Positions 1 through 64,000 of a stretch of DNA of 64,000 bases are shown here, one piece after another (positions within the stretch are counted from its first letter, which is position 1; every line of letters begins with the position of its first letter). The notes under the pieces were generated by a model that worked only from the letters and a program-made list of their open reading frames with translations, did no database searches and was not told the DNA's origin. The stretch covers positions 8,841 to 72,840 of the forward strand of contig JACRAC010000011.1 in assembly GCA_016213555.1 (NCBI GenBank), in the 5' to 3' direction. Origin of the DNA: Candidatus Aenigmatarchaeota archaeon. Its GTDB lineage: Archaea > Aenigmatarchaeota > Aenigmatarchaeia > GW2011-AR5 > JACRAC01. The translations under genes and the position numbers were made by a program.

Positions 1-3
1 TCT

Positions 4-357
4 TTGGAAAAACTATGTGCTATATTGGTTGTTGCTGGGCTTGTTGTACTATTCTTTTTGGTTGTTTTTATTGAGCCTGTTTCTATGAATATTTCTCAAA
101 TATCTGAAAAAGATATTGGAAAAATAGTAAGTATAAATGCTAGCGTAGAGAATAAAAATCTACGCAATGGAAATTTATTTTTAGAGCTTGGTGATGTTGA
201 TAGCAATAGTACTATAAAAGCTGTGATGTTTGAGAATGATATTAAGCAAGATCTATCAACATTTCAAAAAGGTAGCCATATAAATATTGTAGGAAGAATT
301 GATAGATATAATGGTGAGTTAGAAATAATCATAAATAAAATAACAGTAATAGAATAA
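4..357 (+). CDS. Membrane-anchored OB-fold (tRNA_anti-like nucleic-acid-binding fold) protein; 5' end may extend beyond the window
   Basis: N-terminal hydrophobic helix (CAILVVAGLVVLFFLVVF) followed by ~85 aa with OB-fold-like pattern (GKIVSINASVEN...GELEIIINKITVIE); TTG start at window edge. Confidence 0.45.
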   Translation: MEKLCAILVVAGLVVLFFLVVFIEPVSMNISQISEKDIGKIVSINASVENKNLRNGNLFLELGDVDSNSTIKAVMFENDIKQDLSTFQKGSHINIVGRIDRYNGELEIIINKITVIE

Positions 358-437
358 GGTGACTTTAAACTTACTTGCAATTTACTATAAATTGCTCGTA
401 ATTTTTAAAAACAACAAAAAATAATAAGGTTTTTAAA

Positions 438-1187
438 ATGAAATGTATTATACTTGCAGGAGGATATGCTAAGAGACTATGGCCTATAACACTTACACAG
501 TCAAAGGCTTTGTTAAGGGTTGGTCATAAACCTGTAATAGAATATATAATAGACAATATTGACAAGACTAATGTCAATGAAATAATAATTTCTACAAACC
601 AAAAATTTGAAAAAGACTTTAGCCAGTGGATTGATAAAAATTCAGGAAAATTTAAGAAGCCTATAAGATTATTTGTTGAACCTACTACCGCAGAAGAGAA
701 CAAATTCGGTGCTGTAAAAGGTATTTCTTATATCATGGATGAGATGAAAATTGAAGAAGATTGTATGGTAATTGCTGGAGATAACTTATTTGATTTTGAT
801 TTGAATAACTTTCTGAAGTTTTTCCATGAAAAAAGAGGGTTTGTTGTAGCAGTTTATAATGTTGAAAGTAAAGATAAGGCAAAACTTTATGGTGTTATAA
901 ATGTTGATGATAAGGAAAGAGTTACTCAGTTTATAGAAAAGCCTTCTGTTCCTGCATCCACATTAATCAGTACTGCCTGTTATGTTTTTCCTAAAGAGAC
1001 TTTTTATCTTGTTTCAGAATTTCTAAAACAAGAGAACATGGCAGATGCTCTTGGACAATTTTTACAATGGGTTCATAAGAGGATTCCTGTATATGCTTAC
1101 AGCTTTGATGGATATTGGTTTGATATTGGCGACAAAGAAGTTCTAAAGAAAGCAGAAGAATGGGTTAGAAAAGTTGGTGTTGAATAG
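438..1187 (+). CDS. Sugar-1-phosphate nucleotidyltransferase (NTP_transferase family)
   Basis: N-terminal LAGGYAKRLWPIT (G-x-G-x-R-L nucleotidyltransferase signature), ~250 aa, typical of glucose/mannose-1-P nucleotidylyltransferases. Confidence 0.85.
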   Translation: MKCIILAGGYAKRLWPITLTQSKALLRVGHKPVIEYIIDNIDKTNVNEIIISTNQKFEKDFSQWIDKNSGKFKKPIRLFVEPTTAEENKFGAVKGISYIMDEMKIEEDCMVIAGDNLFDFDLNNFLKFFHEKRGFVVAVYNVESKDKAKLYGVINVDDKERVTQFIEKPSVPASTLISTACYVFPKETFYLVSEFLKQENMADALGQFLQWVHKRIPVYAYSFDGYWFDIGDKEVLKKAEEWVRKVGVE

Positions 1188-1449
1188 CCTATTTCTCAGT
1201 TTATATATAAACAGTGTTAATTATTGAATATGAACAATTTTATTAAAAGATTTTTTGATAACATCTTGCTCATAATTATTTTATTCATAGCTTTTTGTTA
1301 TGCTATAAATAACATATAATACAGTATCTCTTACTTGAATTCTATCATACCAGCATCTGAGGATAGTCAAGTTGTATGGCAAGCTACAAAATCGTTAACA
1401 ATTTCTTATCTTGTTTTAATAGGAATAATAGTAAGTTTAGTGGGGATCA

Positions 1450-3498
1450 TTGTTTTTAAGAAAACTGAAAAATCTCAATAATAAAACATACGCTCATAAA
1501 GATTTGCCGCTAATTCTAATTATGAATGTTGATAAGAAACCTAATAGGTTGGCAAAAGAGAAGAGTCCTTACTTACTTCAGCATGCGTACAATCCTGTGG
1601 ATTGGTATCCTTGGACTCAAGAAGCGTTTGATTTAGCGTCTAAGCTTGATAAGCCGATATTTCTTTCGATTGGATACTCTACTTGCCATTGGTGCCATGT
1701 AATGGAAAAGGAGAGTTTTGAAGATGCTGAGGTTGCTAAGCTGCTTAATGATAATTTTATTTGTATTAAGGTTGACCGTGAGGAAAGACCAGACATAGAT
1801 TCTGTTTATATGAAATTTTGTCAAAGCATGACAGGAAGCGGTGGATGGCCTCTTACTATTATTATGACTCCTGACAAAAAGCCTTTTTTTGCTTCAACAT
1901 ATGTTCCTAAACAGACAATGTATGGAAGAGTTGGTATGGTTGATTTAATTCCTAGAATTAGAGAAGCTTGGAATAATGAGAGACAAGATATTCTTGGTTC
2001 TGCTGAATATCTTACAAATGCTTTGTCTGAATATGATGAAAGTGGTAAGCTTGAGAAAGGTTTGGTGGATAAAACTTATTTGCAGCTAGAAACAAGGTTT
2101 GATGAAAAAAATGGTGGGTTTAGTCATAGTCCTAAATTTCCTACTCCACATAATATTGTATTTCTAATAAGATACTGGAAACTTAGTGGAAATAAGAGAG
2201 CTTTAGAGATGGCTGAAACGACACTGGAAAAAATGAGACTTGGAGGAATTTTTGATCAAGTAGGTGGTGGTTTTCATAGGTATTCTACAGATCCTTTATG
2301 GAAACTTCCACATTTTGAGAAAATGTTATATGATCAAGCTTTGTTAGCCTTAGCATATATAGAAGCTTATGAAGCTACTGGAAAAGAATTTTATAAGGAT
2401 GTTGTTGAAGAGATCTTTGAGTATGTCATTAGAGATATGAGTTCTGAAAAAGGGTTTTGTTCTGCTGAAGATGCTGATTCAGAAGGTGTTGAAGGTAAGT
2501 TTTATGTATGGAAAAGCGATGAAATAAAAAAGATCCTTGGCAAAGATGCTGATGAATTTTGTAAAATATTCAATGTAAATAATGATGGAAACTATAGAGA
2601 AGAGGCTAACGGAGAGATAACTGGAAATAATATATTATTTCTTAACGAATATGTGGAGAATGACTTTATAGTTGGTTGTAGGAGAAAGCTGCTGGCTGAA
2701 AGAAGCAAAAGAATAAGGCCGCATAAGGACACCAAAATTTTAACAGATTGGAATGCTCTAATGATATTAAGCTTAGCAAAGGCTGGAAGAGTTTTTAGTA
2801 GGGAAGATTATCTAAAGATTGCTAAAGAAGCTATGCAGAATATTTTAGATAATAGATATAAATATTTTTTGCTTCACACTGAAACTATCAGCGGATTTTT
2901 AGATGATTATGCTTTTGTAATATGGGCTTTGATTGAACTTTATCAAAGTACTTTTGATAAAAAATATATAGATTTATCTCAAGAGCTGATTAAAGAGTTA
3001 GAAGGTTTTGCAGATAAAAATAATGAAAATATAGAATCTTTTGGTGGATTTTTCTTATCTAGAGAAGATATTGTGATAAGGACTAAAGAACTTTATGATG
3101 GTGCTTTGCCTTCTGGTAATTCTGTTATGGTTTATGATTTGTTTTTATTATCTAGGCTTACTGGAAACTTGGAGCTTGAACAAAAAGCTTGGAAAATACT
3201 TGAGAGTTTTTCAGCTAGCTTAAATCAAATGCCTGCTGGATATACGCAGGCTATGATTGGTTTGGCTCTTTTAGAAAATAATTTTTATGAAATTGTTTTA
3301 ACTAAGAATGATAAGGAAATATTGGCCAGGATTTTCCATGATTATAGACCTAATAAAGTTGTCCTACTTAATGATGTTAATTCTACTGTAGAAAAAATGA
3401 AAGATGTTGAAGGTAATACTGGAATATATGTTTGTGAGAGTGGAAAATGTAATTTGCCTACAAATGACATTGATAAGGCTTTGAAGAAAATGAATTAA
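1450..3498 (+). CDS. Thioredoxin-domain protein of DUF255/YyaL family (N-terminal Trx-like CxxC + six-hairpin glycosidase-like domain); true start probably Met at ~1522
   Basis: [17 protein letters not shown]...[10 protein letters not shown] (CxxC) hallmark of DUF255; 682 aa length typical. Confidence 0.8.
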
Positions 3499-3534
3499 TA
3501 AAGGCTTTTCTAAATATAGACTAATTGGTGTTTG

Positions 3535-3562
3535 TTTCAAATCATACTATAATGATTTGAAA
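3535..3562. terminator. Inverted repeat TTTCAAATCAT-(ACTATA)-ATGATTTGAAA downstream of the DUF255 gene; possible terminator/RNA hairpin
   Basis: 11-bp stem, 6-nt loop, 37 bp after the stop at 3498; not followed by a clear T-tract. Confidence 0.3.
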
Positions 3563-3598
3563 ATACAGAGTCGTATTTTAAACAAAAATACTCCTGTT

Positions 3599-3621
3599 TT
3601 ATAACACCTAAGGTGTTATAA
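3599..3621. repeat. Palindrome TTATAACACC-TAA-GGTGTTATAA immediately abutting the GT4 start codon (overlaps SD-like GGTG)
   Basis: Read directly; 10-bp arms, 3-nt centre, ends 1 nt before ATG at 3622. Confidence 0.55.
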
Positions 3622-4719
3622 ATGAGAATTGCTATGCTAATAGATTTGTTTTATCCTTACCAGCTTGGTGGAGCTGAGAAGCAGTTTTATGAACTTGCTG
3701 TCAGGCTTGCTAAGAAACATGAGGTTCATGTTTACACTCTTAATATAGAAGGTTGTCCATCAGAGGAAAAAATAAATGGTATTTATGTCCATAGAATTGG
3801 ATATAGAAACTCTATTAAAAAAAGGTCTTTGTCTGCTTTAGCTACATATTTTTTGAAAACTCCTTATTTGATAAGACAGATAAGAAAATATGACATAGTA
3901 CATGCAAATCAAATATCTGCCATGTTCTGTTTTTTCAAGCCGTTTATAAAAAAGCCGTTTGTTGTAACTATACATGATCTATACTGGGATCTTTGGAAAA
4001 ACTACTATAGATTTCCTTTATACTATATTGGAAAAGCTGTAGAACTATTTTGGTCTATTCTTAGATATGACAAAATAATTACTGTATCAAAATCTTCAAA
4101 AGCCAAGTTAGAGAGGCTAGATTTTGTGAAAAAAATATCAGTATTGCCTAATGGTATAGACTTTTCCAAGATAAATAAGGTATCTGCAAAGAAAGGAAAC
4201 CATATAATATATGTTGGACGTTTGGTAAATTATAAGAATGTTGACCTGGTAATCAAGTCTATGAAAGAATTAAATAAAAAATATCCTATATTAGAGCTTA
4301 GAATAATAGGATCAGGTGAGCAGGAGACTTACTTGAAAAAACTTGTTAAAGAGTTAAAAGTAAATGTAAAATTCCTTGGATATGTTACAGAAGAAGAGAA
4401 ATTTAGGCAAATAAAATCTGCTAAAGCATTTGTCTCTATGTCTGATGTTGAAGGGTTTGGAATCTCTATGCTTGAAGCAATGGCTTGTGGTACTCCTGTT
4501 ATTGGGAAAAAACTTAAGGCATATGAAGAGTTTTGTAATACTAAAAACTCTTTACTAATAGATGGAGATGATATTGAAAAGACTCTAATAAGAGTTTTGA
4601 AAGATGAATCTTTAATGAAAAGACTTTCAATAGAAGGAATAAAAACTGCAAAGAAATTTGACTGGGATAATATTGTAATAGATCTTGAAAAAATATACAA
4701 AACTAGCTTGTTTCATTAA
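3622..4719 (+). CDS. Glycosyltransferase family 4 (GT-B, retaining)
   Basis: C-terminal EGFGISMLEAMACGTPVI (E-x7-E motif region of GT4), ~365 aa. Confidence 0.85.
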   Translation: MRIAMLIDLFYPYQLGGAEKQFYELAVRLAKKHEVHVYTLNIEGCPSEEKINGIYVHRIGYRNSIKKRSLSALATYFLKTPYLIRQIRKYDIVHANQISAMFCFFKPFIKKPFVVTIHDLYWDLWKNYYRFPLYYIGKAVELFWSILRYDKIITVSKSSKAKLERLDFVKKISVLPNGIDFSKINKVSAKKGNHIIYVGRLVNYKNVDLVIKSMKELNKKYPILELRIIGSGEQETYLKKLVKELKVNVKFLGYVTEEEKFRQIKSAKAFVSMSDVEGFGISMLEAMACGTPVIGKKLKAYEEFCNTKNSLLIDGDDIEKTLIRVLKDESLMKRLSIEGIKTAKKFDWDNIVIDLEKIYKTSLFH

Positions 4720-5812
4720 TCTTTAATTTGAAGAGTTTTACTTCTCCTCCCCATTGGTCTACAAATTCAAAATGTTCTAATCCTGCTCCGTTATAGAAAA
4801 ACATTCTTGTAAACATTGAATTCTCTAATTCTTTAGGGAAAAAGAATATTACACTAAGACTTGAATCTGGCACATATATTGTACCTTTTATTTCAGCTGA
4901 TGGGTCTTCTGATGTAACGTAACCAAATTTTGTAGGATACACAACTTTACTTATTTTTACAAACTGATTATTTTGTTGCAATAAAGCATGTAAAGTATTG
5001 TTCTCGTCATATAGTATAAACGATTGACCTTCAGATAATTGATATTCATAACCTACTGTTGATTGAGAAAATAATGGTTTTCTTCTTGTCAATTGAGCAG
5101 GGAAATAATTATATGTAGTTCCTTTTGGATCATTTTTCAAAGGATCCCATGTAGAGAAATAAGTCCACCATTGACTTTTGTACACAAGATCTGCACTTGC
5201 TATATAGTATACATCATTACATCCTTTTTTCTTATACTCCTTTAATATGTTATACGCTAATGTCTCGTTATCAGTAAAGAGGGTTATTGCAATATCTTTT
5301 ATTCTTGCTGTAGTAACTGTGTTATTATTAAAAACTCTAACTTGAACAATTCCTTTGTCATAGTTATCTAAAACTAGTCCTTCTGATGTTTCATTCGTAG
5401 GTCTAGTAAATACATCGTTCTGTCCAGCACCGTCAAAAACAACTGCTCTTTCTGCGATTCCTGTTATAAAATGTCCTGGATCCCAATAAGTAGCCACAAC
5501 TGAACATTCAGCTGTATTATTTTTAATCCAGTTAAGAGATTGCCACCAGTTATCAGTCAGGACTGTTCCTTGACTGCTAGAAATTGCATAGCTAGGTACT
5601 AGATAGAATAAAAGAATTATTACTACTGTAAAAAATCCTAATAATCCTGCAAAGAAATCATATTTATTTATTTTCTTCATTGCAAATAAGGCACCTAAAA
5701 CAACTATTGTTAAAAGAAGTCCTATTGAAAACAATACTATTTTTTCAAACTGTATTAGTATAGCTAAGCCTAACAATACTCCTATTGCAATTGATATTGT
5801 CTTATTTTTCAT
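4703..5812 (-). CDS. aglB: Oligosaccharyltransferase AglB/STT3, C-terminal part (3 TM helices + periplasmic domain with WWDYG-like motif)
   Basis: After three TM helices: NWWQSLNWIKNNT...VVATYWDPGHFITG...DGAG, a degenerate WWDYG motif; start ATG overlaps stop of the upstream ORF (ATGA). Confidence 0.6.
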   Translation of the reverse strand: MKNKTISIAIGVLLGLAILIQFEKIVLFSIGLLLTIVVLGALFAMKKINKYDFFAGLLGFFTVVIILLFYLVPSYAISSSQGTVLTDNWWQSLNWIKNNTAECSVVATYWDPGHFITGIAERAVVFDGAGQNDVFTRPTNETSEGLVLDNYDKGIVQVRVFNNNTVTTARIKDIAITLFTDNETLAYNILKEYKKKGCNDVYYIASADLVYKSQWWTYFSTWDPLKNDPKGTTYNYFPAQLTRRKPLFSQSTVGYEYQLSEGQSFILYDENNTLHALLQQNNQFVKISKVVYPTKFGYVTSEDPSAEIKGTIYVPDSSLSVIFFFPKELENSMFTRMFFYNGAGLEHFEFVDQWGGEVKLFKLKINETS

Positions 5813-7095
5813 TCTTTATCCTCTTTTTCATAAAGTGCTATATCCCAAAACTTTGCAAGTATTATACCAGAACATATACTATAAACAGCTGTTAAAAATA
5901 TATCAAATCTTACAGCTACTGCACTAGCTACTAAAAATCCTATAAACCATATTAACATAAAAAGTAATGTATCGAAGTGATGTCTTTTCTTTACGTATGA
6001 GTAAAGTAGATAGATAAAACATACTATCGTCAAAATAAATGGAGAAATAAGAAGTAATAATGCTAGCGGTATCCCGCTTATCTGTGATGCTATATCTACG
6101 CTACTCACTCTTATGGCTACGTCTTTTATACCTCCACTTTGCAACTCTGCAACTGATACATAAACATTAGGAAATTGGCTTGTTTCTGCCTTTAAACTAC
6201 CACTAGATGCTACAGAACCGACTACAGACTGGACAGGATTTGATAAAAATCCTACTCCGTAATATGGTATTGTTATTATGTAGAACACTGCTATTATCAT
6301 AATAAACGATACTACCATTACTTTGTTTTTTGAAAATACTTGTTTAATATGATTTGTATCATGTTTTTTTGTAAGTAATATATCAAATATTATTTTTAGG
6401 ACAACAAATGATGCAATTATCCACAATGCAAACCAATAACCTGTCCATGTTAGTGCAAAAAGTCCTAAGAATAGTCCTGCAATAGCTGAATATATGATGT
6501 TTTTTCTTGCAAATATCTTTTCCTTATCTAATTTCTTATACGCTACTACAAAAGATGCAATAGAAGCCATCATCATTAACATAACAATTGCATCTGAATC
6601 TGGATCTCCTCCTAAAGTTCTTGTTAGGAAAGGAATTGCAAATAATACAAATATTGCAATGAATGCACCAGCCTTTCTATTGAATAAATATTTTCCTATG
6701 AAATATGAAGGTATTGCGAGTAAAGATGTTAATAATACAGGAAACCATACCATAAACTGCCAGAGTTGCATATCTGGCATAAAGAGATGGAAGAACATGT
6801 AGGAATAGGCTCCTAAATACTCATAGAATAAAGGCCCAGAACCTATAGGTATACCGTTTGGAGCAAATCTAAGATAATCATACGATGGAAGAACGCCGTT
6901 ATTATTTATTATACTACCTACTTCTCTAGTGAAGTAAAAAGAATCTATATTCCTAAGATATGGCCAACCATGTTCATAAAACCCAAACAATCTTATGTAC
7001 ATCGACAAAGCTATAATTAATATTATTATAGCTGCGTATTTGTACTTGAAAAGCGGTTTTATAGATAATTTGAAGCTTACTTTGTCTTCTTCCAT
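5809..7095 (-). CDS. aglB: Oligosaccharyltransferase AglB/STT3, N-terminal transmembrane part
   Basis: Polytopic; EL1-like motif IDSFYFTRE (cf. eukaryotic STT3 DPYFNYR), GGDPDSDAIVML (D-x-D/NEAIAI-like), and SVAELQSGG (cf. SVSEHQ / TIXE motif). Confidence 0.7.
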   Translation of the reverse strand: MEEDKVSFKLSIKPLFKYKYAAIIILIIALSMYIRLFGFYEHGWPYLRNIDSFYFTREVGSIINNNGVLPSYDYLRFAPNGIPIGSGPLFYEYLGAYSYMFFHLFMPDMQLWQFMVWFPVLLTSLLAIPSYFIGKYLFNRKAGAFIAIFVLFAIPFLTRTLGGDPDSDAIVMLMMMASIASFVVAYKKLDKEKIFARKNIIYSAIAGLFLGLFALTWTGYWFALWIIASFVVLKIIFDILLTKKHDTNHIKQVFSKNKVMVVSFIMIIAVFYIITIPYYGVGFLSNPVQSVVGSVASSGSLKAETSQFPNVYVSVAELQSGGIKDVAIRVSSVDIASQISGIPLALLLLISPFILTIVCFIYLLYSYVKKRHHFDTLLFMLIWFIGFLVASAVAVRFDIFLTAVYSICSGIILAKFWDIALYEKEDKE

Positions 7096-7142
7096 ATACT
7101 ACCCACTTATCTTAAGAATATTCTCTGAAAGACTTTAATACG

Positions 7143-7805
7143 TTAATTAAATAACGTCTTTAGTCTAAGTTTTAAAAGAAACCATCCTACGTTTGCACCA
7201 TCTTTGATTGTGTTTATTTTTGCCTCTCCTAATCTAGGATAGTAGTCTACTGGAAACTCTACAAACTTAGTTCCTGATTTTATTACCTTTATTTTTATCT
7301 CTTCTGATAAAGGCATGCCATCATCTTCTAAAACTATCTTTTTTAATATAGATTGGTCAAAAATCCACATTCCTGTCTGAGAATCTTTTAAATCTATCCA
7401 GAATAAAATGTTTGCTAATTTTGTAAGCATCTTATTTCCTATCTCATGTGTAAAACTCATGCTGTTTTTCTTTGGTATTCTGTTGCAGGATATAAATTGC
7501 TCTTTATTTTCTTTAACTAATTTAATATAGTATCCTAATTTTTTTGTTGAATAGCTGCCATCAGCATCTATTGTAACTATGATATCTGCTTTTACTTTAT
7601 TAAATCCTGTTTTATATGCACGTCCATAACCTTTTCTTGACTCTAGTATTATTTTTGCACCTTTTTTTTTGGCTATTTCTTGAGTTTTATCTGTAGAACT
7701 ACAATCAATTATGTAAATATCATCTACATATTTTTTAACATCATCTATTACTTTTCCTATTCCTTCTTCTTCGTTTTTTGTAGGTATCAAAGCTGCTATT
7801 GTCAT
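7143..7805 (-). CDS. Dolichyl-phosphate hexose synthase-like glycosyltransferase (GT2, DPM1/AglD-like)
   Basis: AALIPTKNEEEGIGKVI...IIDCSSTDKT...TIDADGS: classic GT2 N-terminal DXD architecture; 220 aa. Confidence 0.85.
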   Translation of the reverse strand: MTIAALIPTKNEEEGIGKVIDDVKKYVDDIYIIDCSSTDKTQEIAKKKGAKIILESRKGYGRAYKTGFNKVKADIIVTIDADGSYSTKKLGYYIKLVKENKEQFISCNRIPKKNSMSFTHEIGNKMLTKLANILFWIDLKDSQTGMWIFDQSILKKIVLEDDGMPLSEEIKIKVIKSGTKFVEFPVDYYPRLGEAKINTIKDGANVGWFLLKLRLKTLFN

Positions 7806-9637
7806 TGTTTTACCTTATAGATTTTTACATATGTTTTACCATTGTTTGTATAGTTCCAGGCTTCTTCTAAATAACTGTCTAGTCCTTGATTCCATGGTTT
7901 ATTGAAGTCTCTATAATTTTCTGGACCTACTACCAGCAGATTGTATTTTTTGATTTCAGGACCTTTTATTGCAGGATCTATCCAAGTATTTAGGACAGTA
8001 AATGTTATGTTATATTTATTAAGATAATTTCTATAATCTTTAACATCTTTTACTATTATTGGATCAAAAGATCCTACAAGTTCACCGTTTTCATTAATTT
8101 GGTACTCGCTTTGTATCCAATAATAACTCCAGTAAAGATACTTTACATCGTATTTATCTAACAATTCTTTTCTTTTTGAAGAATCATTTCCGTATAGTAT
8201 TATTGCTGAGTCTGCTTCTAGTTGATCGATGTCTATAAATGGGCTATTTTGGCTACGTCTTGATACCATTACTTTTCGTCCAGTTAATCCATTAAGTGCA
8301 AAGGATAATTCTTTTGTAGACAAAAATATATCGTCAACAGATGTGTTGTTAAGAACCCATTCTCTTGTTTGTATCAAATCTTCTGATAACGGATTCTTAC
8401 CTACATTTATCCACTGATCCTTCTGGACCCTTTGATTGAAATCCATATAGTAAAATCCTGTAGTGATTAAAAGAACTATTATGACTAGAGGGAAGAAATA
8501 TTTAGTAATTTTCTTTTCTAGAAACTCTAATGATATAGTTGTTAACAGTATTGTTGAGAAAGGTATTAGAAATTCAAACGCTTTTCCTGAAGAGAAGTTT
8601 GTTTTAATCAATGGTTGTGTGATCAGATAGTGGAGTGTAATTATTACTGATATCGTTATGAACATCAAAATAAATATTTTGTTGTTGAGTTCTTGCGTTG
8701 CTATCAGGTAAATTCCTATTATGGCTAGTATAGAAATTATTATTAGATTTATAGACCCAAAATTTAACAGTGCTGCTGATAAAAATCTGTATATAGTAAC
8801 TAACTGTATATCAAATCTAGACAAATCTTCGAAAGCCCAGTTTTGGTTATCATTTAGTGTAACTCCTTTATGCACAAATATTGGATTATACCACCATAAG
8901 AGTGCTATAGAGAACGCTATTACAAGTGCTATTATCATCATTGGTAGGTATTTTTTAATGTTGGTTCTTTTTGGATAGAATTCTATTATCTTTTCTCTTA
9001 TATCTATTTTTAAAACTCTATGAAACATGAAAGCAAGAAACATAAGTGTTATAAAAGATAATGAGACAAAAAATGCTGCTCCATGGGATATTGATAAAAT
9101 TCCTGCTACTATTCCAAGTATTGTTGATGATAGTATGTTTTGCTTCTTGTAGAAGTAGTATATAGAGAAAAACATTATAGGAAATAAGAAAAGTGATGTA
9201 AATTCTGTATATTTTAAAATCGGGAATGCTGATAGAGGTAAAAAGAGTATTGTTGATAACAACGCTATATTTTTGTTATTTGTTATATAACTTAATATTA
9301 GATATAAGGAAACTATGAAAAGAATTATGCATATTTGAGAAAATAAGAATATTGCTATCATTGGTTCTAGTCCAAATGTTGATCCAAAAGACGCTACTAA
9401 ATATGAGTATACAATAAAATATCCTGGCTCAGAATTTGGTATGTTAGGTGCTACTAGTGGATTGCCTCCCTCCATTATATGGGTTACTGAGCCTAACTGA
9501 AAGTAGTAATCTCCTCCGTACAGAGGTGAAGGAAGCTGGTTTAGCTGGGATATTAAATAGCTTTGTTGGAACAAGTAAAATGCTATTATCAATACAAGTA
9601 CAATTTCTTGTTTAAATTTAAAATCCATTAAGTCCAC
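7802..9637 (-). CDS. Large polytopic membrane protein with C-terminal soluble domain; putative GT-C-fold glycosyltransferase
   Basis: ~12 predicted TM helices then ~230 aa hydrophilic domain; first loop has GGDYYFQLG resembling the STT3 EL1 D-x-YF-N motif; 4-bp overlap with the GT2 gene (operon with aglB). Confidence 0.35.
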   Translation of the reverse strand: MDLMDFKFKQEIVLVLIIAFYLFQQSYLISQLNQLPSPLYGGDYYFQLGSVTHIMEGGNPLVAPNIPNSEPGYFIVYSYLVASFGSTFGLEPMIAIFLFSQICIILFIVSLYLILSYITNNKNIALLSTILFLPLSAFPILKYTEFTSLFLFPIMFFSIYYFYKKQNILSSTILGIVAGILSISHGAAFFVSLSFITLMFLAFMFHRVLKIDIREKIIEFYPKRTNIKKYLPMMIIALVIAFSIALLWWYNPIFVHKGVTLNDNQNWAFEDLSRFDIQLVTIYRFLSAALLNFGSINLIIISILAIIGIYLIATQELNNKIFILMFITISVIITLHYLITQPLIKTNFSSGKAFEFLIPFSTILLTTISLEFLEKKITKYFFPLVIIVLLITTGFYYMDFNQRVQKDQWINVGKNPLSEDLIQTREWVLNNTSVDDIFLSTKELSFALNGLTGRKVMVSRRSQNSPFIDIDQLEADSAIILYGNDSSKRKELLDKYDVKYLYWSYYWIQSEYQINENGELVGSFDPIIVKDVKDYRNYLNKYNITFTVLNTWIDPAIKGPEIKKYNLLVVGPENYRDFNKPWNQGLDSYLEEAWNYTNNGKTYVKIYKVKQ

Positions 9638-9712
9638 ATTTTCATATGTAAGTTAATGGATTAAAATGAGTTTTTTGACGAAGATTTAAATGTTTTTACC
9701 TTTAAGATTAAA

Positions 9713-10660
9713 ATGAAGTATACTCATGTAAGAAATATCTTTATAGTTCTTTCACTTGTTATATTGGTTGCTTTTATAGTATTGATAGATCCTGTAAAAA
9801 TAGCTGGCGTTATTGTTACAGCTAACTTGTATATACTACTATTGGCTTTAGTTCTTGCAACTGTATCTCATACGTTTCTAAAGGTTTTTAAGTGGAAAGT
9901 ACTTTTAGATAATGTACCCTATAAAGACCTTCTTCCTATACAAATGGTTGGAATGACTATTAGTAACTTCACGCCTGGAAGAATTGCAGAACCTGTTAAA
10001 AATATACTGCTTAAAATAAAAAAGAATATTCCTGTATCTGAATCCCTACAGTCTGTTATATTTGAGAGAATAATAGATATAGTTGTCTTAGTTCTTATAT
10101 CATTTATAGGTATACTAGTATTTTCTGTAGGCAGTATACAAATTCTCGCATATCTAAGCATTGGAGTATTTCTAACAATTGTTTTGCTTCTTGTGTTTAT
10201 GATTTACAAAAGATCTTTCGGTATAATTATTTTTAACTTTTTTAGAAAGTTTCCAATTGCAAATCGTCTTTCAAAAGATTTTATTGAAACTTTCTATAAA
10301 AAAAGATTTTCTAAAAAGCCTTTGATAAAATGTTTTTTGATTTCTCTGATAGTTTGGTTGTTAGAAGGTGTGGTTTTTTACTTATGCATACTGTCTTTTG
10401 GTATCACCGTATCTCCTTTGATTGCAATTGGAATTGTATCTTTGGCTATATTGATAGGTAACATAAGTTTTCTACCTGGAGGTATTGGCTCTAGTGAAAT
10501 TGTGATGATATTACTTCTAACTTTAGTAGGAGTTCCTTCTGTTACTGCTGCTGCATCCACTATTTTATTTAGAATACTTACTTTTTGGTATATGGCTTTT
10601 CTTGGATTAGGGTTTTTTGTAAAAGATTTTTCTGGAGAAAAGATAGATTTATTTAAATGA
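9713..10660 (+). CDS. Flippase-like integral membrane protein (UPF0104 / lysylphosphatidylglycerol-synthase TM-region family)
   Basis: 315 aa, ~8 TM helices, family commonly adjacent to GT2 dolichyl-phosphate glycosyltransferases. Confidence 0.45.
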   Translation: MKYTHVRNIFIVLSLVILVAFIVLIDPVKIAGVIVTANLYILLLALVLATVSHTFLKVFKWKVLLDNVPYKDLLPIQMVGMTISNFTPGRIAEPVKNILLKIKKNIPVSESLQSVIFERIIDIVVLVLISFIGILVFSVGSIQILAYLSIGVFLTIVLLLVFMIYKRSFGIIIFNFFRKFPIANRLSKDFIETFYKKRFSKKPLIKCFLISLIVWLLEGVVFYLCILSFGITVSPLIAIGIVSLAILIGNISFLPGGIGSSEIVMILLLTLVGVPSVTAAASTILFRILTFWYMAFLGLGFFVKDFSGEKIDLFK

Positions 10661-10691
10661 TTTCTATTATAGCTTTGAATATAAACTTTAT

Positions 10692-13265
10692 TTGACATTA
10701 AAATTTATGCTAATACAACTTTTAGATGTAGACTATTTTCTAAATGGAAATAAACCTGTTTTAAGAATCTTTGGGAAAACAGAAAATAATAAAACTATAT
10801 GCTGTCTTTATGATAAATTTCTTCCGTATTTTTTTGTCAGAAAAACAGAAGAGAATCTTAGAAAAATCGAGGAACTTAATTTAAACTATGCGTTAGAGAA
10901 AAAATTCCTAGCTATCGGATATTCTGAAGAACCTACAAACGTTATAAAAATTGTTTTGAATGATCCTAAATCTGTTCCGAATCTTAGAGAGATGTTTAAC
11001 GAGAGTTTTGATTCTGACATACTATTCAAATATAGATTTATGGTTGATATGGATCTCAAAGGTATGTGTTGGTATGAGTTTGAAGGGTCTCCTATAAAAA
11101 CTCATCTGTCAAAAGTTCCTACATTTGATATGAAATCTATAAAACCTGTTGATAAAAATGGGAACGCTGAGCTAAAATTTATGTGCATTGATATAGAATG
11201 TCTTCAAACAGATTTTAGCAGACAAATTGATTCTAAGAAAGATTCTATAATAATGATTTCTTTATCTTTTTTTCCTAACTATAAGAATTATGAAAAACTA
11301 GTTCTTGTAGCAAAGCCATTTTCAGGGAAAAATTCTATAGGACATGTTGATGAAAAGGAGATGCTTGAAGCTTTTTTGAAAATTATAGAAGACTACGACC
11401 CTGACGTTGTTACTGGATATAACATTATGAGTTTTGATTTGCCTCATATACTAGACAGACTTAAAAAATATGATTTATCACCTGCAATAGGAAGATCTGA
11501 CAAGATTGTTTTTTCTAGGCCTGCTCAGATTACTGGAAAATCTGATAACAAGCTTCAAGTGCAAGACATAACAATACCTGGAAGGATTGTTTTTGATTCT
11601 TATCAAATATTGAAAAGAGACGTAAATATAAGACTTCATAGATATGATCTTGGTACTGTTGTAAGGGAGTTGATAGGTGAAAAAAAGGGTGACGTAAAAT
11701 TTCAAGAGATACCTAGTCTTTGGAAAGGTGACGTTCAGAAATTAATAGACTATGCAGAAAGAGATGCTGTTATATCTCTAAAACTTGTTCTTGAGAGAAG
11801 ACTTTTAGATAAATTTATTGAAATATCAAAAATCTCAGGCGTTTTGCTACAAGATAGTTTTGGTGGTCAAACCGTGAGAATTGAGACGCTTGTTATGCAC
11901 GAATTTAAAAGACGTAACATGATTATGCCTTTGAAACCTAGTAAACAAATGTTAGACAAAAGAGCTGAAGAAAAAATAAAAGGTGCTACTGTTCTAGATC
12001 CTAAAAAAGGTCTTCACAAAACATGTACACTAGTATTAGATTTTCAGAGTCTGTATCCGTCTATAATAAAAGTTTACAATGTATCTCCTGACTCTCTTGT
12101 ATTTGGAGAAACTAGTGTAAAATGTAATACCTCACCTACAGGAGCAAAGTTTGTATCTGGCGATATCTATAACGGTGTGTTTCCTACTATAATCAGGGAG
12201 TTGGTTGATACCAGACAAAGAGTTAAAAAACTTATGAAGTTGTCTGAAGGAGAGGATAAAAGAGTTTTGGATGCAAAACAACATGCAATAAAAATTCTTG
12301 CAAACTCTATGTATGGATATTGCGGTTATATAAGGGCTAGACTTTATACACATGAAATTGCAAACAGTATAACAGCTTACGGAAGATCTAATATAGAAAA
12401 GACAAAAAATGTTGTAGAGAAGAATTTTCCTGCGGAAGTTATATATGGTGATACTGATTCACTTTTTTTAAAAACTGATATAACTGATATGGAAGTTGCT
12501 AAAGATCTTGGAGAAAGTATATCTAAATTTGCTTCTCAAGGAGAACTTGTTTTTGAGTTTGAAAAAATATATAAGTCTTTTCTGATTCTTGCAAAAAAAA
12601 GATATGCTGGTTGGAAGTTTGTAAAATCTGATAAAGGATGGGAAGAGAAAATAGAGATGAGGGGTATTGAAACTGTCAGAAGGGATTGGTGCAAGCTTGT
12701 TACAGAGACTATGAATAGTGTTATAAATATCATGCTTAAGGAAGGAGATACAAAAAAAGCTACTGACTTAGTTAAGACTATTCTTCAAGACATTTTAGAT
12801 GGTAAGGCTCCTATTGAAAAACTGATTATCATAAAAGGTATAACAAAAAGTATAGATTCTTATGATGGAACAATGCCTCATATAGAACTTGCTAAGAAAA
12901 TGAGAAATAGGAATCCTAGAGATCCGCCAAAAGTAGGCGAGAGGATGGAATACATCATAACTAGAGGAAAAGATCTTATATCTAAGAGAGCTGAGCATCC
13001 TGAGTATGTTGCAAAATATAATATTCCTATAGACTCTGAATATTATATATATAACCAGCTATTACCTCCTATTGAAAGAATTTTATCATCAGTAGGAATA
13101 GAGAGAAGTGAATTGTTTGGTGGTGGCAAGCAGGCTAATCTGATGAGTATGTTTACTAATAAAGTTTCTCCTGTTACCATATGTAGCTCTTGTGGAAAAA
13201 TACATAGAAGACCTCCACTAAGTATGGTTTGTGACTGTGGTACTTCTGTAGCTTTAAGAACCTAA
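10692..13265 (+). CDS. polB: Family B DNA polymerase (no inteins), with C-terminal Cys4 cluster
   Basis: Exo I MCIDIECL, Exo II GYNIMSFDLPHI, motif KILANSMYGY, motif C IYGDTDSLFL; C-terminus CSSCGKIHRRPPLSMVCDCG. Confidence 0.95.
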   Translation: MTLKFMLIQLLDVDYFLNGNKPVLRIFGKTENNKTICCLYDKFLPYFFVRKTEENLRKIEELNLNYALEKKFLAIGYSEEPTNVIKIVLNDPKSVPNLREMFNESFDSDILFKYRFMVDMDLKGMCWYEFEGSPIKTHLSKVPTFDMKSIKPVDKNGNAELKFMCIDIECLQTDFSRQIDSKKDSIIMISLSFFPNYKNYEKLVLVAKPFSGKNSIGHVDEKEMLEAFLKIIEDYDPDVVTGYNIMSFDLPHILDRLKKYDLSPAIGRSDKIVFSRPAQITGKSDNKLQVQDITIPGRIVFDSYQILKRDVNIRLHRYDLGTVVRELIGEKKGDVKFQEIPSLWKGDVQKLIDYAERDAVISLKLVLERRLLDKFIEISKISGVLLQDSFGGQTVRIETLVMHEFKRRNMIMPLKPSKQMLDKRAEEKIKGATVLDPKKGLHKTCTLVLDFQSLYPSIIKVYNVSPDSLVFGETSVKCNTSPTGAKFVSGDIYNGVFPTIIRELVDTRQRVKKLMKLSEGEDKRVLDAKQHAIKILANSMYGYCGYIRARLYTHEIANSITAYGRSNIEKTKNVVEKNFPAEVIYGDTDSLFLKTDITDMEVAKDLGESISKFASQGELVFEFEKIYKSFLILAKKRYAGWKFVKSDKGWEEKIEMRGIETVRRDWCKLVTETMNSVINIMLKEGDTKKATDLVKTILQDILDGKAPIEKLIIIKGITKSIDSYDGTMPHIELAKKMRNRNPRDPPKVGERMEYIITRGKDLISKRAEHPEYVAKYNIPIDSEYYIYNQLLPPIERILSSVGIERSELFGGGKQANLMSMFTNKVSPVTICSSCGKIHRRPPLSMVCDCGTSVALRT

Positions 13266-13420
13266 CTACTGGATTATCGTAATCTTTATATATCGGATAA
13301 ATCCACTTGTTTTTAAGATATTATTAAAATGGTGACTGTTATTTCAAGAGTAACTAAGATGTTAGATGAAGAAGAGTCTGTAGAATTTACAGATCTTTCT
13401 GATGAAAATTTCTATATAGG

Positions 13421-14605
13421 TTAAAATCCTAAAAAGAAAATAATTGTTGGTAATATAAGAACTGCCATCAACAACCCTCTTTTAACATGCTTTTCTATTA
13501 CAACAATACCTAAGCATGTACATATAGATACTATGAAAAGTCCGTATAATCCTGTAAATAAGTATATTAGGACTATAAGAAAAACCAATATTATTTTATT
13601 CATTAGATTGTAATTTACTTCTGATATCTTGTTTAACATTTTCTTTGATAAATATAGAACTATAGCTGCAGACACTGCAATAGATATTACAGAAATAGAT
13701 ATTATTAATAGAATCTCGTTAAACCCTATTGTCATTAATTCTGATGTAGCAATTGCAACACCTGATCTTGCCTTATTTATCAAAAATATTGTAGCGAAAG
13801 ATAAAATTAAGTTAGCAGTTACTATAGATCCTAAAGTTATAAGATATGATTTGTTTTTCTCTATTGTTGCTATTCCTGCTATTTCACCTGATCCTATTCC
13901 TGGTAAAACCCCTGAGAAAATTCCTCCTATAGTTCCCATGAATACTGCTTTTATTTTTATTGAAAACGGTACTTCATCTTTATAATTAATTATCTGCATC
14001 GGTATTTTTGTGTCGTTTCTTATTTTTATCAACATTGATGGAAATGCAAAAAATCCTGCAAATATTGGAAATAGAATTAATGCACTATCAATAGGTAAAC
14101 TGAATGTCAGTATTCCTATTGCACCAGCTGCTATAAAACATAATATACTTGCAATTATGTTCTCTTCTTTGTAGAACATTATACCTAGCAGAAGAATAAG
14201 AATGTATGCTATAAAGGGTCTTATAAATTCGTATACTGATGGCAGTGCAATGATTATCAGCGGTAAAAAAGCTATTAAAAATAAAATAGATCCTATACAA
14301 CCTATAATTGAAAGTTTTATTGCCTCGTATCCTCTTCCTTCCATGAGAAGCATTTGGGCTGGATGTATTCCTACAGATGATTCTGAATCAGATGCTCCAA
14401 ATATTAAAGACGGTATAATGTCTGCAATAATATTTGATACAGCCATAGAAACTACAAATGTTAGTATTAAAATTGGTTCAGTAGTCAAAACTACCAATAA
14501 TGGGATAAACAATATTATTGTATTTGGATGTATTCCAGGAATAAACCCTACTAACAATCCTATTGATAGACCGAATAGAAGAAATATTAATATCTCCAAA
14601 AACAT
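13421..14605 (-). CDS. TctA-family (DUF112) membrane transporter subunit
   Basis: N-terminal GLLVGFIPGIHPNT and C-terminal GVLPGIGSGEIAGIATIE repeats typical of TctA/DUF112; ~12 TM. Confidence 0.5.
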   Translation of the reverse strand: MFLEILIFLLFGLSIGLLVGFIPGIHPNTIILFIPLLVVLTTEPILILTFVVSMAVSNIIADIIPSLIFGASDSESSVGIHPAQMLLMEGRGYEAIKLSIIGCIGSILFLIAFLPLIIIALPSVYEFIRPFIAYILILLLGIMFYKEENIIASILCFIAAGAIGILTFSLPIDSALILFPIFAGFFAFPSMLIKIRNDTKIPMQIINYKDEVPFSIKIKAVFMGTIGGIFSGVLPGIGSGEIAGIATIEKNKSYLITLGSIVTANLILSFATIFLINKARSGVAIATSELMTIGFNEILLIISISVISIAVSAAIVLYLSKKMLNKISEVNYNLMNKIILVFLIVLIYLFTGLYGLFIVSICTCLGIVVIEKHVKRGLLMAVLILPTIIFFLGF

Positions 14606-14642
14606 AATTAATTATTAATTTTATAGAATTTATGGTGATATT

Positions 14643-14852
14643 ATGTTCTTTGGTAGCAAGTATGATCCTGATAAAATTAAGGAGATGTTGGAGAAATTTG
14701 GAATAAAATCTGAAAAACTAAAAGTAACAGAAGTTACTATGAAGGTGGGTAAAAGGGTTTTAGTAATTAAAAATCCTGACGTTCTGTTAACACATGTAAT
14801 GGATAGAGATGTCTATCAAATTTCTGAAAGACCTAAAAAAGGTAAGAAATGA
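14643..14852 (+). CDS. NAC (nascent polypeptide-associated complex alpha) domain protein lacking the UBA domain
   Basis: IKEMLEKFGIKSEKLKVTEVTMKVGKRVLVIKNPDVLLTHVMDRDVYQISERP aligns with archaeal NAC domain; only 69 aa, ends in KKGKK. Confidence 0.65.
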   Translation: MFFGSKYDPDKIKEMLEKFGIKSEKLKVTEVTMKVGKRVLVIKNPDVLLTHVMDRDVYQISERPKKGKK

Positions 14853-15283
14853 TGGACCATGTAGCTATTATGAATAAAAAATGGAAGCTTATTGACAAAA
14901 TTCTTTCTGGAAAAAAGACTATTGAATCTAGATGGTATATTTCTAAAAGAGCTCCTTGGAACAGAATAAAGAGAGGGGATATTGTCTATTTCAAAGATTC
15001 TAGTTGTCCTGTTACAGCTATGGCATATGTTGAGGATGTTAAACAAGTTTCAGATTTAGATAGTGATAAAATAAAACTTATAGTTGGAGAGTACGGTGGA
15101 GAGGGAAAAATATGCTTAACCAATATTGAAAACTCTATAAAATGGGTTAGTGGAAAGCGTTATTGCGTGCTTATTTTTCTGAAAGATCCTAGAAAAGTAA
15201 AACCATTTAACATAGATAAGAAAGGGTTTGGAAATGCGTGTGCATGGATTTGTGTTAACGACGTAAGAACCTTGATTTCTTGA
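14849..15283 (+). CDS. ASCH-domain (PUA-like) protein
   Basis: WKLIDKILSGKKTIESRWY...IKRGDIVYF matches ASCH fold signature; ATGA overlap with preceding NAC gene. Confidence 0.55.
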   Translation: MMDHVAIMNKKWKLIDKILSGKKTIESRWYISKRAPWNRIKRGDIVYFKDSSCPVTAMAYVEDVKQVSDLDSDKIKLIVGEYGGEGKICLTNIENSIKWVSGKRYCVLIFLKDPRKVKPFNIDKKGFGNACAWICVNDVRTLIS

Positions 15284-16061
15284 CTTTGTATTCGTATGGC
15301 TTTTTCTTTGTTAACTTCAGATATACTGGGCCTATTATGAGGTATGCTAGAATTATTCCTAGCATCAAGTAAACTAGGCCTGTTAGCATCAGATACCAAG
15401 ATGAGTTTCCTATTGAGTATAGATAATACATTATTCCACAATATATGGAAGACACAAATGCTATTGAGAATATATATCGCATTCGTAAACGCATTTTTGG
15501 AAACTCTATATTAACCAACATCATGAATGAAATAAATATTATTAGCGGTAGTGCTATCAATGGTTGGAAAGAAATTACAGGTAAATTATACCCATTAAGA
15601 ACTTGCGCCTTGCCGAACAATAAAGATATTACTATAGAAAAAAACGCTGTTGCAGGAGTTGGTACACCTGAGAAATTCTTTAACAAATATCCTTTTCTTG
15701 AGAAACGGACTAAACGCATTAAACCGAATGTAAATATTAAAACAGATGATACTGTAACCAACAAACTGTATAAAGGTCCTAATTGAGGATTAAAAAAACT
15801 GTTATATATCAAAAGAGCTGGTGCAAAACAAAAAGAAACAGTGTCTGATATAGAATCTAAATAGCGGCCTTTTGTATGTTTTGATAGGTATCTTCTTGCT
15901 ATAAATCCATCTAATCTATCCATTAGAATTGATACAAATATCAGGAAAGATGCAAATAGAAAATTTCCATCAATTATATATGTAATTGCTATAAATCCTA
16001 TTATTCCATTTAGAAGAGTAAGTATATCAGCAGGCGAAATAAGTTTTATCCATTTTAGCAT
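15255..16061 (-). CDS. CDP-alcohol phosphatidyltransferase (probable archaetidylserine synthase)
   Basis: DRLDGFIARRYLSKHTKGRYLDSISD = D-G-x2-A-R-x8-G-x3-D-x3-D motif; polytopic; adjacent to PSD. Confidence 0.8.
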   Translation of the reverse strand: MLKWIKLISPADILTLLNGIIGFIAITYIIDGNFLFASFLIFVSILMDRLDGFIARRYLSKHTKGRYLDSISDTVSFCFAPALLIYNSFFNPQLGPLYSLLVTVSSVLIFTFGLMRLVRFSRKGYLLKNFSGVPTPATAFFSIVISLLFGKAQVLNGYNLPVISFQPLIALPLIIFISFMMLVNIEFPKMRLRMRYIFSIAFVSSIYCGIMYYLYSIGNSSWYLMLTGLVYLMLGIILAYLIIGPVYLKLTKKKPYEYKVKKSRFLRR

Positions 16062-16172
16062 TCTTTATAATCACCAAAATACTTTTGTTCAAAACGTAGA
16101 CTCAAAAATATTCAACAAGTTAAATACAATAGCATAATTAGACTATGTAGGTTTTTAAATCACATATAGAGA

Positions 16173-16796
16173 TTATTTTATAAAGGCTACAATAGACTCT
16201 CCTGCTGTTACGTTATCTCCTACCTTTGCTACTATCCTTATTTTATTTCTTGGAAGATATATATCACATCTGGAACCAAGTTTTATGATACCTATTCTCT
16301 GGCCTTTTTCCAAATACTGATTCTTATTTACATAGCTTTCTATTCTTCTGGCTACAAAGCCGGTTATTTGAACCACATTTACAGGACCTATCTTTGTACT
16401 TAGTTTTGTCAATAAGCGTTCATTATTTTCGGCATAATCTTTGTATGCAGGTTCTTTTGAACCTGAGAAACGTTTTGTTTCAAGAACCTTACCTTTTATT
16501 GGTGAACGGTTTACGTGAACATTTTGTGGTTTCATGAAAACTGCTATTCTTGAAAAGTTTCCTATAGAATCTACTTTTATCACAGTTCCATCAGCTGCAG
16601 AAACTATAGCTTTTGGGTTTTTTGGTATAATTCTTTGAGGATCTCTAAAAAATATCATGAAGAAACATGTTATAAGTGCAAGCAAAAATGACGTTATATA
16701 TAATAAAGGGTTTTTATTGTAAAATGTTATCACTGTCGATATCAATAATAATATAAATGGTGTTGTTATCCACTTGCTGCAACCACGTGCTATCAT
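16173..16796 (-). CDS. psd: Phosphatidylserine decarboxylase proenzyme (archaeal type)
   Basis: N-terminal TM, C-terminal IGIIKLGSRCDIYLP resembling the PSD self-cleavage LGST region; 207 aa. Confidence 0.7.
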   Translation of the reverse strand: MIARGCSKWITTPFILLLISTVITFYNKNPLLYITSFLLALITCFFMIFFRDPQRIIPKNPKAIVSAADGTVIKVDSIGNFSRIAVFMKPQNVHVNRSPIKGKVLETKRFSGSKEPAYKDYAENNERLLTKLSTKIGPVNVVQITGFVARRIESYVNKNQYLEKGQRIGIIKLGSRCDIYLPRNKIRIVAKVGDNVTAGESIVAFIK

Positions 16797-16855
16797 AATT
16801 CTATTTCTGATTAAGCGTTTTAAAAGGCTTTAACATAATTTAGATTAAGATAATT

Positions 16856-17749
16856 ATGGATTCAGAAGCTAGAGAAAAGTTTATACAAGCTGGAAAAATC
16901 GCAAGCGAGGTTAGGGAATTTAGTAAAGATTGGATAAAAGATGGGATGTTACTTGTTGAGATAGCTGAAAAGCTTGAGGGTCTTATAAGAGAAAAGGGTG
17001 GTCATCCAGGGTTTCCTGTAAATCTTTCTCTAAATTCTCAGGCAGCTCATTACACACCTTCTAGAAATGATAAATCTATTTTTAATTCTAAGGATGTGTT
17101 GAAAGTTGATTTAGGTGTTCATATAGATGGTTATGTTGCAGATACTGCATATACTCTTTCGTTTGATAATAGCCATAAAAAATTATTAGATGCTAGCAAA
17201 GAAGCTTTGAGAGCTGCTATAGAGCTTTGCAAACCTGGTCAAAAACTTTCTAACATCTCTGCTACAATAGAAGATACTATAAAACATTATGGCTACAAAC
17301 CTGTTGCTAATCTTTCTGGTCACGGTGTTGGTAGATATGTTCTTCATTCAGATCCTCAAATTCCTAATGTAAGATTTAGAAGCAATTACAAACTTGAAGA
17401 AGACGAAATTATAGCCATAGAGCCTTTTGCTACAGATGGCAATGGCGCTATAAAAGACGCTGAAGAGTGTTTAATATTTAGGTTTAAGGATTTGAGAACG
17501 ACAAGAAATCCAGAAGGGCGAAAAATAATAGACTTTGTTCAAAGTTATGGAGGGTTGCCTTTTGCTCAAAGATGGATTGAAACTGGTCTTAATATATCTG
17601 AGTTTAAAATAAGATTTGCAATAAGAGATCTTGTTATGAATGATATTATAAAACCTTACCCTGTTCTTATTGAAAAACCTGGGTCTTTTGTATCTCAACA
17701 TGAACATACTGTTATTGTAAAGGACGATCCTATTGTTACAACACTATAA
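16856..17749 (+). CDS. map: Methionine aminopeptidase, type 2 (archaeal)
   Basis: 297 aa, pita-bread fold motifs (DLGVHIDGYVAD, SGHGVGRY.LH, EPFAT), winged-helix insert characteristic of type 2. Confidence 0.88.
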   Translation: MDSEAREKFIQAGKIASEVREFSKDWIKDGMLLVEIAEKLEGLIREKGGHPGFPVNLSLNSQAAHYTPSRNDKSIFNSKDVLKVDLGVHIDGYVADTAYTLSFDNSHKKLLDASKEALRAAIELCKPGQKLSNISATIEDTIKHYGYKPVANLSGHGVGRYVLHSDPQIPNVRFRSNYKLEEDEIIAIEPFATDGNGAIKDAEECLIFRFKDLRTTRNPEGRKIIDFVQSYGGLPFAQRWIETGLNISEFKIRFAIRDLVMNDIIKPYPVLIEKPGSFVSQHEHTVIVKDDPIVTTL

Positions 17750-17824
17750 TAAGTCGTTACTCTTTGTGAAATAGAAGAAGTATTTATATTTTATTTAATA
17801 AATTAACATAATCTGGGGAAATTA

Positions 17825-18376
17825 ATGATAGCAATTATAAACAACGGAAGAGGAGCTGATAAGATAGCTGCTGTTTTAAGGGGTTCTAAAATATTTTCTA
17901 CAAAAGATAAGATACCACAAGCAGATGCTTATATTCTCTCAGATGGAGATATGGATGCTAAAGCTGAGAAAGCTAATATTGATTTGATACAGAAACTGGA
18001 AGTTCCGTTGCTGTCTATAGGAATAGGCTCGATATATTTAGCAAAAGCTTATGGAGGAAAATCTAAGGAACTAAAATTAAAAGTAAATAACTTAACTGTG
18101 AAACAAAAATCTCCTTTGTTATTAGATCTTAAGAAAATGTTTTCTGTTGTGGATAGCCAAAAATATTTTATATCAGAATGTCCTGAATGTTTTGGTTCTC
18201 TTGCTTCAGCTCCTGGTTATGATTATGCAATGATGCAATTTGGAGTAAATCCTGAAATAGATGAAGAACCTCTGCCAATATTCGGTCTTCATTTCAATCC
18301 AGAAGCTGGTCTAGATGGAATAAAAATCCTAAAAAACTTCCAAAGCTTTGTAGAAGTGTGGGCAAAGTATCATTAA
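17825..18376 (+). CDS. GMP-synthase GATase-subunit (GuaAA)-like protein with lost catalytic Cys/His (probable pseudoenzyme)
   Basis: Collinear with archaeal GuaAA (183 aa); catalytic region PLLSIGIGSIYLAKAYGG instead of P-I-L-G-I-C-L-G-H-Q...AYGG; FNPE instead of FHPE. Confidence 0.5.
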   Translation: MIAIINNGRGADKIAAVLRGSKIFSTKDKIPQADAYILSDGDMDAKAEKANIDLIQKLEVPLLSIGIGSIYLAKAYGGKSKELKLKVNNLTVKQKSPLLLDLKKMFSVVDSQKYFISECPECFGSLASAPGYDYAMMQFGVNPEIDEEPLPIFGLHFNPEAGLDGIKILKNFQSFVEVWAKYH

Positions 18377-18392
18377 ATTTAGAATAATAACT

Positions 18393-18875
18393 CTATCCTA
18401 TATAGTCTTGATGTTCTACTTCTATAACATCTAGGGTTGTTGGGTTTCCTTGGTATCCTTCTGGATATGTTATGTATGGTAAAAACTTATTCAAGTCTTG
18501 TGCTATTTGTATTGATGGATGTTCTTCTTCAAAAACTGCTGAACATATTTGGTAAGCTAATTGTCTAACAGATTGCTCATCTAGATAACCTAAACTGTGT
18601 AGGTATTCATGTAGCAAAACTGTAAACAAGTATGGTTTTATTAATTGATTGTTAGTTTCTGTCAATCTTCTTATAGGAGTTTTATTTAGAATTATTATAT
18701 TTGATTCTACTGGATAAAATGCTTCTGTTACATCTGTCTGAGTGTTTCCTAATTCCATAAATCCTATGTCCAATCCTGCTCTACTTTCATGTAATGTAGA
18801 CGATACTGCTTCCTTTACTAGATCGAACACTTGTTTGATGTTTTTTGTTTTTTCTAATCTTTTTGAAAATTTCAT
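18393..18875 (-). CDS. Small putative zinc metallopeptidase (HExxH)
   Basis: TVLLHEYLHSLGYLDE contains HExxH...G..D; 160 aa, no other recognisable domain. Confidence 0.3.
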   Translation of the reverse strand: MKFSKRLEKTKNIKQVFDLVKEAVSSTLHESRAGLDIGFMELGNTQTDVTEAFYPVESNIIILNKTPIRRLTETNNQLIKPYLFTVLLHEYLHSLGYLDEQSVRQLAYQICSAVFEEEHPSIQIAQDLNKFLPYITYPEGYQGNPTTLDVIEVEHQDYIG

Positions 18876-18914
18876 AATTAATTACCTATTTTTTATAGTA
18901 TCTTTCGCACTTAT

Positions 18915-21188
18915 CTAGCCAGTATAATCTACTTGTTCCATGTGTTCTGCTTTCTTTTTTTGAAGTAAGCTTTCATAGAATTTATTCATGTCTTCACTTA
19001 CAGAAGCTCTTATTTCTTCTAATGCCTTTTTGAAATCTAATTTTGTTACCTTATCTGCATCAATATTCTTTCTTAGCGAATGTAAAGCAGCTTCTCTACA
19101 AAGAGCTTCTAAGTCTGCTCCTGAATATCCATCTGTAGAATCTGCTAAATCATTTACATTTACTTCTCCTAATGGCATTTTTCCTGTAAGTATTTTCAAT
19201 ATAGATATTCTTGCCTCTCTGTCTGGTGTTGGAACTAATATTTGTCTGTCAAATCTTCCTGGTCTTAATAAAGCAGTATCTATTATATCTGGTCTGTTTG
19301 TTGCTGCAATAACAACTACGTCGTTTAATTCTTCTAAACCACTCATTTCTGCAAGCAGCTGTGATACTACTCTTTCAGTAACCTGGCTTCCTACGTCACT
19401 TCCTCTCTTAGGTGCTAGAGAGTCTATTTCATCAAAAAATACTATACATGGTGATACTTGTTTTGCTCTTCTAAAAACATCTCTTATATGTTTTTCAGAT
19501 TCTCCTACCCACATTGAAATAAGCTCTCCTGCTTTTATGTAGATAAAGTTTGCTCCTGATTCATTTGCAACTGCTTTTGCCATCAGTGTTTTTCCACATC
19601 CTGGTGGCCCGAAAAGTAATATTCCTTTTGGTGGCTTTATTCCAAGTCTTGAAAATGCTTCTGGATGGTTTAATGGCCATTCTACGGTTTCTTTTAGATG
19701 TTGTTTTACATTTTCTAGGCCTCCTATATCATTCCATTTTACATTTGGAACTTCCATAAGTACTTCACGCATAGCAGATGGCTGAACCATTTTCATAGCA
19801 TTTTGGAAATCTGATGCTGTTACTATTAACTTCTTAAGAATCTCTGGAGGCAGTGGTTTGTCTTCTTTTATAGAACCTATTTCTGGAAGAATTCTTCTTA
19901 GAGCGTACATTGCCCCTTCTTTACAAAGAGCTGCTAGATCTGCTCCAACATATCCGTAAGTTATTTCTGATATTTTTGTAAGATCTACGTCTTTTGCTAG
20001 AGGCATGCCTCTTGTATGTATTTGAAGGACTTCTTTTCTTCCATCTTTTGTTGGCACTCCTATTTCAATTTCTCTATCTAATCTTCCAGGCCTTCTAAGA
20101 GCAGGGTCTAATGAATTCGGTATATTTGTTGCTCCTATGACTATAATTCTTCCACGAGATTTCAATCCATCTAATAATGTAAGTAATTGTGATACTACTC
20201 TTTTTTCAACCTCTCCTTTTACTTCTTCTCTTTTAGGTGCTATAGAATCTATTTCATCTATGAATATTATTGATGGTGCGTTTTTCTCTGCTTCATCAAA
20301 TATCTTTCTTAAATTTTCTTCTGAGCCTCCATACCAACGACTCATTATTTCTGGTCCATTAATAACATAGAACTTTGCCCCGCTCTCATTAGCTACTGCT
20401 TTTGCTAAAAGAGTTTTTCCACATCCTGGAGTTCCATGTAGTAGTATTCCTTTTGGAGGATCTATTCCAAGTCTTTCAAAAAGCTCTGGATGCTTTAAAG
20501 GAAGTTCTATCATTTCTCTTACAAGCTGAATTTCATTATGCAATCCTCCAAGGTCTTCATACGTAACTTCTGGTATTTTTTCTTCCATTACGTCTTTTGC
20601 CTGTGGTAGTACTTCTACTTCTGTAGATTTTGTTATCCTTACAGGACCTTTTGGATCTGTTGATGTGACTACAAACTTTTCTTCTCCAAAAGGTGTTAAG
20701 ACAAAATCTATTCCAAAGAATTCTTCAAACATACTCTCAAAACTATTGTCTCTTCTAGATCTTAGAATTGGATTAGGAACTATGATATCTCCTGTCATTG
20801 CAGGTCTCATCAAGATGTTTCTTTTTAAGAGTTCTCCTGATATATGTATAACTATTCCCTTTCTTGCAGGAGCTATTACAACTGTTTTTGCTTCTTTGAC
20901 ATCAGACTTTCTTACTTTTACCTCGTCGCTTATTCCTGCTCCACAGTTTTTTCTTACAAGACCATCCATTCTTATAATATCAAGTCCTACATCTGCTGGA
21001 TAAGCTCTAAGAACTATTGCTGCAGTTTTTCTTTTTCCTTCTATTTCTATTATATCTCCTTCTGTTACTGCTATTTTTTTCATGTCTTTTGCAGATATTC
21101 TAACAATTCCTCTACCATAATCACTTCTTTCTGTAAGTTCTCCTACTTTTAATTTTATCTCTGGATCTTGTTTTATATCTCCTGTCAT
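18915..21188 (-). CDS. Cdc48/VCP-like AAA+ ATPase (N-domain + D1 + D2)
   Basis: Two Walker A ([16 protein letters not shown]), two Walker B ([16 protein letters not shown]), N-terminal double-psi barrel-like region; 757 aa. Confidence 0.93.
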
Positions 21189-21222
21189 AGTATCACTTTT
21201 TAGATTTTTCTATATATAATTA

Positions 21223-21636
21223 CTATAATTCTTCTCTTCTCCTTCTTAAATCTTTTAGTATTCTCTCTCTTTCTAAAATAACCTCTATCATATCGTATTC
21301 TACCTTTTGGCTCCATTGATCAAAAAAATCTTCCATTCTTTTCATATGCTCAAGAGCTATCATGAATACTGAGCTGCTGATTTTTTTATGAGGTATCTCA
21401 TCTAACAGCCCTGGTCTTCTATAACTATAATTTTTTCTTTCTCCTGGTATAACTTGTTGCCATCCGTATAGTTCTCTAAAGAACTTATTTCTTTCGTAAT
21501 TTGAATCGAAATTCTCACTTACTGTGTCAAAAGACACTATAACAACTTTTTCGTTTTTTCTAAAAATTATCTTCATATCAAAACCTACGGTTTCGATGCA
21601 TTCCTTTAATAGCACCTCTTTAGTGTATATGCACAC
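21223..21636 (-). CDS. Hypothetical protein (divergent from radB)
   Basis: ORF only; no recognised motifs; likely start at internal Met (MKIIF). Confidence 0.3.
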   Translation of the reverse strand: MCIYTKEVLLKECIETVGFDMKIIFRKNEKVVIVSFDTVSENFDSNYERNKFFRELYGWQQVIPGERKNYSYRRPGLLDEIPHKKISSSVFMIALEHMKRMEDFFDQWSQKVEYDMIEVILERERILKDLRRRREEL

Positions 21637-21736
21637 ACTAATTTAGTATTCTCTTAAACACTAAAGTATTTAAAGATTTCTTGTTTTATTTTTATTAATT
21701 TAACTGTTTATTTATCCTTTCTAGATATTTTAGATT

Positions 21737-22417
21737 ATGAATGTAAGAAAATTTCTAACAAACTCTCCTTTGGATAAGTTATTGGATGGTGGTATAGAAT
21801 GTGGAGTTATAACAAATGTTTATGGTCCTGCAGGTTCTGGAAAAAGTAACATATGTCTAACTTCTCTTCTTCAGGCTAAGAATAAAACATTGTACATAGA
21901 TAGTGAGGGTTCTTTTTCGTTAGATAGATTTAGGCAAATAGGCGGTGACGAAAAAAAACTTAAAAATATAATTTTTATCGATGTTCATACATGGAAAGAT
22001 CAATATGAGCAGATGATTAGGCTTGATAAAATAATACAAAAAGACAAAATAGATATTGTTATAGTTGATTCTATTGTATCTCTCTATAGATTAGAGTTGG
22101 ACAATACAGATAAGGAAAAGGTAAGCAGAACAAATATGCAGCTTGGAGCAGTATATTCTGTGTTGTCTAGAATAGCCAGAGAAAGAAATATACCTATATT
22201 GGTTACGAATCAGGTTTATGGTAGTGGTGAAGATATAGAACCTACATCTAAAACAATTGCCAGATACTGGTCAAAGTGTTTAATAGAATTTAAAAAACTC
22301 GATAAAGACAATTGTAGAAAAGCCATAATAAGAAAACATAGAAGTTTGCCTGAAGGTAAGCAAATAGATTTTGAAATATATCAAAAAGGTATTAAAGAAT
22401 ACAGGAAACTTTTTTAA
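21737..22417 (+). CDS. radB: RadB-like RecA-superfamily ATPase (Rad51 paralog)
   Basis: Walker A GPAGSGKSNICL, Walker B IDIVIVDSI, 226 aa (RadB size, lacks RadA N-terminal HhH domain). Confidence 0.75.
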   Translation: MNVRKFLTNSPLDKLLDGGIECGVITNVYGPAGSGKSNICLTSLLQAKNKTLYIDSEGSFSLDRFRQIGGDEKKLKNIIFIDVHTWKDQYEQMIRLDKIIQKDKIDIVIVDSIVSLYRLELDNTDKEKVSRTNMQLGAVYSVLSRIARERNIPILVTNQVYGSGEDIEPTSKTIARYWSKCLIEFKKLDKDNCRKAIIRKHRSLPEGKQIDFEIYQKGIKEYRKLF

Positions 22418-22433
22418 AATATCTTTGTCTTAA

Positions 22434-23159
22434 TTATTTAGATAGTTCTGAATCTATTGCTTTTTGGAATATAGTGAAAGGTTGTGCACCTTCTATTAAT
22501 TTTCCGCTGACAAAAAATGCTGGGGTTCCAGATACTCCTAGTTTTTTTCCTTCCTTAAGATCTGCAGCAACTCTATCTGCCATTGCTCCACTATCCAAGC
22601 AACTATCAAAGTTTGTTGTATTCAGATTTAATTCAGAAGCAAATTTCTTTAAATTACTTATAGATAAAAATTCATTGTTTTCGAACATCTTATCATGTAT
22701 TTTCCAAAAAGCTTCTTCACCTCCCAAGTCTTTTGCACATTCTGATGCTTCAGCTGCCTTTTGTGCATTACTATGTATATCTAAAGGGAACTGCTTATAT
22801 ACAAATTTTATTTTTTCTGGTATTATGTATTTTTCTTTAATTTCCTGTTCTGTTGTTTTATAAAATCTTGCGCAGAAAGGACATTGAAAATCTGAGAATT
22901 CAACTACTGTTACTGTTGCGCTGCTGTTTCCTTCATAGTTGTCAGTGTCAACAGTTTTTACACTATATGGTTTAGGCACAGAATACAATGCTGCAGTAGA
23001 TGCTAAAATAATTATTAGAATGAGTGCTCCAACTATAACGTAGTTTTTGTTTATTTTAGTTTCTCTTGATCTTACTTCTTCATGTTTAGATTTTTTATGC
23101 TGTGTTAAGGCTTCGTTAGTGTCAAATGATCTTTTACATTCAGAACATTCAATTGCCAT
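22434..23159 (-). CDS. DsbA-like thiol-disulfide oxidoreductase with N-terminal cytoplasmic C2H2 zinc finger and single TM
   Basis: CSECKRSFDTNEALTQHKKSKH (C-x2-C-x12-H-x4-H), TM (VIVGALILIIILASTAAL), Trx-fold FSDFQCPFC (CxxC) and DsbA-like C-terminal helical insert. Confidence 0.75.
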   Translation of the reverse strand: MAIECSECKRSFDTNEALTQHKKSKHEEVRSRETKINKNYVIVGALILIIILASTAALYSVPKPYSVKTVDTDNYEGNSSATVTVVEFSDFQCPFCARFYKTTEQEIKEKYIIPEKIKFVYKQFPLDIHSNAQKAAEASECAKDLGGEEAFWKIHDKMFENNEFLSISNLKKFASELNLNTTNFDSCLDSGAMADRVAADLKEGKKLGVSGTPAFFVSGKLIEGAQPFTIFQKAIDSELSK

Positions 23160-23207
23160 AAAATCACAAAATTACTTCTTGTCTAATCCTTTAATATCTT
23201 ATATTAA

Positions 23208-23828
23208 TTAACAACTTAAGCTACCTTCTATTTTGCATGCTGTGCTATTAGTATTTAATTTAGGTATTCCAGGGTCTTTTCCTGACGATATGTAATCTAA
23301 CACATTTGTCTGATTCCACTCATGTTCGTGATTCCATGAATCCCAGAAATATCTCCATTCATTCCATCCTATTCCTAAGCTTTTTACATATATATCATGT
23401 TCTGCTAACATTTTTCCTATTTTTCTTCCTGTCATACATGGTATGCTATAGCAATAAACAACTATATCTTTTCTTGGATTTTTTTCATTTAGTTCTTTGA
23501 ATGAGCTTACTATTCTATCTACTGCTCCATAATCAGATGTATCTTTATCTTTGTAAGCCGGTATATTTACTGCTCCTATTATGTGTTCTTTTTCATATTC
23601 TTCCTGGCTTCTTAGATCTACAAGTATAAAATTTTGATCCCCTTTATCCATAGACTTTCTAATACTATGAGGACTGACATGAACAGCATTTTCTGTTAGA
23701 TAAAAGTCTTCTATTAATTCATTTTGTGTTTTATTGTCTATACTTTTCATAACTGCTATTGCTGATATGCTTGATGTTATGCTTAGTGCTATAATTATAG
23801 CGGCTATTTTGTATGTGCTTAATTGCAT
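23208..23828 (-). CDS. Secreted/membrane-anchored rhodanese-domain sulfurtransferase
   Basis: N-terminal signal/TM, rhodanese fold (FILVDLRSQEEYEKEHIIGAVNIP ... VVYCYSIPCMTGRK with active-site Cys loop). Confidence 0.65.
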   Translation of the reverse strand: MQLSTYKIAAIIIALSITSSISAIAVMKSIDNKTQNELIEDFYLTENAVHVSPHSIRKSMDKGDQNFILVDLRSQEEYEKEHIIGAVNIPAYKDKDTSDYGAVDRIVSSFKELNEKNPRKDIVVYCYSIPCMTGRKIGKMLAEHDIYVKSLGIGWNEWRYFWDSWNHEHEWNQTNVLDYISSGKDPGIPKLNTNSTACKIEGSLSC

Positions 23829-24012
23829 TAAACCACCTTATAGTTAAATTAATGAAACAACATATAACTTTTTGTTGTATACTAGTTTCAGTATACTTTT
23901 GGAAAGCTTTTCAGGCTGTTTTTAAGCTTTTCAGTTTATTTATTCACAAGGTGTTTTTATCAATATACTACTGAAAATTTTAGCTTTTGTAGATCTTATT
24001 GCAGCTTATGCT

Positions 24013-24234
24013 TTGATAACGAAAGATTTTCATATACTTGGGATATCTATAGCTATTGTGATTATTCTTTTTTGTAAAGGGATTCCTAGTTTGTTCTCAG
24101 ACCTATTATCAAAAATTTATGGAGCTGTAGATATTTCTGTTGCTTTGATAATACTATTTGGATTTGCACCCTTTCCTATTGATGTAATGCTGTTTTTCAT
24201 AATGCTTTACAAGGGCATAATTAGCCTTGTTTAG
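24013..24234 (+). CDS. Possible small membrane protein (2 TM) - weak
   Basis: 73-aa hydrophobic ORF in otherwise non-coding 390-bp gap; no homology signal. Confidence 0.2.
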   Translation: MITKDFHILGISIAIVIILFCKGIPSLFSDLLSKIYGAVDISVALIILFGFAPFPIDVMLFFIMLYKGIISLV

Positions 24235-26437
24235 AAGTAGCTCTCTTCTTTTTTACTAGTTTTTTTGTATCAGGTGTCTTTAGTGTTATAGATTTTTTAT
24301 CTGATGGTTTTATTGTGTTCGTCTCTGTAGATTCTTTTTCCTTATTTGCTGGGCTTACTTGTCCTATTTTTGACTTATCAAACCATTCTTTTTTTGTTGG
24401 ACATCTAATGTCGACGCATGTTCTAAATGGCCTCTTACCTTCTCTGCCTATTTGTATTATAGGTGATTTACACTCTTCACAAACTTTTTCAGTAGGGGTG
24501 ATCATTCCGATTCTTGGTAGAGGAGCACTAAATTTGCATCCTTTTTTGAATCCTGTACATCCTACAAATCTATTTCCTGTTGACCATAATTTATGTATAC
24601 TTAACACGCCTTGGCATTGAGGACATGTTCCTAGTCTATTCTGCTTTTCCTGGGATTCTATTATAGCATCTGTCAAAAGTTTTCCTACTTTTGATTCTCT
24701 TTTCTTAAACTCATTACATATTTTAACCAAAGTCTTTTTTGCTTCTTCTATTACCTGATCTCTTTTTATTTTACCTCCATTAACATCTTCACATTCTTGT
24801 TCAAAATGTCTTGTTAATTTTTCTGATATAATGTCTGATGCGTTTTTCTCTAAAGTTTCTGATAATTTTTCTCCTAGTTCTGTAACTTCTATACTTCTAC
24901 CAATAATATATCCTCTGTTATAAAGAGTCTGTAGTATTTGGGCTCTGGTTGCTTTTGTACCAAGACCACGTTCTTCCATTTCCTTAATCACAGATCCTTG
25001 AGAAAATCTTGCAGGTGGTTGTGTCTTTTTAGATAATATTTTTACATCAAAAAATTGATAAACATCGCCTATCTTTATGTTTGGTAGTATTGTTTCTTCA
25101 CGGCTTGCATATTTGCCATAAAGTTCTGTCCAACCAGCTTCTAGGGTTCTTGTTCCTCTTATAAAAAATATATTTCCATTTACATCCAAAGAAACTCTTT
25201 GTGATTCTCGTTTGGCCTTCTCTCCAAAACATGCTAAAAAGCGTCTACATACTAAATCATAAACTCTTCTCTGCAAATCTCCTATTTTTTTTGGAATCTC
25301 TCCAGTAGGATAAATTGCTGGATGTGCTGCGTCTACTCTTTTCCCTTCTTCTGGCACAAGCTCTTTTTTGCTTAATAATGAAGATGATTCTTTCTCAAAC
25401 TGTTTTTGTTTTCCAAGGTTTATTATAATTTTCTTATAGTTTATATCCTTAGGTAATTTTTCTGATGCTGTTCTTGGGTAAGATATAAGACCTGCTTGAT
25501 AAAGGGCTTCTGCTATACTCATTGCTTGTTGTGGCGAATATCCGAAATATCTATAAACATCTGATAAGAAACTTGTAGTGTTGTAAGGTTTTGGGGCGCT
25601 CTGAATTATTATCTTTGTTTTTATATCTGACACTTTTGCTTTTTTACCTTTTGCTTTTTTAATAATATCTTCTGCTGTTTTTTTATCCCATAATTTATCT
25701 TTTTCGTATTCTGCTTCTATATCTTTTTTACCTATAGTTACACTTCCTGAAACCTCCCAAAAAGGTTTTGGATCAAAGGCTTTTATCTTTTTTTCATGCT
25801 TGTAAAGCATATGTAATGTAGGGCCTTGAACACGGCCTGTTGATATTATCTGGAATCTACGGCCTGTTGTCTTTATTGCAGATATTAGTGCTCTAGATAT
25901 AGAAACTCCCCACATATGATCTAAGTAATGTCTTGTTAATCCTGCTTCAACTTGACCAAAATCTATGTGCTTACTCATGTTTTCATAACTATCTAACAAC
26001 TCTTCTTTTGTCATTGTACTAAATTTCATACGTTTAGCATCTTCTTTTTTGCAAAGAAATCTCAATACATTATACCCTATTACAGATCCTTCTGTATCGT
26101 AATCAGTTGCTACGATAAAATCATCACCCTGTACAACAACTTTTTCAACTGTTTCAAAATATCTTTTGCTGAAAGAACCAAATTTAGAAGCTAGATGTGT
26201 AGGAACCCAGTCAAGATCAAATATAGGGTATGTTTGTCCCTTTTTTGTGTTCTTTAATGTGAATAAATGTCCTACAGCTGCTACTACTAAATGTTTTTTG
26301 TTGTTTTTTGTGAATTCATACCACTTTACTCCTTCTTCTGTAATATTTTCCTTCAATCCTTTTTCTGCTAATGCTTTTGCTATAGTACGCGCTGCAGTAG
26401 GTTTCTCCGCAATTATAACTGTTACCATAATTATCAC
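24221..26437 (-). CDS. topA: DNA topoisomerase type IA (Topo III/TopA) with C-terminal zinc ribbons and Lys-rich tail
   Basis: Toprim VIIAEKP...DYDTEGS, active-site LISYPRTAS, C-terminal CPQC...C..C and CEEC...C..C ribbons; no helicase domain (not reverse gyrase). Confidence 0.9.
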   Translation of the reverse strand: MIIMVTVIIAEKPTAARTIAKALAEKGLKENITEEGVKWYEFTKNNKKHLVVAAVGHLFTLKNTKKGQTYPIFDLDWVPTHLASKFGSFSKRYFETVEKVVVQGDDFIVATDYDTEGSVIGYNVLRFLCKKEDAKRMKFSTMTKEELLDSYENMSKHIDFGQVEAGLTRHYLDHMWGVSISRALISAIKTTGRRFQIISTGRVQGPTLHMLYKHEKKIKAFDPKPFWEVSGSVTIGKKDIEAEYEKDKLWDKKTAEDIIKKAKGKKAKVSDIKTKIIIQSAPKPYNTTSFLSDVYRYFGYSPQQAMSIAEALYQAGLISYPRTASEKLPKDINYKKIIINLGKQKQFEKESSSLLSKKELVPEEGKRVDAAHPAIYPTGEIPKKIGDLQRRVYDLVCRRFLACFGEKAKRESQRVSLDVNGNIFFIRGTRTLEAGWTELYGKYASREETILPNIKIGDVYQFFDVKILSKKTQPPARFSQGSVIKEMEERGLGTKATRAQILQTLYNRGYIIGRSIEVTELGEKLSETLEKNASDIISEKLTRHFEQECEDVNGGKIKRDQVIEEAKKTLVKICNEFKKRESKVGKLLTDAIIESQEKQNRLGTCPQCQGVLSIHKLWSTGNRFVGCTGFKKGCKFSAPLPRIGMITPTEKVCEECKSPIIQIGREGKRPFRTCVDIRCPTKKEWFDKSKIGQVSPANKEKESTETNTIKPSDKKSITLKTPDTKKLVKKKRATSKQG

Positions 26438-26473
26438 ATATATAATAGTATTTTAGAATTATCATAGTAAAGC

Positions 26474-27037
26474 TTAAATAGAGTTTTTTGTTATTTTTAG
26501 AATTGATTCCAAGGCTACTGGTAGCTTTGTAATATTATCTTCTCCACTAAAATGTTTCATGTTATTTTCTATTATTATCTCTGCTCCTAACTTTTCTTTA
26601 AAAAATGTTGAGTAATGCAATGACACATAAGGATCATTGTCTGAGTGTATAGCTATAAAATTCTTGCATTTTGTTTCTATCTGTTCCCAGGCTATTGGTC
26701 TTTTGAAAAAACTTTCGAGTTGATCAAATCCTAGGTTAGACGTAAATCCTGCTACAAGAATTACTCCTCCTACATTCTCGTTTTGTTTTAATGATTCCAA
26801 GTATCTCAAAATTGTAATACAGCCCAGACTATGTCCTACAAAATAACTATCTTCATCTGGATTACCTACTACATTAATCAAATGAGTTAACCATTTATCA
26901 ATTGTCGGGTTTTTTGGATCTGGCATTGAAGGAACTACTACATGAAATTTTCTTTTTTCCAATTCTTTTTTTAGCCAAGGTCTCCAACCTTCTTCTGGAT
27001 ATCCTTCCCATCCATGAATAAGAAATACTCTTTTCAT
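26474..27037 (-). CDS. Alpha/beta serine hydrolase of RBBP9/YdeN family
   Basis: VFLIHGWEG...GHSLGC nucleophile elbow, 187 aa. Confidence 0.65.
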   Translation of the reverse strand: MKRVFLIHGWEGYPEEGWRPWLKKELEKRKFHVVVPSMPDPKNPTIDKWLTHLINVVGNPDEDSYFVGHSLGCITILRYLESLKQNENVGGVILVAGFTSNLGFDQLESFFKRPIAWEQIETKCKNFIAIHSDNDPYVSLHYSTFFKEKLGAEIIIENNMKHFSGEDNITKLPVALESILKITKNSI

Positions 27038-27050
27038 TTAATCATCTTTA

Positions 27051-28667
27051 TCAAATTGCATGCGCTTGTTTTTTTATTATTTCTCCAAATGCGGGTCTTG
27101 TTATAAATATCCCTATCAAAACTCCTAATATTGTTGTGATTGCAAATCCTCTAAGAACTCCTAATCCTAGTACTGTAAGAGGTAACATAGCTCCTATTAC
27201 TGTTCCTCCTGCCCCAAGTATTATAAATAATGCACGCTTGATCCGCTCTTTTGCTGTTATTGTTTTGTCGCCTTCTCTCAAAGACTGATCTATCATTATT
27301 ATCTGCGCGTCTATACCTGTTCCTATTATTGCTATTATCGCAGCTATTGAGGCTATATCAATTGTCCATCCAATAACTACAGAAGCTCCAAAAATTATCA
27401 TGACTTCGCTCATTGATGTTACTAACATTGGTATTACAATTCCTTTCTTTCTATATCTAATTGCAACTATTATGGATACTGCAACTACAGCAGCTGTTAT
27501 TGCTAGTAATATGTTTGTTAGAAATGATGCTCCTAGATTTGGAGATATTACTTCTAGCTGAACTATCTCTATTTTTGATGGTAAGGATCCGCTCTTAAGT
27601 ATTGTTTGTAATGTTCGTTGGGTTTTTGTAGCTGTTTGTGCATCTGCACCATATCCTGTTATTGATGGTGTTTGTATTGACTGGCCTTTAAGCGATGCTG
27701 ATATACCCAAAGAATCTATAAGATCTCCGTCTAAATATAAATCTATTTTTGATGAAAGGGATCCTTCATCACTAGTTGAGAAGACTCTGTCTAAATTTTT
27801 TGTAACATATGCAAATCTCTGTGCACCTTCTTGACTTAGCTGCACTTGGAACGACCATCTATAACCTCCTTGTATTTGTTCTATTCCTGATCTCTGAGGA
27901 TCAGAATATACAAGTATTATATCTTTTCCAGTGAAAACAAGTGTTGATAAATTTGCAGTGTTATTTAATATGCTATTTACTTTTATTTTTACAGTGTCTA
28001 ACTCTACTGTATCATTTACTCTTAGAAATGTTCCGTTTATATTTATAGTGTTGTTTGAAACTTCTATAGGATATTTATTTTGAAATTCGAGTGTTTTTCC
28101 ATCTTTAGCTAATATATCAATTTTTGCCTCAAAATTGCCTTGTCTTTCCAAAAGTTCTCTAAGCTCTTCACGATTTCCACCTGCCATGATTATTTCTACA
28201 AATCCTTGTCCATCGCTTTTTATTGAACGGAAATTTGCTTCTCTCAACCCGTATATGTTTATTCTTGTCTGCAATGTTGATATTATCTGTTCTAAAGATA
28301 CGTTATCAGATTGGGGTTTTATAACAGCTCTTACACCACCTTCAATATCTAAACCAAAAGATATTTTTGTAGAAGGAGTATTCTTTACTTCTAGTCCTAG
28401 AGTGCCGTTGATTTTAAGGAGTTTATCTCCTTTGTTTGTAGATAATTTTACAACCCCTTCATAGTCTTTTTGTAAATCCTCTATTGTGGCTGATTTGTCG
28501 TTTATTTTATAAATTATGTCTCCAGCTACCAGAGGAATTGTAGAATTTTTGGCTTTGAATGTAACAGTAACCCCTTGCGGTGAAAAATTCGGCGCTATGA
28601 GTATTACTGATATAACTACAAGAAATATTAGTAATAATACTTTCCAATTTTTAAAAATATCTTTCAT
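27051..28667 (-). CDS. secD: Protein-export membrane protein SecD
   Basis: 538 aa; N-terminal TM, large periplasmic domain, C-terminal 5-TM bundle with SecD/F signature; immediately downstream of secF (archaeal F-D order). Confidence 0.8.
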   Translation of the reverse strand: MKDIFKNWKVLLLIFLVVISVILIAPNFSPQGVTVTFKAKNSTIPLVAGDIIYKINDKSATIEDLQKDYEGVVKLSTNKGDKLLKINGTLGLEVKNTPSTKISFGLDIEGGVRAVIKPQSDNVSLEQIISTLQTRINIYGLREANFRSIKSDGQGFVEIIMAGGNREELRELLERQGNFEAKIDILAKDGKTLEFQNKYPIEVSNNTININGTFLRVNDTVELDTVKIKVNSILNNTANLSTLVFTGKDIILVYSDPQRSGIEQIQGGYRWSFQVQLSQEGAQRFAYVTKNLDRVFSTSDEGSLSSKIDLYLDGDLIDSLGISASLKGQSIQTPSITGYGADAQTATKTQRTLQTILKSGSLPSKIEIVQLEVISPNLGASFLTNILLAITAAVVAVSIIVAIRYRKKGIVIPMLVTSMSEVMIIFGASVVIGWTIDIASIAAIIAIIGTGIDAQIIMIDQSLREGDKTITAKERIKRALFIILGAGGTVIGAMLPLTVLGLGVLRGFAITTILGVLIGIFITRPAFGEIIKKQAHAI

Positions 28668-28685
28668 CTAAATCACATTTTATTT

Positions 28686-29552
28686 CTAGTTTGTTTGTTT
28701 TTTCTTGTCTTGTCTTTCCAAATACCATCTAAGTATTCCTGTGTTTGTTAACCATGTTGCAGGGAGATCTATAAGCAACCCTACTATTAATACAAGGGCC
28801 ATTTGTTGCAATACATGAGATCCTGATACAAAATACATTGCAACTAAGGCTGCTATAGCGCATGCTGTCATCGTTACGCCTGTTTTCATTGCTGTTTTTA
28901 TTCTCTTTTCTACTGTCTCTTCCTTACGCTTTAACATTTCTGTTGTAAGAACTATATCTGTATCTACAGAATATCCTATTAACATCAAAATAGCTGCTAA
29001 TGTTGGTAATGACAACGATATTCCTAATAACTCCATTCCAAACATTGATATTACTATATCTGTAATAGCTGCAAGAATTACTGCCATTGATGGTGCAAAT
29101 GCCCTGAACAATAAAAATACTACAATAGCCATTATTATGAAGGCTGCTATCAATGCTATTTGTGCTTGTTTCCAGAAAACTTCTCCTAAAGATGGGCCTA
29201 CTTGTTTAATATCATAGTCTCCTGAAACACCTAGACTATCTAATTTATTTATTATTTCTGTTGTGTTTTTTGAGGAATCTGTTTCTATCAATAATGTTGT
29301 TTTTATACCTGTTACTGTTTTAAAAGTAGCATCTGGTATTTCAGCTGAAAGTTTGTTTATATCAGGTTGTTTATCTAGGGTCATTGATATAAGTGTTCCT
29401 CCTGTTAACTCTATGTCTCTTTTTACAGGAGATCCTGTAGTCACTGTATTATAAATCAAGAAGGATGATGCTACAATTAACACTACTATTGTTATAAACA
29501 TCAAAAATTTCCATTTTTTATGATAAAAATCCTCTAAAGACTGTAATGACAT
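28686..29552 (-). CDS. secF: Protein-export membrane protein SecF
   Basis: 288 aa; TM1, small periplasmic domain, C-terminal TM bundle homologous to SecD C-terminus. Confidence 0.8.
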   Translation of the reverse strand: MSLQSLEDFYHKKWKFLMFITIVVLIVASSFLIYNTVTTGSPVKRDIELTGGTLISMTLDKQPDINKLSAEIPDATFKTVTGIKTTLLIETDSSKNTTEIINKLDSLGVSGDYDIKQVGPSLGEVFWKQAQIALIAAFIIMAIVVFLLFRAFAPSMAVILAAITDIVISMFGMELLGISLSLPTLAAILMLIGYSVDTDIVLTTEMLKRKEETVEKRIKTAMKTGVTMTACAIAALVAMYFVSGSHVLQQMALVLIVGLLIDLPATWLTNTGILRWYLERQDKKKQTN

Positions 29553-30727
29553 TAAACCACATTGTGGGAGAAAATTTAAAAGGTTATAATTTGAGCTTTT
29601 TTATCCATTATCTTTACAATAAACAGATGTACGATGTTATTATTGTTGGTGGGGGTATAGCTGGATCTGTTCTTGCAGAAAAATTGATTAAGAATGATTT
29701 TAATATACTTGTAATAGAGAGGACTAAACGATTAAAGAAAGATAGTGGAATTGTAGCTAATAGAAATATTGGAAAGGTTATTCCTAGGGGTTTTATAGAA
29801 CATCGAATAAATGAGATGACTTTAGTTTCACCTTTTGGATTGTCTGCGAAAATTAGAACAAAAAATCCTTTTGCTTATATAATTGATAGGCAAAAACTCA
29901 ACAAATATTTTCTTAGTAAAATAGCTGGATTGATTGTATATGACCATATAAAGGATGTTGTTTGGGAAGATGGTTTTGTATCTGTTATAGGCGATAACAA
30001 AACATACTATGGTAAAATGATTATTGGTTGTGATGGTGCCAACTCTATTGTAAGAAAGAAGATGAATAAACATGATGGTTTTTATGCGGATAGTGATATT
30101 GTTTTTGGAGCTTTGGCTTTTGATAAAATAAAAACAGACTCTATACACGTATATTTTAACAAGCTTTTTTCTACTGATTTTTTTGCTTGGAAAATACCCC
30201 AAAACAACGAGTATGGTCTGATGGTTGGGAAGAGGCCAATGGATTTTTTAAATCATTTTAAGAAAAAATTTGGGTATGGTCTTAATGATGTTTTGGTTTA
30301 CCCAATGATAATAGGGTGTAAAAAATCTTATAGTGATAGATGTTTATTGGTTGGAGAAAGTGCAGGGCAGAACAAACCTATAACAGGTGGGGGTATAGAT
30401 CTTGCTATTGTTTCTGCTTACTATGCTTTCACTACAGTACTGGCTGCTTTTAAAAATAATAATTTTAGCTCTAAATTTTTAGAATCTTACCATAATATGT
30501 GGTATAAAGATTTTGGATCTGAAATAAATAGACAGATGTTTTTGAGGAAAGTTTATATGAAACTTAATAATGAGCAGATTGATGACTTGTTTAAAATTGT
30601 TAAAGATGATTTAGAAAAAACAGATTATATAGAAGACTATATAGAACTTAGCAATCTTACAAGAAAACTATCTTATAGTAGATTATTTTTATGGTCTTTG
30701 AGAAATTTTGGAACAATTATCAAATAA
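29546..30727 (+). CDS. Geranylgeranyl reductase family FAD-dependent oxidoreductase (start probably at 29627, MYDVIIVGGG)
   Basis: Dinucleotide-binding YDVIIVGGGIAGS, GCDGANS motif, ~365 aa core typical of digeranylgeranylglycerophospholipid reductase. Confidence 0.8.
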   Translation: MTLNHIVGENLKGYNLSFFIHYLYNKQMYDVIIVGGGIAGSVLAEKLIKNDFNILVIERTKRLKKDSGIVANRNIGKVIPRGFIEHRINEMTLVSPFGLSAKIRTKNPFAYIIDRQKLNKYFLSKIAGLIVYDHIKDVVWEDGFVSVIGDNKTYYGKMIIGCDGANSIVRKKMNKHDGFYADSDIVFGALAFDKIKTDSIHVYFNKLFSTDFFAWKIPQNNEYGLMVGKRPMDFLNHFKKKFGYGLNDVLVYPMIIGCKKSYSDRCLLVGESAGQNKPITGGGIDLAIVSAYYAFTTVLAAFKNNNFSSKFLESYHNMWYKDFGSEINRQMFLRKVYMKLNNEQIDDLFKIVKDDLEKTDYIEDYIELSNLTRKLSYSRLFLWSLRNFGTIIK

Positions 30728-31792
30728 CTATATGTTTACTTGCTTCCATTCTCTTGTTGAGAAGTCTACTACAACTGGTTTGAACTCATTTAGCAAAGAT
30801 CCTGAGTTTACAACAGTAATTGATTTGTAATTGTTTACAAATGGTTTATGGTCATGACCATAATGAACTATATCTGGGACTATATCTAATGCTAGAAAAT
30901 CTTCTTTTAACAAACAATCTCCCAAATGTCTTTTTTTCAACATAGACAAATCAAAATCATGTATCATTAAAATATTGATACCTCCTATGTTAATTATTGA
31001 TGGGTTGCTTAACGATATTATATTTTCTTTTTTTGGATTAAGTGGTAATTGTGGATAGTCATCTTCTACATCCTTTTCTCCTGGTATAATAAAAACTAGT
31101 TTATTATCACAATACTTTTCTAACTTTTCCAGATCTACAACATCTCCTGCAATGAAAAGATAGTTTATATTTTCTTGGTTAAACCATTGAAAGAATTTTT
31201 CTATATCTGATTCTGGTGATTCGTTCAAATGTAAATCTGATATAAAACATCCTTTACCGTTTCCTCTTACTGGTTCTCTTAGAGGAACATCTGGATATAT
31301 TATTTTTTTGCCGTATAGAATCTTTCCAGATGGGATTGTTTGAACCAGAACTACATCATCTAAATCACATTTTACAGGATCATCAAAAGATATTGTTACT
31401 GATCCTGTTTGATCTTCTACTTCTACAAGTGTTTTTTCTCCTTCTTTAATATCTTTAACCATACCTATTATGTAGATGTCTTCTCTTGTTTGTGTTATTT
31501 TGTTTATAGATATGAATTTTTTGTCTATTCTACTTGCTAAAATATCTTTCATTTTATTGAATTTTGAGTTAAGATACTCTATCTGATTACAGGTTTCTTT
31601 TTTTGTTAAGTTTTTCACTATTTCATATCTTTTAAGAAATGTTATGTGGTTTTTCAATACAATTAGGTCTAAATCTCTTTCTAATATATTTGTTACTTCT
31701 TTATCTGAAAACCCTTCTAGATAAGACAGTGCTTCTGGTGATATTAACTTTTGTCTGGTAAAAAATAGTCTAACTAATTCTTCTTTTTTCAT
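30728..31792 (-). CDS. DNA polymerase II small subunit (DP1)-like / B-subunit-like protein: OB-fold + calcineurin-like phosphoesterase with degenerate motif III
   Basis: N-terminal region + OB-like segment (IYIIGMVKDIKEGEKTLVEVEDQTGSV) then PDE motifs I SDLHLN, II AGDVVD, III IIPGEKD (GNHD degenerate), V HYGHDH; directly downstream of orc1/cdc6 as in cdc6-dp1 arrangements. Confidence 0.55.
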   Translation of the reverse strand: MKKEELVRLFFTRQKLISPEALSYLEGFSDKEVTNILERDLDLIVLKNHITFLKRYEIVKNLTKKETCNQIEYLNSKFNKMKDILASRIDKKFISINKITQTREDIYIIGMVKDIKEGEKTLVEVEDQTGSVTISFDDPVKCDLDDVVLVQTIPSGKILYGKKIIYPDVPLREPVRGNGKGCFISDLHLNESPESDIEKFFQWFNQENINYLFIAGDVVDLEKLEKYCDNKLVFIIPGEKDVEDDYPQLPLNPKKENIISLSNPSIINIGGINILMIHDFDLSMLKKRHLGDCLLKEDFLALDIVPDIVHYGHDHKPFVNNYKSITVVNSGSLLNEFKPVVVDFSTREWKQVNI

Positions 31793-31833
31793 AAAATCAC
31801 TTAAACCTTGAAAAATTTAAAATTAGGATAAAA

Positions 31834-33087
31834 TCAATAAGAATTGATTTTTAACAAAATACCTTCTATTTTTGCTATCATCTCCTCGTTTACTGCAAAC
31901 ACAACTTCTCTAAGTTTACCATATCTGCCTCTAGAAGATATTTTTGTGTTTATTATTCCCAATGTTTCATACTCGTTGACAAGGTCGCATACTCTTCTCT
32001 GTGTTAGTGGATTGAGACCATTATTTTCACAAAGCTTGTTGTATGATTTGTAAATATCGCTTGTTAATATTCTTGAATCTATCCACTGTCCTTTGCTTGT
32101 TTTTCTAAGAGACATCATACTCTCTAACACAATTTGTGAATGTCTTGGTTGTGACCTTACTATTTCAGTAAGTTTGTCTGTATTTATTCTCTCTTTAGCC
32201 ACATCTAACTGAATCTCTGTTATTGTGGTTTGGCCTGATCTTTCGCTTATTTCTGCGGCGACTCTTATAAGGTCCAAAGCTCGGCGAGCATCACCATGCT
32301 CTTGGGCAGCTAGAGCAGCGCACTTGTTTAGTACACTATCATCTATTGTGTTTTCATAAAAAGCATCTGATATTCTCAATGATATAATGTCTTTTAACTG
32401 CTCGGCATTGTATGGTTTGAATATTATTTCTTCTTCTGCTAGAGATGAACGGACCCTAGGGTCTATTTTTTCTGCAAAATATATGTTGTTTGTTATTCCT
32501 ACAACTGAGATGTTTGAATCTGATCTTGATATGTTGTATAGGAACTCGTCTCCTATTTTATTTACCAAACAATCTATCTCATCAAAAACCAATATTATGT
32601 TTTGTTTTGATGCTTCTTCAAAAAATTTCTTATATAAAACATTGGTTGCTATTCCTGTTTCTGGAACTAACACATCAAACTCTTTTAATATCTGAGAAAG
32701 TATCCTATACTCTGTATCAGATACTTTTTTCATCTTACAGTTTATGTATATTGTTTTATACGTATTATTGGAAATTTTTGAGAGCTGTTCTAATATATAT
32801 TTTATAGTAACTGTTTTGCCGCAACCAATACCTCCATAAATAAAAACATTGCTAGGTTTGTAGCCTTTTAATATAGGAGCTAGAATAGATGATATTATTT
32901 CTATCTCAGTGTCTCTATGCACTATAGTGTTTGGTAGGAAGTTTGTTGAAAGAACTTCCCTGTTTTTAAATAAAGACTCTTTATACAAATAGTTATTAAA
33001 AATGTTTTGTACTTTATTATCCATCATTTCATTGACCGTTATTTCTGATGGAAGTTTAAAGGAAATAGACCCTACCAAACTACTCAC
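31834..33087 (-). CDS. cdc6: Orc1/Cdc6 replication initiator
   Basis: AAA+ Walker A GGIGCGKT, Walker B ILVFDEID, sensor motifs, C-terminal winged helix; 417 aa. Confidence 0.9.
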   Translation of the reverse strand: MSSLVGSISFKLPSEITVNEMMDNKVQNIFNNYLYKESLFKNREVLSTNFLPNTIVHRDTEIEIISSILAPILKGYKPSNVFIYGGIGCGKTVTIKYILEQLSKISNNTYKTIYINCKMKKVSDTEYRILSQILKEFDVLVPETGIATNVLYKKFFEEASKQNIILVFDEIDCLVNKIGDEFLYNISRSDSNISVVGITNNIYFAEKIDPRVRSSLAEEEIIFKPYNAEQLKDIISLRISDAFYENTIDDSVLNKCAALAAQEHGDARRALDLIRVAAEISERSGQTTITEIQLDVAKERINTDKLTEIVRSQPRHSQIVLESMMSLRKTSKGQWIDSRILTSDIYKSYNKLCENNGLNPLTQRRVCDLVNEYETLGIINTKISSRGRYGKLREVVFAVNEEMIAKIEGILLKINSY

Positions 33088-33413
33088 CCCAAATTAAATA
33101 TTTTAATTGTCTAAATAGAAGATTTTTAGATCTTATAAGAGACAAAAACAAACAATTTTATAAACCACTATAAAATTGCTTAACCTTTTTTGTATTAATT
33201 GGTATATAAAGTGTGTATATTTTAGAACAAATATATTTGAAAATGGTTATGACCCCTATATTTCTTTTGGAAACTACTATATAACAATATATTTAACAAT
33301 GTTATAGGAAATAGAGGTAGTTGTAAGAGAAATTTTAATTAAAATAGGTATTTTAAAAGAAATATAGGTTGTTTGTTAGTAGTTTGAAAATATTTTCTAA
33401 AAATTAAAAACAA
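33088..33413. promoter_or_regulatory. Candidate replication origin (oriC) / orc1 upstream region with ORB-like repeats and inverted 11-mer pair flanking an AT-rich stretch
   Basis: 326-bp AT-rich non-coding region immediately upstream of orc1/cdc6. CCTATATTTCT at 33254-33264 and its reverse complement AGAAATATAGG at 33359-33369. ATAGG cores at ~33256, 33306, 33345, 33364. A TGGAAAC half-ORB at 33270. Confidence 0.5.
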
Positions 33414-33815
33414 TTATTCCAAAAGAAATTTTAAACCATATACCCTCAGACCGTTTTCATTTAACATAATTTTTCTAAATGTAATTGAGACTTCTTTATC
33501 TACTAATCCTTGTGGGTTTTTTTCAACATCTTCTATATCTACACCAGTTATTTCACCAACTATCATAGGACCTTCTTCCAGTTTTATTAATGCTGTGATA
33601 TATGGTGCTTCAAATCCATCTGGTGCTACTCTAATTATAGTATCTGAATATATTTTACCCTTTCCAGATAAACCAAATTCCTCTAGTTTTTGACTATCAC
33701 AGGAAGGACAGTTTTTCCTATTTGGAAATATAACCAATCCACAATCTAGACATTTTTTACCTATCATTTTATATTTTTCTTTATTCATTCTCCAAAATAC
33801 GGGAACTGATAACAT
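33414..33815 (-). CDS. DUF35 OB-fold/zinc-ribbon scaffold protein of the archaeal thiolase/HMG-CoA synthase complex
   Basis: CLDCG...CPSC rubredoxin-like ribbon followed by OB fold; downstream of thiolase and HMGCS. Confidence 0.75.
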   Translation of the reverse strand: MLSVPVFWRMNKEKYKMIGKKCLDCGLVIFPNRKNCPSCDSQKLEEFGLSGKGKIYSDTIIRVAPDGFEAPYITALIKLEEGPMIVGEITGVDIEDVEKNPQGLVDKEVSITFRKIMLNENGLRVYGLKFLLE

Positions 33816-33826
33816 TTTAACACCGT

Positions 33827-35014
33827 TTAATCTTTACCTAATACATGGATTACTGAGGTAGTTCCTATACCACCGATGTTTAAGGCTAAGCCTTGATTGA
33901 CATTTTTTAACTGGTTTAGGGAATCTCCTCTAATTTGTTTAGTAATATCTATTAATTGACGTACACCAGTAGCTCCTACTGGATGACCTATTGATTTTAA
34001 TCCACCAGTTGTATTTGTAGGTATTTGACCGTCTAATTTTATTTCGCCTTGTTCTATAAACTTACCTCCTTTACCTTTTTCACAAAACCCTAGATCTTCT
34101 AAGGCCACCAACTCATTTATAGAGAAACAATCATGAACTTCTGTTACCCCAATGTTTTTCATATTTACTCTATCTTTTTCAATTACTCTCTTAACTGCTA
34201 GTTTTGTAGCATCTAATTCTACTATAGATCTTCTGTTAAAAAATCCTATTCTATCTGTTGCCGCAGAGCTGCTTAGTATCCAAGCTACATTATCTAACTT
34301 ATTTTTCTTAATAAATTCTTCTGAAGCTATTATTACAGAAGCAGCACCATCTGTTATTGGTGAACAATCTAAGGTTCTTAAAGGATCTGCTATAAGTGTG
34401 GATTTTTCTACATCTTCTATAGTAATCTCTCCTCTAAACTGTGCATAAGGATTTTTAACACCGTTTTTGTGGTTATTTACTGAGATTAAGGAAAGTTGGT
34501 TTCTTGTTGTTCCAAATTCTTTCATATGTCTTCTAGCCATTAAGGCATATAATCCTGTAAATGTAAGGCCTGCTAAAGATTCCCATTCAAAATCACCTGC
34601 TTCCATTAAAGCGTTTAAAACATGATTAGAATCAATATCAGTCATTTTTTCTATTCCTAATACCATTGCAACATCCATTTCACCAGATTTTATTGTGTGA
34701 AACGCATGTCTGAATGCAAGAGCTCCTGAAGAACAAGCACCTTCACAACGAACAGCTGGTACACCTGTAATACCTACATAGTCTGATACTAAAGATCCTA
34801 AATGGCTTTGTTTTGCCATTGATCCTGCACCCATGTTCCCAACAAAAAGACCCTCTATATTTTTCTTGGTTATATTTCCTTTTGTCTGAGTATCAAGATC
34901 TTTGAAAACTGCGTTACCCGCATCTACAGCTAAATCTCTTAAAGAATGTTCCCAAAGCTCACCAAATTTACTTTGTCCAACTGCAACTATTCCTACACGT
35001 GTCATAACAATCAA
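33827..35014 (-). CDS. Acetyl-CoA C-acetyltransferase (archaeal thiolase)
   Basis: 395 aa thiolase fold with catalytic Cys region (VRCEGACSSGALA), C-terminal GHPVGATG and catalytic His/Cys region. Confidence 0.88.
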   Translation of the reverse strand: MIVMTRVGIVAVGQSKFGELWEHSLRDLAVDAGNAVFKDLDTQTKGNITKKNIEGLFVGNMGAGSMAKQSHLGSLVSDYVGITGVPAVRCEGACSSGALAFRHAFHTIKSGEMDVAMVLGIEKMTDIDSNHVLNALMEAGDFEWESLAGLTFTGLYALMARRHMKEFGTTRNQLSLISVNNHKNGVKNPYAQFRGEITIEDVEKSTLIADPLRTLDCSPITDGAASVIIASEEFIKKNKLDNVAWILSSSAATDRIGFFNRRSIVELDATKLAVKRVIEKDRVNMKNIGVTEVHDCFSINELVALEDLGFCEKGKGGKFIEQGEIKLDGQIPTNTTGGLKSIGHPVGATGVRQLIDITKQIRGDSLNQLKNVNQGLALNIGGIGTTSVIHVLGKD

Positions 35015-35096
35015 CCAATCTCTAGTTCTTCTGTAGAGAGTCTTTTAATAAAAAGGTCAATATCAACACCATATTCTTGAAACACATCTACCATAA

Positions 35097-36167
35097 TTAT
35101 TCCCTCAATAATTTTCCTCTTAGTTTTACGTATGTACCGTAGTCAACGTATTTTTTGTTATTAATATAATCTATGGTCTTTTTTCCTAATTTTTGAGCTT
35201 GTAGTATTTTGTTTGTTATCATAAATGAAAATGAATCTGATCCAGAACCAGAACCGTAAGATGTTACTAAAATTCTTTCACCTGGCTTTGCACTGTCTAA
35301 AACAGATGCAAGTCCAATAAGAGAAGCACCTGAATATGTATTTCCTATCTTTGGAACAACTAAACCTTCTTTTAATTTTGAAGCATCAAATCCTAAAATT
35401 TTTGCAGCTCTTAAAGGAAATTTAGCGTTTGGTGTATGAAAAACAACTTTATCAAAATCATCAATTCCAAGAGAAAGCTTTTCCATCAACCCTTTTGTTG
35501 CGTTTGTAACGTGTTTAAAATATGCAGGCTCTCCTGTAAACCGAGCTCCATGATTTGGGTATTTTTTCCCTTCATTTCTCCAAAAATCAGAAGTATCTGT
35601 GCCAAAAGAATATGTACCTTCTAACTCAGCTACAGGATCTTTACCAAGTATAAACGCAGCAGCTCCAGAACCAGCAGTATATTCTAAAGCGTCTCCAGGT
35701 TTTCCTTGTGCTGTGTCTGCACCAATAGCCATACCATATTCTATTTCATTTGATTTAACAAAAGCATGACAAATTTGCATTCCTGCTGATCCAGCTTTAC
35801 ATGCAAATTCTAAATCTCCCATAAATATTGTTTTTTCTTTAAAAGTGTTTCCAAAAGCGCTGCTAAAGCCTAATGCCTCTGAAACTACAGTGCTTGATGG
35901 ATTTACTGCGTATGGATGACTTTCTGACCCTATGAATAAAGCTGATATTTTAACAGGATTTATTCCTGCCCTTAAAATTGCTGTTCTACCTGCTTCAACA
36001 GACATTGTTATTGTATCCTCATCAGAACCAGCAATAGCTTTTTCATCTACTCCCAATCCTTCTAAAATTGGTAAGGCATCTCTTCCCCAAATTCTAGCTA
36101 TTTCTTCTATCTTTATTCTAAATCTAGGTACATATGATCCCCAACCTACTATTCCTGTTTTATCCAT
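35097..36167 (-). CDS. Hydroxymethylglutaryl-CoA synthase
   Basis: 356 aa, initial GIVGWGSYVP, catalytic region FDMEFACKAGSAG-like, HTPN...; gene order HMGCS-thiolase-DUF35. Confidence 0.85.
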   Translation of the reverse strand: MDKTGIVGWGSYVPRFRIKIEEIARIWGRDALPILEGLGVDEKAIAGSDEDTITMSVEAGRTAILRAGINPVKISALFIGSESHPYAVNPSSTVVSEALGFSSAFGNTFKEKTIFMGDLEFACKAGSAGMQICHAFVKSNEIEYGMAIGADTAQGKPGDALEYTAGSGAAAFILGKDPVAELEGTYSFGTDTSDFWRNEGKKYPNHGARFTGEPAYFKHVTNATKGLMEKLSLGIDDFDKVVFHTPNAKFPLRAAKILGFDASKLKEGLVVPKIGNTYSGASLIGLASVLDSAKPGERILVTSYGSGSGSDSFSFMITNKILQAQKLGKKTIDYINNKKYVDYGTYVKLRGKLLRE

Positions 36168-36351
36168 GTTTAATTCACCAATAGCTTGGTTTAGAACATT
36201 TTTGTAAATCCCAGCTACAATAGAATAAGAACCTCAGAAAAGTATATAAATTTGATAACCGGCTTGTAATACATGTATTACATACTATATTTATAATCAA
36301 TCTCAGCAACAAAAAAAGATATATACAACTTGATATAAAAGTTAGTATGGT

Positions 36352-36372
36352 CAAATGAACTAAGTTCATTTG
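36352..36372. repeat. Perfect 21-bp palindrome CAAATGAACT-A-AGTTCATTTG in divergent promoter region (HMG-CoA synthase / DUF95 gene)
   Basis: Read directly from sequence; 10-bp arms, 1-nt centre, ~35 bp upstream of the 36407 ATG. Confidence 0.6.
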
Positions 36373-36406
36373 TATTTTCAAAAAAATCTTATATAAGGTT
36401 TTAGAA

Positions 36407-37225
36407 ATGGTATTGGAAGCTATATTGAATCCTAAAAAAGCTGAAGACAAGCCATGGCTTGTATTTTTTATAGCTGTCATACTATCTTTTCTTGCTATAT
36501 ATATTTCATGGGTTTTGTTTCCTTCACAAGCTTCTATACTTTCTGTAGCTTTTGTTACTATATTTTTTGTGCCTTTTTTTCAAAGACTTTTCAGGTTTGA
36601 AGAAAAAAAAGATGAGCTAGCAGTAAGAAAACATATGAAGCATGATAGTATATTTAAAAGACATCAAAAAGCCTTGTATGTTTATGGAGCATTTTTTATT
36701 GGAGTTATCCTTGTCTACAGTGCTGTATTTACTTTTATACCTTCTATGAGAGATGTTTTTTCACTGCAGTTAGAATGGTTTAAAGGGTCTTTTACTGGAC
36801 AGGCTGTTGAGGCAGGTAATTTTGCAAGATATTTTGTTAATAATACACAGGTCATGCTGATATTTTTTATATTATCAATAGTTTTTGGGGCTGGAGCAGT
36901 TTTTATTCTAAGTTGGAACGCGTCTGTAATAGCTGTTTACTTGGGAATTGTAGTAAATAAATTTATACCTGCTTTAGGAGTATCTACAGCTTATGTGTAT
37001 GGATTTACTATTGGTGCTGGCTCGATAATTTTCCACGCCATACCAGAGATAGGAGGATATTTCTTTGCCGGCATAGCAGGTGGAGTCCTCTCTATTGCCC
37101 TGCTTAGAGAGAAATTTATGTCAAAAGAGTTTAAAGAGGCTGGTAAAGATGCTATGGTGTGGTTTGTTCTTGCAGAAGTATTAATAATAATAGGAGCTCT
37201 TATAGAATCCAGATTTATAATTTAA
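36407..37225 (+). CDS. Integral membrane protein, DUF95/SpoIIM-like
   Basis: 272 aa, ~6 TM helices; weak family resemblance only. Confidence 0.35.
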   Translation: MVLEAILNPKKAEDKPWLVFFIAVILSFLAIYISWVLFPSQASILSVAFVTIFFVPFFQRLFRFEEKKDELAVRKHMKHDSIFKRHQKALYVYGAFFIGVILVYSAVFTFIPSMRDVFSLQLEWFKGSFTGQAVEAGNFARYFVNNTQVMLIFFILSIVFGAGAVFILSWNASVIAVYLGIVVNKFIPALGVSTAYVYGFTIGAGSIIFHAIPEIGGYFFAGIAGGVLSIALLREKFMSKEFKEAGKDAMVWFVLAEVLIIIGALIESRFII

Positions 37226-37770
37226 TTTAGACAGTTTTCTAAGTTTTGATGTACTTCTTCTAGAAAATATTTATATTGACTAGGAATATCTTTTTCTATT
37301 ATTTTTATTTCATCTTTCTTTTTATCTATCCATCTTATAGGATCTTTTAGATGTTTTGCATCAAAAGAATTATCATACATATCTGCAAGTCTTATTATTT
37401 TTACTTGCCAAGGCTGGGTTTTTAATCTGGATAAATATTCCGCATGTCTTTGATCTTTTGATAATCTACTGTCTATGCTTAACCCAGAGACATAGTTTGC
37501 TACATTTTCTCCAAATCTACCTGATATTTCATCATAATCTGTTTGAGTGTCCTCTATAGTATCGTGTAAAAGAGCAGCAGCTAGAATTTCTGGATCATCT
37601 ATTTTTAATTTTGTTGCTAGTATTGCGAATATTCTTAATGGATGTACTACAGATGGTGTTATACCATCTTTTCTTGTCTGGCCATCATGACAGATAAGGG
37701 CAAATCTCATAGAATCTCTAACTTTTTTGATATTGTATATTTGATCGTTTACAACAGACATAAATATCAT
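37222..37770 (-). CDS. Small alarmone hydrolase-like HD-domain protein (Mesh1/SpoT-hydrolase family)
   Basis: FALICHDGQTRKDGITPSVVHPLRIFAILA...AAALLHDTIEDT...IIRLADMYDNSFDA is collinear with the RelA/SpoT HD hydrolase domain and metazoan MESH1 (H..GQ.R.., HP, AALLHDxxEDT, KLAD..N); 182 aa single domain. Confidence 0.75.
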   Translation of the reverse strand: MIFMSVVNDQIYNIKKVRDSMRFALICHDGQTRKDGITPSVVHPLRIFAILATKLKIDDPEILAAALLHDTIEDTQTDYDEISGRFGENVANYVSGLSIDSRLSKDQRHAEYLSRLKTQPWQVKIIRLADMYDNSFDAKHLKDPIRWIDKKKDEIKIIEKDIPSQYKYFLEEVHQNLENCLN

Positions 37771-37779
37771 CTAATTCTT

Positions 37780-39096
37780 TCACTCTCCTCTGGCCAACCT
37801 AATATGAGATTCTGCAAGTTCGTATGTGTTGGCTTGTGCACATAACAAATTTAGATCTTGTGCAGTAACAGCTGCTGCGATAATTTCAGCAAGCTTTCGT
37901 GCATTATCTCCTGGTGATATTCCTGCTCCTGCGCATCCAATAATATCCAGACATTCTTTGGCAGTTCCAAATTCAGTACCTCCGCCTAGTGTGGCAACCT
38001 CTAAACACGGGAGAGATGCACCAAAAGCAAGATATTTTTCACCGTCTTTTTCTATTATTTCAGCATCAATGAAGCAGCTAGAACTTTCTGTAAGCTGTGC
38101 ACAATCTTGTCCTGTTGCTACAAAGAAGGCTGCTATTGTATTTGCTGCATTTGCATTGAATCCAGAGGTCGTTCCTGCAAGCGCAGATCCTCTGTAGTTT
38201 TTCAGATAATTAAGTTTAGCAACAGTTTCAGCGTCTATACCAAAATGTTTTTTAATTAAACTAGCTTTTATAAAAATCTCAGTTTCAATAGATTTACCAC
38301 GACCAAATATTATATTAGTATGTGTTGCTTTTTTGTCTGAGCACATGTTTGCAGTAAGACTTCTTATTTTAACATCTGGATGACGCTCTATAAGGGCCTT
38401 TATGGCATTTGCAGAATATTTTGTAGCAGAATTCATTCCCATTGAGTCGCCGGTTTCAAAACCAAATCTTATATGTAAGAAACGACCTTGTTGAAAAGGT
38501 ATCATTTCTTTTACAACAGATACTTTAGATTCTTCTTCTGCAGCTTGTTTTAGAAGCTTATACAAGTATCCTTTGTTTTTTATTTCATCATAAAGCATCT
38601 TGGCTTCTTTTATATCAGAACATTCTACTAACGGAGCTCTAGTCATACAATCTTTGACAACAACGGTATTTACTCCACCAGCTTCATTTAGTATTTTTAT
38701 ACCTCTGTTTATTCCAGCAATTAATGCTGCTTCATTGGTTGCTAAAGGTAGAACAAAGTTACCTTTAGCATATTCACCATTTATTTTTAATGGAGTTGAG
38801 ATACCTAAAGGAGTTATACAACCACCTATTTGTTGTTCAATGCCAGTTGTCTTTGTTGAACTATGATTTTTACAAACTTTTACGTAAGCATTTTTAATAG
38901 AAGGAAATGTCTTACCTGTATTATTTTCTATAGTTTCTAATCTCCATTCTGTTGCTAATTTGTTTGACAGCTCCCAGTTATTACAGGATTCGAATATTTT
39001 TTCTTCTAGTAAATAAGGTTTTATTTTTCCTAGTTGAAAGTCTTTTTTAATAGATTCTAAAACTTTTTCAAGAGCCGGCTCTTTTAGATCAGTCAT
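37780..39096 (-). CDS. hmgA: HMG-CoA reductase (class I type)
   Basis: 438 aa, DSMGMN motif, GTEFGTAKE... region, C-terminal His catalytic region; mevalonate pathway context. Confidence 0.9.
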   Translation of the reverse strand: MTDLKEPALEKVLESIKKDFQLGKIKPYLLEEKIFESCNNWELSNKLATEWRLETIENNTGKTFPSIKNAYVKVCKNHSSTKTTGIEQQIGGCITPLGISTPLKINGEYAKGNFVLPLATNEAALIAGINRGIKILNEAGGVNTVVVKDCMTRAPLVECSDIKEAKMLYDEIKNKGYLYKLLKQAAEEESKVSVVKEMIPFQQGRFLHIRFGFETGDSMGMNSATKYSANAIKALIERHPDVKIRSLTANMCSDKKATHTNIIFGRGKSIETEIFIKASLIKKHFGIDAETVAKLNYLKNYRGSALAGTTSGFNANAANTIAAFFVATGQDCAQLTESSSCFIDAEIIEKDGEKYLAFGASLPCLEVATLGGGTEFGTAKECLDIIGCAGAGISPGDNARKLAEIIAAAVTAQDLNLLCAQANTYELAESHIRLARGE

Positions 39097-39125
39097 TATA
39101 AAATACTAGGAGGAAGACATTTAAG

Positions 39126-39647
39126 CTATATTTGGTCTAAGAATTCTATAGAAAATCCCTTTTCTTGGGCAAATTTTTTCCCAATATTACCCTTATTGTC
39201 AATAACATCTTTTAGATGTAAAAAAGTCCATCCTTTTCTTGCAATCTTCCAAGCTATATATGCTGACGCACCTGCTTTTTCTTGCCAGTCAAGAAGTTCC
39301 TGGAGCTGTTCTTTTTCTACTGTAAAGGCAGCAGCTCTTGATTTACATTCAATTACTATCAGTTTTCCTACTTTCGCAGCTACTATATCTGGTGATGGAA
39401 GACCAATTCTTCCAGAACGAGGGGCTCTGATAGCCATATATCCCATACTAGCTAGTTTGTGTGTTAAACTCAGTTCTGCAATATAACCTTTTCTATAACT
39501 TGCTGTCATGAGAATATTTTGAATTAATCGCTTATATTGATTTAGACCAATTTGTAAAAAATTTTTGTGATCTTGTTTACTAAACTCTTTATTTAAGCCT
39601 TGAAGCCTTAATAGTTTTATAACAGGTGAATTAGAAATGAAATTCAA
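39126..39647 (-). CDS. hjc: Holliday junction resolvase Hjc (probable true start at 39509, giving ~127 aa)
   Basis: GYMAIRAPRSGRIGLPSPDIVAAKVGKLIVIECKSRA matches Hjc catalytic core (S-G...D...E-x-K); the annotated N-terminal 46 aa overlap the divergent CBS gene. Confidence 0.7.
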   Translation of the reverse strand: MNFISNSPVIKLLRLQGLNKEFSKQDHKNFLQIGLNQYKRLIQNILMTASYRKGYIAELSLTHKLASMGYMAIRAPRSGRIGLPSPDIVAAKVGKLIVIECKSRAAAFTVEKEQLQELLDWQEKAGASAYIAWKIARKGWTFLHLKDVIDNKGNIGKKFAQEKGFSIEFLDQI

Positions 39648-40179
39648 AGCTCTTGTAAAAGAGGTAATGAAGCCTGATGTAATTACTATAGATATAGAAG
39701 ATTCTATTAAAAACGCTGCAAGATTGATGAAAAAAAATAGAATAGGATCTTTGGTTGTGATAGGGTCAAAAAAGATAAAAGGGATTCTTACAGCAGAAGA
39801 TATTGTTTACAAACATATTTCAGAAGGTACTGGAACTAAAGTAAATGAAATAATGTCACATAAGCTTGTTGTGATAGATCCAGAAAAGTCTATAGAAGAA
39901 GCATCAATGATTATGGTTGAAAATCATGTAAAAAAGCTCCCTGTCATGGAAGGCGATAAAATAGTAGGAATTATAACAGCTTCTGATATTATTAAAATAG
40001 AACCTGTTTTATATGACACTTTATTAGAAAGGCTTAGAATAGGCAACAAATCGCTTAAATCAGCTCCAAGAGGAGGACCTATAGAAGAATGTGAAAGTTG
40101 TGGTAATGCTGGTGATGATATACATCAGGTTAATGGAGAGTGGGTATGTTCTGAATGTGAAGAAGCTGGGACTCTGTAG
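39637..40179 (+). CDS. CBS-pair protein with C-terminal zinc ribbon
   Basis: Two CBS motifs (VMKPDVITID..., KLVVIDPEKSIEEA...) and CESCGNAGDD...CSECEE C4 ribbon. Confidence 0.7.
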   Translation: MKFKALVKEVMKPDVITIDIEDSIKNAARLMKKNRIGSLVVIGSKKIKGILTAEDIVYKHISEGTGTKVNEIMSHKLVVIDPEKSIEEASMIMVENHVKKLPVMEGDKIVGIITASDIIKIEPVLYDTLLERLRIGNKSLKSAPRGGPIEECESCGNAGDDIHQVNGEWVCSECEEAGTL

Positions 40180-40247
40180 TTGATAAATAATCGAGTTAAT
40201 GTTTTCTAGCCTAGAAGAGCACAAATTATATATAGGATTCTTGTCAA

Positions 40248-40712
40248 ATGCGTATTAAGGTCATTATTATGGAAAGAATTAAGAACCAGTTTTATGAACA
40301 ACAGTATAATATAGAATCAGAAGATCCTTATGCAATAGCTTTAGAATTTATTAATTTCATGGCTAATTTTGGAGAAATTAACGTCACTAAAAATATTATC
40401 TCTAATACAGGAGCTGAGAAAAGCGCAGAAATACATTTTTACTTGGAAAGAAGATTTGATAGATATTCAAAACTTTTTTTCTTGTTTAAAATAGATGTTG
40501 ACATATCATCAAAAAAATTGAATATATCAGCTCTTGGTATGAATCAACTTCAAATACCTGTTGGAGGCCAGGTTGGTGATGTATTTCAGGAATGGTATAT
40601 GAAAGAAATTCAACCAGAAATACATAAAAAATCTATAAAAATTATAAAAGAAATAACAAAAACTGTTGAAAAATATATATATGAGATAGCGGAAAATACA
40701 CCTAAGCAATAA
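40248..40712 (+). CDS. Hypothetical protein
   Basis: ORF only, 154 aa, no recognised motif. Confidence 0.3.
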   Translation: MRIKVIIMERIKNQFYEQQYNIESEDPYAIALEFINFMANFGEINVTKNIISNTGAEKSAEIHFYLERRFDRYSKLFFLFKIDVDISSKKLNISALGMNQLQIPVGGQVGDVFQEWYMKEIQPEIHKKSIKIIKEITKTVEKYIYEIAENTPKQ

Positions 40713-41028
40713 ACTTCTTTTCATCTATATCGAAAACTGCTATAGCTCTTGGTGTGCATGTTTTTGCAGCGTTCATTACTAAATGTGGGGAGTCTGTTTC
40801 TATTTCCTTTACAAAAAGTTCGCCTTGAAACTTTCCTTCCATAGGCTTACCATCAACTAGAAGTGCTTTCCAGTCAATTTTCTCATCCCACGCAAAGTTA
40901 TATGGATCTGAAAGCATACAATGTCCAGATCCTATACAACCTTTTCTATTAAATATTATTCTAAGTCTATGAACTTTTCTCTCTTTTTTATCATGTTCAT
41001 ATGTCTTGTCTAAATTTACATCTGTCAT
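40702..41028 (-). CDS. Ferredoxin-like protein (divergent mono-cluster, 3 Cys + Ser)
   Basis: KGCIGSGHC...AAKTCTPRAIAV resembles single-cluster ferredoxins (C-x2-X-x2-C ... C-P) with Ser at the second ligand position. Confidence 0.4.
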   Translation of the reverse strand: MTDVNLDKTYEHDKKERKVHRLRIIFNRKGCIGSGHCMLSDPYNFAWDEKIDWKALLVDGKPMEGKFQGELFVKEIETDSPHLVMNAAKTCTPRAIAVFDIDEKKFIA

Positions 41029-41124
41029 ACTATCATCTATGTTTTATAACTTTCAAAAATTAGTGAAAGTATGCTAATAGTATCAAGTATAAACTTAAAT
41101 AGTTTTTATTTAACCATATATAGA

Positions 41125-41143
41125 ACAATTGATTATCAATTGT
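41125..41143. repeat. Perfect 19-bp palindrome ACAATTGAT-T-ATCAATTGT in divergent region upstream of dnaG
   Basis: Read directly from sequence; between ferredoxin-like gene start (41028) and dnaG start (41251). Confidence 0.6.
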
Positions 41144-41250
41144 ATAAGAAACAGTTTCATATTTATTGGGGTAAAATGTTTACTTTTATTAATAAATTTA
41201 TCTAATTACGTTAGTATCTCGATTACTAGGCTGTTTCTATTTTAAAAAAG

Positions 41251-42465
41251 GTGATAAACATGGCTAAATTAGCTCAAAATTTTGCAAAATATATGGTAAA
41301 TGCTCAATTAAACGCAACAGGTATAGTTGAAAAACCTGATGTTATAGGTGCTGTTTTCGGACAGACAGAAGGTCTTATAGGTCAGGACCTAGATCTTAGG
41401 GAATTGCAGAGAACAGGTAGAATAGGTAGAATAGAAGTAAATATAAAAAATAATAAAGGTAGATCTGTTGCAGAAATTACAATACCATCTAGCCTAGACG
41501 CTAGTGAGACTTCTCTTATTGCAGCTTCTTTAGAAACTATTGAAAAAGTTGGTCCTTGTGATGCAAAAATAGATGTAATGAAGGTAGAAGATGTCAGAAC
41601 ACAAAAAAGAAGATATGTTATTGATAGAGCTAGAGATATACTTAAGGCACTTATGGATGAAGGAGTCCCAGATTCTCAAAAATTGTCTGATATGGTCAGA
41701 GAGGCTGTAAGAACTTTTGAGGTATCTAACTACCAAGGACTGTCATGTGGTCCTGGTCTTTTAGACTCGGATGAGATCGTAGTTGTTGAAGGAAGGGCAG
41801 ACGTAATATGCATGTTGAAAAATGGAATAAGGAATTGTATTGCTATAGAAGGATCTAAGATCCCTGATACAATAGTTGCATTAACAAAACAAAAAATAAC
41901 TACAGCTCTTCTTGACGGAGATAGAGGAGGAGATCTGATTTTGAGAAAGCTTTTTGAGGTAAATGCAAATCTAGATTTTGTTGCTAGAGCAGAAGATGGT
42001 AAAGAAGTCGAAGATTTGACAAAAAAAGAAATCTTCAAAGCTCTAAGAGAGAGAGTTTCTATAGATCAAATACCAAAACATGGTGTTGCTAAAGATTATA
42101 AAGATATCAGGGAGAAATCTTTCAAACCTGAAAGAGAAGAAGAAGTACATCAAAAATTGTCTCAGGTTGATGAAAAGACTAAAAATACCTTGCTTTCTTT
42201 GCTAGAAGACTTAACAGGAACTAGAGCAGCCTATGTGTTGGACAAAGACAATAATATATTGTCAAAGGTTCCGTTAGCAGAGATGACAACTATTCTTGAT
42301 GAATTTAGAAATGCACAAGCATTGGTTTTGGACAGTAAGATAAATCAAGCATTGGTTGATCTAGCACTACAGAGGAAGGTATCTACAGTTGTTGGAACAG
42401 GTTATTCAGAGCAAGTAAAATCACCTCCATCTATGCATATATTAACTATTGAGGATATGAGGTAA
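41251..42465 (+). CDS. dnaG: Archaeal DnaG-like primase/exosome-associated Toprim protein
   Basis: Toprim motifs VVVEGRADV, AIEGSKIPD, LLDGDRGGDLI; 404 aa. Confidence 0.85.
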   Translation: MINMAKLAQNFAKYMVNAQLNATGIVEKPDVIGAVFGQTEGLIGQDLDLRELQRTGRIGRIEVNIKNNKGRSVAEITIPSSLDASETSLIAASLETIEKVGPCDAKIDVMKVEDVRTQKRRYVIDRARDILKALMDEGVPDSQKLSDMVREAVRTFEVSNYQGLSCGPGLLDSDEIVVVEGRADVICMLKNGIRNCIAIEGSKIPDTIVALTKQKITTALLDGDRGGDLILRKLFEVNANLDFVARAEDGKEVEDLTKKEIFKALRERVSIDQIPKHGVAKDYKDIREKSFKPEREEEVHQKLSQVDEKTKNTLLSLLEDLTGTRAAYVLDKDNNILSKVPLAEMTTILDEFRNAQALVLDSKINQALVDLALQRKVSTVVGTGYSEQVKSPPSMHILTIEDMR

Positions 42466-42494
42466 ATCAATTTATCCTATAGAAACCAATTAAC

Positions 42495-43487
42495 ATGATG
42501 AAAAAAGAAGCAGATGCAAGATTGGGTAATCTAGAATATTTGACAAATAGCAAAAAGCTTGATGGAGTCATATTTTTTAATCATGATCATTTACCAAATC
42601 CTAATTTTACTTATATGACAGACATTTCTGAGTTAGGACTATTTTTATTTTATAAGAACGATCCCCAAGTCTTTACAGTTGGATGGAAGAATAAATATAA
42701 ATCAAGTGTAAGATCAAAACATTTACAAAGCTTACAAGAGTTACCTAAAATAAAAGGAAAGATAGGAATAGATTTCAATAATATCCAAGCAAATATGTTG
42801 AAAAGACTTAAAAGACTTACAGGTGTAAAATTTGTAGACATTTCTACTGAAATGGAGAATGTTCGTAAGATAAAATCCTCCAACGAAATTAATATCATTA
42901 AAGATGCTTGTAAACTAGCTGGGAAGGCTTATAATAATTTTTCTAAGTTTATGGATGAGCATAATTCTGAAATTGTTCTAAAATATAAAATCGAGACGGA
43001 ATTTGCAAAATTAGGATTGTATCCAAGCTTTCCTACTATTGTTGCTACAAAAGAAAATATTATGGAGCCACATCATATCGCAGGAGACAAAATTGTTGAA
43101 AAGCCTATTCTGGTTGATTTTGGAATAAAATATAAAAATTATTCTACTGATAATACAAGAACTATTGGAAGTAAATACGAAAAGCTTATTACAGAAATAC
43201 TGCTGGATTTAGAGATTATGTTAAAACCAGGAGCTAAATGCGCTGATATTGATAAGTTTGTAAGAAAAAAGATGGGTAAACTTCAGAAGAGTTTTATTAC
43301 AGCATTAGGACATGGAATAGGTATTGCTGTTCATGAATTACCTGTAATATCTTCTTTTAGTAAAGATTGTTTAGAAGAAAATATGGTTATTGCAATTGAA
43401 CCAGGAATATATTTGAAAAATGGAATAAGAGTAGAAAATATGTATCTTATCACAAAGGATGGTTGTGAGAATTTGACTAGCTTCTAA
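42495..43487 (+). CDS. M24-family Xaa-Pro aminopeptidase/creatinase-like peptidase
   Basis: Pita-bread fold with HGIGIAVHE, IEPGIY motifs; 330 aa. Confidence 0.7.
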   Translation: MMKKEADARLGNLEYLTNSKKLDGVIFFNHDHLPNPNFTYMTDISELGLFLFYKNDPQVFTVGWKNKYKSSVRSKHLQSLQELPKIKGKIGIDFNNIQANMLKRLKRLTGVKFVDISTEMENVRKIKSSNEINIIKDACKLAGKAYNNFSKFMDEHNSEIVLKYKIETEFAKLGLYPSFPTIVATKENIMEPHHIAGDKIVEKPILVDFGIKYKNYSTDNTRTIGSKYEKLITEILLDLEIMLKPGAKCADIDKFVRKKMGKLQKSFITALGHGIGIAVHELPVISSFSKDCLEENMVIAIEPGIYLKNGIRVENMYLITKDGCENLTSF

Positions 43488-44848
43488 ATAATATGTTTTT
43501 CTATAAGTTGTATAAACTGGTCTTTTAGTGTTGTAAGATCTTCTTGTTTCTTGGCTTCTATTGTTAATCTTATCAGAGGTTCTGTATTAGACTGGCGTAT
43601 TAATATCCAAGAGTTTTCAAAATCTACTCTTATGCCATCAAGAGTGGTTGTATTTTCTGACCCGTATTTTTTAAATATCTGTTTTCTTATTTTTTCCATT
43701 ATCATTGTTTTTACATCATCTGAGCAAGGAAAATTTACCCGATCAAAATGATATTGAGGAACCTGTTTTAATATTTCTGATATAGACATTTTTCCATCTA
43801 AGGTGCATGAAAGATAATATGCAATAGCTATTGCATCATCACAAGGTACTAGACTTGGAACACATGCATGACCTGACTTTTCTATTCCTAATACTGCCTT
43901 AAATTCATGAACACCTTCCATAAGATACGTGTCTCCTACTGGTACACGAATAACTTTTTGGCTGTGTTGTTTAGCTACATCATCTACTACATATGAACAT
44001 TCTACGTTTGCTATTACAGGACCACTTTGAGTTTTGTATATTTCTTTTAGAAGTAGGAAAGCTAAATGATCTGCTGGAATTTTCTTACCTTTTTCGTTTA
44101 ATACTACTACTCTGTCCGCATCTCCATCAAAGGCTATTCCCATGTCAGCATTTTTGGCTGATATTGTTTCACGAAGTTCTTTTAAAGAATCTTCATTAGG
44201 ATCTACTTTTCTATTTGGAAAATTTCCGTCAGGCTTGCTATTTAATGATATTATTGTATGACCTGCTTTTTTGAAAAGATCTTTTACTACAAAGTCTGCC
44301 ACACCATTTCCAGCATCTGTAACAATAGTAAGCTTCTTTTTTGGTGTAAGCTTGAACAGCAGTAAATTTTTATACTGTTCTATAGCCTTTTCGTTTCCTA
44401 AGAAAGAGTAATCTCCGAATCTCTTACTATCTGGAACACCTAATACGTAGAGTTTCTTTATTTCATTGTTCGCAGGTTCTGAAAAACCAATTCCTTCTGG
44501 AGTAAAGAATTTTATACCATTCCATTCTTTCGACATATGAGAAGCTGTTATATAAACTAAATATTTTTGGCTTTTCCAAGCGTAAAATGCAGCAACTGTT
44601 AGTGGAAGAGTTCCAAGGTCTATAATATTTTTGCCCTGTGATAACACACCTTCTACAAAGCTTTTTTGTAAACTCTCACTGGATAATCTTACGTCGCGGG
44701 CTACATATATTATAGATGTGTCGTGTTTTGTATCATTGTTTATAAAATGTCCTAAAACAGCACCTATTTTTTTGCATATAGTTTCGTTTATTGTGCTTCC
44801 ATAGATACCTCTAACGTCGTATGCCCTGAATATGGAAAGTTCTGACAT
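43484..44848 (-). CDS. Phosphohexomutase (phosphoglucomutase/phosphomannomutase/phosphoglucosamine mutase family)
   Basis: Active-site Ser loop TASHMSKEWNG, metal loop FDGDADR, 454 aa four-domain architecture. Confidence 0.8.
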   Translation of the reverse strand: MSELSIFRAYDVRGIYGSTINETICKKIGAVLGHFINNDTKHDTSIIYVARDVRLSSESLQKSFVEGVLSQGKNIIDLGTLPLTVAAFYAWKSQKYLVYITASHMSKEWNGIKFFTPEGIGFSEPANNEIKKLYVLGVPDSKRFGDYSFLGNEKAIEQYKNLLLFKLTPKKKLTIVTDAGNGVADFVVKDLFKKAGHTIISLNSKPDGNFPNRKVDPNEDSLKELRETISAKNADMGIAFDGDADRVVVLNEKGKKIPADHLAFLLLKEIYKTQSGPVIANVECSYVVDDVAKQHSQKVIRVPVGDTYLMEGVHEFKAVLGIEKSGHACVPSLVPCDDAIAIAYYLSCTLDGKMSISEILKQVPQYHFDRVNFPCSDDVKTMIMEKIRKQIFKKYGSENTTTLDGIRVDFENSWILIRQSNTEPLIRLTIEAKKQEDLTTLKDQFIQLIEKHII

Positions 44849-44917
44849 GATAATCTAGAATCTAGAAGACTAAGAATTATTTAAATTGATGTAATTAGAA
44901 AATATAGGGTTAAAAGA

Positions 44918-45832
44918 TCATTTTAAGCTTTTGTAGTATTCAACAGTCTTTTGTATACCATCTTCTAAACTGGTTTTTGGAACCCAGTTTAATATTTTCT
45001 GAGCTGCTTTATTGCTAAGCACACTGCGTCTAACCTCTCCTGGTTTTTGAGGTCTTGTTATTTCAGAAATCTTAGAATTTGTACTCTTTCTTACTAAATC
45101 TAAAACTCTTTTTATTGTGGTTTCTTTTCCTGTAGATATGTTTACAGTATGATTTTCGGTTTTTGTAGCCAACATTACAGCATCTGCAACATCTTTTACA
45201 AATATAAAGTCTCTTGTTTGAAGACCATCTCCAAATATTACTGGATTGGTTTTCTGCATTATATTGTTGATGAATAATGCAATAACTCCTCCTTCTGAAC
45301 TTGCTTTTTGCCTAGGACCATAAACGTTTGATAATCTTAATGACATGTATTTCAAGTCGTACAGGTTATTGTAAACTTTTAGATATTGTTCAGCTATGTA
45401 TTTACTAACTCCGTAAGGAGATAACGGATTTATCAAAGCTTTCTCATCAGTGGGTAGTTTTTCTGCATTTCCTACAACAGCACCTCCAGAATTCAGGTAT
45501 ATTATTTTTTTAACACCATATTTTCTACAATTTTCTATTATATTTAATGAACCAAAAATATTCACTTCTGCGTCTTTTACAGGAAAATCTATAGATTTCT
45601 GAACCATAACCTGTGCAGCTGTATGGATAACTATATCTATTCTGTTATCTTCGAATATTTTGGCTAAATTATTGCATATGTTTGTTTTGTGTACAATACA
45701 TCCCATGTTTATATTTTTTCCACTCGACAGATCGTCTAAAATATGTATCTGAGAATTTTTGTTGTTTTCCAGAAGTTTATCTACTATATGACTACCTATA
45801 AACCCTGCTCCACCTGTAATCAAATATCTCAT
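44918..45832 (-). CDS. NAD-dependent nucleotide-sugar epimerase (UDP-glucose 4-epimerase family)
   Basis: ITGGAGFIGSH Rossmann, catalytic YGVSK (YxxxK), 304 aa. Confidence 0.8.
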   Translation of the reverse strand: MRYLITGGAGFIGSHIVDKLLENNKNSQIHILDDLSSGKNINMGCIVHKTNICNNLAKIFEDNRIDIVIHTAAQVMVQKSIDFPVKDAEVNIFGSLNIIENCRKYGVKKIIYLNSGGAVVGNAEKLPTDEKALINPLSPYGVSKYIAEQYLKVYNNLYDLKYMSLRLSNVYGPRQKASSEGGVIALFINNIMQKTNPVIFGDGLQTRDFIFVKDVADAVMLATKTENHTVNISTGKETTIKRVLDLVRKSTNSKISEITRPQKPGEVRRSVLSNKAAQKILNWVPKTSLEDGIQKTVEYYKSLK

Positions 45833-45898
45833 TAAATCAACTTATAATAAATCTTTAAAAATAACGTTATAGTTAAGATTAATGAGATCTGTGATAAT

Positions 45899-47287
45899 AT
45901 GGCTACAAACTACTGCATATTTCTTAGCGATTTGAAGGGGAATCCAACTTATTTAATGGAATCTTTGCATAAACATCTTCCTAAAGACTGGAAATTTCAT
46001 CTTGTGTTTAGGTTCAAATTAAACTACTTGTCTGAAGATAAATACTCTCATATAAAACCTTTTTATCTCTATGATAATTTTAAACAGCTTTCTGAAAAGG
46101 ATGTTCAAGACGAGGAAAAATTTCTTGGAAAAACTTTCGCTTTGATACGTCTAATGAGTAAGGTAGGTCAGTATAGGTACCCTAATATAAAAAAACTTCC
46201 TGATGACTACTATTTTGCTAATTTAGTAAGATCTTGGAGAAAATTTTATTTGTCTAATAAAATAAATCTTTTTTTGGCAGGTGTTAGTGATGATTATCCT
46301 AGTCTTATAGGATTTGAAGTTGCTAGAAAACTAGGGATAAAAATAATTATACTTAACTCTAGCAGATTTACAAATGCCTATTTGTTAACAGATGAAGATT
46401 ATCAACCTATTTTCTATAAAAAAATAACTGAAAAAGAGAAAAAATTATCATACCACCAGGCCGAAAAAATAATAATGGGAGAGAAAATAAATAATCCAGA
46501 ACTTTCAAAAATAGTCAAGAAAAACTTTAACTTTATAAATCCTCTAAATCTTTTGTCTGTTGCAAAATCATTTTTTCCAAATTTTAAAATTTATTATCTA
46601 GAGGTTCCAAAATATGATAGACTTTCTTGGTACTCTACATTTGAATTTGTCGTAAAGTATATAAAATCTTTTATACGCTCTGCCATCTCAAAACAAATAT
46701 TTAAATACAAACCAAAAAAAGGAGAAAAATATATTTTTTATCCATTACATTTTACTGATGACGCTACTATAACAGCTAAAACGCCTTTTATAGATCAATT
46801 TCAGCTTATAAAAGAAATATCAAAAATAATACCTCATGGGGTATTATTGTATGTTAAACCTCATCCACATTTTCAGTGTTCTGACATTCCAATATCAAAA
46901 ATGAGAGAACTATCTAAGTTACCAAATATCAGACTATTGTCTTATAATGAAGATACTAAGCAATTAGTTAAAAATGCCTTATATGTAGCTGTTATAAATT
47001 CTAGCACTGCTTTTGAGGCTATGATAATTGGTACTCCAGCAGTAACTTTTGGAAAGGATTATCCAAATGAAATAGTAAAACATATTAAAAGTCCAGAAGA
47101 GCTTTTGAATATAAAACCAACCCTTGATAAGAAAAAAGCATACGATTACGTATCTAAATGCTATGCAAATTCAATATTTTTGAGGGTTCCATACTATCTA
47201 AAGTTTGATTTTACAGGAAATTCTGACATTAAAGATTTAGCAAAAGGTATTGTCCAATCATATAATATGTTATGTAAAGGGGGTTGA
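45899..47287 (+). CDS. Capsule-polysaccharide-biosynthesis (KpsC/KpsS, PF05159-like) family glycosyltransferase, paralog 1; putative CMP-ulosonic-acid transferase
   Basis: IFYPLHFTDDATI and LYVKPHPHFQCSDI motifs resembling KpsS/KpsC (LQVxxDSQI / KxHP), C-terminal INSSTAFEAMIIGTPAVTFG; tandem paralog follows. Confidence 0.5.
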   Translation: MATNYCIFLSDLKGNPTYLMESLHKHLPKDWKFHLVFRFKLNYLSEDKYSHIKPFYLYDNFKQLSEKDVQDEEKFLGKTFALIRLMSKVGQYRYPNIKKLPDDYYFANLVRSWRKFYLSNKINLFLAGVSDDYPSLIGFEVARKLGIKIIILNSSRFTNAYLLTDEDYQPIFYKKITEKEKKLSYHQAEKIIMGEKINNPELSKIVKKNFNFINPLNLLSVAKSFFPNFKIYYLEVPKYDRLSWYSTFEFVVKYIKSFIRSAISKQIFKYKPKKGEKYIFYPLHFTDDATITAKTPFIDQFQLIKEISKIIPHGVLLYVKPHPHFQCSDIPISKMRELSKLPNIRLLSYNEDTKQLVKNALYVAVINSSTAFEAMIIGTPAVTFGKDYPNEIVKHIKSPEELLNIKPTLDKKKAYDYVSKCYANSIFLRVPYYLKFDFTGNSDIKDLAKGIVQSYNMLCKGG

Positions 47288-48697
47288 ATGAGAGTATCTA
47301 TATATTACGGAACTTGTTTTGATAGGGATTTTCATAAAGTAACTATAGCTAATGGATTTAGTAAGAATACGGACGTTATAGTTGTAAAAAGATTTGATCA
47401 CAAGCTTGATATTACACATCCAAAATTAAAAGAAATATATATGCATAACGATTTAATATTTACAAAAAAACTATCCGATAAAGTAATACATGACACAGAA
47501 CAGTGGCTAGAAGTACCATTCGTACTATTACTAAAATATTGGTATAATTGGGATAATTCTTTAGAAAAAAACAATAAAGAAATGAGAAAAAGATACGAGG
47601 CTATTTCGAAGTATGTGGTATTTTGGAAAAGCTTCTTCAAAAAATATAGACCAAACGTATTTGTTACTACAATGGAAAGTACGTTCCCTGAAATAGTAAG
47701 CATAGAAGTTGCAAAAAAGCTTGGGATAAAAGTTATCATAGTAAATAGTGGAAGAATAGGAAATACCTTCTTACTTTATAACGATAAATTTTTACCTATA
47801 TATTGGAGAAAAATATCTCAGCACGAGAAGAAGACATATTATGAATCTATAAGAAAAAGATACAGAACAAAGGCAGAACCAGAATCTATGAATCTTAGCA
47901 ATGATGTAAATAATTACGTAGACTTCACTCCTTTTGGAATTAAAAACAAATTGATTGATTTTTTAAGATATAGAAAAAACTACAAAAAAATGCATACTAT
48001 AGATAAATTAAGGACATTAAGTCCATTTCAGCTTTTCAAGAAAGTATCTACTGGGATTTTTAGGAGGACTTATGCGTCTTTCTTTTATGAAAATTTTGAT
48101 TATCAGAAAGAAAAATTCATATTTTTCCCTTTGCATTACACAGATGAGGCTGCCTTGTCTTATCAGGAAGCTTTTTTGGATCAGTTTGAGTTGATAACAA
48201 AAATATCTAAATGCCTTCCTTTAGATGTATTTTTAGTTGTAAAACCTCATCCACATTGGAGATGTATGGATATTCCTATATCAAAAATAAAAGAATTAAA
48301 GTCAAATCCAAGAATTAAATTCATATCACCTGATGTTAATGTTTATAAACTAATTAATTTCAGCAAAGGTGTAGTTACAATAAATTCCACAACTGGTTTT
48401 GAAGCATTGGCTTTGGATAAACCCATAATAACTTTTGGACATGATTTTTATGCTGATCCTAATATAGCTAAAACAATATACGACCTTAATTATCTTCCAG
48501 AAGCAATACGTGATATGATAGACGGGAAGCTAAAAATAAATAATAAGAAACTTTCAGAATTCTTTTCTATTTACTATAAACATCTAATTTTCATAAAAGG
48601 TAGAATGGGTTTGTACGTAGATATAACTGAAGAAGATGGGAGAGCTGTAGCAAAAAACATTGAGGAATATATAACTTCTTCTAAAAAAAGTTTTTAA
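47288..48697 (+). CDS. Capsule-polysaccharide-biosynthesis (KpsC/KpsS-like) family glycosyltransferase, paralog 2
   Basis: IFFPLHYTDEAAL, VVKPHPHWRCMDI, INSTTGFEALALDKPIITFG; collinear with preceding ORF. Confidence 0.5.
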   Translation: MRVSIYYGTCFDRDFHKVTIANGFSKNTDVIVVKRFDHKLDITHPKLKEIYMHNDLIFTKKLSDKVIHDTEQWLEVPFVLLLKYWYNWDNSLEKNNKEMRKRYEAISKYVVFWKSFFKKYRPNVFVTTMESTFPEIVSIEVAKKLGIKVIIVNSGRIGNTFLLYNDKFLPIYWRKISQHEKKTYYESIRKRYRTKAEPESMNLSNDVNNYVDFTPFGIKNKLIDFLRYRKNYKKMHTIDKLRTLSPFQLFKKVSTGIFRRTYASFFYENFDYQKEKFIFFPLHYTDEAALSYQEAFLDQFELITKISKCLPLDVFLVVKPHPHWRCMDIPISKIKELKSNPRIKFISPDVNVYKLINFSKGVVTINSTTGFEALALDKPIITFGHDFYADPNIAKTIYDLNYLPEAIRDMIDGKLKINNKKLSEFFSIYYKHLIFIKGRMGLYVDITEEDGRAVAKNIEEYITSSKKSF

Positions 48698-48728
48698 TAC
48701 ATTCACGCTTATTAAATTATGTGACACA

Positions 48729-49694
48729 ATGGATCTAACTATAGATATGGAAAAAATGAGGCCTTCTGGATTTCATAATTATGTTAAGAAAAGAAGAGAC
48801 GATTTGATAGATAGGGTTAACAAAGGTTCTGATTGGACTCCTGTCAAAGAATGTCCTGTTTGTAAAAATATGTCAAACAACCAAAAATATTTTGATTATA
48901 GAGGTATTGTTTCTTTTGTATGTGATAAATGCGATTGTTTATATGATGATAAGGTACCTGTTTCTGTAGAAGATGTATATGATAATGTAGATTATTTAGA
49001 GCATACGAAAAAAACATCTTATATAAAAGAATATGAATATAGAAAAAATCGTTTTGGATTTGAGAGGGCTAATATAATTGAAAGTTCTCTAGGTAGTCTA
49101 AAAGGTAAAAGAATTCTTGATATTGGGTGTGGAACAGGTCTTTTTCTGGATGTTATGACTAAATTTGGTGCTGTTCCTGATGGATTAGAAATATCAAAGC
49201 CGCTTGCTGAATATACAGCAAAAAGACTTGGTATAAAAGTATTTACTGAAGATTTTATGGGTTTTAGCTCTGATTATAGATATGATGTTATAACAATGTT
49301 TGATCTTATAGAGCATATAAAAAATCCATTGGATATGCTACAACGTGCTAAAGAATTATTGAATAAAGGAGGAATTATTCTTGTATTTACACCAAATTAT
49401 AGATCAATAGCTTTTGAAATCTTAAAAAATAATTCTAATCTCTATATACCTACAGATCATTTATTATTTTTTTCTAAAAAGACCGTAGACTTTTTGGCAA
49501 AGACACTAGGCATGGAACTCTCGATGTATTCAACCAACGGAATGGATGCGTTTGATCTGTTGTCTTTCGATAGGGATATAAATAATATTGATATAAGTAA
49601 CTCTATACTTTTGAATAACATAAATAAAGTCCAAGATACTATTAACATCTCTGGTTATGCAAACCACATGAGATTTATATTAAAAAAGGTGTGA
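48729..49694 (+). CDS. Class I SAM-dependent methyltransferase with N-terminal Cys4 zinc ribbon
   Basis: CPVCKN...CDKCDC ribbon, motif I ILDIGCGTGLF, 321 aa. Confidence 0.75.
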   Translation: MDLTIDMEKMRPSGFHNYVKKRRDDLIDRVNKGSDWTPVKECPVCKNMSNNQKYFDYRGIVSFVCDKCDCLYDDKVPVSVEDVYDNVDYLEHTKKTSYIKEYEYRKNRFGFERANIIESSLGSLKGKRILDIGCGTGLFLDVMTKFGAVPDGLEISKPLAEYTAKRLGIKVFTEDFMGFSSDYRYDVITMFDLIEHIKNPLDMLQRAKELLNKGGIILVFTPNYRSIAFEILKNNSNLYIPTDHLLFFSKKTVDFLAKTLGMELSMYSTNGMDAFDLLSFDRDINNIDISNSILLNNINKVQDTINISGYANHMRFILKKV

Positions 49695-50860
49695 TAATGA
49701 AATCAGACAACTATTCTTATAAAGTTCGTTTAAATGTTAGATTTGGATTTGGTATTTGTAGAAATATAGGAGAATATTTGAAAAAATCTGGTTTAAACAA
49801 CGTAGGATTTATAATAGATAGAGGTGTTTTTTCTTCTGAACCTGTAAAAGCTATGATAAAATCTGCGCAAGACCATTGCTCTGTAAATAAAGTATACGAA
49901 TGTAGCTTAGTCGAACCTACATATGATGAACTAGATGCTATTACAGAAGAATTTAGAAACCAAAAATTCGATGTAATAATAGGAGTAGGAGGAGGAAGTA
50001 TTATGGATACAGCAAAAGGAGTTTGCGCTCTTATTACAAATCCTGGAAAGGGGATTCAATATAGAGGGTTTGATTTATTGAAAAATAATCCAATACATAT
50101 GATAGCTGTTCCTACAACTGCAGGTACTGGAAGTGAAGTTACTCCAAACGCAGTTTTCACAGATAGTAATGAACAGAGAAAATTAGGTATTAATGGAGAT
50201 AAAATGTTTGCTTACATGTCTTTTCTAGATCCAGAACTTACTATGACATGTCCAAAAAGACCTACTGTATCATCTGGCATGGATGCAATTGTACATACTT
50301 TGGAAAGCTTTGGATCTATTGCAGCAACACCATTTTCTAGAATGTATTCTAGAGAAGCTTTTAGGCTACTTTTTAATTCACTACCTAAGTTAGTGGATAA
50401 CATGAATGATAAAGATCTTAGATCAAAAATGCTTTTAGGAAGCCATTATGCTGGAATAGCTTTGTTTAATGCTAGTGCGGGGCCTTCTGGAGCACTATCA
50501 TATCCGTTAGGAGTTTTATTTAAGGTTCCTCACGGAATTGCAGGAGCGGTCTTTTTGCCAAAGGTTCTAAGAAAAAACGTGGAGATGGGGTATTATGGAT
50601 ATTCAGAGTTGTACGATCTTATTGATGGTGCAAACATGTCTCTTTCTGAAAAAGAAAAAGCATTTGCATTTTGTGATGCTTTAGATACTTTATGTAATAA
50701 AGTTGAGATTCCTGACAAGCTTACTGTTTTTGGTGTTACAGAAAATGATATAGATATACTTCATAAACAAACGGTCACTGGGTTGAAGGCTGCAATAGAT
50801 CATAATCCAGTGAAATTTGAAGATAAACATATTAGAGAAATACTAGAAAATATGATCTAA
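49691..50860 (+). CDS. Iron-containing alcohol dehydrogenase family oxidoreductase
   Basis: GGGSIMDTAKG dinucleotide/metal motif, His-rich C-terminal helical domain (HTLESF..., HYAGIAL), 389 aa. Confidence 0.75.
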   Translation: MIMKSDNYSYKVRLNVRFGFGICRNIGEYLKKSGLNNVGFIIDRGVFSSEPVKAMIKSAQDHCSVNKVYECSLVEPTYDELDAITEEFRNQKFDVIIGVGGGSIMDTAKGVCALITNPGKGIQYRGFDLLKNNPIHMIAVPTTAGTGSEVTPNAVFTDSNEQRKLGINGDKMFAYMSFLDPELTMTCPKRPTVSSGMDAIVHTLESFGSIAATPFSRMYSREAFRLLFNSLPKLVDNMNDKDLRSKMLLGSHYAGIALFNASAGPSGALSYPLGVLFKVPHGIAGAVFLPKVLRKNVEMGYYGYSELYDLIDGANMSLSEKEKAFAFCDALDTLCNKVEIPDKLTVFGVTENDIDILHKQTVTGLKAAIDHNPVKFEDKHIREILENMI

Positions 50861-50876
50861 ATTTAGTTGTATACAT

Positions 50877-51977
50877 ATGTTAATCAAAATAGACAATATA
50901 TCTATAGGTAATTCTAATAAATGTTTTGTTATAGCAGAAGCTGGTGTAAATCATAATGGAGATATAGAAAAAGCATACGAATTGATAGATGCTGCAGTGG
51001 ATGCTAATGCAGATGCTGTTAAATTTCAGACATTTAAGACCGAAGAAATAGCAACAATAGATGCAAAACAAGCAACTTATCAAAAAATTAACATGGGAAA
51101 AGAAGAATCCCAATATGAAATGTTAAAACGTCTTGAATTAAGTTATCAGGATTTTAAAAACTTAAAAAAGTACTGTGACAAAAAAAATATACTTTTTATG
51201 TCAGCTCCTCATTCTTGTAAAGAAGATGTAGATTTGGTTGCAGCTCTTTGCCCAGTTATAAAAGTGCCAAGTGGAGATCTGACAAACTTACCTATCTTAA
51301 AATATATGGCTGAAAAAAGAATTCCTATAATTTTGTCAACAGGAATGTCTAACATGGAGGAGATAAAAGAGGCTTTAGACATTATTACACCAATTAATAA
51401 ACAACTTATAATTCTTCATTGTACATCAAACTATCCAACTCCTTTGAATGAAGTTAATTTGAAAGCTATGAAAACAATTGAAAAAGCGTTTGGATTTCCA
51501 GTAGGTTATTCTGACCATACAATGGGTACAGAAATAACAGTTGCCTCTGTTGCAATGGGTGCATGTGTTGTAGAAAAACATTTTACATTAGATAGGAATC
51601 TTCCAGGACCTGATCATAAGGCATCTCTAGAACCAAATGAGCTAAAAAAAATGGTTAATGAAATACGTAATGTAGAAAAGAGACTAACTCAAGGCATCTC
51701 TCCAGAAAAAATATTAAAAGAACTCAATCTTTTAGATTCTATGGGAGATGGTGTCAAAAAACCCCAACTCTCTGAAATTGAGGTTATGAGAGTTGCAAGA
51801 AAGAGTTTAGTAGCTGCCGTAAATATACCTGAATACACAATAATAACAGAAAAAATGCTTGCAATAAAAAGACCTGGTACTGGATTACATCCAAGAAATT
51901 ACTGGAGTCTTATAGGTAAAAAAGCTAAAACAAACATTAAAAAGGATGAAATGCTTGATATTAAAATGATAGCATGA
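50877..51977 (+). CDS. Nonulosonic acid synthase (NeuB/LegI/PseI family) with C-terminal SAF domain
   Basis: CFVIAEAGVNHNGDIEKA...DAVKFQTF TIM-barrel NeuB signature; SAF antifreeze-like C-terminal domain; 366 aa. Confidence 0.85.
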   Translation: MLIKIDNISIGNSNKCFVIAEAGVNHNGDIEKAYELIDAAVDANADAVKFQTFKTEEIATIDAKQATYQKINMGKEESQYEMLKRLELSYQDFKNLKKYCDKKNILFMSAPHSCKEDVDLVAALCPVIKVPSGDLTNLPILKYMAEKRIPIILSTGMSNMEEIKEALDIITPINKQLIILHCTSNYPTPLNEVNLKAMKTIEKAFGFPVGYSDHTMGTEITVASVAMGACVVEKHFTLDRNLPGPDHKASLEPNELKKMVNEIRNVEKRLTQGISPEKILKELNLLDSMGDGVKKPQLSEIEVMRVARKSLVAAVNIPEYTIITEKMLAIKRPGTGLHPRNYWSLIGKKAKTNIKKDEMLDIKMIA

Positions 51978-52927
51978 AGAAAAATATAAAAATAATTAGA
52001 AGTGCTGTAGGCAGTATGCCTTCATGGGGTCTTATAAAAGAACTCACCAAAAACAATGTAGATATTGTTGGAATTGATAGCAGTCCAATTTCTTTTGGGT
52101 TATATTTGTTGAAAAAAAGTTATGTCGTGCCAAAAGGTAATGACCCAAATTTTATAAATTCTCTCATAAATATAGTTAAAAAAGAAACCCCGGATGCAAT
52201 TATTTCAGGACCAGAAGAAGAAATACTTAATATTTCTAAAAATAAAAGTTTACTGGAAAATAGTGGTATGCTTGTTTTATGTCCAGATTTTGAATCAGTT
52301 GAGATATGTGCAAATAAAAGAAAAACTTACAAATTCTTTAAAAATAATAATATTCCTACACCAGAAATATTTGATGAAGAAAAAAGAGTTAAATTTCCAT
52401 GCGTAGTAAAACCAATTTTTGGAAGAGGGGGTGCAGGTGTATATGTAGCTAATAACCAGGAAGAACTAAGATATTATTTGTCTAAATCAAAAGATTTTAT
52501 TATACAAGAATATGTTGCTGGCACTGAATATACTGTTGATGTTCTTGCAGATAGAGATGGTAATTCATTATCAATTGTTCCTAGAATAAGACTTGGTATA
52601 GAGTCTGGAGTTTCTGTAAAAGGTAAAACCGTATACGACAAAAAAATAATAAATTATGTACAACTTATAGTAAAAAAATTGAAATTATTTGGACCTTCTT
52701 GTATACAGTGCATAAAAAGTTCTGACAGTCTTAAGTTCATAGAAATTAATACACGATTTGGAGGGGGGTCAATACTTTCAATGAAAGCAGATCCTACCAT
52801 AGTACAAAATTTAATAAGAATAATAAGAGGAGAGACTCCTAGAAAAAATAGAACATTCAAAAGAAATCTTATCATGTTACGATATTATTCTGAGATGTTT
52901 TTACAGGAAAAAGATATTAAGAAGTGA
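51974..52927 (+). CDS. ATP-grasp domain ligase
   Basis: 317 aa with ATP-grasp segments (KPIFGRGGAGVYV, IIQEYVAGTEYTVDV, IEINTRFGGG). Confidence 0.7.
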   Translation: MKKNIKIIRSAVGSMPSWGLIKELTKNNVDIVGIDSSPISFGLYLLKKSYVVPKGNDPNFINSLINIVKKETPDAIISGPEEEILNISKNKSLLENSGMLVLCPDFESVEICANKRKTYKFFKNNNIPTPEIFDEEKRVKFPCVVKPIFGRGGAGVYVANNQEELRYYLSKSKDFIIQEYVAGTEYTVDVLADRDGNSLSIVPRIRLGIESGVSVKGKTVYDKKIINYVQLIVKKLKLFGPSCIQCIKSSDSLKFIEINTRFGGGSILSMKADPTIVQNLIRIIRGETPRKNRTFKRNLIMLRYYSEMFLQEKDIKK

Positions 52928-52931
52928 TTTT

Positions 52932-53585
52932 ATGAAAGCTGTTATATTTGATCTAGATAATACTTTATACGATCACTCAAAATATCTTTTAGGGGCTTTT
53001 AGAGATGTTTCCAAGTATCTAAGTCATAAACATTCTTTAAATCAAAGACATGTTTATAAAGTTCTAGTGAGCATATGGAAAAAAAATACTAGTATGTATC
53101 CTAGAGTCTTTAATGATCTTTTAGATCAGCTGTCAATAAAAGAAGATGTAATAAATCTTGTCAATATTTTTAATGCACATGTGTGTAATATTGCTCCTTA
53201 TAAAGATGTAAGATTATTAATAAAAAAATTAAAGAAACAAAAATTCCTTTTAGGGCTTATTACAGATGGTACGGTTGATAGACAAAAAAGAAAGCTAAGC
53301 GCCTTAAAATTACAAAATTCTTTTGATGTAATTATTTTCACGAAAGAAATTGGACATCCAAAGCCTTCTCACAAACCTTTTCTACAAGCTCTATATAAGC
53401 TTGGTGTGAAACCTGAAAATACCTTTTATATTGGAGATAATCCAATAGTAGATTTTGAAGGTTCTAAAAAAGTAGGTATGCATACAATAAGACTCCTTAA
53501 AGGTGAGTTTAGGAAACTTAAAAAAAATAAATATATAGATTATGAAGTAAAGGAGATTATAGATATAATGAAAGTAATCATGTGA
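52932..53585 (+). CDS. HAD-superfamily hydrolase
   Basis: Motif I VIFDLDNTLYD, motif III/IV K...GDNPIVD; 217 aa. Confidence 0.7.
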   Translation: MKAVIFDLDNTLYDHSKYLLGAFRDVSKYLSHKHSLNQRHVYKVLVSIWKKNTSMYPRVFNDLLDQLSIKEDVINLVNIFNAHVCNIAPYKDVRLLIKKLKKQKFLLGLITDGTVDRQKRKLSALKLQNSFDVIIFTKEIGHPKPSHKPFLQALYKLGVKPENTFYIGDNPIVDFEGSKKVGMHTIRLLKGEFRKLKKNKYIDYEVKEIIDIMKVIM

Positions 53586-54595
53586 TTTTTGTGGATTTGA
53601 AAGACAAAAAAATACTAGTTACTGGTGGAGCAGGGTTTATAGGTAGTCATATATGTGAAAAACTTGTATCTTTAGGATCTTCTGTAACTATATTAGATGA
53701 TCTTTCAACTGGAAAAGAAAAAAATATTGCTTCAATAAAAGATAAAATAAAATTTATTAAAGGTAGCGTAGAAGATTATAGAACAGTTCTAAATTCTACA
53801 AAGAAAATTGATTACGTCATTCATCAGGCTTTTCCATACGGAAGGTCTGGAATGGGTCTAGATGAACAATATACTGAGGCAGGAGTTATAGGTACTTTTA
53901 ATGTCCTAAAAGCTTCTGTGATAAATGGTGTGAAAAAGGTTGTTAATGCTTCATCTGTAGCTGCTTATGGTATTCCAAAATATACTCCTTTAGATGAAAA
54001 ACACCCTACAAACCCTTTTCTTCCATATGGTGCAACAAAGATCGTAGGAGAATTGTATTGTAAAACATTTTCAAATCTTTATACTATAGATACAATCAGT
54101 CTTAGGTATTTTTATGTTTATGGTGCAAGATACGCGCAGTTTGATCATAGTGCTATGGTAAATTTTCTTATAAGATCTGTTAGAGGAGAAGATCTTATTA
54201 TATATGGTAATGGTTCTCAAATAAGAGACTATACATATATAGATGATATAGTAAATGGCACACTTCTGGCACTTTTAAAGGAGAATTCCTTAGGAACTGT
54301 ATACAATATAAGCGGTGGTGACGGAATAACTATTCTTGATTTGGCCAAAAAAATAAAAAAGTTGGTAAATAAAAAATCTTCTATAAAATTCGCTGGAAAT
54401 GCAGAATATAGGTTCAGTGATAAGTACAATAAAATTCCTATAGGACTTACCACTAAAGTTGGGGGTAAATGGATAGATGAGAGAAATTATATAGGTAACA
54501 TATCTTTGGCTAAGAAAGAACTTGGTTACAAACCCAAGATTAAAATAGATGATGGTATACAAAGAACTGCGAACTGGTTAAAGTCTATTATGTGA
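53582..54595 (+). CDS. NAD-dependent nucleotide-sugar epimerase/dehydratase (SDR)
   Basis: VTGGAGFIGSH, catalytic YGATK, 337 aa. Confidence 0.8.
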   Translation: MIFVDLKDKKILVTGGAGFIGSHICEKLVSLGSSVTILDDLSTGKEKNIASIKDKIKFIKGSVEDYRTVLNSTKKIDYVIHQAFPYGRSGMGLDEQYTEAGVIGTFNVLKASVINGVKKVVNASSVAAYGIPKYTPLDEKHPTNPFLPYGATKIVGELYCKTFSNLYTIDTISLRYFYVYGARYAQFDHSAMVNFLIRSVRGEDLIIYGNGSQIRDYTYIDDIVNGTLLALLKENSLGTVYNISGGDGITILDLAKKIKKLVNKKSSIKFAGNAEYRFSDKYNKIPIGLTTKVGGKWIDERNYIGNISLAKKELGYKPKIKIDDGIQRTANWLKSIM

Positions 54596-54599
54596 TTAA

Positions 54600-55766
54600 A
54601 TGAACAAAAAAATAGCTGTTGTAACAGGAACAAGGGCTGAATATGGATATCTCAAGCCATTGATAGAGAAAATACTTGGAAGAAAAGGACTAACTCTTCT
54701 TCTATATGTTACAGGAATGCATATTGTTAAAGAATACGGAAATACTGTAAATGAAATAGTTAAGGATGGCTTTGAAATAAGGAAGATTATAGATATGGAT
54801 GTTAAAGAAAATAATACAGTATTTGATACTGCCATATCCATATCAAATGGTGTTAAAGGATTTACAAAAGCTTTTCAAGAAGATTCTCCGGATATGGTAG
54901 TTGTCTTTGGAGACAGAACAGAACCATTTTCAGCTGCTGTAGCAGCAACTACTGTAAATATACCTGTTGCGCATATAAACGGTGGTGATGTAGGGTTTGG
55001 AGATTTAGATAATAATTTAAGACATGCTATTACTAAACTTTCGCATCTACACTTTACTGCAAGTCATCAAAGTATGTGTAGGGTTTTAAAATTAGGAGAA
55101 GAAAAATGGAGGGTTTTTAATGCAGGAGCATTGTCTTTAGACTCTATATTGAATAAAAAATTGTCTAGCAGAAAAGATATATTAGATAAATACTCTATAC
55201 CTGATAGAAAAATAATTCTTGTTGTCTTTCATCCTGTGACTACAGAATATCAGGATTCATCAAATCAAATGAACATAGTTATGCAATCTGTAAAAGAGAT
55301 TGCAGAAAAACATAATAGTGAAATAGTCACAATATATCCTAATGCTTATCCAGGAGGTTATGAAATAATAAAGGTAATTAAAAACTTCTCAAAAAAATCG
55401 AATAAAATACATGTTTTTGAAAATATATCACATCTGGACTATTTATCAATGTTATCTATTTCTTCGGTTTTTCTAGGTAATTCAAGTAGTGGAATAATAG
55501 AGGCGCCATCTTTAGGAATACCTTATGTTTGTATAGCTAACAGACAGTATGGGAGAGAGAGAGGTTATAATGTTATAGATGTTGAATGTAAAAAAAGTTA
55601 CATAAATAAAGCTGTAGAAAAGGCTATGTTTAATAAAAAATTTATCAAAATAGTTGAAAAGAGAAAAAGCCCTTATGGTAACGGAAAAGCTAGCGAATTT
55701 ATTGTTGATATACTATCAAGAATAAATATTGATAAGAGGCTTTTGCAGAAGAAAATTACATATTAG
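54600..55766 (+). CDS. UDP-N-acetylglucosamine 2-epimerase (hydrolysing), NeuC/LegG-like
   Basis: KIAVVTGTRAEYG N-terminus, GDRTEPF, HINGGD motifs of the hydrolysing 2-epimerase family; 388 aa. Confidence 0.85.
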   Translation: MNKKIAVVTGTRAEYGYLKPLIEKILGRKGLTLLLYVTGMHIVKEYGNTVNEIVKDGFEIRKIIDMDVKENNTVFDTAISISNGVKGFTKAFQEDSPDMVVVFGDRTEPFSAAVAATTVNIPVAHINGGDVGFGDLDNNLRHAITKLSHLHFTASHQSMCRVLKLGEEKWRVFNAGALSLDSILNKKLSSRKDILDKYSIPDRKIILVVFHPVTTEYQDSSNQMNIVMQSVKEIAEKHNSEIVTIYPNAYPGGYEIIKVIKNFSKKSNKIHVFENISHLDYLSMLSISSVFLGNSSSGIIEAPSLGIPYVCIANRQYGRERGYNVIDVECKKSYINKAVEKAMFNKKFIKIVEKRKSPYGNGKASEFIVDILSRINIDKRLLQKKITY

Positions 55767-55806
55767 ATTTATACAAAATTTCTATATTTAAGATTATATT
55801 GTAAAT

Positions 55807-56472
55807 ATGATATTTATGAAAATACTTATTATAGCCCCTCATCCAGATGATGAAGTATTAGGATGTGGAGCTACTATTGCAAAATATACAAAACTAGGAC
55901 ACGACGTGTACACATGTATTGTTACAAAAGCATACACACCTGATTGGTCTGAGGAATTTATTAAAAATAGACCAAAAGAAGTTGAAAAATCAAATAAGAT
56001 TTTGGGTATAAAAAAGACTTATTTTTTAGACTTCCCAACTGCAAAGTTAGATACAGTACCACAAAGAGATATAAACAAGGCTATTTCAGATGTTGTTTCT
56101 GAAGTGTCTCCTAACACAGTTTTTATACCACATAAGGGGGACTTGAATAGAGATCATAGACTAGTTTTTGAATGTGCCTTGGTAGCCTTAAGACCTAATA
56201 ATTCAAAAGTCGAAAAAATACTATCCTTCGAAGTTTTATCAGAAACAGATTGGGGACATCCTATAGAAGGATTTAATCCAAATTTATATGTTGATGTATC
56301 AAAATCATTTAAGAAAAAAATAGACGCCATGAAAGTATATGGAACAGAATTAAAAGAATATCCACACCCTAGATCTATAGAAGCTATAGAATCTTTAGCT
56401 AAAAAAAGAGGATCTGAAGCATGTCTTAATCTTGCAGAATCCTTTTTTATTATAAGAGAAGTCTCAAAGTGA
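55807..56472 (+). CDS. PIG-L/LmbE-family N-deacetylase
   Basis: ILIIAPHPDDEVLGCG zinc-binding motif; 221 aa. Confidence 0.75.
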   Translation: MIFMKILIIAPHPDDEVLGCGATIAKYTKLGHDVYTCIVTKAYTPDWSEEFIKNRPKEVEKSNKILGIKKTYFLDFPTAKLDTVPQRDINKAISDVVSEVSPNTVFIPHKGDLNRDHRLVFECALVALRPNNSKVEKILSFEVLSETDWGHPIEGFNPNLYVDVSKSFKKKIDAMKVYGTELKEYPHPRSIEAIESLAKKRGSEACLNLAESFFIIREVSK

Positions 56473-56876
56473 TTATTATGGAAAGATTTGATAAATGGAA
56501 AGAGCCTACTATAAAAGATGGAAAACTGACCAAATGGAATTGGATGGTCCAAAACAAAAAAAACTTGAAACTTGGTAAAAAAACAGATATAGGAGCTTTT
56601 ACCTATATTAATGCAAAATACGGGGTTTATATAGAGGACTTCGTTGAGTTAGGTTCTCATTGTTCTATTTACTCTGAATCTACAATAGACGGAAAAAGAG
56701 GACCTGTCAAAATTAAGAAAAATGCTAAAATAGGATCACACTCTGTTATTATGCCAGGTGTAACAATAGGAGAAAATTCTGTTGTGGGGGCGATGAGTTT
56801 TGTAAATAAAAGCATCCCTGATAATTCTATTGCATTTGGGATACCTGCTAAGGTGGTAAAAATTGTTAAACAATAA
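56469..56876 (+). CDS. Hexapeptide-repeat (left-handed beta-helix) acetyltransferase, LegH/PglD-like
   Basis: Tandem [LIV]-G-x4 hexads (IGSHSVIMPGVTIGENSVVGAMSFV); 135 aa. Confidence 0.7.
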   Translation: MIIMERFDKWKEPTIKDGKLTKWNWMVQNKKNLKLGKKTDIGAFTYINAKYGVYIEDFVELGSHCSIYSESTIDGKRGPVKIKKNAKIGSHSVIMPGVTIGENSVVGAMSFVNKSIPDNSIAFGIPAKVVKIVKQ

Positions 56877-58269
56877 TTATAAAAATCTTTTAGTTGATAA
56901 GGACAAAACCATAAGAGAAGTTATGAGAACTATAGATCTAAACGGTCTTTCCACAGCATTTCTTGTAGATAAAGAAAATAAATTATTTGCTATAATAACA
57001 GACGGTGATATACGTTCTGCTATTCTACACGGTGAAAAACTTGATACACCAGCAATGAAAATAGCAAATAAAACACCAGTAACAATAAATGAAAAAGAAA
57101 ATAGCAAAGAGGGAATTAAAAATTTCTTGAGAGATTCTAAAGTATCTGAAAAAATCCCTAAAAACAGCTCTTTGAAAGTACCAGTCCTTGATGATGATCG
57201 AAAGGTTATAGATCTTTTGTTTATATATTCAGGAGAAAAAATCCCTACTATAACAAAAAAACATAACAAAAAAGAAAATATTAAAAAAGTCCTTGTTGTT
57301 GGTGGAGCTGGTTATCTAGGGTCTTGTGTTTGTAAGAAACTTTTAGAAAGAGGATACAGTGTAAAAGTACTTGATAATTTAATGTTTGGAGATCATGGGA
57401 TAAAAAAAGTGTATGGCAATGAAAACTTTGAGTTTCTTAATGGAGATGTTAGAAATATATCTACAATAGTAGATGCTATAAAAGACGTCCAGGCTGTAAT
57501 TGATCTTGCAGCTATTGTTGGAGATCCTGCATGTGCACATAATCCTAAAAAAACTATAGAAATAAACAATTTTTCTACTAAGGTGTTGGCTGATATATGT
57601 AAATATAGCCAGATAAATCGTTTCATATTTGCTTCAACATGTAGCGTTTATGGAGCTTCAACAGACGAGAGATTGTTGAATGAAGACTCTGAATTAAATC
57701 CAGTTTCTTTGTACGCCGATATGAAACTTGCTACAGAAAAAATTCTGATGGATATATCTGATGAAAATTTCTCACCTACAATATTTAGGATGCCTACTCT
57801 CTTTGGTGCGTCTGATAGAATGAGATTTGATCTAGTTATTAATAGATTAACTGCTCAAGCTGCTAATAAAGAGAATATTACAGTCTTTGGAGGAGATCAG
57901 TGGAGACCTTTTATTCATGTAGAGGATGCTGCAGAGTTTTACGTGAAAGCCTTAGAATTACCTATAGAAACTATAGGCAATAAAATACTTAATGTTGGCA
58001 GTAGTGTTATGAATTATAAGATAATTGAAATTGCAAACATAATTAAAAAAATAACTTCAGCAAATATAGATATAAACCAAGCTGCTATAGATAAAAGAAA
58101 TTATAAAGTTGATTTTTCGTTATCAGAACGACTTTTCGGTATTAAACCTAGATTTGATATTGAAAAAGGAGTTAAGCAAATGCTCAATATAGATAAAAAA
58201 GTAATTGCTGATTATAAATCTGAGCTTTATAATAATGTTGATATGCAGAAGAAAGAGAGCCCAGAATAG
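56863..58269 (+). CDS. CBS-pair fused to SDR nucleotide-sugar 4,6-dehydratase/epimerase (LegB/CapD-like)
   Basis: N-terminal two CBS motifs (~120 aa) then VVGGAGYLGS Rossmann and YADMK (YxxxK); 468 aa. Confidence 0.75.
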   Translation: MLNNNYKNLLVDKDKTIREVMRTIDLNGLSTAFLVDKENKLFAIITDGDIRSAILHGEKLDTPAMKIANKTPVTINEKENSKEGIKNFLRDSKVSEKIPKNSSLKVPVLDDDRKVIDLLFIYSGEKIPTITKKHNKKENIKKVLVVGGAGYLGSCVCKKLLERGYSVKVLDNLMFGDHGIKKVYGNENFEFLNGDVRNISTIVDAIKDVQAVIDLAAIVGDPACAHNPKKTIEINNFSTKVLADICKYSQINRFIFASTCSVYGASTDERLLNEDSELNPVSLYADMKLATEKILMDISDENFSPTIFRMPTLFGASDRMRFDLVINRLTAQAANKENITVFGGDQWRPFIHVEDAAEFYVKALELPIETIGNKILNVGSSVMNYKIIEIANIIKKITSANIDINQAAIDKRNYKVDFSLSERLFGIKPRFDIEKGVKQMLNIDKKVIADYKSELYNNVDMQKKESPE

Positions 58270-59391
58270 TTATATAGACTCGTTAACTTTTTCTACTACA
58301 AATTCTTTTTCCTCATCTGTCATTGTTGGGTATATAGGTAAAGTTAAAACTCTTTTAGAAATATCTTCTGTGAGTTTCAATTTATCTTTATATTTTAGTA
58401 CATTTTTATAAAAATGTGAAAGATGAACTGGAGGGAAGTATACTTTACTCATGATACCATTTTTGTCTAAATTTTGTTGTAGTTTATCTCTTTGTTCTTC
58501 TGACTGTAATCTTATTGTATACATTTGATAAACATTTCTTCCGCCGCTTATTTCTACAGGAACACTGATCTCTTTTTGTAACTTTTTGTTATAAAATTTT
58601 GCAATTTCTCTTCTTTTTTCTATTATCTTCTCTAATTTTCTCATTTGACTTATTCCCAAAGCAGCAACTATTGTAGGTATACGGAAGTTATATCCTAGTG
58701 TTATATAGTCCATAGGAACGTTTGTATCAAAATAATTCTTTGTTTCAAGTCTTCCATGAGATCTAATAAGTTTAAGTTTTTCATAAATAGATCTATTTTT
58801 TGTTATTACAGCACCGCCTTCGCCTGTTGTTATTATTTTGTTTCCACAGAAACTCAGTACTGCAGAATCTCCAAAACTTCCAGCAAATTTACTATCTAAC
58901 TTTGATCCAAGAGCCTCTGCAGCGTCTTCTATTAATATGATATTTTTTTCTTCTGCTATTTTTTTAATTTCTTTTATCTTTGATGCAGTAGACCCGCCAT
59001 AATGTATAGGCATTATAGCCTTTGTGTTTTTAGTTATCTTTTCAGATATTGAGTCTGGATCGAGTGCATAAGTGTCTTCCTCTATATCTGCAAAAACAGG
59101 ATTTGCACCTACAAATTTAACAGCATTTGCGGTTGCTATAAATGTGAATGAAGGAACTATAACATCATCACCATGTTTTATTTCATGAGCTACTAATGAT
59201 GCGTGCAATGCACTTGTACCAGAATTAAATGTTAATACATAAGGGATGCCTAAATAGTCTGATATCATTTTTTCAAATTGTTGTATTTCAGGACCTAATG
59301 TCCAATACATATCTCTTTCTACGATCTTTCTGACTTCTTCCACGTCTTCATTATCTTTACAAACTTTGAATAACGGTATTTTCCAGTTCAT
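58270..59391 (-). CDS. DegT/DnrJ/EryC1-family PLP-dependent sugar aminotransferase (LegC/PseC-like)
   Basis: SGTSALH, PLP-Lys region LSFCGNKIITTGEGG; 373 aa. Confidence 0.85.
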   Translation of the reverse strand: MNWKIPLFKVCKDNEDVEEVRKIVERDMYWTLGPEIQQFEKMISDYLGIPYVLTFNSGTSALHASLVAHEIKHGDDVIVPSFTFIATANAVKFVGANPVFADIEEDTYALDPDSISEKITKNTKAIMPIHYGGSTASKIKEIKKIAEEKNIILIEDAAEALGSKLDSKFAGSFGDSAVLSFCGNKIITTGEGGAVITKNRSIYEKLKLIRSHGRLETKNYFDTNVPMDYITLGYNFRIPTIVAALGISQMRKLEKIIEKRREIAKFYNKKLQKEISVPVEISGGRNVYQMYTIRLQSEEQRDKLQQNLDKNGIMSKVYFPPVHLSHFYKNVLKYKDKLKLTEDISKRVLTLPIYPTMTDEEKEFVVEKVNESI

Positions 59392-59395
59392 ATAA

Positions 59396-60025
59396 TCACT
59401 TTATTAATCCCATTCTCTTCTTTAAAATTTGCTCAACTAGGAAGAAATCAGTAGGATCATCTATCTCTATATTCTGCTCTTTATCAATAATAACTTCTCC
59501 TAATTTATCTCCAAATAATGTACCTTTTCTTATTAAATCAGCGTTTATGACATAAACATTACCATCGTCATAGAAAAATCCTTTTATTTCTTGCCTAGGT
59601 TTTGTACATGTTCCGTATTTATTAAATTTACAATAAAATCCTGTAGCTAAAGAACCAACTTTTGTTTTCTTGAACTCTTCTACACATTTATCTATTAAAT
59701 TATCATCCCTTATGGGTGATGTAGGTTGTAAAAGTACTACCACGGCTGCATTTACTTTTGTAAGAACATGCTGTATTGCTGGAAGTGTTGGAGAATTATC
59801 TTCGGCTAGCTCTTTAGGTCTTTTCACAACTTCTGCTCCTGCGTTTTTTGCAACTTCTGATATTTCTTCATCTTCTGTAGAAACAATTATTCTTTTTATG
59901 TATTTTGATTTTTTGGCTGCTTCTATAGACCATACTAACAAAGGTTTACCAGCTATCATTTTTATATTCTTTCTTGGAATACCTTTGCTACCTCCTCTAG
60001 CTGGTATAACTGCAATTATTTCCAT
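59396..60025 (-). CDS. CMP-nonulosonic acid synthetase (acylneuraminate cytidylyltransferase, NeuA/LegF-like)
   Basis: IAVIPARGGSKGIPRKN P-loop-like cytidylyltransferase signature; 209 aa single-domain form. Confidence 0.8.
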   Translation of the reverse strand: MEIIAVIPARGGSKGIPRKNIKMIAGKPLLVWSIEAAKKSKYIKRIIVSTEDEEISEVAKNAGAEVVKRPKELAEDNSPTLPAIQHVLTKVNAAVVVLLQPTSPIRDDNLIDKCVEEFKKTKVGSLATGFYCKFNKYGTCTKPRQEIKGFFYDDGNVYVINADLIRKGTLFGDKLGEVIIDKEQNIEIDDPTDFFLVEQILKKRMGLIK

Positions 60026-60029
60026 TTTA

Positions 60030-61241
60030 TCATTCCTTCAATCCAGTAGAAATAGCATTTGAAATCTTATTTATATGTTCGTCAGTCATATTCAAGCTTA
60101 TACCTATAGCTAATGCTCTGTTTAGTATTTCTTGTGATCTAGTCCATAACTTTTCTGGATTTTTATAATCTTCAGATATTTTAGGTAGCATATGATCCCA
60201 TGTTCCTGCAAAATGCCACTTAAATGCACTAGGTAAATTCTTAGTCTCAATCCCAACCTTTAATAATTCCTTTACAACATCTTTTGCAATTTTTGAATCT
60301 TTGACAAAGAAAATTAAACTATCTCCGGCTTCTTCTGTATCATTATGTTTTCTATATTCTATACCAGATATTTTATCTAATTCTTTCTTTAACCTTTTCT
60401 TATTTTCTCTTTGCTTATTTACTATCACATCCAATTTTTTTAGTTGTGCTACACCTATAGCTCCTTGAAGTTCACACATTCTGTAGTTAAATCCTGCTAT
60501 GGATCTCGTATCGTCAGCTCTACTAAATTTAGTATTATGCTCATGACCATGATCAGCAAACCAGTCTGCTTTATCTGCAAACTCCTTTTTGTCTGATACA
60601 ACCATCCCACCTTCCCCTGTTGTCAATACTTTTCCATAATCAAAACTAAATACTCCCATGTCGGCTATTGTGCCCAGCATCTTTCCTCTGTATTTAGCTC
60701 CAAGTGCTTGGCAAGAATCTTCAAGTACTAATATGCTATGTTTTTTTGCTATTTCAGTTATTTTTTTCATATCTGCAGCAGATCCATGCATATGAACAGG
60801 TACTATTATTTTTGTTTTTTTAGTTATCCTATTTTCTATATCATTTGGATCCATGTTAATAGAAAAATCAATATCAGTGAATACAGGCTTTGCTCCACAT
60901 GCAATTATCGCTTCAGCAGTTGCAACAAATGTATATGAAGACGTTATTACTTCATCTCCAGGTTTAATTCCCATTGCCATTAAAGCTGTGTGCAATGCTG
61001 CAGTACCTGATGTTACTGCATGTGAATATTTTACAGATAGTTTGTTAGAAAAGTTGGTTTCAAATTCTTTAACTTTCCATGAATTTCCTCTAAGTTTGTC
61101 AAATCCGTATCTGTAAAGAATACCTTTATTGTCAAAAATAGAATTTATTTCTTTTCTTTCTTCATCTCCTATAAGTTCAAACCCAGGCATACTCATTAAT
61201 ATGCAGAAAGAGATTAAAACCCTTTCAAGTGTATCTATCAT
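60030..61241 (-). CDS. Second DegT-family PLP-dependent sugar aminotransferase (probably serving the CDP-sugar branch)
   Basis: PLP-Lys retained (VFSFDYGKVLTTGEGG), so an aminotransferase rather than an RfbH/E1-type dehydrase; 403 aa. Confidence 0.8.
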   Translation of the reverse strand: MIDTLERVLISFCILMSMPGFELIGDEERKEINSIFDNKGILYRYGFDKLRGNSWKVKEFETNFSNKLSVKYSHAVTSGTAALHTALMAMGIKPGDEVITSSYTFVATAEAIIACGAKPVFTDIDFSINMDPNDIENRITKKTKIIVPVHMHGSAADMKKITEIAKKHSILVLEDSCQALGAKYRGKMLGTIADMGVFSFDYGKVLTTGEGGMVVSDKKEFADKADWFADHGHEHNTKFSRADDTRSIAGFNYRMCELQGAIGVAQLKKLDVIVNKQRENKKRLKKELDKISGIEYRKHNDTEEAGDSLIFFVKDSKIAKDVVKELLKVGIETKNLPSAFKWHFAGTWDHMLPKISEDYKNPEKLWTRSQEILNRALAIGISLNMTDEHINKISNAISTGLKE

Positions 61242-62097
61242 CTATAGATTTTCTATTTTTCATATCTTCAAAGGCTTGATCCATAGATTTAATTGAAATT
61301 CCTAATTTTCTTATTTTATCTGATCTTAACCCAGCTTTTAGTGGCCTTGGTGCAATATTTTTGAAATATTTTGTAGGCTTTCCTATTATTAAAGTATCGT
61401 TTAATCCAAATGACTTTGCTATATTTCTTGCAAAGTTGTCTCTAGCTATCCACTCTTCACCAACAACGTTGTAGATACCCTCACAGTCTTGATTCAACAT
61501 CTTTTCTATAGTTGACACAAGATCTTTTACATATGTAGGATTTCCAAACTGATCATTAGGTACAAAAAGCTCCTTTCCTGACGATAGTGTATCAAAAACT
61601 CTGTAAAAAAAGTTTTTTCTTGCCATTTCCCAACCAAAGATCCCTGTAGTCCTTATTATTAAGTGTTTTATACCAGAATTTATTATTTTTCTTTCACAAG
61701 ATACCTTTAGCTCGCCATAATAGTTTATAGGATTTGTTTTATCTTTTTCTGAATAAGGTCCTGAATTACCGTCAAATACGTAATCTGAAGAAAAGAACAC
61801 TATTTTAGACTTTTTTGACAAACATTTTATTATATTTTCTATAATACCGACATTTGTTTTAAATGCCAGCTCTTTTTCAATTTCACATTTATTTACATCT
61901 GGCATTGCAGCTGTAACAATAACTATTTCTGGAGATAGTTTATTTATTAGTTTTTTTGTTTCTTCAAAACATGTAGCATCAAGTTCTATAAAACTATTGA
62001 TTTTTTGACTCTTGTATGTAAATTTATAATTATCTTTTTTTTGTCTGTAGAATTCGTAACCAACTAATCCAGAACCACCTATAACTAGATTCGTCAT
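61225..62097 (-). CDS. dTDP-4-dehydrorhamnose reductase (RmlD)-family NDP-sugar 4-ketoreductase
   Basis: VIGGSGLVG Rossmann, YGELK (YxxxK), 290 aa RmlD-like length. Confidence 0.7.
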   Translation of the reverse strand: MTNLVIGGSGLVGYEFYRQKKDNYKFTYKSQKINSFIELDATCFEETKKLINKLSPEIVIVTAAMPDVNKCEIEKELAFKTNVGIIENIIKCLSKKSKIVFFSSDYVFDGNSGPYSEKDKTNPINYYGELKVSCERKIINSGIKHLIIRTTGIFGWEMARKNFFYRVFDTLSSGKELFVPNDQFGNPTYVKDLVSTIEKMLNQDCEGIYNVVGEEWIARDNFARNIAKSFGLNDTLIIGKPTKYFKNIAPRPLKAGLRSDKIRKLGISIKSMDQAFEDMKNRKSIDDRYT

Positions 62098-62103
62098 TAT
62101 AAT

Positions 62104-62538
62104 CTACCATTTATAGGGTATGTTATTTTTATAAGGATCTTGTTTGACAGATTCTGAAGGATCGTGTTCTATGTCTGCAATATTTAATAACATATTAGTA
62201 CTTTTGCTAAGTCCTGTGAATCCTACCCATATCATAGGAGGAATTGTAAGCCTTTGATAGTTCTCTATTGATAGAATAATTTCATTTGTTTCTTTATAGG
62301 TTTTTGAGCCCTTTCTATCGTCGTACAAAACAAACTTTACTTCACCACAAGGTACTATTAAGTTCAATGTCATTTTTTTATGCATTTTCCACGCTTTTAC
62401 ACAATCTTTTTTAACTATAGAGAAATAGGCTTCTCCAAATTTGGTAAATGTAGAATCACTTTTTTTAAATGCATGCATAACATCTCCTAGTTCTCCAGGT
62501 AATATTTTAAGAGGTGTTAAAACTACTCCTTCAATCAT
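62104..62538 (-). CDS. Cupin-fold NDP-hexulose isomerase/epimerase (FdtA/WxcM-like 3,4-ketoisomerase or RmlC-like)
   Basis: 144-aa cupin with GELGDVMHAF...FGEAYF...; size and context match FdtA-like ketoisomerases. Confidence 0.5.
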   Translation of the reverse strand: MIEGVVLTPLKILPGELGDVMHAFKKSDSTFTKFGEAYFSIVKKDCVKAWKMHKKMTLNLIVPCGEVKFVLYDDRKGSKTYKETNEIILSIENYQRLTIPPMIWVGFTGLSKSTNMLLNIADIEHDPSESVKQDPYKNNIPYKW

Positions 62539-63643
62539 TGTCTTTCACCCATTTTTGATTTCTTGAGAAAGCTATTCTTATGTATTCATCTATCTGCTCT
62601 TTAGACAACTTAAAAGGATCTTCAGTTTTTGAATAAAATTTCTTATACCAGTCTGTAGTTAGTTTTGCAGTTTCTTCAAATGTTAACGTTGATTGCCAGT
62701 TTAAAATATTAGCAGCTTTATCACAACATAATTTCAAGAGTTTTGCTTCTTTTCCATCATTTTTTACTGGTTTAACTTCTCTGTTTTTCCAATGTTTTCT
62801 CATTTCATTTACCAATGCTCTAACACTATAGCTTTGTATATCCTTAGGTCCAAAGTTAAATGCTTCTCCATTGAGTAAAGGATTTTCATGAAGAAGCTCT
62901 CCTAGTAGTAGATATCCGCTTAATGGTTCTAACACATGCTGCCAAGGTCTTGTTGCTTCCATATTTCTAATCTCAACGGCTTTATCTTCTGCCCATGCCT
63001 TTATACAATCCACGACAATTCTGTCTTGTGCCCAATCGCCGCCACCTATAACATTACCAGCTCTAGCAGAGCCAACCTTTACTTTACTTTCAGGATTGTT
63101 GAAGAATGAATTTGCATAGGTCTTTACCACAAGTTCAGCACATCCTTTAGATGCACTGTACGGATCTTTTCCACCTAGAGTATCTGTTTCTTTATACCCC
63201 CACACCCATTCTATGTTATCGTAACATTTATCACTTGTAATTATTATTGCACAGCATGTATTATTTGACTTTCTAAGAGCTTCTAAAATATTCATGGTGC
63301 CTATAACGTTAGTCTCTATTGTCTCTACAGGATCCTTAAAAGATTGTCTCACAAGAGGCTGTGCAGCTAGATGAAAAATAAAATCAGGCTTCACTTTGTT
63401 TATAACTTCTTGAACATCTTTCAAGGATCTTATATCTTTTTCAAAATTTTCTATCTTGTTTTCCAGTCCTATTTCTTTATAATGAGATAATTTTGTGGGG
63501 ATATCTATAGAAAATCCATACACTTTTGCACCTAATGTATGTAACCATAAACTTAACCAAGAACCTTTGAATCCTGTACTTCCTGTTACAAGTACCTTTT
63601 TATTTTTATATATGTCGTTGAAAAGAGCGTACATTTTAATCAT
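62531..63643 (-). CDS. rfbG: CDP-glucose 4,6-dehydratase (RfbG/DdhB)
   Basis: VLVTGSTGFKGSWLSLWL N-terminus and overall collinearity with RfbG; 370 aa. Confidence 0.85.
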   Translation of the reverse strand: MIKMYALFNDIYKNKKVLVTGSTGFKGSWLSLWLHTLGAKVYGFSIDIPTKLSHYKEIGLENKIENFEKDIRSLKDVQEVINKVKPDFIFHLAAQPLVRQSFKDPVETIETNVIGTMNILEALRKSNNTCCAIIITSDKCYDNIEWVWGYKETDTLGGKDPYSASKGCAELVVKTYANSFFNNPESKVKVGSARAGNVIGGGDWAQDRIVVDCIKAWAEDKAVEIRNMEATRPWQHVLEPLSGYLLLGELLHENPLLNGEAFNFGPKDIQSYSVRALVNEMRKHWKNREVKPVKNDGKEAKLLKLCCDKAANILNWQSTLTFEETAKLTTDWYKKFYSKTEDPFKLSKEQIDEYIRIAFSRNQKWVKDND

Positions 63644-64000
63644 CCCATTTTTTCCATATAGGATTTGTTTTCCATAAGCTCTCCAATAATTGGAGGTCTC
63701 TAAAAGTATCCATACATTGCCAAAATCCTAGATGTTTATATACCATTAGCTGCTTATCATTTGCTAAATTTATTAGAGGCTCCTTTTCTAGTACACAACT
63801 GTCTTTATCTGATAGATACTTAAAAAACTCCTTATTAAGTACAAAAAACCCACCGTTTATGAATCTCTGATCCTTAAAATTATCAGGTTTTTCAGTAAAA
63901 CTTGTTACTTGATTATTATCTATTATAAGCTCTCCAAATCTTGATGGTGGACGGACTCCTGTAACAGTTCCTATTTTTCCATGAGATTTATGAAATTTTA
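63636..64000 (-). CDS. rfbF: Glucose-1-phosphate cytidylyltransferase (RfbF/DdhA), C-terminal fragment; 5' end lies beyond the window
   Basis: Own translation of the minus strand: ...GVRPPSRFGELIIDNNQVTSFTEKPDNF...FWQCMDTFRDLQLLESLWKTNPIWKKWDD*, matching the RfbF C-terminus (WQPMDTLRD...APWK.W); stop overlaps rfbG start. Confidence 0.8.
   Translation of the reverse strand, partial: KFHKSHGKIGTVTGVRPPSRFGELIIDNNQVTSFTEKPDNFKDQRFINGGFFVLNKEFFKYLSDKDSCVLEKEPLINLANDKQLMVYKHLGFWQCMDTFRDLQLLESLWKTNPIWKKWDD

Follow-up and report, generated by a model that had tools for sequence, protein, structure and literature searches.

Does a gene for an archaeal oligosaccharyltransferase (OST) that falls into two overlapping ORFs represent a broken gene, or does it encode an enzyme built from two chains? 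OSTs (CAZy family GT66) transfer a glycan from a lipid carrier to the Asn of N-X-S/T sequons. To our knowledge, the OST catalytic subunit (STT3, AglB or PglB) is a single chain in all characterised systems of the three domains of life. This regularity is broken at the locus studied here, which lies in a 64,000-nucleotide stretch (the window) of a metagenome-assembled genome of Candidatus Aenigmatarchaeota; two ORFs take the place of one, and the same holds for 54 of 56 related loci. The original prediction had offered two alternatives, a genuinely split, translationally coupled OST or a recent frameshift that inactivated N-glycosylation. Our analysis favours the former, and we put at roughly 0.86 the probability that the locus is a genuine two-gene (heterodimeric) AglB oligosaccharyltransferase, whose assembly and activity are predicted. 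The two-chain form is a variant of a known enzyme; for the split itself, we found no description in the literature on AglB/STT3 with Aenigmarchaeota or DPANN, and an earlier mention is possible.

Both genes lie on the minus strand and start with ATG. The first, aglB-N (5809-7095), encodes 428 aa and the second, aglB-C (4703-5812), 369 aa. They overlap, as predicted, at an ATGA (5809-5812, minus strand), where the TGA of aglB-N (5811-5809) shares bases with the ATG of aglB-C (5812-5810). Inspection of the sequence also confirmed a TAA two codons 5' of this ATG in the aglB-C frame, with a TGA farther 5', and the A-run reported at the junction proved to be an A5 run on either side. An SD-like GAGGA (5819-5823, minus strand) lies within the final codons of aglB-N, and its GAGG core (5823-5820) is 7 nt 5' of the aglB-C ATG. 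Just three ATGA overlaps between long ORFs occur in the whole window, one of which (7802-7805) joins two unrelated genes of the aglB operon. HMM searches of the six-frame ORFs of the window, which lies on one contig of the genome, found no second STT3-like or C-half-like gene; a full-length AglB on another part of the genome would have escaped them.

Set against AglB and STT3 profiles, both ORFs align as STT3 halves. The assignment of aglB-N to the transmembrane (TM) part of STT3 is supported by a match to Pfam STT3 (PF02516, E=6e-24, profile positions 5-362 of 405, 85.7 bits against a cutoff of 24.5) and by profile alignments to known enzymes. As a single sequence, aglB-N had no match among PDB sequences with phmmer, and a family profile was required for alignment; the N-half profile A2 aligns to A. 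fulgidus AglB-L (AfAglB) at 3-274 and 384-449 (E=5e-24) and to human STT3A at 20-257 and 362-431. TM1 to TM12 are counted in this half, together with the EL1 and EL5 loops. In addition, aglB-N matches TIGR04154 at profile positions 3-327; with 108.5 bits for aglB-N and 17.3 bits for aglB-C, both halves miss its full-length cutoff of 450 bits, and by these sequence scores the split pair is homologous to, yet outside, the archaeosortase-A-associated AglB subfamily.

Among 30 homologues of aglB-N, D51, D164/D166/D168, E317 and R396 are invariant. Profile alignment to the A. fulgidus and human enzymes supports two of the motif equivalences proposed earlier, that of IDSFYF with DPYFNY/NDPWYY and that of DPDSD with the second DXD motif. 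The region of NIDS (residues 49-52; 6940-6951, minus strand), in which D51 is equivalent to the first catalytic Asp in EL1, pairs with 'GGNDPWYYYR' of AfAglB and 'EFDPYFNYR' of STT3A, and DPDSD (residues 164-168; 6592-6606, minus strand), whose D166 and D168 make up the second motif of the DXD type, pairs with 'NDHH' and 'YDNE', respectively. By alignment, both DXD-type acidic catalytic motifs of the OST family (EL1 and TM3/4), which coordinate the metal, are thus present in aglB-N. The conserved Arg at the TM11/TM12 turn, R396 (5908-5910, minus strand), lies in 'avRF', which pairs with 'NRF' of AfAglB-L inside the stretch 384-449. SVAELQ (residues 314-319; 6139-6156, minus strand) in EL5 we take to be the TIXE/SVSE motif of that loop, with E317 as the candidate Glu on motif resemblance; the EL5 loop that contains it aligned to no solved structure in the profile alignments, and model confidence is low just 5' of it, at residues 294-303. 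FPNVxVSxxE is invariant or almost so in the 30 homologues, and FPNVYVSVAELQ, E317 included, is invariant and sits in the loop before the TM10 equivalent of the model.

The second gene has no match in Pfam, and its identity comes from profile-to-PDB alignment and from the structure model. The C-half family profile A1 aligns to human STT3A 465-556, which spans TM13 and WWDYG (E=1e-7), and pairs 'atYWDPGhfit' with 'sWWDYGYQIT', in agreement with the proposal that ATYWDPGHF is the WWDYG equivalent. YWDPG (aglB-C residues 109-113; 5474-5488, minus strand) is a sequon-binding motif of the WWDXG type with the first Trp replaced by Tyr, and hence lacks the canonical WW. It had been called unusual; within the split clade it is an invariant hallmark, being found in all 54 split loci surveyed, and its Pro is common to the fused sister proteins (WWDPG). 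ATYWDPGHFI is invariant in 26 homologues, as are D208, K212, W215 and W216 of DLVYKSQWW (residues 208-216; 5165-5191, minus strand). This D208xxxK212xxW215W216 segment is helical in the model (636-649 of the concatenate) and may, judged by its sequence, be the equivalent of the DK motif, which in OSTs sits on an external-domain helix opposite WWDXG; the spacing is DxxxK in place of the textbook DxxK. The external, periplasmic-side domain that contains these motifs comprises about 260 aa.

The AlphaFold2 model was computed on an artificial concatenate of both halves (pLDDT 87.4, pTM 0.84), and because of this concatenation and of two natural fusions in the alignment, the packing between the halves is no independent prediction of a complex. 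The model matches the overall OST fold, a 13-TM GT-C domain followed by a mixed alpha/beta external domain, plus two extra TM helices. Foldseek with the concatenate returned full-length PglB (5ogl) as the top match (E=2e-18, TM-score 0.66 normalised to the target), and full-length chains of PglB, STT3 and AglB at probability 1.0 with TM-scores of 0.5-0.66. Three helices open aglB-C (429-447, 452-472 and 478-508 of the concatenate) before the mixed alpha/beta domain. Three TM helices had indeed been expected at this place, but two of them are lineage-variable additions: the two extra helices (about residues 2-45 of aglB-C; 5678-5809, minus strand) stand between the cut site and TM13 and are missing in homologues of the one-TM type, such as P0027. 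The number of TM helices in the C half varies across homologues between one, three and about five, and YWDPG in the surveyed C halves starts in one of three position classes, at about 61-71, 98-130 or 164-216. The N-half profile stops at about residue 449 of AfAglB and 431 of STT3A, and TM13 and the motif of the C-half profile align from residue 465 of STT3A, so that the cut falls into the cytoplasmic TM12/TM13 loop. Because of this position, the halves are described as 'TM1-12' and 'TM13 plus external domain'; the boundary does not neatly set catalysis in the membrane apart from substrate binding, as had been proposed.

A comparison with orthologous loci, as the original prediction had proposed, bears on whether the gene is broken. 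The best 120 homologues of each half, which reach down to about 35-45% identity and are mostly labelled Aenigmarchaeota, are all half-length (286-488 aa for C, 305-503 aa for N). In a locus survey of GTDB species representatives, the junction was visible in 56 loci, and a single continuous ORF was seen in just two of these (L013 and L053); P0267 and P0366 lie at contig ends and are uninformative on the split. The N half is directly 5' of the C half on the same strand in every locus with visible flanks, save for intervening methyltransferase genes (a Methyltransf_11 gene in L023, L031 and L057). The relative frame at 50 split junctions is +1 in 31, +2 in 11 and 0, with an in-frame stop, in 8, and at 44 of them N and C are spaced by -14 to +16 nt. 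Even close relatives, at 73-81% identity, all differ at the junction, which is -4 nt here, -11 nt in L064 and 0 nt in L067 (TAGATG), and the -11 nt variant, in an 81%-identical orthologue, is present on 11 contigs from several samples. An SD-like motif lies 3-16 nt 5' of the C-half start at 32 of the 44 tight junctions, against a background of 11.6% in N-half coding sequence; this statistic and the survey counts overstate independence because the surveyed species are phylogenetically related. The dN/dS ratio is 0.10-0.17 over both halves (0.10-0.17 for aglB-N and 0.10-0.13 for aglB-C), values that are approximate because dS is at least 1 and near saturation. As far as these sequences tell, the split characterises a whole clade, in which re-fusion is rare, and is not a peculiarity of this genome.

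These data make it extremely unlikely that a recent frameshift or nonsense mutation inactivated AglB here and left a pseudogene. Such an event would fit two ORFs in different frames that meet beside A-runs, and all archaea characterised so far are well known to have a one-chain AglB; however, the 54 species-level loci are split alike at 35-80% identity, both halves show the low dN/dS, the catalytic and binding motifs are all invariant, and aglB-C has its own ATG, SD-like site and conserved N-terminus. The homologous loci also differ throughout and are not misassembled copies of one sequence. The recent inactivation envisaged in the original prediction is thus disfavoured, and the varied junctions, purifying selection and intact motifs speak for its other alternative: because selection has maintained the split throughout a large aenigmarchaeal clade, the gene is probably not broken, and the split reflects a real enzyme in two pieces. 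It is barely conceivable that a homopolymer indel from sequencing or assembly divided one continuous gene. The A5 runs by the junction and the metagenomic source would allow it, yet the split recurs in independent assemblies from many studies and samples, including the 11 contigs just mentioned, and the aglB-C frame has both TGA and TAA right before its ATG. In some relatives, moreover, the halves are parted by an in-frame stop (TAAATG) or by a further gene, so that an indel error is impossible as the source there.

The tight, purine- and A-rich overlap could also serve programmed ribosomal frameshifting or stop-codon read-through, by which the ORFs would be joined into one AglB chain, and the natural fusions L013 and L053 show that a joined chain is viable. 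We regard recoding as highly unlikely, because the relative frame varies by species (+1, +2 or 0) and gaps of up to 16 nt hold stops, a poor fit to a conserved recoding signal. A whole gene stands between the halves in three species, and in the window itself the aglB-C frame is shut by the TAA, with no X XXY YYZ slippery heptamer seen on inspection of the two codons left between it and the ATG; what is kept is the SD-like motif and the ATG instead of a recoding signal. The intervening gene in three species, together with the variable number of N-terminal TM helices in the C half, might rather suggest that the halves have separated in function; the N half could, for instance, modify a different acceptor by itself, while the C half could bind glycans or serve at the cell surface independently of it. 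This, too, seems very improbable: adjacency and order are held in every locus with visible flanks, the motifs that work solely in combination in solved OSTs (the WWD sequon clamp of the C half with DXD, the EL5 Glu and the Arg of the N half) are all invariant, and the concatenate is modelled with confidence as a single OST.

In a search of 1.84 billion representatives, the best clusters, about 22 in number, were all half-length, and fused proteins appeared from E=2e-67 on. The closest fused relatives, each encoded by one ORF of 720-853 aa, form a sister clade to the split proteins (for example P0275/MCD6478156, P0260/MBN2095185 and P0388/HYW25_02115). These sister Aenigmarchaeota proteins resemble the split pair in their family-specific external domain and in a WWDPG or YWDPG motif, and their join coincides exactly with the cut point of the split genes; they differ in being one ORF. 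L013 (P0388) and L053 nest within the split clade on NJ trees, which suggests secondary re-fusion. A Fitch count gave 14 state changes, the trees and the count both being crude. A split at the identical cut point is seen again in more distant lineages, and isolated 'split' tips outside the main clade may be artefacts of gene calling or frameshifts. One could speculate, with considerable doubt, that the TM12/TM13 loop is a general permissive fission point of STT3-type enzymes, that AglB has been cut more than once in DPANN and occasionally re-fused, and that the second chain gains TM hairpins (one, three or about five helices), to give a true heterodimer whose sequon-recognition subunit evolves, and is possibly expressed or exchanged, semi-independently of the catalytic subunit. 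If this reading were true, no simpler OST of two subunits would exist in nature, and the pair could directly serve as a template when split OSTs are engineered.

For the two-gene enzyme, we propose a model whereby a gene that ancestrally encoded one chain was divided at the cytoplasmic TM12/TM13 loop. The product of aglB-N would supply TM1-12 with the residues for catalysis and for binding of the lipid-linked oligosaccharide (D51, D166/D168, E317 in EL5 and R396); that of aglB-C would start inside the cell, cross the membrane an odd number of times (three here, with the TM13 equivalent as the last helix) and end in the external domain, which holds the DK-like helix and YWDPG for sequon binding. 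Both genes would be expressed from one operon with other glycosylation genes, and aglB-C would be translated by coupled re-initiation from the SD-like site buried in the final aglB-N codons. The two chains would then join in the membrane as the canonical OST fold and perform N-glycosylation; their physical assembly, their activity and a role of the coupling in subunit balance are what we infer.

Archaeal AglB (A. fulgidus AglB-L; PDB 3WAJ, 3WAK, 5GMY and 7E9S) has in common with the split pair the GT-C fold, a multi-TM domain with two acidic motifs and conserved Arg (and, as a candidate, the EL5 Glu), TM13, an external domain with WWDXG, and a location in an N-glycosylation gene cluster (here with AglJ-like GT2 and GT4 genes). 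The split pair differs in its two polypeptides cut at TM12/TM13, the two extra TM helices (15 in total), YWDPG for WWDYG, the DxxxK spacing of its DK-like helix and a small external domain. Where archaeal AglB has TIXE, its EL5 has SVAE as the candidate motif, which resembles the SVSE of eukaryotes and TACK. Eukaryotic STT3 (STT3A/STT3B and yeast Stt3; PDB 6S7O, 6S7T and 6C26) gave the top sequence match of the C half, aligns with the N half as described above and has an EL5 motif of the SVxE type, like the candidate motif here, but is one chain within a multi-subunit complex of unrelated accessory proteins, whereas in the split pair it is the catalytic subunit that comes in two parts. Bacterial PglB (Campylobacter lari; PDB 3RCE and 5OGL), the top structural match, likewise has a compact external domain; it is a single chain of about 14% sequence identity with an MI motif instead of the DK type. 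In Nanoarchaeum equitans and other DPANN archaea, which have small genomes, some genes that are usually single are encoded in two pieces; these encode soluble enzymes, and the halves are often unlinked in the genome. The present case, in contrast, concerns a polytopic membrane enzyme whose halves are adjacent and predicted to be translationally coupled, and it would add such an enzyme to the list of split genes in these small-genome archaea.

If the two chains assemble as proposed, TM1-12 and TM13 plus the external domain would be separable units of folding and assembly, and nature would provide in the pair a test case for the docking of the sequon-binding domain on the membrane domain. Glycoengineers could also take it as a precedent when they design OSTs that are split or modular. 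Genome surveys that seek full-length AglB or Pfam STT3 alone would mis-score organisms of the split clade, because the second half has no Pfam match and is mostly annotated as 'hypothetical'.

A scan of positions 4400-10000 for sigma-70 promoters and intrinsic terminators, ill-suited to archaea, gave counts not above those of shuffled sequence. Directly 5' of aglB-N in the apparent operon lies a GT2 glycosyltransferase gene (7143-7805, minus strand) of the AglJ or dolichyl-phosphate hexose transferase type, which matches PF00535 (E=9e-22) and TIGR04182 (AglJ; E=1.5e-39, under the equivalog cutoff) and is syntenic in L064 and L067. The first gene of the operon (7802-9637, minus strand), ATGA-coupled to the GT2 gene, encodes a multi-TM protein of 611 aa, which showed no relationship to the STT3 N-half profile (hhalign, 6% probability) and no match among PDB sequences, and whose single-sequence AlphaFold model is unusable (pLDDT 40). 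This gene also keeps its position in L064 and L067.

The predicted oligosaccharyltransferase (OST) of the window is encoded by two minus-strand ORFs, aglB-N (5809-7095, 428 aa) and aglB-C (4703-5812, 369 aa), which are identical to HY831_01425 and HY831_01420 of a Candidatus Aenigmarchaeota MAG. At the junction (minus strand, ...tat gaa aaa gag gat aaa gaA TGA aaa aat aag...), aglB-N stops with a TGA that has three bases in common with the aglB-C ATG (ATGA), and a TAA closes the aglB-C frame two codons 5' of its own ATG. aglB-N carries the STT3 N-terminal domain and matches PF02516 (E=6e-24) and TIGR04154 (positions 3-327). For aglB-C, no Pfam match was found and the match to TIGR04154 was marginal (positions 464-551, E=1e-3); a profile of its homologues aligned to human STT3A 465-556 (E=1e-7), pairing ATYWDPGHFIT with SWWDYGYQIT. 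Because the ORFs, the ATGA junction, the TAA and the profile alignments all agree, the original prediction, which had read the two ORFs as STT3/AglB halves, was correct in all details that could be checked.

That prediction had left a choice between a genuinely split, translationally coupled enzyme and a broken gene or artefact. All 120 best matches of each half were themselves half-length (305-503 aa for the N half and 286-488 aa for the C half), at identities reaching down to ~35-45%, and many N/C pairs share a contig and have adjacent locus tags. When GTDB species were surveyed, each represented by one genome, 63 loci were recovered, nearly all labelled Aenigmatarchaeota; the junction region was present in 56. 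In all 56, an STT3 half directly precedes the C half and shares its strand, and 54 are split, with a single ORF in the other two (L013 and L053). We measured 50 split junctions: relative to the N half, the C half is read in frame +1 in 31, +2 in 11 and 0 in 8, the last having an in-frame stop (e.g., TAAATG), and the spacing is -14 to +16 nt in 44. The three closest genomes have three different junctions, namely ATGA (-4) in the window, an 11-nt overlap in an 81%-identical orthologue, found on 11 contigs from several samples, and TAGATG in a 76%-identical one. These split junctions are not a single lesion copied many times. In three Aenigmatarchaeota species, a gene for a SAM-dependent methyltransferase of ~212 aa (Methyltransf_11, E=1.6e-21) lies between the halves (L023 3325-3973, L031 2140-2691 and L057 3404-3955), a hint that the glycan could be methylated. 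Both halves give dN/dS of 0.10-0.17 among the three closest genomes, values that are approximate because dS is at or above 1; D51, D164/D166/D168, E317 and R396 are invariant in the N half, as are ATYWDPGHFI and D208/K212/W215/W216 in the C half. A recent frameshift is excluded by the clade-wide split, the varied junctions, dN/dS and the invariant residues, and a homopolymer sequencing error by the same results on conservation, junction variety and selection; a conserved recoding signal is likewise incompatible with relative frames of +1, +2 and 0 and with a gene between the halves in three loci. We thus reject the pseudogene or artefact alternative and, with the SD-like motifs before the second gene, favour the genuinely split, translationally coupled one: the window locus is a real, conserved two-gene enzyme, predicted to be an OST.

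aglB-N and aglB-C, concatenated in order, were modelled from an alignment of N halves, C halves and two naturally fused proteins (pLDDT 87.4, pTM 0.84), and only the N-terminus, the external loop EL5 (residues 294-303) and the stretch around the artificial join (~421-430) had lower confidence. The N half has approximately twelve TM helices, and in the C half, two extra helices (429-447 and 452-472) precede TM13 (478-508), after which comes a compact alpha/beta domain. Full-length OSTs ranked first in a Foldseek search against the PDB, all with probability 1.0, including PglB (5OGL; E=2e-18, TM-score 0.66), yeast and human STT3 and A. fulgidus AglB. The model shows the predicted halves together as one complete OST fold; because the chain was concatenated, it bears on the joint fold and is no independent prediction of a complex. 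From its sequence, motifs and modelled fold, which are those of the family, the enzyme would work like AglB, STT3 and PglB. It differs in having YWDPG instead of WWDYG, a putative EL5 motif of SVAE type, a DK-like helix with DxxxK spacing and two TM helices more than usual; where it truly departs from the family is in a catalytic subunit encoded as two polypeptides. A full-text literature search found no published description of a split AglB or STT3; an earlier mention is possible, the main AglB survey lying outside its coverage.

Two stretches of A. fulgidus AglB-L (3-274 and 384-449) and two of human STT3A (20-257 and 362-431) align with the N-half profile, which stops just past the conserved Arg-Phe and the next helix, and the C-half profile begins at STT3A 465, within TM13, and continues through WWDYG. 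These end points put the cut in the loop that connects TM12 to TM13 on the cytoplasmic side, and the join of the natural fusions coincides exactly with it (e.g., L053, ...SYHKEDKSNLNWFWFVLALL...). The C-terminal tail of the N halves is conserved and GEDK-like. YWDPG occurs at ~61-71, 98-130 or 164-216 in the C halves, corresponding to about one, three or five preceding helices, counts that are approximate because crude hydropathy segmentation often merged neighbours. An odd number fits a C half whose N-terminus stays cytoplasmic and whose domain lies outside; by the positive-inside rule, the Lys-rich N-terminus (MKNK) and the loop AMKKINKYD of aglB-C would suit this topology. In L050, the N half and a C half of the one-TM class are separated by a 54-aa ORF with two predicted TM helices (2624-2766), which may encode the extra hairpin on its own as a third gene piece or may have arisen by chance.

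aglB-N contains a GAGGA in its final codons, and the GAGG core of this motif lies 7 nt 5' of the aglB-C ATG. An SD-like purine motif lies 3-16 nt before the C-half start at 32 of 44 tight junctions (73%), against a background of 11.6% in N-half coding sequence (binomial p ~6e-21, over species that are not independent). Such motifs, combined with near-zero spacing, are what translational coupling typically looks like at the sequence level. Overlap at ATGA is rare among the long ORFs of the window, with three cases; one links unrelated neighbours in the aglB operon, the genes for a 611-aa protein and a GT2. The only other ATGA in the window between ORFs of at least 100 codons, at 51974-51977 on the plus strand, joins ORFs of 373 and 317 codons.

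In a C-half profile search of 1.84 billion cluster representatives, all of the top ~22 clusters (E below 1e-70) were half-length, and the first fused protein appeared at E=2e-67, followed by many fused AglBs of 700-1100 aa; among the 150 matches listed, 80 were fused, 37 were apparently complete C halves and 33 were fragments. Nearly all the 80 fused proteins carry WWDPG, WWDFG or WWDYG, with YWDPG in only two, and some with WWDPG are labelled Aenigmarchaeota. Neighbour-joining trees place the YWDPG clade, in which nearly every member is split, as sister to fused WWDPG proteins. Because the fused L013 (2441-5029; HYW25_02115, 816 aa) and L053 (2708-4888), both from MAG assemblies, nest among split relatives, they are probably secondary re-fusions. 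Four distant split pairs have other motifs (L069, WWDQG; L070 and L072, WWDPG; L073/L074, WWDFG); all four have an STT3 N half that stops at one common place in the profile (394-406 of 411), with a 4-11 nt overlap between the halves, and thus show the cut site in use beyond the main YWDPG clade. The trees are compatible both with repeated fission and with a single old fission and later re-fusions. Two typical split YWDPG pairs carry other labels, L045 (QMSS01000037, Thermoplasmata) and L060 (JAWAMY010000001, Pacearchaeota); because they group with Aenigmatarchaeota loci (L045 tightly with L044 and L039, L060 with L047 and L043), mis-binning or mislabelling is suggested rather than horizontal transfer.

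aglB-N and aglB-C are the last genes of an apparent minus-strand operon within ordinary chromosome that includes PolB and Cdc48; no other STT3-like gene was found in the 64-kb window, and ARAGORN found no tRNA or tmRNA gene across positions 1-64000. The operon begins with the 611-aa multi-TM protein of unassigned function (7802-9637, minus strand), which overlaps at ATGA the GT2 gene of the AglJ/dolichyl-phosphate hexose transferase type (7143-7805, minus strand). About 12 helices or more are predicted in this protein, its C-terminal part being soluble, and it occupies the same place in the relatives L064 (614 aa) and L067 (609 aa). The search gave only a sub-threshold Pfam match (DUF6541, E=2e-3), no PDB sequence match and no profile similarity to the STT3 half, and an AlphaFold model from the single sequence was too poor to use (pLDDT 40). 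The protein may be a flippase or one more membrane glycosyltransferase. A GT4 glycosyltransferase gene (3622-4719, plus strand) converges on aglB-C, and their 3' ends overlap tail to tail by 17 nt (4703-4719), compared with only 4 nt in the relatives L064-L066. Divergent from the operon, an LPG_synthase_TM/flippase-like domain protein (9713-10660, plus strand; PF03706, E=2e-48) is a candidate flippase partner for the lipid-linked glycan, and this divergent arrangement is kept in L064 and L067.

Follow-up and report, generated by a model that had tools for sequence, protein, structure and literature searches.

The polymerase arrangement to which this locus belongs is already known: it was described in 2020 (PMC7544198), and the interaction between its subunits was tested in 2025 (PMC12680538). 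Kazlauskas 2020 delimited a group of inactive DP1 proteins, termed 'Aenigma_GB_GCA_002789635-like', reported that DP2 is missing in most sequenced Aenigmarchaeota, and described B6 PolBs carrying one (aenigma1) or two (aenigma2) C-terminal metal-binding motifs that are nearest to DP2; the authors proposed a replacement of DP2 by PolB, with such a group as a possible source of eukaryotic B subunits (PMC7544198). The later study singled out Aenigmatarchaeota and Baldrarchaeia as the only archaea without DP2 but with DP1, documented DP1 binding to PolB-DP2CTD in both lineages by yeast two-hybrid and AlphaFold3, and traced the 'aenigma2' sequences to Baldrarchaeia contamination (PMC12680538). In Baldrarchaeia, as in the system considered here, DP2 is gone, DP1 is retained, and the DP2 C-terminal domain is fused to PolB (PolB3-DP2CTD); however, this domain is full length and eukaryote/DP2-like in that lineage, whereas its Aenigmatarchaeota counterpart is shorter, being described as short or 'degenerate' (PMC12680538). 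A keyword search of the main text of PMC7544198 and PMC12680538 retrieved no description of orc1-dp1-polB synteny.

We analyzed a 64-kb stretch of DNA, hereafter the window, around a gene that the original prediction had read as a short DP1-like phosphoesterase with a degenerate motif III, placed immediately downstream of orc1/cdc6 and without dp2 on its other side. This gene and its two neighbors map as follows:

30728..31792, minus strand: dp1-like gene, 354 aa, ATG start (ORF; MBI4895154.1)
31834..33087, minus strand: orc1/cdc6 replication initiator, 417 aa (Cdc6_C, 1.8e-23; Cdc6_lid, 2.5e-20; TIGR02928, 1e-109)
29546..30727, plus strand: geranylgeranyl-reductase-family gene (TIGR02032, 1e-36)

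The window's DP1-like protein is identical to MBI4895154.1, which comes from a Candidatus Aenigmarchaeota MAG and is labeled at NCBI as 'metallophosphoesterase family protein'. The G+C content of the window is ~31%. A GTGAT Shine-Dalgarno-like sequence precedes the dp1-like ATG, orc1/cdc6 ends 41 nt upstream on the same strand, and the dp1-like stop codon abuts that of the geranylgeranyl-reductase-family gene. The latter is convergent with dp1-like, which confirms the reductase neighbor on the opposite strand (29546..30727) and, with it, that dp2 does not adjoin dp1-like in this genome.

In sequence and fold searches, the best match of the protein was DP1 and not Mre11/SbcD. Indeed, its five best NCBIfam matches were PolD small-subunit ('DNA polymerase II small subunit') models, with NF003118 at 8e-37 and 127 bits, below its equivalog cutoff of 445, and the other four likewise far under their cutoffs. 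Pfam yielded a generic Metallophos_2 match and a sub-threshold, partial DNA_pol_E_B one (PF04042; aa 222-286, 27.2 bits for a gathering cutoff of 29.1), and nothing more, while all six matches of a PDB sequence search with phmmer were DP1 (E 9e-12 to 2e-9). AlphaFold2, supplied with 109 family sequences, gave a very confident model (pLDDT 94.5, pTM 0.89) with three domains, namely a small helical N-terminal one, an OB fold, and a compact PDE. Foldseek comparison of this model with the PDB ranked P. abyssi DP1 in the top nine positions (best E 2.3e-24, TM 0.74, 24% identity); ~40 chains of eukaryotic B subunits, belonging to Pol epsilon, delta, alpha, and zeta, came next (E 1e-18 to 1e-9, TM 0.46-0.63, 10-17% identity). 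DP1 rather than Mre11 homology, as originally proposed, is thus what NCBIfam, PDB, and Foldseek all return, and a structural likeness to eukaryotic B subunits is visible in chains that superpose but rank after DP1. Mre11/SbcD was absent from the Pfam, NCBIfam, and PDB sequence matches and from the Foldseek top 50, and we reject an Mre11/SbcD or generic YfcE phosphoesterase identity on sequence, profile, and fold.

The domains of the protein correspond to the following segments:

31613..31792, minus strand: N-terminal helical domain, aa 1-60, with helices at 3-12, 19-25, and 30-38 (DSSP of the AlphaFold2 model)
31295..31585, minus strand: OB-fold domain, aa ~70-166 (five strands at 106-165 in the AlphaFold2 model)
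30731..31261, minus strand: minimal PDE (calcineurin-like phosphoesterase) domain, aa 178-354 (Metallophos_2, 9.6e-14, aa 182-335)

Foldseek matches of the model to full-length Pol epsilon subunit 2 (7pfo_A) suggest that the N-terminal domain is comparable to that of DP1 and B subunits. In the OB-fold domain, the acidic residues E126, D127, D145, and D146 are family-invariant, and the phmmer alignments uncovered an 'EVEDxTG' motif common to the DP1-like protein and the P. abyssi and T. kodakarensis DP1s. The PDE domain is about half the size of the canonical one, and the whole protein spans 354 aa as compared to 440-620 aa in canonical DP1, in keeping with the earlier remark that it is much shorter than typical PolD small subunits.

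Translation of the gene locates SDLHLN at aa 185-190, GDVVD at 216-220, MIHD at 276-279, and GHDH at 312-315, so that motifs I (SDLHLN), II (GDVVD), and V (GHDH) are kept, as anticipated. Motif III is different:

31070..31081, minus strand: degenerate motif III GEKD, aa 238-241, replacing GNHD (translation and alignment)

Here, Glu takes the place of the metal-ligand Asn, and Lys that of the proton-donor His. A family HMM served to align the window protein with 140 new representatives retrieved by exhaustive profile searching and with a pair of canonical DP1s. Nearly all of the ~60 canonical DP1s (440-620 aa), the two fetched controls included, carry the diagnostic residues D-H-D-N-H-D-H-H-H, and the same columns read D-H-D-E-K-D-H-H-H in the window protein. 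Since this HMM-guided alignment sets EKD against canonical NHD, the change in motif III is genuine and no alignment artefact; the possibility of a motif that is intact once correctly aligned is excluded, and the predicted loss of both Asn and His stands. In P. abyssi DP1, H451 is the proton donor; its replacement in H451A yields the exonuclease-deficient PolD in standard use, which leaves the metal site unaltered (PMC6355029). Loss of the His matching H451 supports, as far as sequence can tell, the original verdict of a probably nuclease-dead protein, whose 3'-5' exonuclease is most likely inactive.

The state of the active site is graded across the family. His occupies the motif III His position in 2 of 113 full-length family members, the others having A, K, V, M, I, S, or T; this residue is almost never His in short proteins (330-410 aa) and varies even among relatives 66-89% identical to the window protein. 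The Asn position holds E in 43/113 members and N in 38/113. The window protein retains D186, H188, D217, H278, H313, and H315, that is, six of the seven metal ligands, and all six are kept in 71/113 members, about one-fifth of the family having lost most of them. Loci of the latter kind in which linkage to polB persists include L010, L016, L019, L024, and L031. Column conservation, scored on the 109-sequence alignment (A1), places the His site in the 3rd percentile, the Asn site in the 23rd, and the other ligands between the 60th and 85th, while the invariant or near-invariant columns are non-catalytic (S95, E126, D127, D145, R172, S262-N263-P264, K287-R288, P306-D307, N321-Y322-K323, and R347). 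With the most conserved columns non-catalytic and the catalytic ones under relaxed constraint, selection in this family is no longer centred on catalysis. Persistence of the six ligands in most members could reflect a structural metal site, a residual or altered activity, or slow decay. In the window protein, a metal centre with some hydrolytic activity is conceivable given its six ligands, and the site may still have a structural or catalytic role.

A candidate catalytic partner is encoded in the same window:

10707..13265, plus strand: family B DNA polymerase, 852 aa, MBI4895134.1 (DNA_pol_B, 5e-111; DNA_pol_B_exo1, 3e-36)
13179..13262, plus strand: C-terminal zinc module of PolB, ICSSCGKIHRRPPLSMVCDCGTSVALRT (translation; matches the DP2 Zn-III finger)

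Its ORF opens at a TTG at 10692. The gene lies 17.5 kb away from dp1-like and on the opposite strand, and its product is labeled 'hypothetical protein' at NCBI. Among PDB entries, PolB matches the human Pol delta catalytic subunit best (6s1m, 1.6e-100), with Thermococcales PolB ranking lower. As read from the translation, the exonuclease motifs DIE, NxxxFD, and YxxxD and the polymerase motifs DxxSLYPS, KxxxNSxYG, and YGDTDS are all intact.

PolB ends in a zinc module (CSSCGKIHRRPPLSMVCDCG). We compiled a profile from 25 Aenigmatarchaeota PolB C-termini, with the consensus WEEFVCxKCxKSYRRMPLxGxCECGGELL. Its three best PDB matches were DP2 at the Zn-III finger (6knb_B, 6.5e-8; 6hms_B, residues 1118-1150), and in hhalign it matched a Woesearchaeota DP2 C-terminal domain (97.7% probability, E 1.5e-12). 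The RRxP motif of the PolB finger corresponds to DP2 R1131/R1132. In PolD, it is this basic loop of Zn-III (R1131/R1132, KxRRxP) that reaches into the electronegative groove separating OB and PDE in DP1 (PMC6355029). These profile alignments identify the PolB module as a homolog of the DP1-docking Zn-III finger of DP2. The C-terminal domain of the window PolB is unusually short: most relatives have a WEEF motif and GGELLxxYHG flanks there, neither of which it contains.

When a DP2 was used as phmmer query against the six-frame translation of the 64-kb window, neither a DP2-like ORF nor any similarity to DP2 emerged. No DP2 core was encoded in 39 related loci either, where the sole DP2 similarity was that of the Zn-III region at the PolB C-termini. 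The 611-aa ORF at 7802-9637 was considered as a cryptic DP2 and discarded, as it gave no DP2 signal and a weak DUF6541 membrane-protein match only.

We then scanned the dp1-like locus in one genome per species, which comprised 39 Aenigmatarchaeota-type loci and two canonical controls. The 39 species-level relatives of the DP1-like protein share 39-67% identity with it, and those with a taxon name are all Aenigmatarchaeota. Both controls, from Methanosarcinales (L040) and Woesearchaeota (L041), displayed orc1, DP1 (508 aa), and DP2 in this order, the succession that the original prediction had cited for Euryarchaeota. The usual order in the Aenigmatarchaeota loci is HMG-CoA synthase, thiolase, DUF35, orc1, dp1-like, and polB. 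Adjacency of orc1 and dp1-like was evident in every related locus whose contig reaches upstream, with orc1 being convergent in L034. The polB gene was seen in 34 of the 39 loci, in 29 of which it lies directly downstream of dp1-like, on the same strand and within 1 kb; the intergenic gap was of 11 nt at most, or the genes overlapped, in eight of these 29. A more divergent clade of short degenerate DP1-like proteins (e.g., P0168, 388 aa) is likewise followed by PolB, after a 1-nt gap. Given that orc1-dp1-like-polB recurs in these loci as orc1-DP1-DP2 does in the controls, polB stands where other archaea have dp2.

The window departs from this order by a single rearrangement:

10692..30727, no strand assigned: inverted ~20-kb block, polB ... 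TctA ... SecD-SecF-GG reductase (synteny map)

Relatives show dp1-like, then polB, TctA, SecD, SecF, and GG reductase, then a homolog of the gene denoted W9713 in the window. In the window, the order is W9713, then polB, TctA ... SecD, SecF, and GG reductase, then dp1-like, with both flanks conserved. A clean ~20-kb inversion with respect to most Aenigmatarchaeota has therefore separated polB from dp1-like, and the presence of an 'unrelated reductase' beside dp1-like is explained by this lineage-specific event. The reductase likewise adjoins dp1-like in L002, one of the two closest relatives (66% identity), and the contig of the other, L001, stops just past dp1-like.

Compared with what has been published, the window DP1-like protein is an ordinary member of the Aenigmatarchaeota system, with a partner of the B6-aenigma1 type. 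Both share the phylum, the inactive PDE motif set, the lack of DP2 nearby, and a Delta-like PolB with a single DP2-Zn-III-like C-terminal metal-binding motif. Nothing essential differs; the window has the ~20-kb inversion between dp1-like and polB, GEKD as motif III instead of the commoner GNxD, and a PolB C-terminal domain at the short end. With canonical DP1 (P. abyssi, 5IHE/6HMS), the protein has in common the N-terminal, OB, and PDE domains, the EVEDxTG and SNP motifs, and the position downstream of orc1/cdc6, but it is ~100-260 aa shorter, its PDE is roughly halved, and its probable partner is PolB, not DP2. Eukaryotic B subunits (Pol alpha, delta, epsilon, and zeta; 5VBN, 6TNY_B, 4Y97) share the OB and inactive PDE folds. 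They accompany a family B catalytic subunit as its second subunit and are bound through the C-terminal zinc module of the former, a role predicted for the DP1-like protein as well. Nonetheless, identity to these proteins is low (12-16%) and fold scores are weaker than to DP1; they have lost all active-site residues, whereas the window protein keeps six metal ligands, and the C-terminal domain of the window PolB is, unlike the eukaryotic one, a single bare finger without helical bundle or CysA motif.

We favor the reading that the DP1-like protein is the non-catalytic B subunit in a replicative polymerase of two subunits, where catalysis falls to the window PolB and not to DP2, and give it a probability of roughly 85%. 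The protein would descend from the PolD small subunit DP1, having kept the three-domain layout with the PDE trimmed to a minimal core. With Asn replaced by Glu and His by Lys in motif III, its own 3'-5' exonuclease would most likely have been lost, proofreading being provided instead by the intact exonuclease domain of PolB. The PolB C-terminal finger (CxxC-GKIHRRPPL-CxC), a presumed remnant of DP2 Zn-III, would join PolB to the DP1-like protein, its Arg-Arg loop entering the acidic OB/PDE groove as in PolD and in eukaryotic Pol alpha, delta, and epsilon. A heterodimer held by this finger-groove contact, and the absence of DP2 from the whole genome, are what the published work on the phylum leads us to expect.

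Retention of D186, H188, D217, H278, H313, and H315, the six of which are all present in 71/113 relatives, leaves some room for a DP1-like protein that has stayed active as a metal-dependent nuclease or phosphoesterase, using Glu239 as a ligand and Lys240 or another residue as the proton donor, serving the PolB complex as a second exonuclease or in end processing. The best Pfam and TIGR matches of the PDE domain are of the YfcE-type Metallophos_2 kind, and members of that group are active with Cys in place of the motif III His. We nevertheless regard such an activity as improbable: the motif III His column is among the most variable, with H in only 2/113 members, and the ligand columns reach only the 60th-85th percentile, ~1/5 of the family having lost most ligands while keeping the polB linkage. 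Besides, PolB carries an intact exonuclease domain of its own, and the H451A substitution is enough to abolish the DP1 exonuclease (PMC6355029).

It is considerably less probable that the non-catalytic subunit we propose for PolB is instead an ordinary PolD small subunit, with DP2 encoded elsewhere in the genome. The dp1-like gene does adjoin orc1 as canonical dp1 does, and our DP2 search covered 64 kb of this genome; yet the protein scores below all NCBIfam DP1 equivalog cutoffs (127 vs 445 bits), has lost the catalytic His and Asn, and measures 354 aa against 440-620 aa, and the dp2 slot in relatives is taken by a polB with a DP2 docking finger. Moreover, most or all of the phylum lacks DP2 according to two independent surveys (PMC7544198, PMC12680538). 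Least credible of all is a role outside replication, either as a stand-alone Mre11/SbcD- or YfcE-type phosphoesterase or as a functionless, decaying relic, which would suit the bare NCBI label 'metallophosphoesterase family protein' and a DNA_pol_E_B score just under the gathering one (27.2 vs 29.1). Such a role is hard to reconcile with the absence of Mre11 from the top 50 structural matches, with the presence of an OB fold and a DP1-type N-terminal domain, with more than 200 intact homologues that share 12 invariant non-catalytic residues, and with the conserved synteny with orc1 and polB.

Eukaryotic replicative polymerases are chimeras of a family B core, a DP2-derived zinc-finger domain, and an inactivated DP1-derived B subunit. 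Such an architecture has been reported in just two archaeal lineages, of which Aenigmatarchaeota are one, and they can therefore serve as a model of chimera formation. The window, with both partners present and both mis-annotated at NCBI, illustrates the system cleanly, and its value lies in confirmation, corrected annotation, and synteny detail; what it adds to the published picture is the synteny with its inversion, a metal site decayed to differing degrees across the family, and the 29-nt element conserved ahead of orc1. As polB in most Aenigmatarchaeota sits exactly in the dp2 slot and carries the DP2 docking finger only, we tentatively raise the idea, which we consider doubtful on balance, that the chimera arose in situ when the 5' ~95% of a resident dp2 gave way to an incoming Delta-like polB, the 3' zinc-finger codons staying in place. 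If this were true, the locus would preserve a snapshot of the recombination event from which eukaryote-type polymerases are proposed to have originated.

As for the remainder of the window, GC skew pinpointed no origin at orc1, the cumulative minimum falling around 36-40 kb. The minus strand carries the genes at 33.4-39.6 kb. Scans of the window for tRNAs and with Rfam found nothing, and a sigma-70 promoter/terminator scan remained below shuffle expectation, this model not being meaningful for an archaeon. An nhmmer search, on the other hand, revealed a conserved non-coding element upstream of orc1:

33291..33319, plus strand: conserved 29-nt non-coding element, 204-232 nt upstream of the orc1 start (nhmmer)

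The element consists of a palindromic core, TATAACAxTGTTATA, followed by [AG]GAAATAxAGGT. It occurs once in the window, for a chance expectation of 0.07, and nhmmer detected one copy in the same orientation, 140-240 nt upstream of orc1, in at least 20 related loci, which makes it a candidate Orc1-binding or regulatory site.

The non-coding region upstream of the orc1/cdc6 gene, which spans positions 33088-33413 and has a G+C content of 23%, carries two features:

33291-33319, conserved 29-nt element, upstream of orc1, identified as a profile match across related loci
33266-33292 / 33364-33390, imperfect inverted repeat of 27 nt, 74% complementary, flanking the 29-nt element on both sides

In the 29-nt element, the sequence [AG]GAAATAxAGGT comes after the palindromic core TATAACAxTGTTATA. 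At least 20 Aenigmatarchaeota species possess a single copy each, located 140-240 nt upstream of orc1 in constant orientation, and no second copy was detected in the window. It is a candidate Orc1-binding (ORB-like) site or, alternatively, a candidate regulatory site. The same intergenic region also contains four [CG]AAACTAC-like words, in both orientations. Neither GC skew nor gene orientation in the window clearly placed a replication origin at this region. Across the phylum (33414-36167 in the window; loci L001-L039, one genome per species), orc1 is adjoined on its upstream side by a conserved mevalonate-pathway trio encoding HMG-CoA synthase, thiolase, and a DUF35/ChsH2-type OB protein.

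With respect to most Aenigmatarchaeota, a block of ~20 kb (10692-30727) is reversed in the window, with the flanks kept on both sides. The inverted block additionally carries ~10 kb of genes at 15.2-26.4 kb, including those for CDC48 and topoisomerase IA, a set that was not observed in the TctA-SecD interval of the relatives compared. At NCBI the PolB at 10707-13265 bears the label 'hypothetical protein HY831_01445', and for the DP1-like protein the label goes no further than 'metallophosphoesterase family protein'; the polymerase function of both is overlooked in the public annotation.

Further features were noted in related loci:

L034:7219-12360, variant gene order with polB immediately upstream of the DP1-like gene, the two ORFs overlapping, with orc1 convergent on the far side
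L019 (contig JAGVVU010000018) and L024 (contig JAGVVU010000023), two distinct orc1, DP1-like and polB loci in one MAG, RIFCSPLOWO2_01_FULL_48_10
L008:11180-15349, long PolB ORF containing an intein with a LAGLIDADG endonuclease

Across the regions compared, L024 is identical to L025, which derives from another assembly, GW2011_AR5; together with the presence of two loci in one MAG, this suggests that either the bin is mixed or the locus has been duplicated. The L008 intein is inserted in the polymerase domain. PolB ORFs of ~1310-1390 aa occur in L008, L010, L012, L016, L026, and L027, the last five being grouped with L008 on ORF length only, as compared with ~860-920 aa elsewhere.

A second, more diverged set of short DP1-like proteins (P0150-P0225; 375-410 aa) showed active sites decayed to varying extents upon alignment. 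A single gene context of this set was inspected:

L042:8001-11883, short DP1-like gene and PolB gene, the latter starting 1 nt after the former

In this one context no orc1 was found upstream of the DP1-like gene, and the PolB C-terminus displays the pattern CxxC...RRIPL...CxxC.

Elsewhere in the window, one further ORF adjoins the STT3 oligosaccharyltransferase gene:

7802-9637 (-), 611-aa ORF

Its product yielded no significant Pfam match, the DUF6541 match being weak (0.0022). The ORF probably belongs to the glycosylation cluster and encodes a membrane protein.

Follow-up and report, generated by a model that had tools for sequence, protein, structure and literature searches.

The ORB elements of described archaeal origins share a TTCC core, a GAA(A) core and a GGGGT G-string (PMC1868953, PMC1904270, PMC4164010). 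The TTCC and GAA cores are invariant, and in Pyrococcus, mutating these core motifs lowers binding (PMC1904270). A common motif, TCCA-GAAAC, accompanied by the GGGGT G-string, has also been described (PMC4164010), and the euryarchaeal consensus reads GTTCCAGTGGAAAC-AAA-GGGGG (PMC1868953). The genes orc1 and dp1 form the context of such origins at oriC (PMC1904270, PMC1868953). In Sulfolobus, the unwinding element additionally contains the ucm, an essential short motif bound by the protein UBP, which is reportedly a recent acquisition, confined to Sulfolobales and Desulfurococcales; its discoverers asked whether other archaeal lineages hold equivalents (PMC12141716). Both the ORB-type oriC and Cdc6 are dispensable in Thermococcus kodakarensis (PMC5663688), and the presence of such elements is therefore no proof of their use.

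We found no description of a DPANN replication origin in the literature that we searched. The DPANN archaea are mostly uncultured. Here we describe a 64-kb stretch of DNA (the window) from a small-celled archaeon of the Aenigmarchaeota (DPANN), in which the gap at 33079-33413, next to an orc1/cdc6 gene, very probably represents an Orc1/Cdc6-dependent chromosomal replication origin of the oriC1 type, judging from its sequence and from that of related loci. Its layout resembles that of Sulfolobus oriC1, in which inverted ORBs with G-strings surround an AT-rich spacer beside the initiator gene; in the window, one of the two opposed ORBs is canonical and the other degenerate. A sequence-only reading of the window had already suggested a chromosomal oriC of the ORB-DUE-ORB type at this place, and five lines of evidence now agree on it: an ORB of canonical form with no second in the window, its recurrence ahead of orc1 in most of 82 related DPANN loci, an orthologous inverted partner, an initiator of the Orc1-1 type, and a switch in strand composition. 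The origin call covers 64 kb of the replicon, and the uniqueness of the ORB likewise applies within those 64 kb.

The gap beside orc1/cdc6 and its ORB-type elements

The block at 33088-33413 had been described as a 326-bp AT-rich, non-coding sequence 5' of orc1/cdc6, and this description is borne out. Its GC content is 20.2%, compared to 31.3% for the whole window, and it contains no ORF of at least 50 aa. ORFs of 20-43 aa within the gap were rejected as spurious, being overlapping and of low complexity, and an Rfam scan of the entire window at gathering thresholds returned no match, and thus no RNA gene that would account for the block. Both neighbours of the block are encoded on the minus strand: the start of orc1/cdc6 lies on one side, and on the other is the stop codon of a DUF35/ChsH2-type gene (identified by Pfam), the last gene of an operon that also includes thiolase and HMG-CoA synthase. 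The T-runs that follow this stop codon (Table 1) are likely the terminator of this upstream mevalonate-pathway operon, an assignment that applies the oligo-T terminator rule known in archaea. In three related loci (L082, L084 and L086, at ~8445-9257), three small ORFs of 97, 58 and 71 aa, none with a Pfam match, are inserted between the thiolase and DUF35 genes; the insertion is absent from the window (33815-33827) and from L083.

The orc1 gene probably starts at the TTG at 33078, which predicts a protein of 414 aa, the same length as the NCBI gene call (P0001); the longest ORF begins at a GTG at 33087. A Shine-Dalgarno-like GGGGTGA, separated by 5 nt from the TTG, is kept in loci L002 and L003. 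Orthologous Orc1 proteins range from 401 to 442 aa in public gene calls. The solved structures that match the window Orc1 best are S. solfataricus Cdc6-1/Orc1-1 (2QBY_A, 3e-93) and A. pernix ORC1 (2V1U, 1e-77), both of them initiators that were crystallised on ORB DNA, while matches to Cdc6-3 (3e-44) and ORC2 (7e-11) are far weaker. By these structure matches, the window Orc1 falls in the Orc1-1/Cdc6-1 clade, as a cognate initiator should. The protein is identical to one from an NCBI "Candidatus Aenigmarchaeota" genome bin, its relatives are DPANN archaea throughout, and no orc1 paralogue was found in the 64-kb window. The order of orc1 and the DP1-like gene is kept in L001 and L082-L086. The candidate promoter box was assigned on the basis of the archaeal TATA consensus, and the block around it, CACACTTTATATA, is kept in five lineages. 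Between this box and the orc1 start, positions 33150-33181 comprise a hairpin or palindrome of 12 to 13 bp (AAACAATTTTATA/TATAAAATTGCTT). L082 retains it, with a single compensatory pair (C-G to T-A), and the GTGGTT loop is conserved.

Table 1. Coordinates of the gap, its candidate origin elements and the adjacent genes (window positions).
Feature	Position	Strand	Basis
DP1-like gene (DNA polymerase D small subunit), the next one downstream of orc1	30728..31792	-	Pfam Metallophos_2, weaker DNA_pol_E_B
orc1/cdc6 initiator gene, Orc1-1 type	31834..33078	-	Pfam Cdc6_C, Cdc6_lid, AAA
Mini-ORB TTCCATCAGAAAT, in first codons of orc1, ORB-a orientation	33041..33053	-	exact mini-ORB match
Candidate TATA box TTTATATA of the orc1 promoter, in the stretch from ORB-a to the gene	33203..33210	-	conserved block
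ORB-a, canonical full ORB TTCCAAAAGAAATATAGGGG(T), orc1 orientation	33253..33272	-	sole exact pattern match
AT-rich spacer between opposed ORBs, candidate duplex-unwinding element, 78 bp, 20% GC	33273..33350	.	nearest-neighbour stability
Conserved palindrome, core TAACAATGTTA at 33294-33304	33291..33307	.	de novo enrichment
ORB-b, hybrid ORB-like element TGTTATAGGAAATAGAGGTAG	33300..33320	+	conservation
ORB-c, degenerate inverted ORB TTTTAAAAGAAATATAGGTT, holds right arm of the 14-mer repeat	33351..33370	+	alignment, orthology
Two T5 runs right after DUF35 stop codon	33396..33413	-	read from sequence
Mini-ORB TTCCAAAAGAAAT, overlaps last codons of upstream DUF35 gene	33417..33429	+	exact TTCCAN3GAAA

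The pattern TTCCAN3GAAAN4GGGG has a single exact match in the 64 kb, the element that we designate ORB-a (TTCCAAAAGAAATATAGGGGT). Of its 20 positions, 15 agree with the published consensus, and every conserved part is among them. A full-ORB weight matrix, trained exclusively on loci outside the window's clade, scored ORB-a at 26.1 bits, compared to 10.3 bits for the next best site in the window, and the element is unchanged in five lineages, down to 73% Orc1 identity. The sequence-only reading had divided this one element, treating an 11-mer arm and a TGGAAAC "half-ORB" as separate features. The TGGAAAC is indeed present, at 33268-33274, but it is part of a full ORB: on the minus strand, it and the left 11-mer arm join as TTCCAAAAGAAATATAGGGGT. 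The accompanying proposal of a lineage-specific ORB is not supported, as this motif carries all of the conserved published parts (TTCC, GAA(A) and the GGGGT G-string).

Degenerate copies go unscored by the weight matrix, since the search pattern had already set its core columns. It was therefore rejected for judging them, and alignment and orthology were used instead. These identified ORB-c, which faces ORB-a and is the same at 16 of 20 positions. The changes are CC>TT and GG>TT; ORB-c has thus lost the CC of its TTCC and half of its G-string, leaving ORB-a as the only canonical copy. ORB-c is kept among close relatives, and its counterpart in L002 (73% Orc1 identity) is still canonical (TTCCAAAAGAAGTGGGGG). 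The third element, ORB-b, is the most conserved intergenic block in five lineages (ACCyyTATTTCyTATAACA on the orc1 strand), and its pattern, TGTTA-TAr-GAAr-TAnn-GGT, is also present in the Aenigmarchaeota loci L009, L013, L023, L030, L038 and L064.

Exact matches to the shorter pattern TTCCAN3GAAA number five in the window, where 1.4 would be expected, and three of the five lie within 33042-33428. The mini-ORB in the first codons of orc1 scored 5.2 bits on the full-ORB matrix; its DNA is identical in L002, L003 and L082-L086, third codon positions included. An inverted mini-ORB-like sequence (GTTTCCTTTAAA) abuts it, also in the first codons of orc1, and the DNA that holds the two (33041-33067, minus strand) is conserved at third codon positions as well, down to 73% Orc1 identity. 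Judging from sequence, the TTCCATCAGAAAT/GTTTCCTTTAAA pair may be an additional Orc1 site or an autoregulatory operator.

The region therefore has one canonical ORB, one opposed but degenerate copy, one hybrid copy and two mini-ORBs. The polarity of the ORBs places the TTCCA...GAAA parts inward and the G-strings outward. By nearest-neighbour stability, the spacer that they enclose ranks among the least stable 0.1-0.3% of window positions, a property that is supportive only, as five other places in the window are at least as unstable.

The same elements recur across a comparative set of 82 non-redundant related DPANN loci. The 500-bp regions upstream of orc1, 40.6 kb in total, contain 64 occurrences of TTCCAN3GAAAN4GGGG, and the other 681 kb contain 14, which makes the pattern ~77 times denser upstream of orc1 than elsewhere. 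Nearly all of the upstream ORBs have the orientation of orc1, the T that follows GGGG is 93% conserved, and many of the loci have an inverted ORB partner 105-125 bp further upstream. The intergenic arrangement adjacent to orc1 recurs on independent contigs. Contigs with an 88-92% identical Orc1 have the same gene order, and within a gap that is otherwise diverging, they have kept ORB-c, the block ACCyyTATTTCyTATAACAwTGTTAA, ORB-a, the TTTATATA box, and the ribosome-binding site and start codon. In L002 and L003, at 73% identity, ORB-a and the central block are unchanged.

Several related loci have features of their own. Some DPANN loci have a second, intergenic ORB cluster, which follows an orc1 operon of three genes and is 2-5 kb downstream of orc1 itself (L031, 7366-7485; L077, 7439-7551; L046, 7444-7563; L076, 9046-9126; L080, 9072-9091; L069, 6290-6309). 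The G-strings of these clusters point inward, or the ORBs are direct repeats; they are reminiscent of Thermococcales, where cdc6 has an ORB cluster on either side, and the window has no such second cluster. The ORBs of Nanohaloarchaeota (L043, L052, L054 and L060, for example) end in an extended GGGGTGGGGG, which resembles the "halophile-specific G-string" of haloarchaea (PMC1868953), though the hosts are DPANN. Two records placed in bacterial bins, L059 (titled Colwellia polaris) and L070 (Saccharibacteria), contain a DPANN-type orc1 with an ORB-palindrome origin, and this placement is probably binning contamination.

Strand composition and alternative readings

A GC-skew extremum at the gap had been put forward as a check on the origin. 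After correction for gene strand, GC skew has no breakpoint there: the raw cumulative curve tracks gene direction, with a minimum near 39 kb, the best breakpoint of GC3 skew, at 45.5 kb, is weak, and GC skew is null in the pooled loci. Some archaea are known in which GC skew does not work (PMC4640148). We regard it as uninformative here and rejected it as a test, and the origin reading is not rejected thereby.

Third-codon T-A skew gave a different picture. With skew modelled per gene and transcription strand included as a covariate, the best breakpoint fell exactly between orc1 and the next gene, reducing the residual sum of squares to 0.587 of that of the model with no breakpoint. None of 2000 gene permutations, and five of 2000 permutations of four-gene blocks, did as well. 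When the 82 loci were pooled, the switch was -0.060 (t=-7.7, p=7e-14), equal in sign and size to that of the window; it persisted when orc1 itself was omitted (-0.061, t=-7.3), and the best pooled breakpoint was again the point upstream of orc1. The asymmetry is an excess of A over T on the presumed leading strand. Replication-associated asymmetry in these DPANN genomes thus shows up in third-codon T/A composition and not in GC skew.

This switch bears on the rival explanation that survives best, although we consider it improbable: that the ORB-type sites serve Orc1 only as operators for control of the orc1 promoter, or that they are the relic of an origin that no longer fires. The geometry is compatible with such a role, in that ORB-a lies ~45 nt upstream of the conserved putative TATA box and further mini-ORBs extend over the region of the orc1 start. 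In addition, a single ORB is intact, and T. kodakarensis provides the precedent of a dispensable ORB-type origin (PMC5663688). However, the third-position T/A skew flips both here and across the related loci, which needs long-term use of the site as a replication landmark, and the conservation of the layout of opposed ORBs, spacer and palindrome far exceeds the needs of an operator at a promoter. As autoregulation and origin function coexist in known systems, an operator role would be more an addition to an origin than an alternative to one.

A second rival reading takes the inverted repeat itself as the functional unit. The pair of inverted 11-mers from which this reading derives does exist, but its coordinates had been off by one, and the repeat is really a perfect 14-mer (CCTATATTTCTTTT, 33255-33268; AAAAGAAATATAGG, 33355-33368) with 86 nt between its arms. 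A second perfect inverted repeat, a 13-mer, overlaps it (ATTTCTTTTGGAA, 33260-33272; TTCCAAAAGAAAT, 33417-33429), formed by ORB-a and the mini-ORB at the DUF35 gene. Dinucleotide shuffles of the block produced a perfect inverted repeat of at least 14 nt in 0.85% of cases, and none of the 326-bp tiles elsewhere in the window had one that reached 13. Arms 86 nt apart do not make a terminator hairpin, and a cruciform or hairpin of the 14-mer arms was rejected (single-strand folding z-score of only -2.1, ensemble frequency 0.0002). On the evidence of the 64 kb, the 11-mer is not a genome-wide repeat: it has only one further copy there, at 49760, which was discounted as a chance match within a coding gene. 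Two of three reported ATAGG(A/T)A cores are exact (33304 and 33344), while the third is the right arm itself (ATAGGTT, 33364); each of these cores belongs to a degenerate ORB copy, of which it forms the 3' half (GAAAT-A-N-A-GG).

A perfect 14-mer inverted repeat is rare by chance, which could suggest that a lineage-specific repeat of 11 to 14 nt (CCTATATTTCT), distinct from the classical ORB, is the working element. We find this very improbable. The unit that relatives have kept is TTCCA-N3-GAAA-N4-GGGGT and not the 14-mer, whose spacer bases vary (ATATA, ACAAA, ACAAG, ATAAA) while TTCC, GAAA and GGGG are fixed. The 14-mer is no more than the stretch that ORB-a and the decayed ORB-c still have in common.

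Least probable of all is a replication terminus or a recombination or assembly junction, with the repeats incidental to an AT-rich promoter/terminator gap. In its favour, a skew switch alone fits a terminus as well as an origin, its sign is not the common bacterial one, and the gap does have a terminator-like T-run and a putative promoter. Against it, a terminus would not accompany orc1 and ORBs throughout a set of 82 loci that spans several DPANN lineages, composition comes nowhere near to explaining the ORB enrichment, and synteny across the gap on independent contigs from four data sources argues against misassembly. A switch tied to orc1 and ORBs in many lineages fits an origin.

A conserved palindrome in the spacer

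A de novo search for 8-mers enriched upstream of orc1 returned the G-strings and, as the top non-ORB motif, a palindrome with the family consensus (A/T)TATAACA-N-TGTTATA(T/C). Of its core, 67 copies lie within 500 bp upstream of orc1, compared to 10 in ~640 kb elsewhere. It typically lies 70-300 nt upstream of orc1 (L002-L083) and is nearly invariant in alignment A2. Its spacing to the ORB is also constrained: an ORB begins 32-39 nt downstream of 42 of the 77 palindrome copies, and 46 of the 77 lie between an inverted mini-ORB and an ORB. The copy in the window is unique there and is 32 nt from ORB-a. In the window's clade, a palindrome half-site is fused to an ORB-like tail, which creates the hybrid ORB-b (TGTTATAGGAAATAGAGGTAG); the palindrome's right half supplies the first five bases of this element. 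Nanohaloarchaeota have tandem arrays of related half-palindromes; L065 has at least six exact cores plus variants. We rejected the palindrome as the marker of a regulon, as its non-origin copies lie near genes too mixed to form one (TctA, twice; NAC; HTH_3/Hjc; PolB).

The literature that we searched contained no match to the palindrome strings in an archaeal context. We tentatively propose, as a possibility that falls somewhat short of an even chance, that the palindrome is a second, undescribed cis-element of origins in DPANN archaea (Aenigmarchaeota, Nanohaloarchaeota and allied lineages). Its ligand would be either a dimeric accessory factor or Orc1 itself, using a second mode of binding, and the pair would be a functional parallel to the ucm and UBP. 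As UBP is limited to Sulfolobales and Desulfurococcales, any protein that binds the palindrome here would be a different one. A less novel alternative is that the palindrome could be a promoter or regulator site for orc1.

Proposed mechanism and comparison with described origins

Based on the observed elements, their polarity, conservation and enrichment, and the composition switch, we infer by analogy that Orc1 binding, unwinding, MCM loading and firing would take place at the gap. The Orc1-1-type initiator would be supplied by the adjacent gene. Its monomers, each with a fixed polarity, would bind the strong ORB-a and the opposed, weaker ORB-c and ORB-b, and the outlying mini-ORBs at 33417 and 33041 may be further Orc1 sites. 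By analogy with the Sulfolobus and Aeropyrum initiators, the winged helix would contact TTCCA...GAAA, and the initiator-specific motif of the ATPase domain would contact the G-string. The occupied sites would bracket the 78-bp, 20% GC spacer and distort the DNA there; Orc1 would then recruit the MCM helicase, to be loaded at the spacer, and bidirectional replication would start. The palindrome, whose distance from the strong ORB is fixed, may be a binding site for an accessory dimer or the point of loading or melting. Because ORB-a is just upstream of the candidate orc1 TATA box, the initiator bound to it may also feed back on orc1 transcription.

DPANN archaea appear to use the classical grammar of ORB and Orc1-1 origins. 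The ORB pattern, the palindrome and third-codon T/A skew (rather than GC skew) can be combined to locate origins in fragmentary metagenome assemblies, and knowing the location of an origin allows growth rates to be estimated from read depth and closed genomes to be oriented correctly. The palindrome could also serve as bait for a protein that assists the origin in a lineage without the Sulfolobus UBP. The origin in the window is what a specialist would expect; the palindrome and the T/A-skew signature are worth pursuing.

Among the closest described counterparts is oriC1 of Sulfolobus (Saccharolobus), in which ORB3, the DUE with its ucm, and ORB2 are arrayed by orc1-1; its initiator is the closest solved relative of the window Orc1 (2QBY_A). 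The cores are similar in size, 118 bp in the window and ~130 bp in Sulfolobus oriC1 (PMC12141716), and both have a short conserved motif inside the spacer. They differ in that the window has only one intact ORB, and in the spacer motif, which is the palindrome TAACA-N-TGTTA in the window and an 11-bp ucm (ATTATACAAAC, taken from the oligonucleotides in PMC12141716) in Sulfolobus. The likeness between TAACAATGTTA and the ucm is therefore one of position and possible role, not of sequence.

The oriC of Pyrococcus abyssi and P. furiosus is larger, with many mini-ORBs and a second ORB cluster in dp1; a search of the window dp1 with the weight matrix and the mini-ORB pattern found no such cluster. 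The gene order is nonetheless the same, with the origin followed by orc1/cdc6 and the PolD small subunit. As in the window, where one of the opposed long ORBs is degenerate, the Pyrococcus origin combines inverted long ORBs with extra 13-bp mini-ORBs that share the TTCC/GAA cores (PMC1904270), and in both, mini-ORBs reach into the neighbouring coding sequence. The haloarchaeal origin is more elaborate, exceeding 1 kb with many repeats and a second, halophile-specific G-string, whereas the ORB in the window has a single GGGGT. Haloferax volcanii oriC1 otherwise resembles the window in its mini-ORB plus G-string grammar, in having orc1 and dp1 nearby, in the same order, and in the placement of its ORBs around an unwinding element, for which the window has a candidate (PMC1868953).

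Follow-up and report, generated by a model that had tools for sequence, protein, structure and literature searches.

We found that a narrow clade of groundwater Aenigmarchaeota, which are tiny archaea of the DPANN group, carries a small alarmone hydrolase (SAH) that is Mesh1-like and belongs to the RSH superfamily by both family and fold. The gene is an insertion between the HMG-CoA reductase gene (hmgA) and a gene for a SpoIIM-like membrane protein. We hold with high confidence that it represents an active RSH-type hydrolase acquired from bacteria. The full account that we favor, in which a competent Mesh1-like SAH of bacterial descent was inserted behind hmgA and has a stand-alone clean-up role, is probable but less secure than this core.

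The gene sits about halfway along a 74.5-kb contig, from which we analyzed a 64-kb stretch of DNA that we call the window. The gene and its surroundings are:

37222..37770, minus strand: gene for a stand-alone, RSH-type small alarmone hydrolase (SAH); ORF with an ATG start, 182 aa
37780..39096, minus strand: HMG-CoA reductase (hmgA), directly upstream of SAH (Pfam HMG-CoA_red, 5.4e-94)
39126..39647, minus strand: Hjc Holliday-junction resolvase, 29 nt upstream of hmgA (Pfam Hjc, 1.1e-20)
36407..37225, plus strand: SpoIIM-like membrane protein, convergent with SAH (Pfam SpoIIM, 3.3e-13)
33414..36167, minus strand: HMG-CoA synthase, acetoacetyl-CoA thiolase and a DUF35/OB-fold scaffold protein (Pfam and NCBI names)

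Translation of SAH more likely starts at Met4 (position 37761), yielding a protein of 179 aa. The NCBI entry MBI4895160.1 begins at this residue, and the ortholog from locus L005 begins at the equivalent position. In the numbering of the longer ORF, the protein contains the motifs H28-D-G-Q31-T-R33-K34, H43-P44, A64-ALLHDTIEDT-75 and R127-LAD130-MYD-N134, all of them present as quoted in the first-pass annotation of this ORF; within the third motif, HD corresponds to H69/D70 and ED to E73/D74. HD_4/HD was the only domain to score above threshold in this single-domain protein. The sequence stops after the HD domain and contains no synthetase (PF04607), TGS or ACT domain, which rules out a long bifunctional RSH of the Rel/SpoT kind. 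Because only the hydrolase domain is present, the product name that NCBI gives to MBI4895160.1, 'bifunctional (p)ppGpp synthetase/hydrolase', is wrong.

Profile searches, structure databases and a predicted model agreed on the family. The Pfam HD_4 model (PF13328) matched SAH with 46.3 bits (E=5e-12) against a cut-off of 27.2 bits. The N-terminal region of TIGR00691 spoT_relA gave 4e-19 (a partial match to the model), and the N-terminal part of the SpoT model NF008303 gave 2.7e-17. When the PDB was searched by sequence, Drosophila Mesh1 was the top match (2.7e-18), with A. baumannii SpoT at 6e-18 and human MESH1 at 2.5e-14; 23 of 23 matches were RSH hydrolase domains. A family profile made from SAH and 109 relatives placed human MESH1 first (3.7e-51, 177 bits), and Lmo0812, SpoT, RelH and PaSAH scored well below it. 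The AF2 model of SAH has a pLDDT of 96.4 and a pTM of 0.91. All 48 of its Foldseek matches in the PDB at E<=1e-3 were RSH hydrolase domains, the top five being Mesh1 with a TM score of 0.77 and entry 9chy being among the best. The assignment to a Mesh1/SpoT-type SAH made in the first-pass annotation is thus borne out.

Alignment with human MESH1 (hMESH1) allowed us to assign probable roles to the conserved residues, which are encoded at the following positions:

37669..37674, minus strand: codons of R33-K34, predicted purine stacking and ribose/5'-phosphate contacts
37642..37653, minus strand: codons of S40-V-V-H43, with H43 as a metal ligand and S40 in place of Tyr
37549..37566, minus strand: codons of H69-D70-T-I-E73-D74, the HD metal ligands and the ED catalytic pair
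37369..37383, minus strand: codons of D130-M-Y-D-N134, the fourth metal ligand and a phosphate-contacting Asn

In this alignment R33/K34 match hMESH1 R24/K25, H69/D70/E73/D74 match H61/D62/E65/D66, and D130/N134 match D122/N126. Contact roles for R24, K25 and other hMESH1 residues have been assigned previously (10.1101/325266). Nine residues (H28, R33, H43, H69, D70, E73, D74, D130 and N134) are invariant in 110 aligned sequences and correspond one-to-one with the metal and catalytic residues of hMESH1; K34 is at least 90% conserved. The active site of SAH is intact by these comparisons, and the protein is predicted to be catalytically competent.

Two positions set the archaeal proteins apart from most of their relatives. 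Position 40 is Ser, Ser and Phe in the three archaeal orthologs. Of 107 bacterial relatives, 105 have Tyr there, as do all of the references (Mesh1, SpoT, Rel and Lmo0812). The corresponding residue of hMESH1, Y32, contacts the scissile phosphate and binds the 2'-phosphate of NADPH (10.1101/325266). Loss of this Tyr in the archaeal clade might point to a change in specificity or to reduced activity. At position 105 (K105; hMESH1 K97) the archaeal trio shares Lys with metazoan Mesh1, whereas most bacterial relatives have Glu or His. For the nicotinamide contacts of hMESH1 in the alpha8-alpha9 region (W138, H141, R142, E145 and Y146), the HMMER and MAFFT alignments to SAH disagree. As far as alignment can tell, the residues through which human MESH1 specifically contacts NADPH are only partly or ambiguously conserved in SAH, and the Tyr32 contact is lost.

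The surroundings of the gene are archaeal, in agreement with the host presumed at first. The contig encodes PolB, the PolD small subunit, Cdc6/Orc1, Hjc, Cdc48, STT3/AglB and a geranylgeranyl reductase, and neighboring proteins have exact database matches named 'Candidatus Aenigmarchaeota archaeon', the name of the MAG to which the window belongs. The base composition of SAH (GC 29.7%, GC3 15.8%) matches that of host genes. A search of the whole window with Rfam gave no matches. The hmgA stop codon is 9 nt from the first ATG of SAH and 18 nt from Met4, and at the other end the stop codons of SAH and of the SpoIIM-like gene overlap by 4 nt. Because SAH is left with practically no intergenic sequence on either side, it is probably co-transcribed with hmgA. 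The adjacency of hmgA and SAH is also seen in L004 (13-nt overlap) and L005 (29-nt gap). The genes at 33414..36167 form the rest of an upper mevalonate cluster whose order is kept in L004, L005, L015 and L016. The listed TTG start of Hjc is probably too far upstream, since it gives 173 aa compared with 124-135 aa in these same four loci.

The orthologs, SAH included, number only three, all from Aenigmarchaeota and 75-82% identical, and all three sit between the HMG-CoA reductase gene and the convergent SpoIIM-like gene. The same order at the SAH locus was assembled independently in NCBI, Logan, ENA and JGI data from several groundwater samples. Sister genomes lack the gene. In L015 the gene order is the same and the HMG-CoA reductase is 72% identical, but its stop codon abuts SpoIIM and there is no SAH. 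The gene is also absent from the locus in L016, and in L014 an unrelated 116-aa ORF occupies the slot between hmgA and SpoIIM. No remnant of SAH was detected by tblastn in L014-L017. Comparison of SAH with two orthologs gave dN/dS values of 0.048-0.101, with dS saturated among the three. SAH is thus under strong purifying selection.

Outside the orthologs, identity to SAH falls from 75% straight to approximately 45% in the next relatives. The nearest named ones are from Gemmataceae, Planctomycetota, Phycisphaerales and Verrucomicrobia, and the contigs of the bacterial relatives have 60-72% GC. A scan of genome contigs with SAH as a single-protein query found only three loci, all bacterial, and did not recover the source MAG; an exact match to the 179-aa NCBI protein was likewise not found in the contig index. 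We built neighbor-joining (NJ) trees from approximately 174 alignment columns, and the assignment of a donor rests on these. Bootstrap support was 100 for the archaeal trio and 95 for the trio together with P0005 and P0006, where the P0006 clade takes in proteins named as Planctomycetota; a node strictly uniting the trio with the entire Planctomycetota clade received only 30%. The trio falls with a family dominated by Planctomycetota and Verrucomicrobiota, and human and fly Mesh1 are placed elsewhere, with P0119 and P0100. Among characterized RSH hydrolases, Mesh1 is the most similar to SAH, but SAH lies outside the Mesh1 clade, and these trees do not support orthology with metazoan MESH1. The likeness to MESH1 noted earlier holds for the collinear sequence and the shared catalytic residues, but not for orthology. 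SAH was very probably acquired once from bacteria, the most likely donor on these trees being a relative of the Planctomycetota/Verrucomicrobiota. Since the nearest relatives, at approximately 45% identity, belong to these phyla, the transfer is old and the gene is fully ameliorated to the composition of its host. Relatives of SAH are also encoded by 425 viral contigs, and SAH matches PHROG 990 at 2.8e-25. Delivery by a virus was rejected, as no close viral source was found and the best of the 425 contigs encodes a protein only 45% identical.

We searched for an alarmone synthetase that might act with SAH. Pfam found no PF04607 synthetase among the 60 ORFs of the window that we took as genes (non-overlapping, 110 aa or longer). 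Likewise, when all six-frame ORFs of 40 aa or more in the 64-kb window were searched by phmmer, neither E. coli RelA nor a Rel of Clostridia (from L003) gave a match in its synthetase region, consistent with the statement in the first-pass annotation that no synthetase is encoded nearby. The Clostridia Rel matched only via its residues 31-162 and found only HD domains. The E. coli RelA query matched nothing in the window, not even the HD domain of SAH, because the HD domain of RelA is itself degenerate. There was also no synthetase domain in the flanks (approximately 8 kb) of the relatives.

From homology to the characterized enzymes, we propose that H43, H69, D70 and D130 would together hold one Mn2+, that R33 would stack on the purine base, and that K34 and K105 would hold the ribose and the 5'-phosphates. 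A metal-bound water, placed by E73/D74 and N134, would then cleave the 3'-pyrophosphate of (p)ppGpp or (pp)pApp; alternatively, the cut may be made at the 2'/3'-phosphate of a similar nucleotide. The gene would have reached its present site by a single bacterial acquisition and insertion between hmgA and the SpoIIM-like gene in the ancestor of the clade, after which it would have adopted the base composition of the host and been kept under strong purifying selection. Because no partner synthetase was found nearby, we infer that SAH may work on its own, clearing away or salvaging purine nucleotides that carry a 3'-phosphate or 3'-pyrophosphate, and not as half of a stringent-response switch. 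An alarmone of the (p)ppGpp/(pp)pApp type is a plausible but tentative candidate for the physiological substrate. Cofactors of the NADPH/PAPS type are a rather unlikely one, and the chance that the substrate is something other than these two classes is also small.

SAH might instead be mainly a cofactor phosphatase that removes a 2'- or 3'-phosphate from NADPH, PAPS and possibly CoA, its place behind hmgA, whose product handles NADPH and CoA, reflecting a functional link to the mevalonate pathway. We consider this unlikely. The purine, ribose and 5'-diphosphate contacts R24, K25 and K97 of hMESH1 are kept as R33, K34 and K105, and the last of these is Lys as in metazoan Mesh1, unlike in most bacterial relatives. 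However, the nicotinamide-contact residues are not confidently alignable, given the disagreement between the two aligners, and the NADPH 2'-phosphate binder Y32 is lost. Linkage to hmgA is tight in three of three genomes, but the unrelated ORF in the same slot of L014 suggests a permissive insertion site rather than functional coupling, and no link to the mevalonate pathway was seen around the bacterial relatives. Metazoa likewise have no synthetase, and their MESH1 works on NADPH about as efficiently as on ppGpp (PMC9166373; 10.1101/325266), and also on PAPS (PMC12934728; compare PDB 9chy, one of the best fold matches); SAH, though, falls outside the metazoan Mesh1 clade. More improbable in our judgment is that SAH was re-purposed, being co-transcribed with hmgA and dephosphorylating NADPH, CoA or PAPS such that it tunes how much, or in what ratio, the surrounding mevalonate enzymes receive their cofactors, which would tie it to isoprenoid lipid synthesis. 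If this were true, the clade-specific change of Tyr to Ser or Phe together with the retained Lys105 would mark a switch of substrate, and prokaryotes would have a counterpart to what metazoan MESH1 does independently of alarmones.

A role in countering toxic alarmone synthetases is very improbable. In such a role SAH would be a type IV antitoxin to a toxSAS, or would protect against (pp)pApp/ppGpp made by effectors or defense systems of neighbors or viruses. Stand-alone SAHs are known to neutralize toxSAS toxins, and phages and prophages commonly encode them (10.1101/575399), with which the many viral contigs carrying relatives and the PHROG 990 match are in keeping, but the best viral relative is distant. 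No SAS or toxSAS is adjacent to SAH, and none was found elsewhere in the window or in the sequence flanking the relatives; the immediate neighbors encode HMG-CoA reductase and the SpoIIM-like protein, and the wider surroundings are core housekeeping genes and not a mobile or defense island. The gene has also been inherited vertically and stably at one chromosomal site, unlike toxin-antitoxin or defense genes.

We give hardly any credence to the view that SAH is a generic HD phosphohydrolase, such as a YfbR-type 5'-nucleotidase, with a superficial likeness to SpoT. The general HD model PF01966 does match SAH, but at 2e-05 it is far weaker than HD_4, the 23 PDB and 48 fold matches are all to RSH domains, and the RSH-specific motifs beyond the HD pair (R33/K34, E73/D74 and D130...N134) are invariant. 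The first-pass annotation had named a generic HD family with the motifs lost as the outcome that would count against it; the motifs are conserved, and no YfbR-type protein was among the significant profile, PDB or fold matches. Finally, the nearest non-archaeal relatives of SAH are bacterial, as an artefact (a bacterial contaminant in an archaeal bin or a decaying pseudogene) might have it, but we reject this as next to impossible given the mid-contig position among many archaeal marker genes, the gene order assembled independently from four data sources, the host-like GC3, the intact reading frame and the dN/dS of 0.05-0.10.

The preferred reading, a stand-alone Mesh1-like SAH of bacterial descent, can be compared with several known systems. 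Metazoan Mesh1, including human MESH1 (HDDC3; 3nqw, 3nr1, 5vxa and 9chy), is the best match in sequence and fold. Like SAH it has approximately 180 aa and a single all-helical HD domain, with the same metal ligands, ED pair and equivalents of R24, K25, K97 and N126, and both come from organisms with no known (p)ppGpp synthetase. However, the two are only approximately 25-27% identical and lie in different NJ clades, Tyr32 is replaced by Ser or Phe in the archaeal proteins, and the alpha8-alpha9 loop, where the nicotinamide contacts lie, is shorter or unalignable in SAH. Unlike metazoan Mesh1, SAH is in a putative prokaryotic operon behind hmgA. The stand-alone, Mesh1-like HD_4 hydrolases of Planctomycetota and Verrucomicrobiota (among them P0262, P0025, P0064, L001 and L002) are closest in sequence, with 41-45% identity, the length and motifs of SAH and no synthetase domain within approximately 8 kb, and the archaeal trio is nested within or beside them in the NJ trees. 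They differ in their 60-72% GC genomes, their unrelated neighborhoods, the Tyr that they keep and the mostly Glu or His residue at the position of K105.

The hydrolase domains of long RSH enzymes (SpoT 7qpr/7qps, T. thermophilus Rel 6s2u and RelSeq 1vj7) have the same fold and six motifs as SAH, and that of A. baumannii SpoT is 33-36% identical to it, but these enzymes also carry synthetase, TGS and ACT domains that SAH does not. The bacterial SAHs PaSAH of P. aeruginosa (6yvc) and RelH of C. glutamicum (7qoc/7qod), the L. levettii SAH (7qoe) and the B. caccae (p)ppApp hydrolase (7smg) are single-domain RSH hydrolases that share the fold of the archaeal protein at TM scores of 0.55-0.79. These characterized bacterial SAHs scored 27-33 bits with SAH as query, compared with 69 for fly Mesh1, and 62-100 bits with the family profile, compared with 177 for human MESH1; they belong to SAH subfamilies other than that of the archaeal protein.

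The first-pass annotation set its SAH against the general view that archaea have no canonical RelA/SpoT signaling. The presence of an SAH here is confirmed, but it is less of a surprise than implied, since archaeal SAHs have been known since 2011 and RSH proteins of DPANN since 2021, and the NCBI entry itself already names a (p)ppGpp enzyme. In 2011, Atkinson et al. (PMC3153485) described Mesh1-L of Methanococcoides burtonii, pbcSpo of Natronomonas pharaonis and divSpo of Methanosarcina barkeri, and ascribed them to transfer from bacteria. In a 2021 survey of DPANN, RelA/SpoT homologs were found in 19-69% of Diapherotrites, Woesearchaeota, Pacearchaeota and Nanoarchaeota, again as bacterial acquisitions (PMC8407392). 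The catalogued archaeal SAHs are, like the one described here, stand-alone RSH hydrolase domains of sporadic occurrence and bacterial descent. The present one comes from a different lineage, Aenigmarchaeota being absent from the DPANN phyla listed in PMC8407392.

The kind of transfer that we describe is already known from other archaea, and Aenigmarchaeota adds a well-supported example. The general picture, in which stand-alone RSH hydrolases of archaea and RSH homologs in DPANN are documented imports, is unchanged. The locus documents cleanly, and in a form that can be dated, the fixation of a bacterial hydrolase of the RelA/SpoT family in a DPANN archaeon, with genomes that have and lack the gene at the same site. 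Its analysis also corrects a misleading database name. The natural substitution at a conserved substrate-contact Tyr could inform how RSH hydrolases choose their substrates, and the protein is small and soluble and should therefore be easy to express and assay. Because SAH is kept by strong selection and seems to have no partner synthetase, it poses the same puzzle as metazoan MESH1, namely what role an 'alarmone hydrolase' has where no alarmone is made.

The first-pass annotation had placed a small alarmone hydrolase (SAH) gene at 37222-37770. We found this open reading frame (ORF) on the minus strand, where it encodes 182 aa counted from the first ATG.

37222-37770, minus strand: SAH gene
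37780-39096, minus strand: hmgA, the HMG-CoA reductase gene

The NCBI protein model (MBI4895160.1) is 179 aa long and begins at Met4, and the ortholog at L005, one of two other Aenigmarchaeota loci with the gene (L004 and L005), starts at the equivalent position. Because both begin there, the true start is more likely to be 37761 (Met4) than the first ATG. The motifs previously reported for the protein (H28-DGQ-T-R33-K34, H43-P44, AALLH69D70TIE73D74T and RLAD130MYDN134) are all present. In the NCBI record the product is called 'bifunctional (p)ppGpp synthetase/guanosine-3',5'-bis(diphosphate) 3'-pyrophosphohydrolase', a wrong name for this 179-aa protein, which contains the hydrolase domain only; a bacterial relative, P0264, carries the same misnomer.

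The suggested search with Pfam HD_4 (PF13328), the RelA/SpoT-type hydrolase domain, gave 46.3 bits (cut-off 27.2), and the general Pfam HD model scored lower. NCBIfam models of long RelA/SpoT homolog (RSH) enzymes aligned through their N-terminal hydrolase part only (4e-19 and 2.7e-17). All 23 matches in a PDB sequence search were RSH hydrolases, led by Drosophila Mesh1 (2.7e-18), A. baumannii SpoT and human MESH1. A family profile built from SAH and 109 relatives matched human MESH1 at 3.7e-51 (177 bits), with Lmo0812 (115 bits), SpoT (112), RelH (100) and PaSAH (87) far below. The AlphaFold2 model has ten helices and is very confident (pLDDT 96.4, pTM 0.91); of its Foldseek matches in the PDB, 48 were significant and all 48 were RSH hydrolase domains, with fly and human Mesh1 at the top (TM 0.77). 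A generic YfbR-like HD protein, the alternative named by the first-pass annotation, is ruled out by the higher score of PF13328 and by sequence and fold matches that are all RSH.

In an alignment of 110 homologs, H28, R33, H43, H69, D70, E73, D74, D130 and N134 are invariant. Using residue roles from the MESH1-NADPH structure (10.1101/325266), we mapped the metal ligands of human MESH1 (hMESH1), H35/H61/D62/D122, to H43/H69/D70/D130 and the catalytic pair E65/D66 to E73/D74. The purine-stacking Arg and adjoining Lys (R24/K25) correspond to R33/K34, K97 to K105, and N126 to N134. Given this residue-by-residue match to the metal and catalytic sites, SAH should be an active enzyme. Y32 of hMESH1 touches the scissile phosphate (10.1101/325266). 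Of 107 bacterial relatives, 105 have Tyr at the equivalent position, as do all Mesh1, SpoT, Rel and Lmo0812 references; the three archaeal proteins have Ser, Ser and Phe there (S40 in the window, codon 37651-37653), and this replacement could be a candidate mark of shifted substrate preference. HMMER and MAFFT disagree in aligning the nicotinamide-binding loop of hMESH1 to SAH, so sequence cannot decide NADPH specificity.

Eight neighboring proteins have identical copies in the database, deposited as MAG proteins of Candidatus Aenigmarchaeota archaeon from a 74.5-kb contig. The window (GC 31%) encodes DNA polymerase of family B, the small subunit of PolD, Cdc6/Orc1, Hjc, Cdc48, a RadA-like ATPase, topoisomerase IA, SecDF and a Toprim protein of DnaG type. 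It also has STT3/AglB, geranylgeranyl reductase and the archaeal trio of thiolase, HMG-CoA synthase and DUF35. The adjoining HMG-CoA reductase has Aenigmarchaeota homologs in a graded series of similarity. The host is therefore a DPANN archaeon, in agreement with the setting described earlier, and the same evidence excludes bacterial contamination. Other features of the window are as follows.

39126-39647: Hjc ORF as listed, 173 aa from a TTG start, overlapping the start of a divergent CBS gene; about 45 aa longer than orthologs (124-135 aa), an internal Met probably being the real start
40248-40712: 154-aa ORF, which every related locus also has beside the CBS gene; one of six ORFs (137-611 aa) without a Pfam match, with 4703-5812, 7802-9637, 14849-15283, 18393-18875 and 21223-21636
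15255-16796, 29546-30727, 33414-36167 and 37780-39096: membrane-lipid genes (thiolase, HMG-CoA synthase, DUF35, HMG-CoA reductase, geranylgeranyl reductase, CDP-alcohol phosphatidyltransferase, phosphatidylserine decarboxylase), a fairly full set within one window; many DPANN archaea are regarded as host-dependent for lipids
45899-63643: sugar-modification cluster (~18 kb) with two Capsule_synth proteins, a methyltransferase, Fe-ADH, NeuB (nonulosonic acid synthase), ATP-grasp, HAD, several epimerases/dehydratases, UDP-GlcNAc 2-epimerase, PIG-L deacetylase, hexapeptide acyltransferase, two DegT aminotransferases, CMP-sugar cytidylyltransferase and RmlD- and RmlC-like enzymes; it probably makes a sialic-acid-like glycan used in surface glycosylation
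3622-7805: STT3/AglB and glycosyltransferases
22434-23159 and 1450-3498: two redox proteins unusual in a small archaeal genome, one a DsbA-like thioredoxin fold whose N-terminus carries a C2H2-type zinc finger, the other a thioredoxin-DsbH (DUF255) protein of 682 aa

From the hmgA stop there are 9 nt to the first ATG of SAH and 18 nt to Met4; L004 has a 13-nt overlap of the pair and L005 a 29-nt gap. On the other side, the stops of SAH and a convergent SpoIIM-like gene overlap by 4 nt. A promoter of SAH's own would have space only within the reductase coding sequence, and SAH and hmgA are likely co-transcribed.

Among 5.8 billion clustered proteins we found only three close versions of SAH, that of the window and two that are 81% and 75% identical to it; the next identity is 45%. 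All three were assembled independently, from several groundwater metagenomes, and share the order Hjc, HMG-CoA reductase, SAH, convergent SpoIIM-like gene, HMG-CoA synthase, thiolase, DUF35. Pairwise comparison gives saturated dS and a dN/dS of 0.05-0.10; the composition of SAH (GC 29.7%, GC3 15.8%) is like that of neighboring genes. Three sister Aenigmarchaeota loci have the same order without SAH, and tblastn found no remnant of it in any of them. At L015, whose reductase is 72% identical, SpoIIM directly adjoins the stop codon of the reductase, in L016 (63%) the slot holds a non-coding spacer, and in L014 (77%) it is filled by an unrelated 116-aa ORF (2861-3211) without a Pfam match. The L016 spacer (7290-7670) contains about six short hairpins in ~28-nt units with TGTACA-like hexamers between them, possibly a small repeat element at a recombination-prone site, and that reductase has a gene for a Y2-type transposase just upstream. 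The reductase-SpoIIM junction seems to take up foreign genes repeatedly.

The nearest relatives of SAH are named Gemmataceae, Gemmata, Planctomycetota, Phycisphaerales and Verrucomicrobia; the GC content of their contigs is 60-72%. In neighbor-joining trees the archaeal proteins were monophyletic (bootstrap 100%) and metazoan Mesh1 fell in another clade. In the first sample they joined the relatives P0005/P0006, whose family contains Planctomycetota-named proteins (95%); with denser sampling, support for the exact sister relation was weak (30%), and the putative donor is therefore given only as 'PVC-like bacteria'. The simplest history has a bacterial gene inserted once, long ago, in the common ancestor of a narrow group of Aenigmarchaeota.

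The earlier statement that no synthetase is encoded nearby held. We took 60 non-overlapping ORFs of the window (110 aa or longer) as genes, and Pfam detected no RelA_SpoT synthetase domain in them. Phmmer searches with two queries, RelA of E. coli and a Rel from Clostridia, returned hydrolase domains only; they covered every six-frame ORF of 40 aa or more in the window, in the 16.5-kb syntenic stretches at L004 and L005 and in two PVC loci.

By analogy with the family, a Mn2+-bound water would attack a purine nucleotide at a 3'-pyrophosphate or 2'/3'-phosphate. Family membership lets this chemistry be inferred with confidence, and the physiological substrate less so. The reading we favor is a hydrolase that works alone, cleaning up or salvaging (p)ppGpp/(pp)pApp-type nucleotides. 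A MESH1-like phosphatase acting on cofactors such as NADPH or PAPS-like molecules is the main rival: metazoan MESH1 plays such roles where no synthetase exists (PMC9166373, 10.1101/325266, PMC12934728), and SAH sits behind an NADPH- and CoA-dependent reductase. However, the slot looks tolerant of insertions (L014), SAH lacks the equivalent of Tyr32 and lies outside the metazoan Mesh1 clade, and we consider this role doubtful. An antitoxin or anti-defense role is unlikely because no synthetase adjoins the gene and the locus is stable and housekeeping.

SAH as an alarmone-type hydrolase adds to a known type, since such proteins are already known in archaea and DPANN and the NCBI record already calls this one a (p)ppGpp enzyme. 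Atkinson et al. 2011 (PMC3153485) listed M. burtonii Mesh1-L, N. pharaonis pbcSpo and M. barkeri divSpo and ascribed them to bacterial transfer. A 2021 survey (PMC8407392) reported RelA/SpoT homologs, again as bacterial acquisitions, from four other DPANN phyla, in which 19-69% of genomes have them; Aenigmarchaeota is not among the phyla named. New here are the exact insertion, with relatives whose site is empty, the affinity to PVC-like bacteria, the hmgA linkage and the clade-specific loss of a Tyr kept in nearly all relatives examined. The finding is solid and testable, yet no surprise for the specialist. No synthetase domain was found within ~8 kb of the bacterial relatives at L001 (Verrucomicrobia) and L002 (Phycisphaerales), and Atkinson et al. 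2011 remarked on the absence of long RSH enzymes from PVC bacteria (PMC3153485). The whole Mesh1-like family of SAH may act without a classical stringent-response partner.
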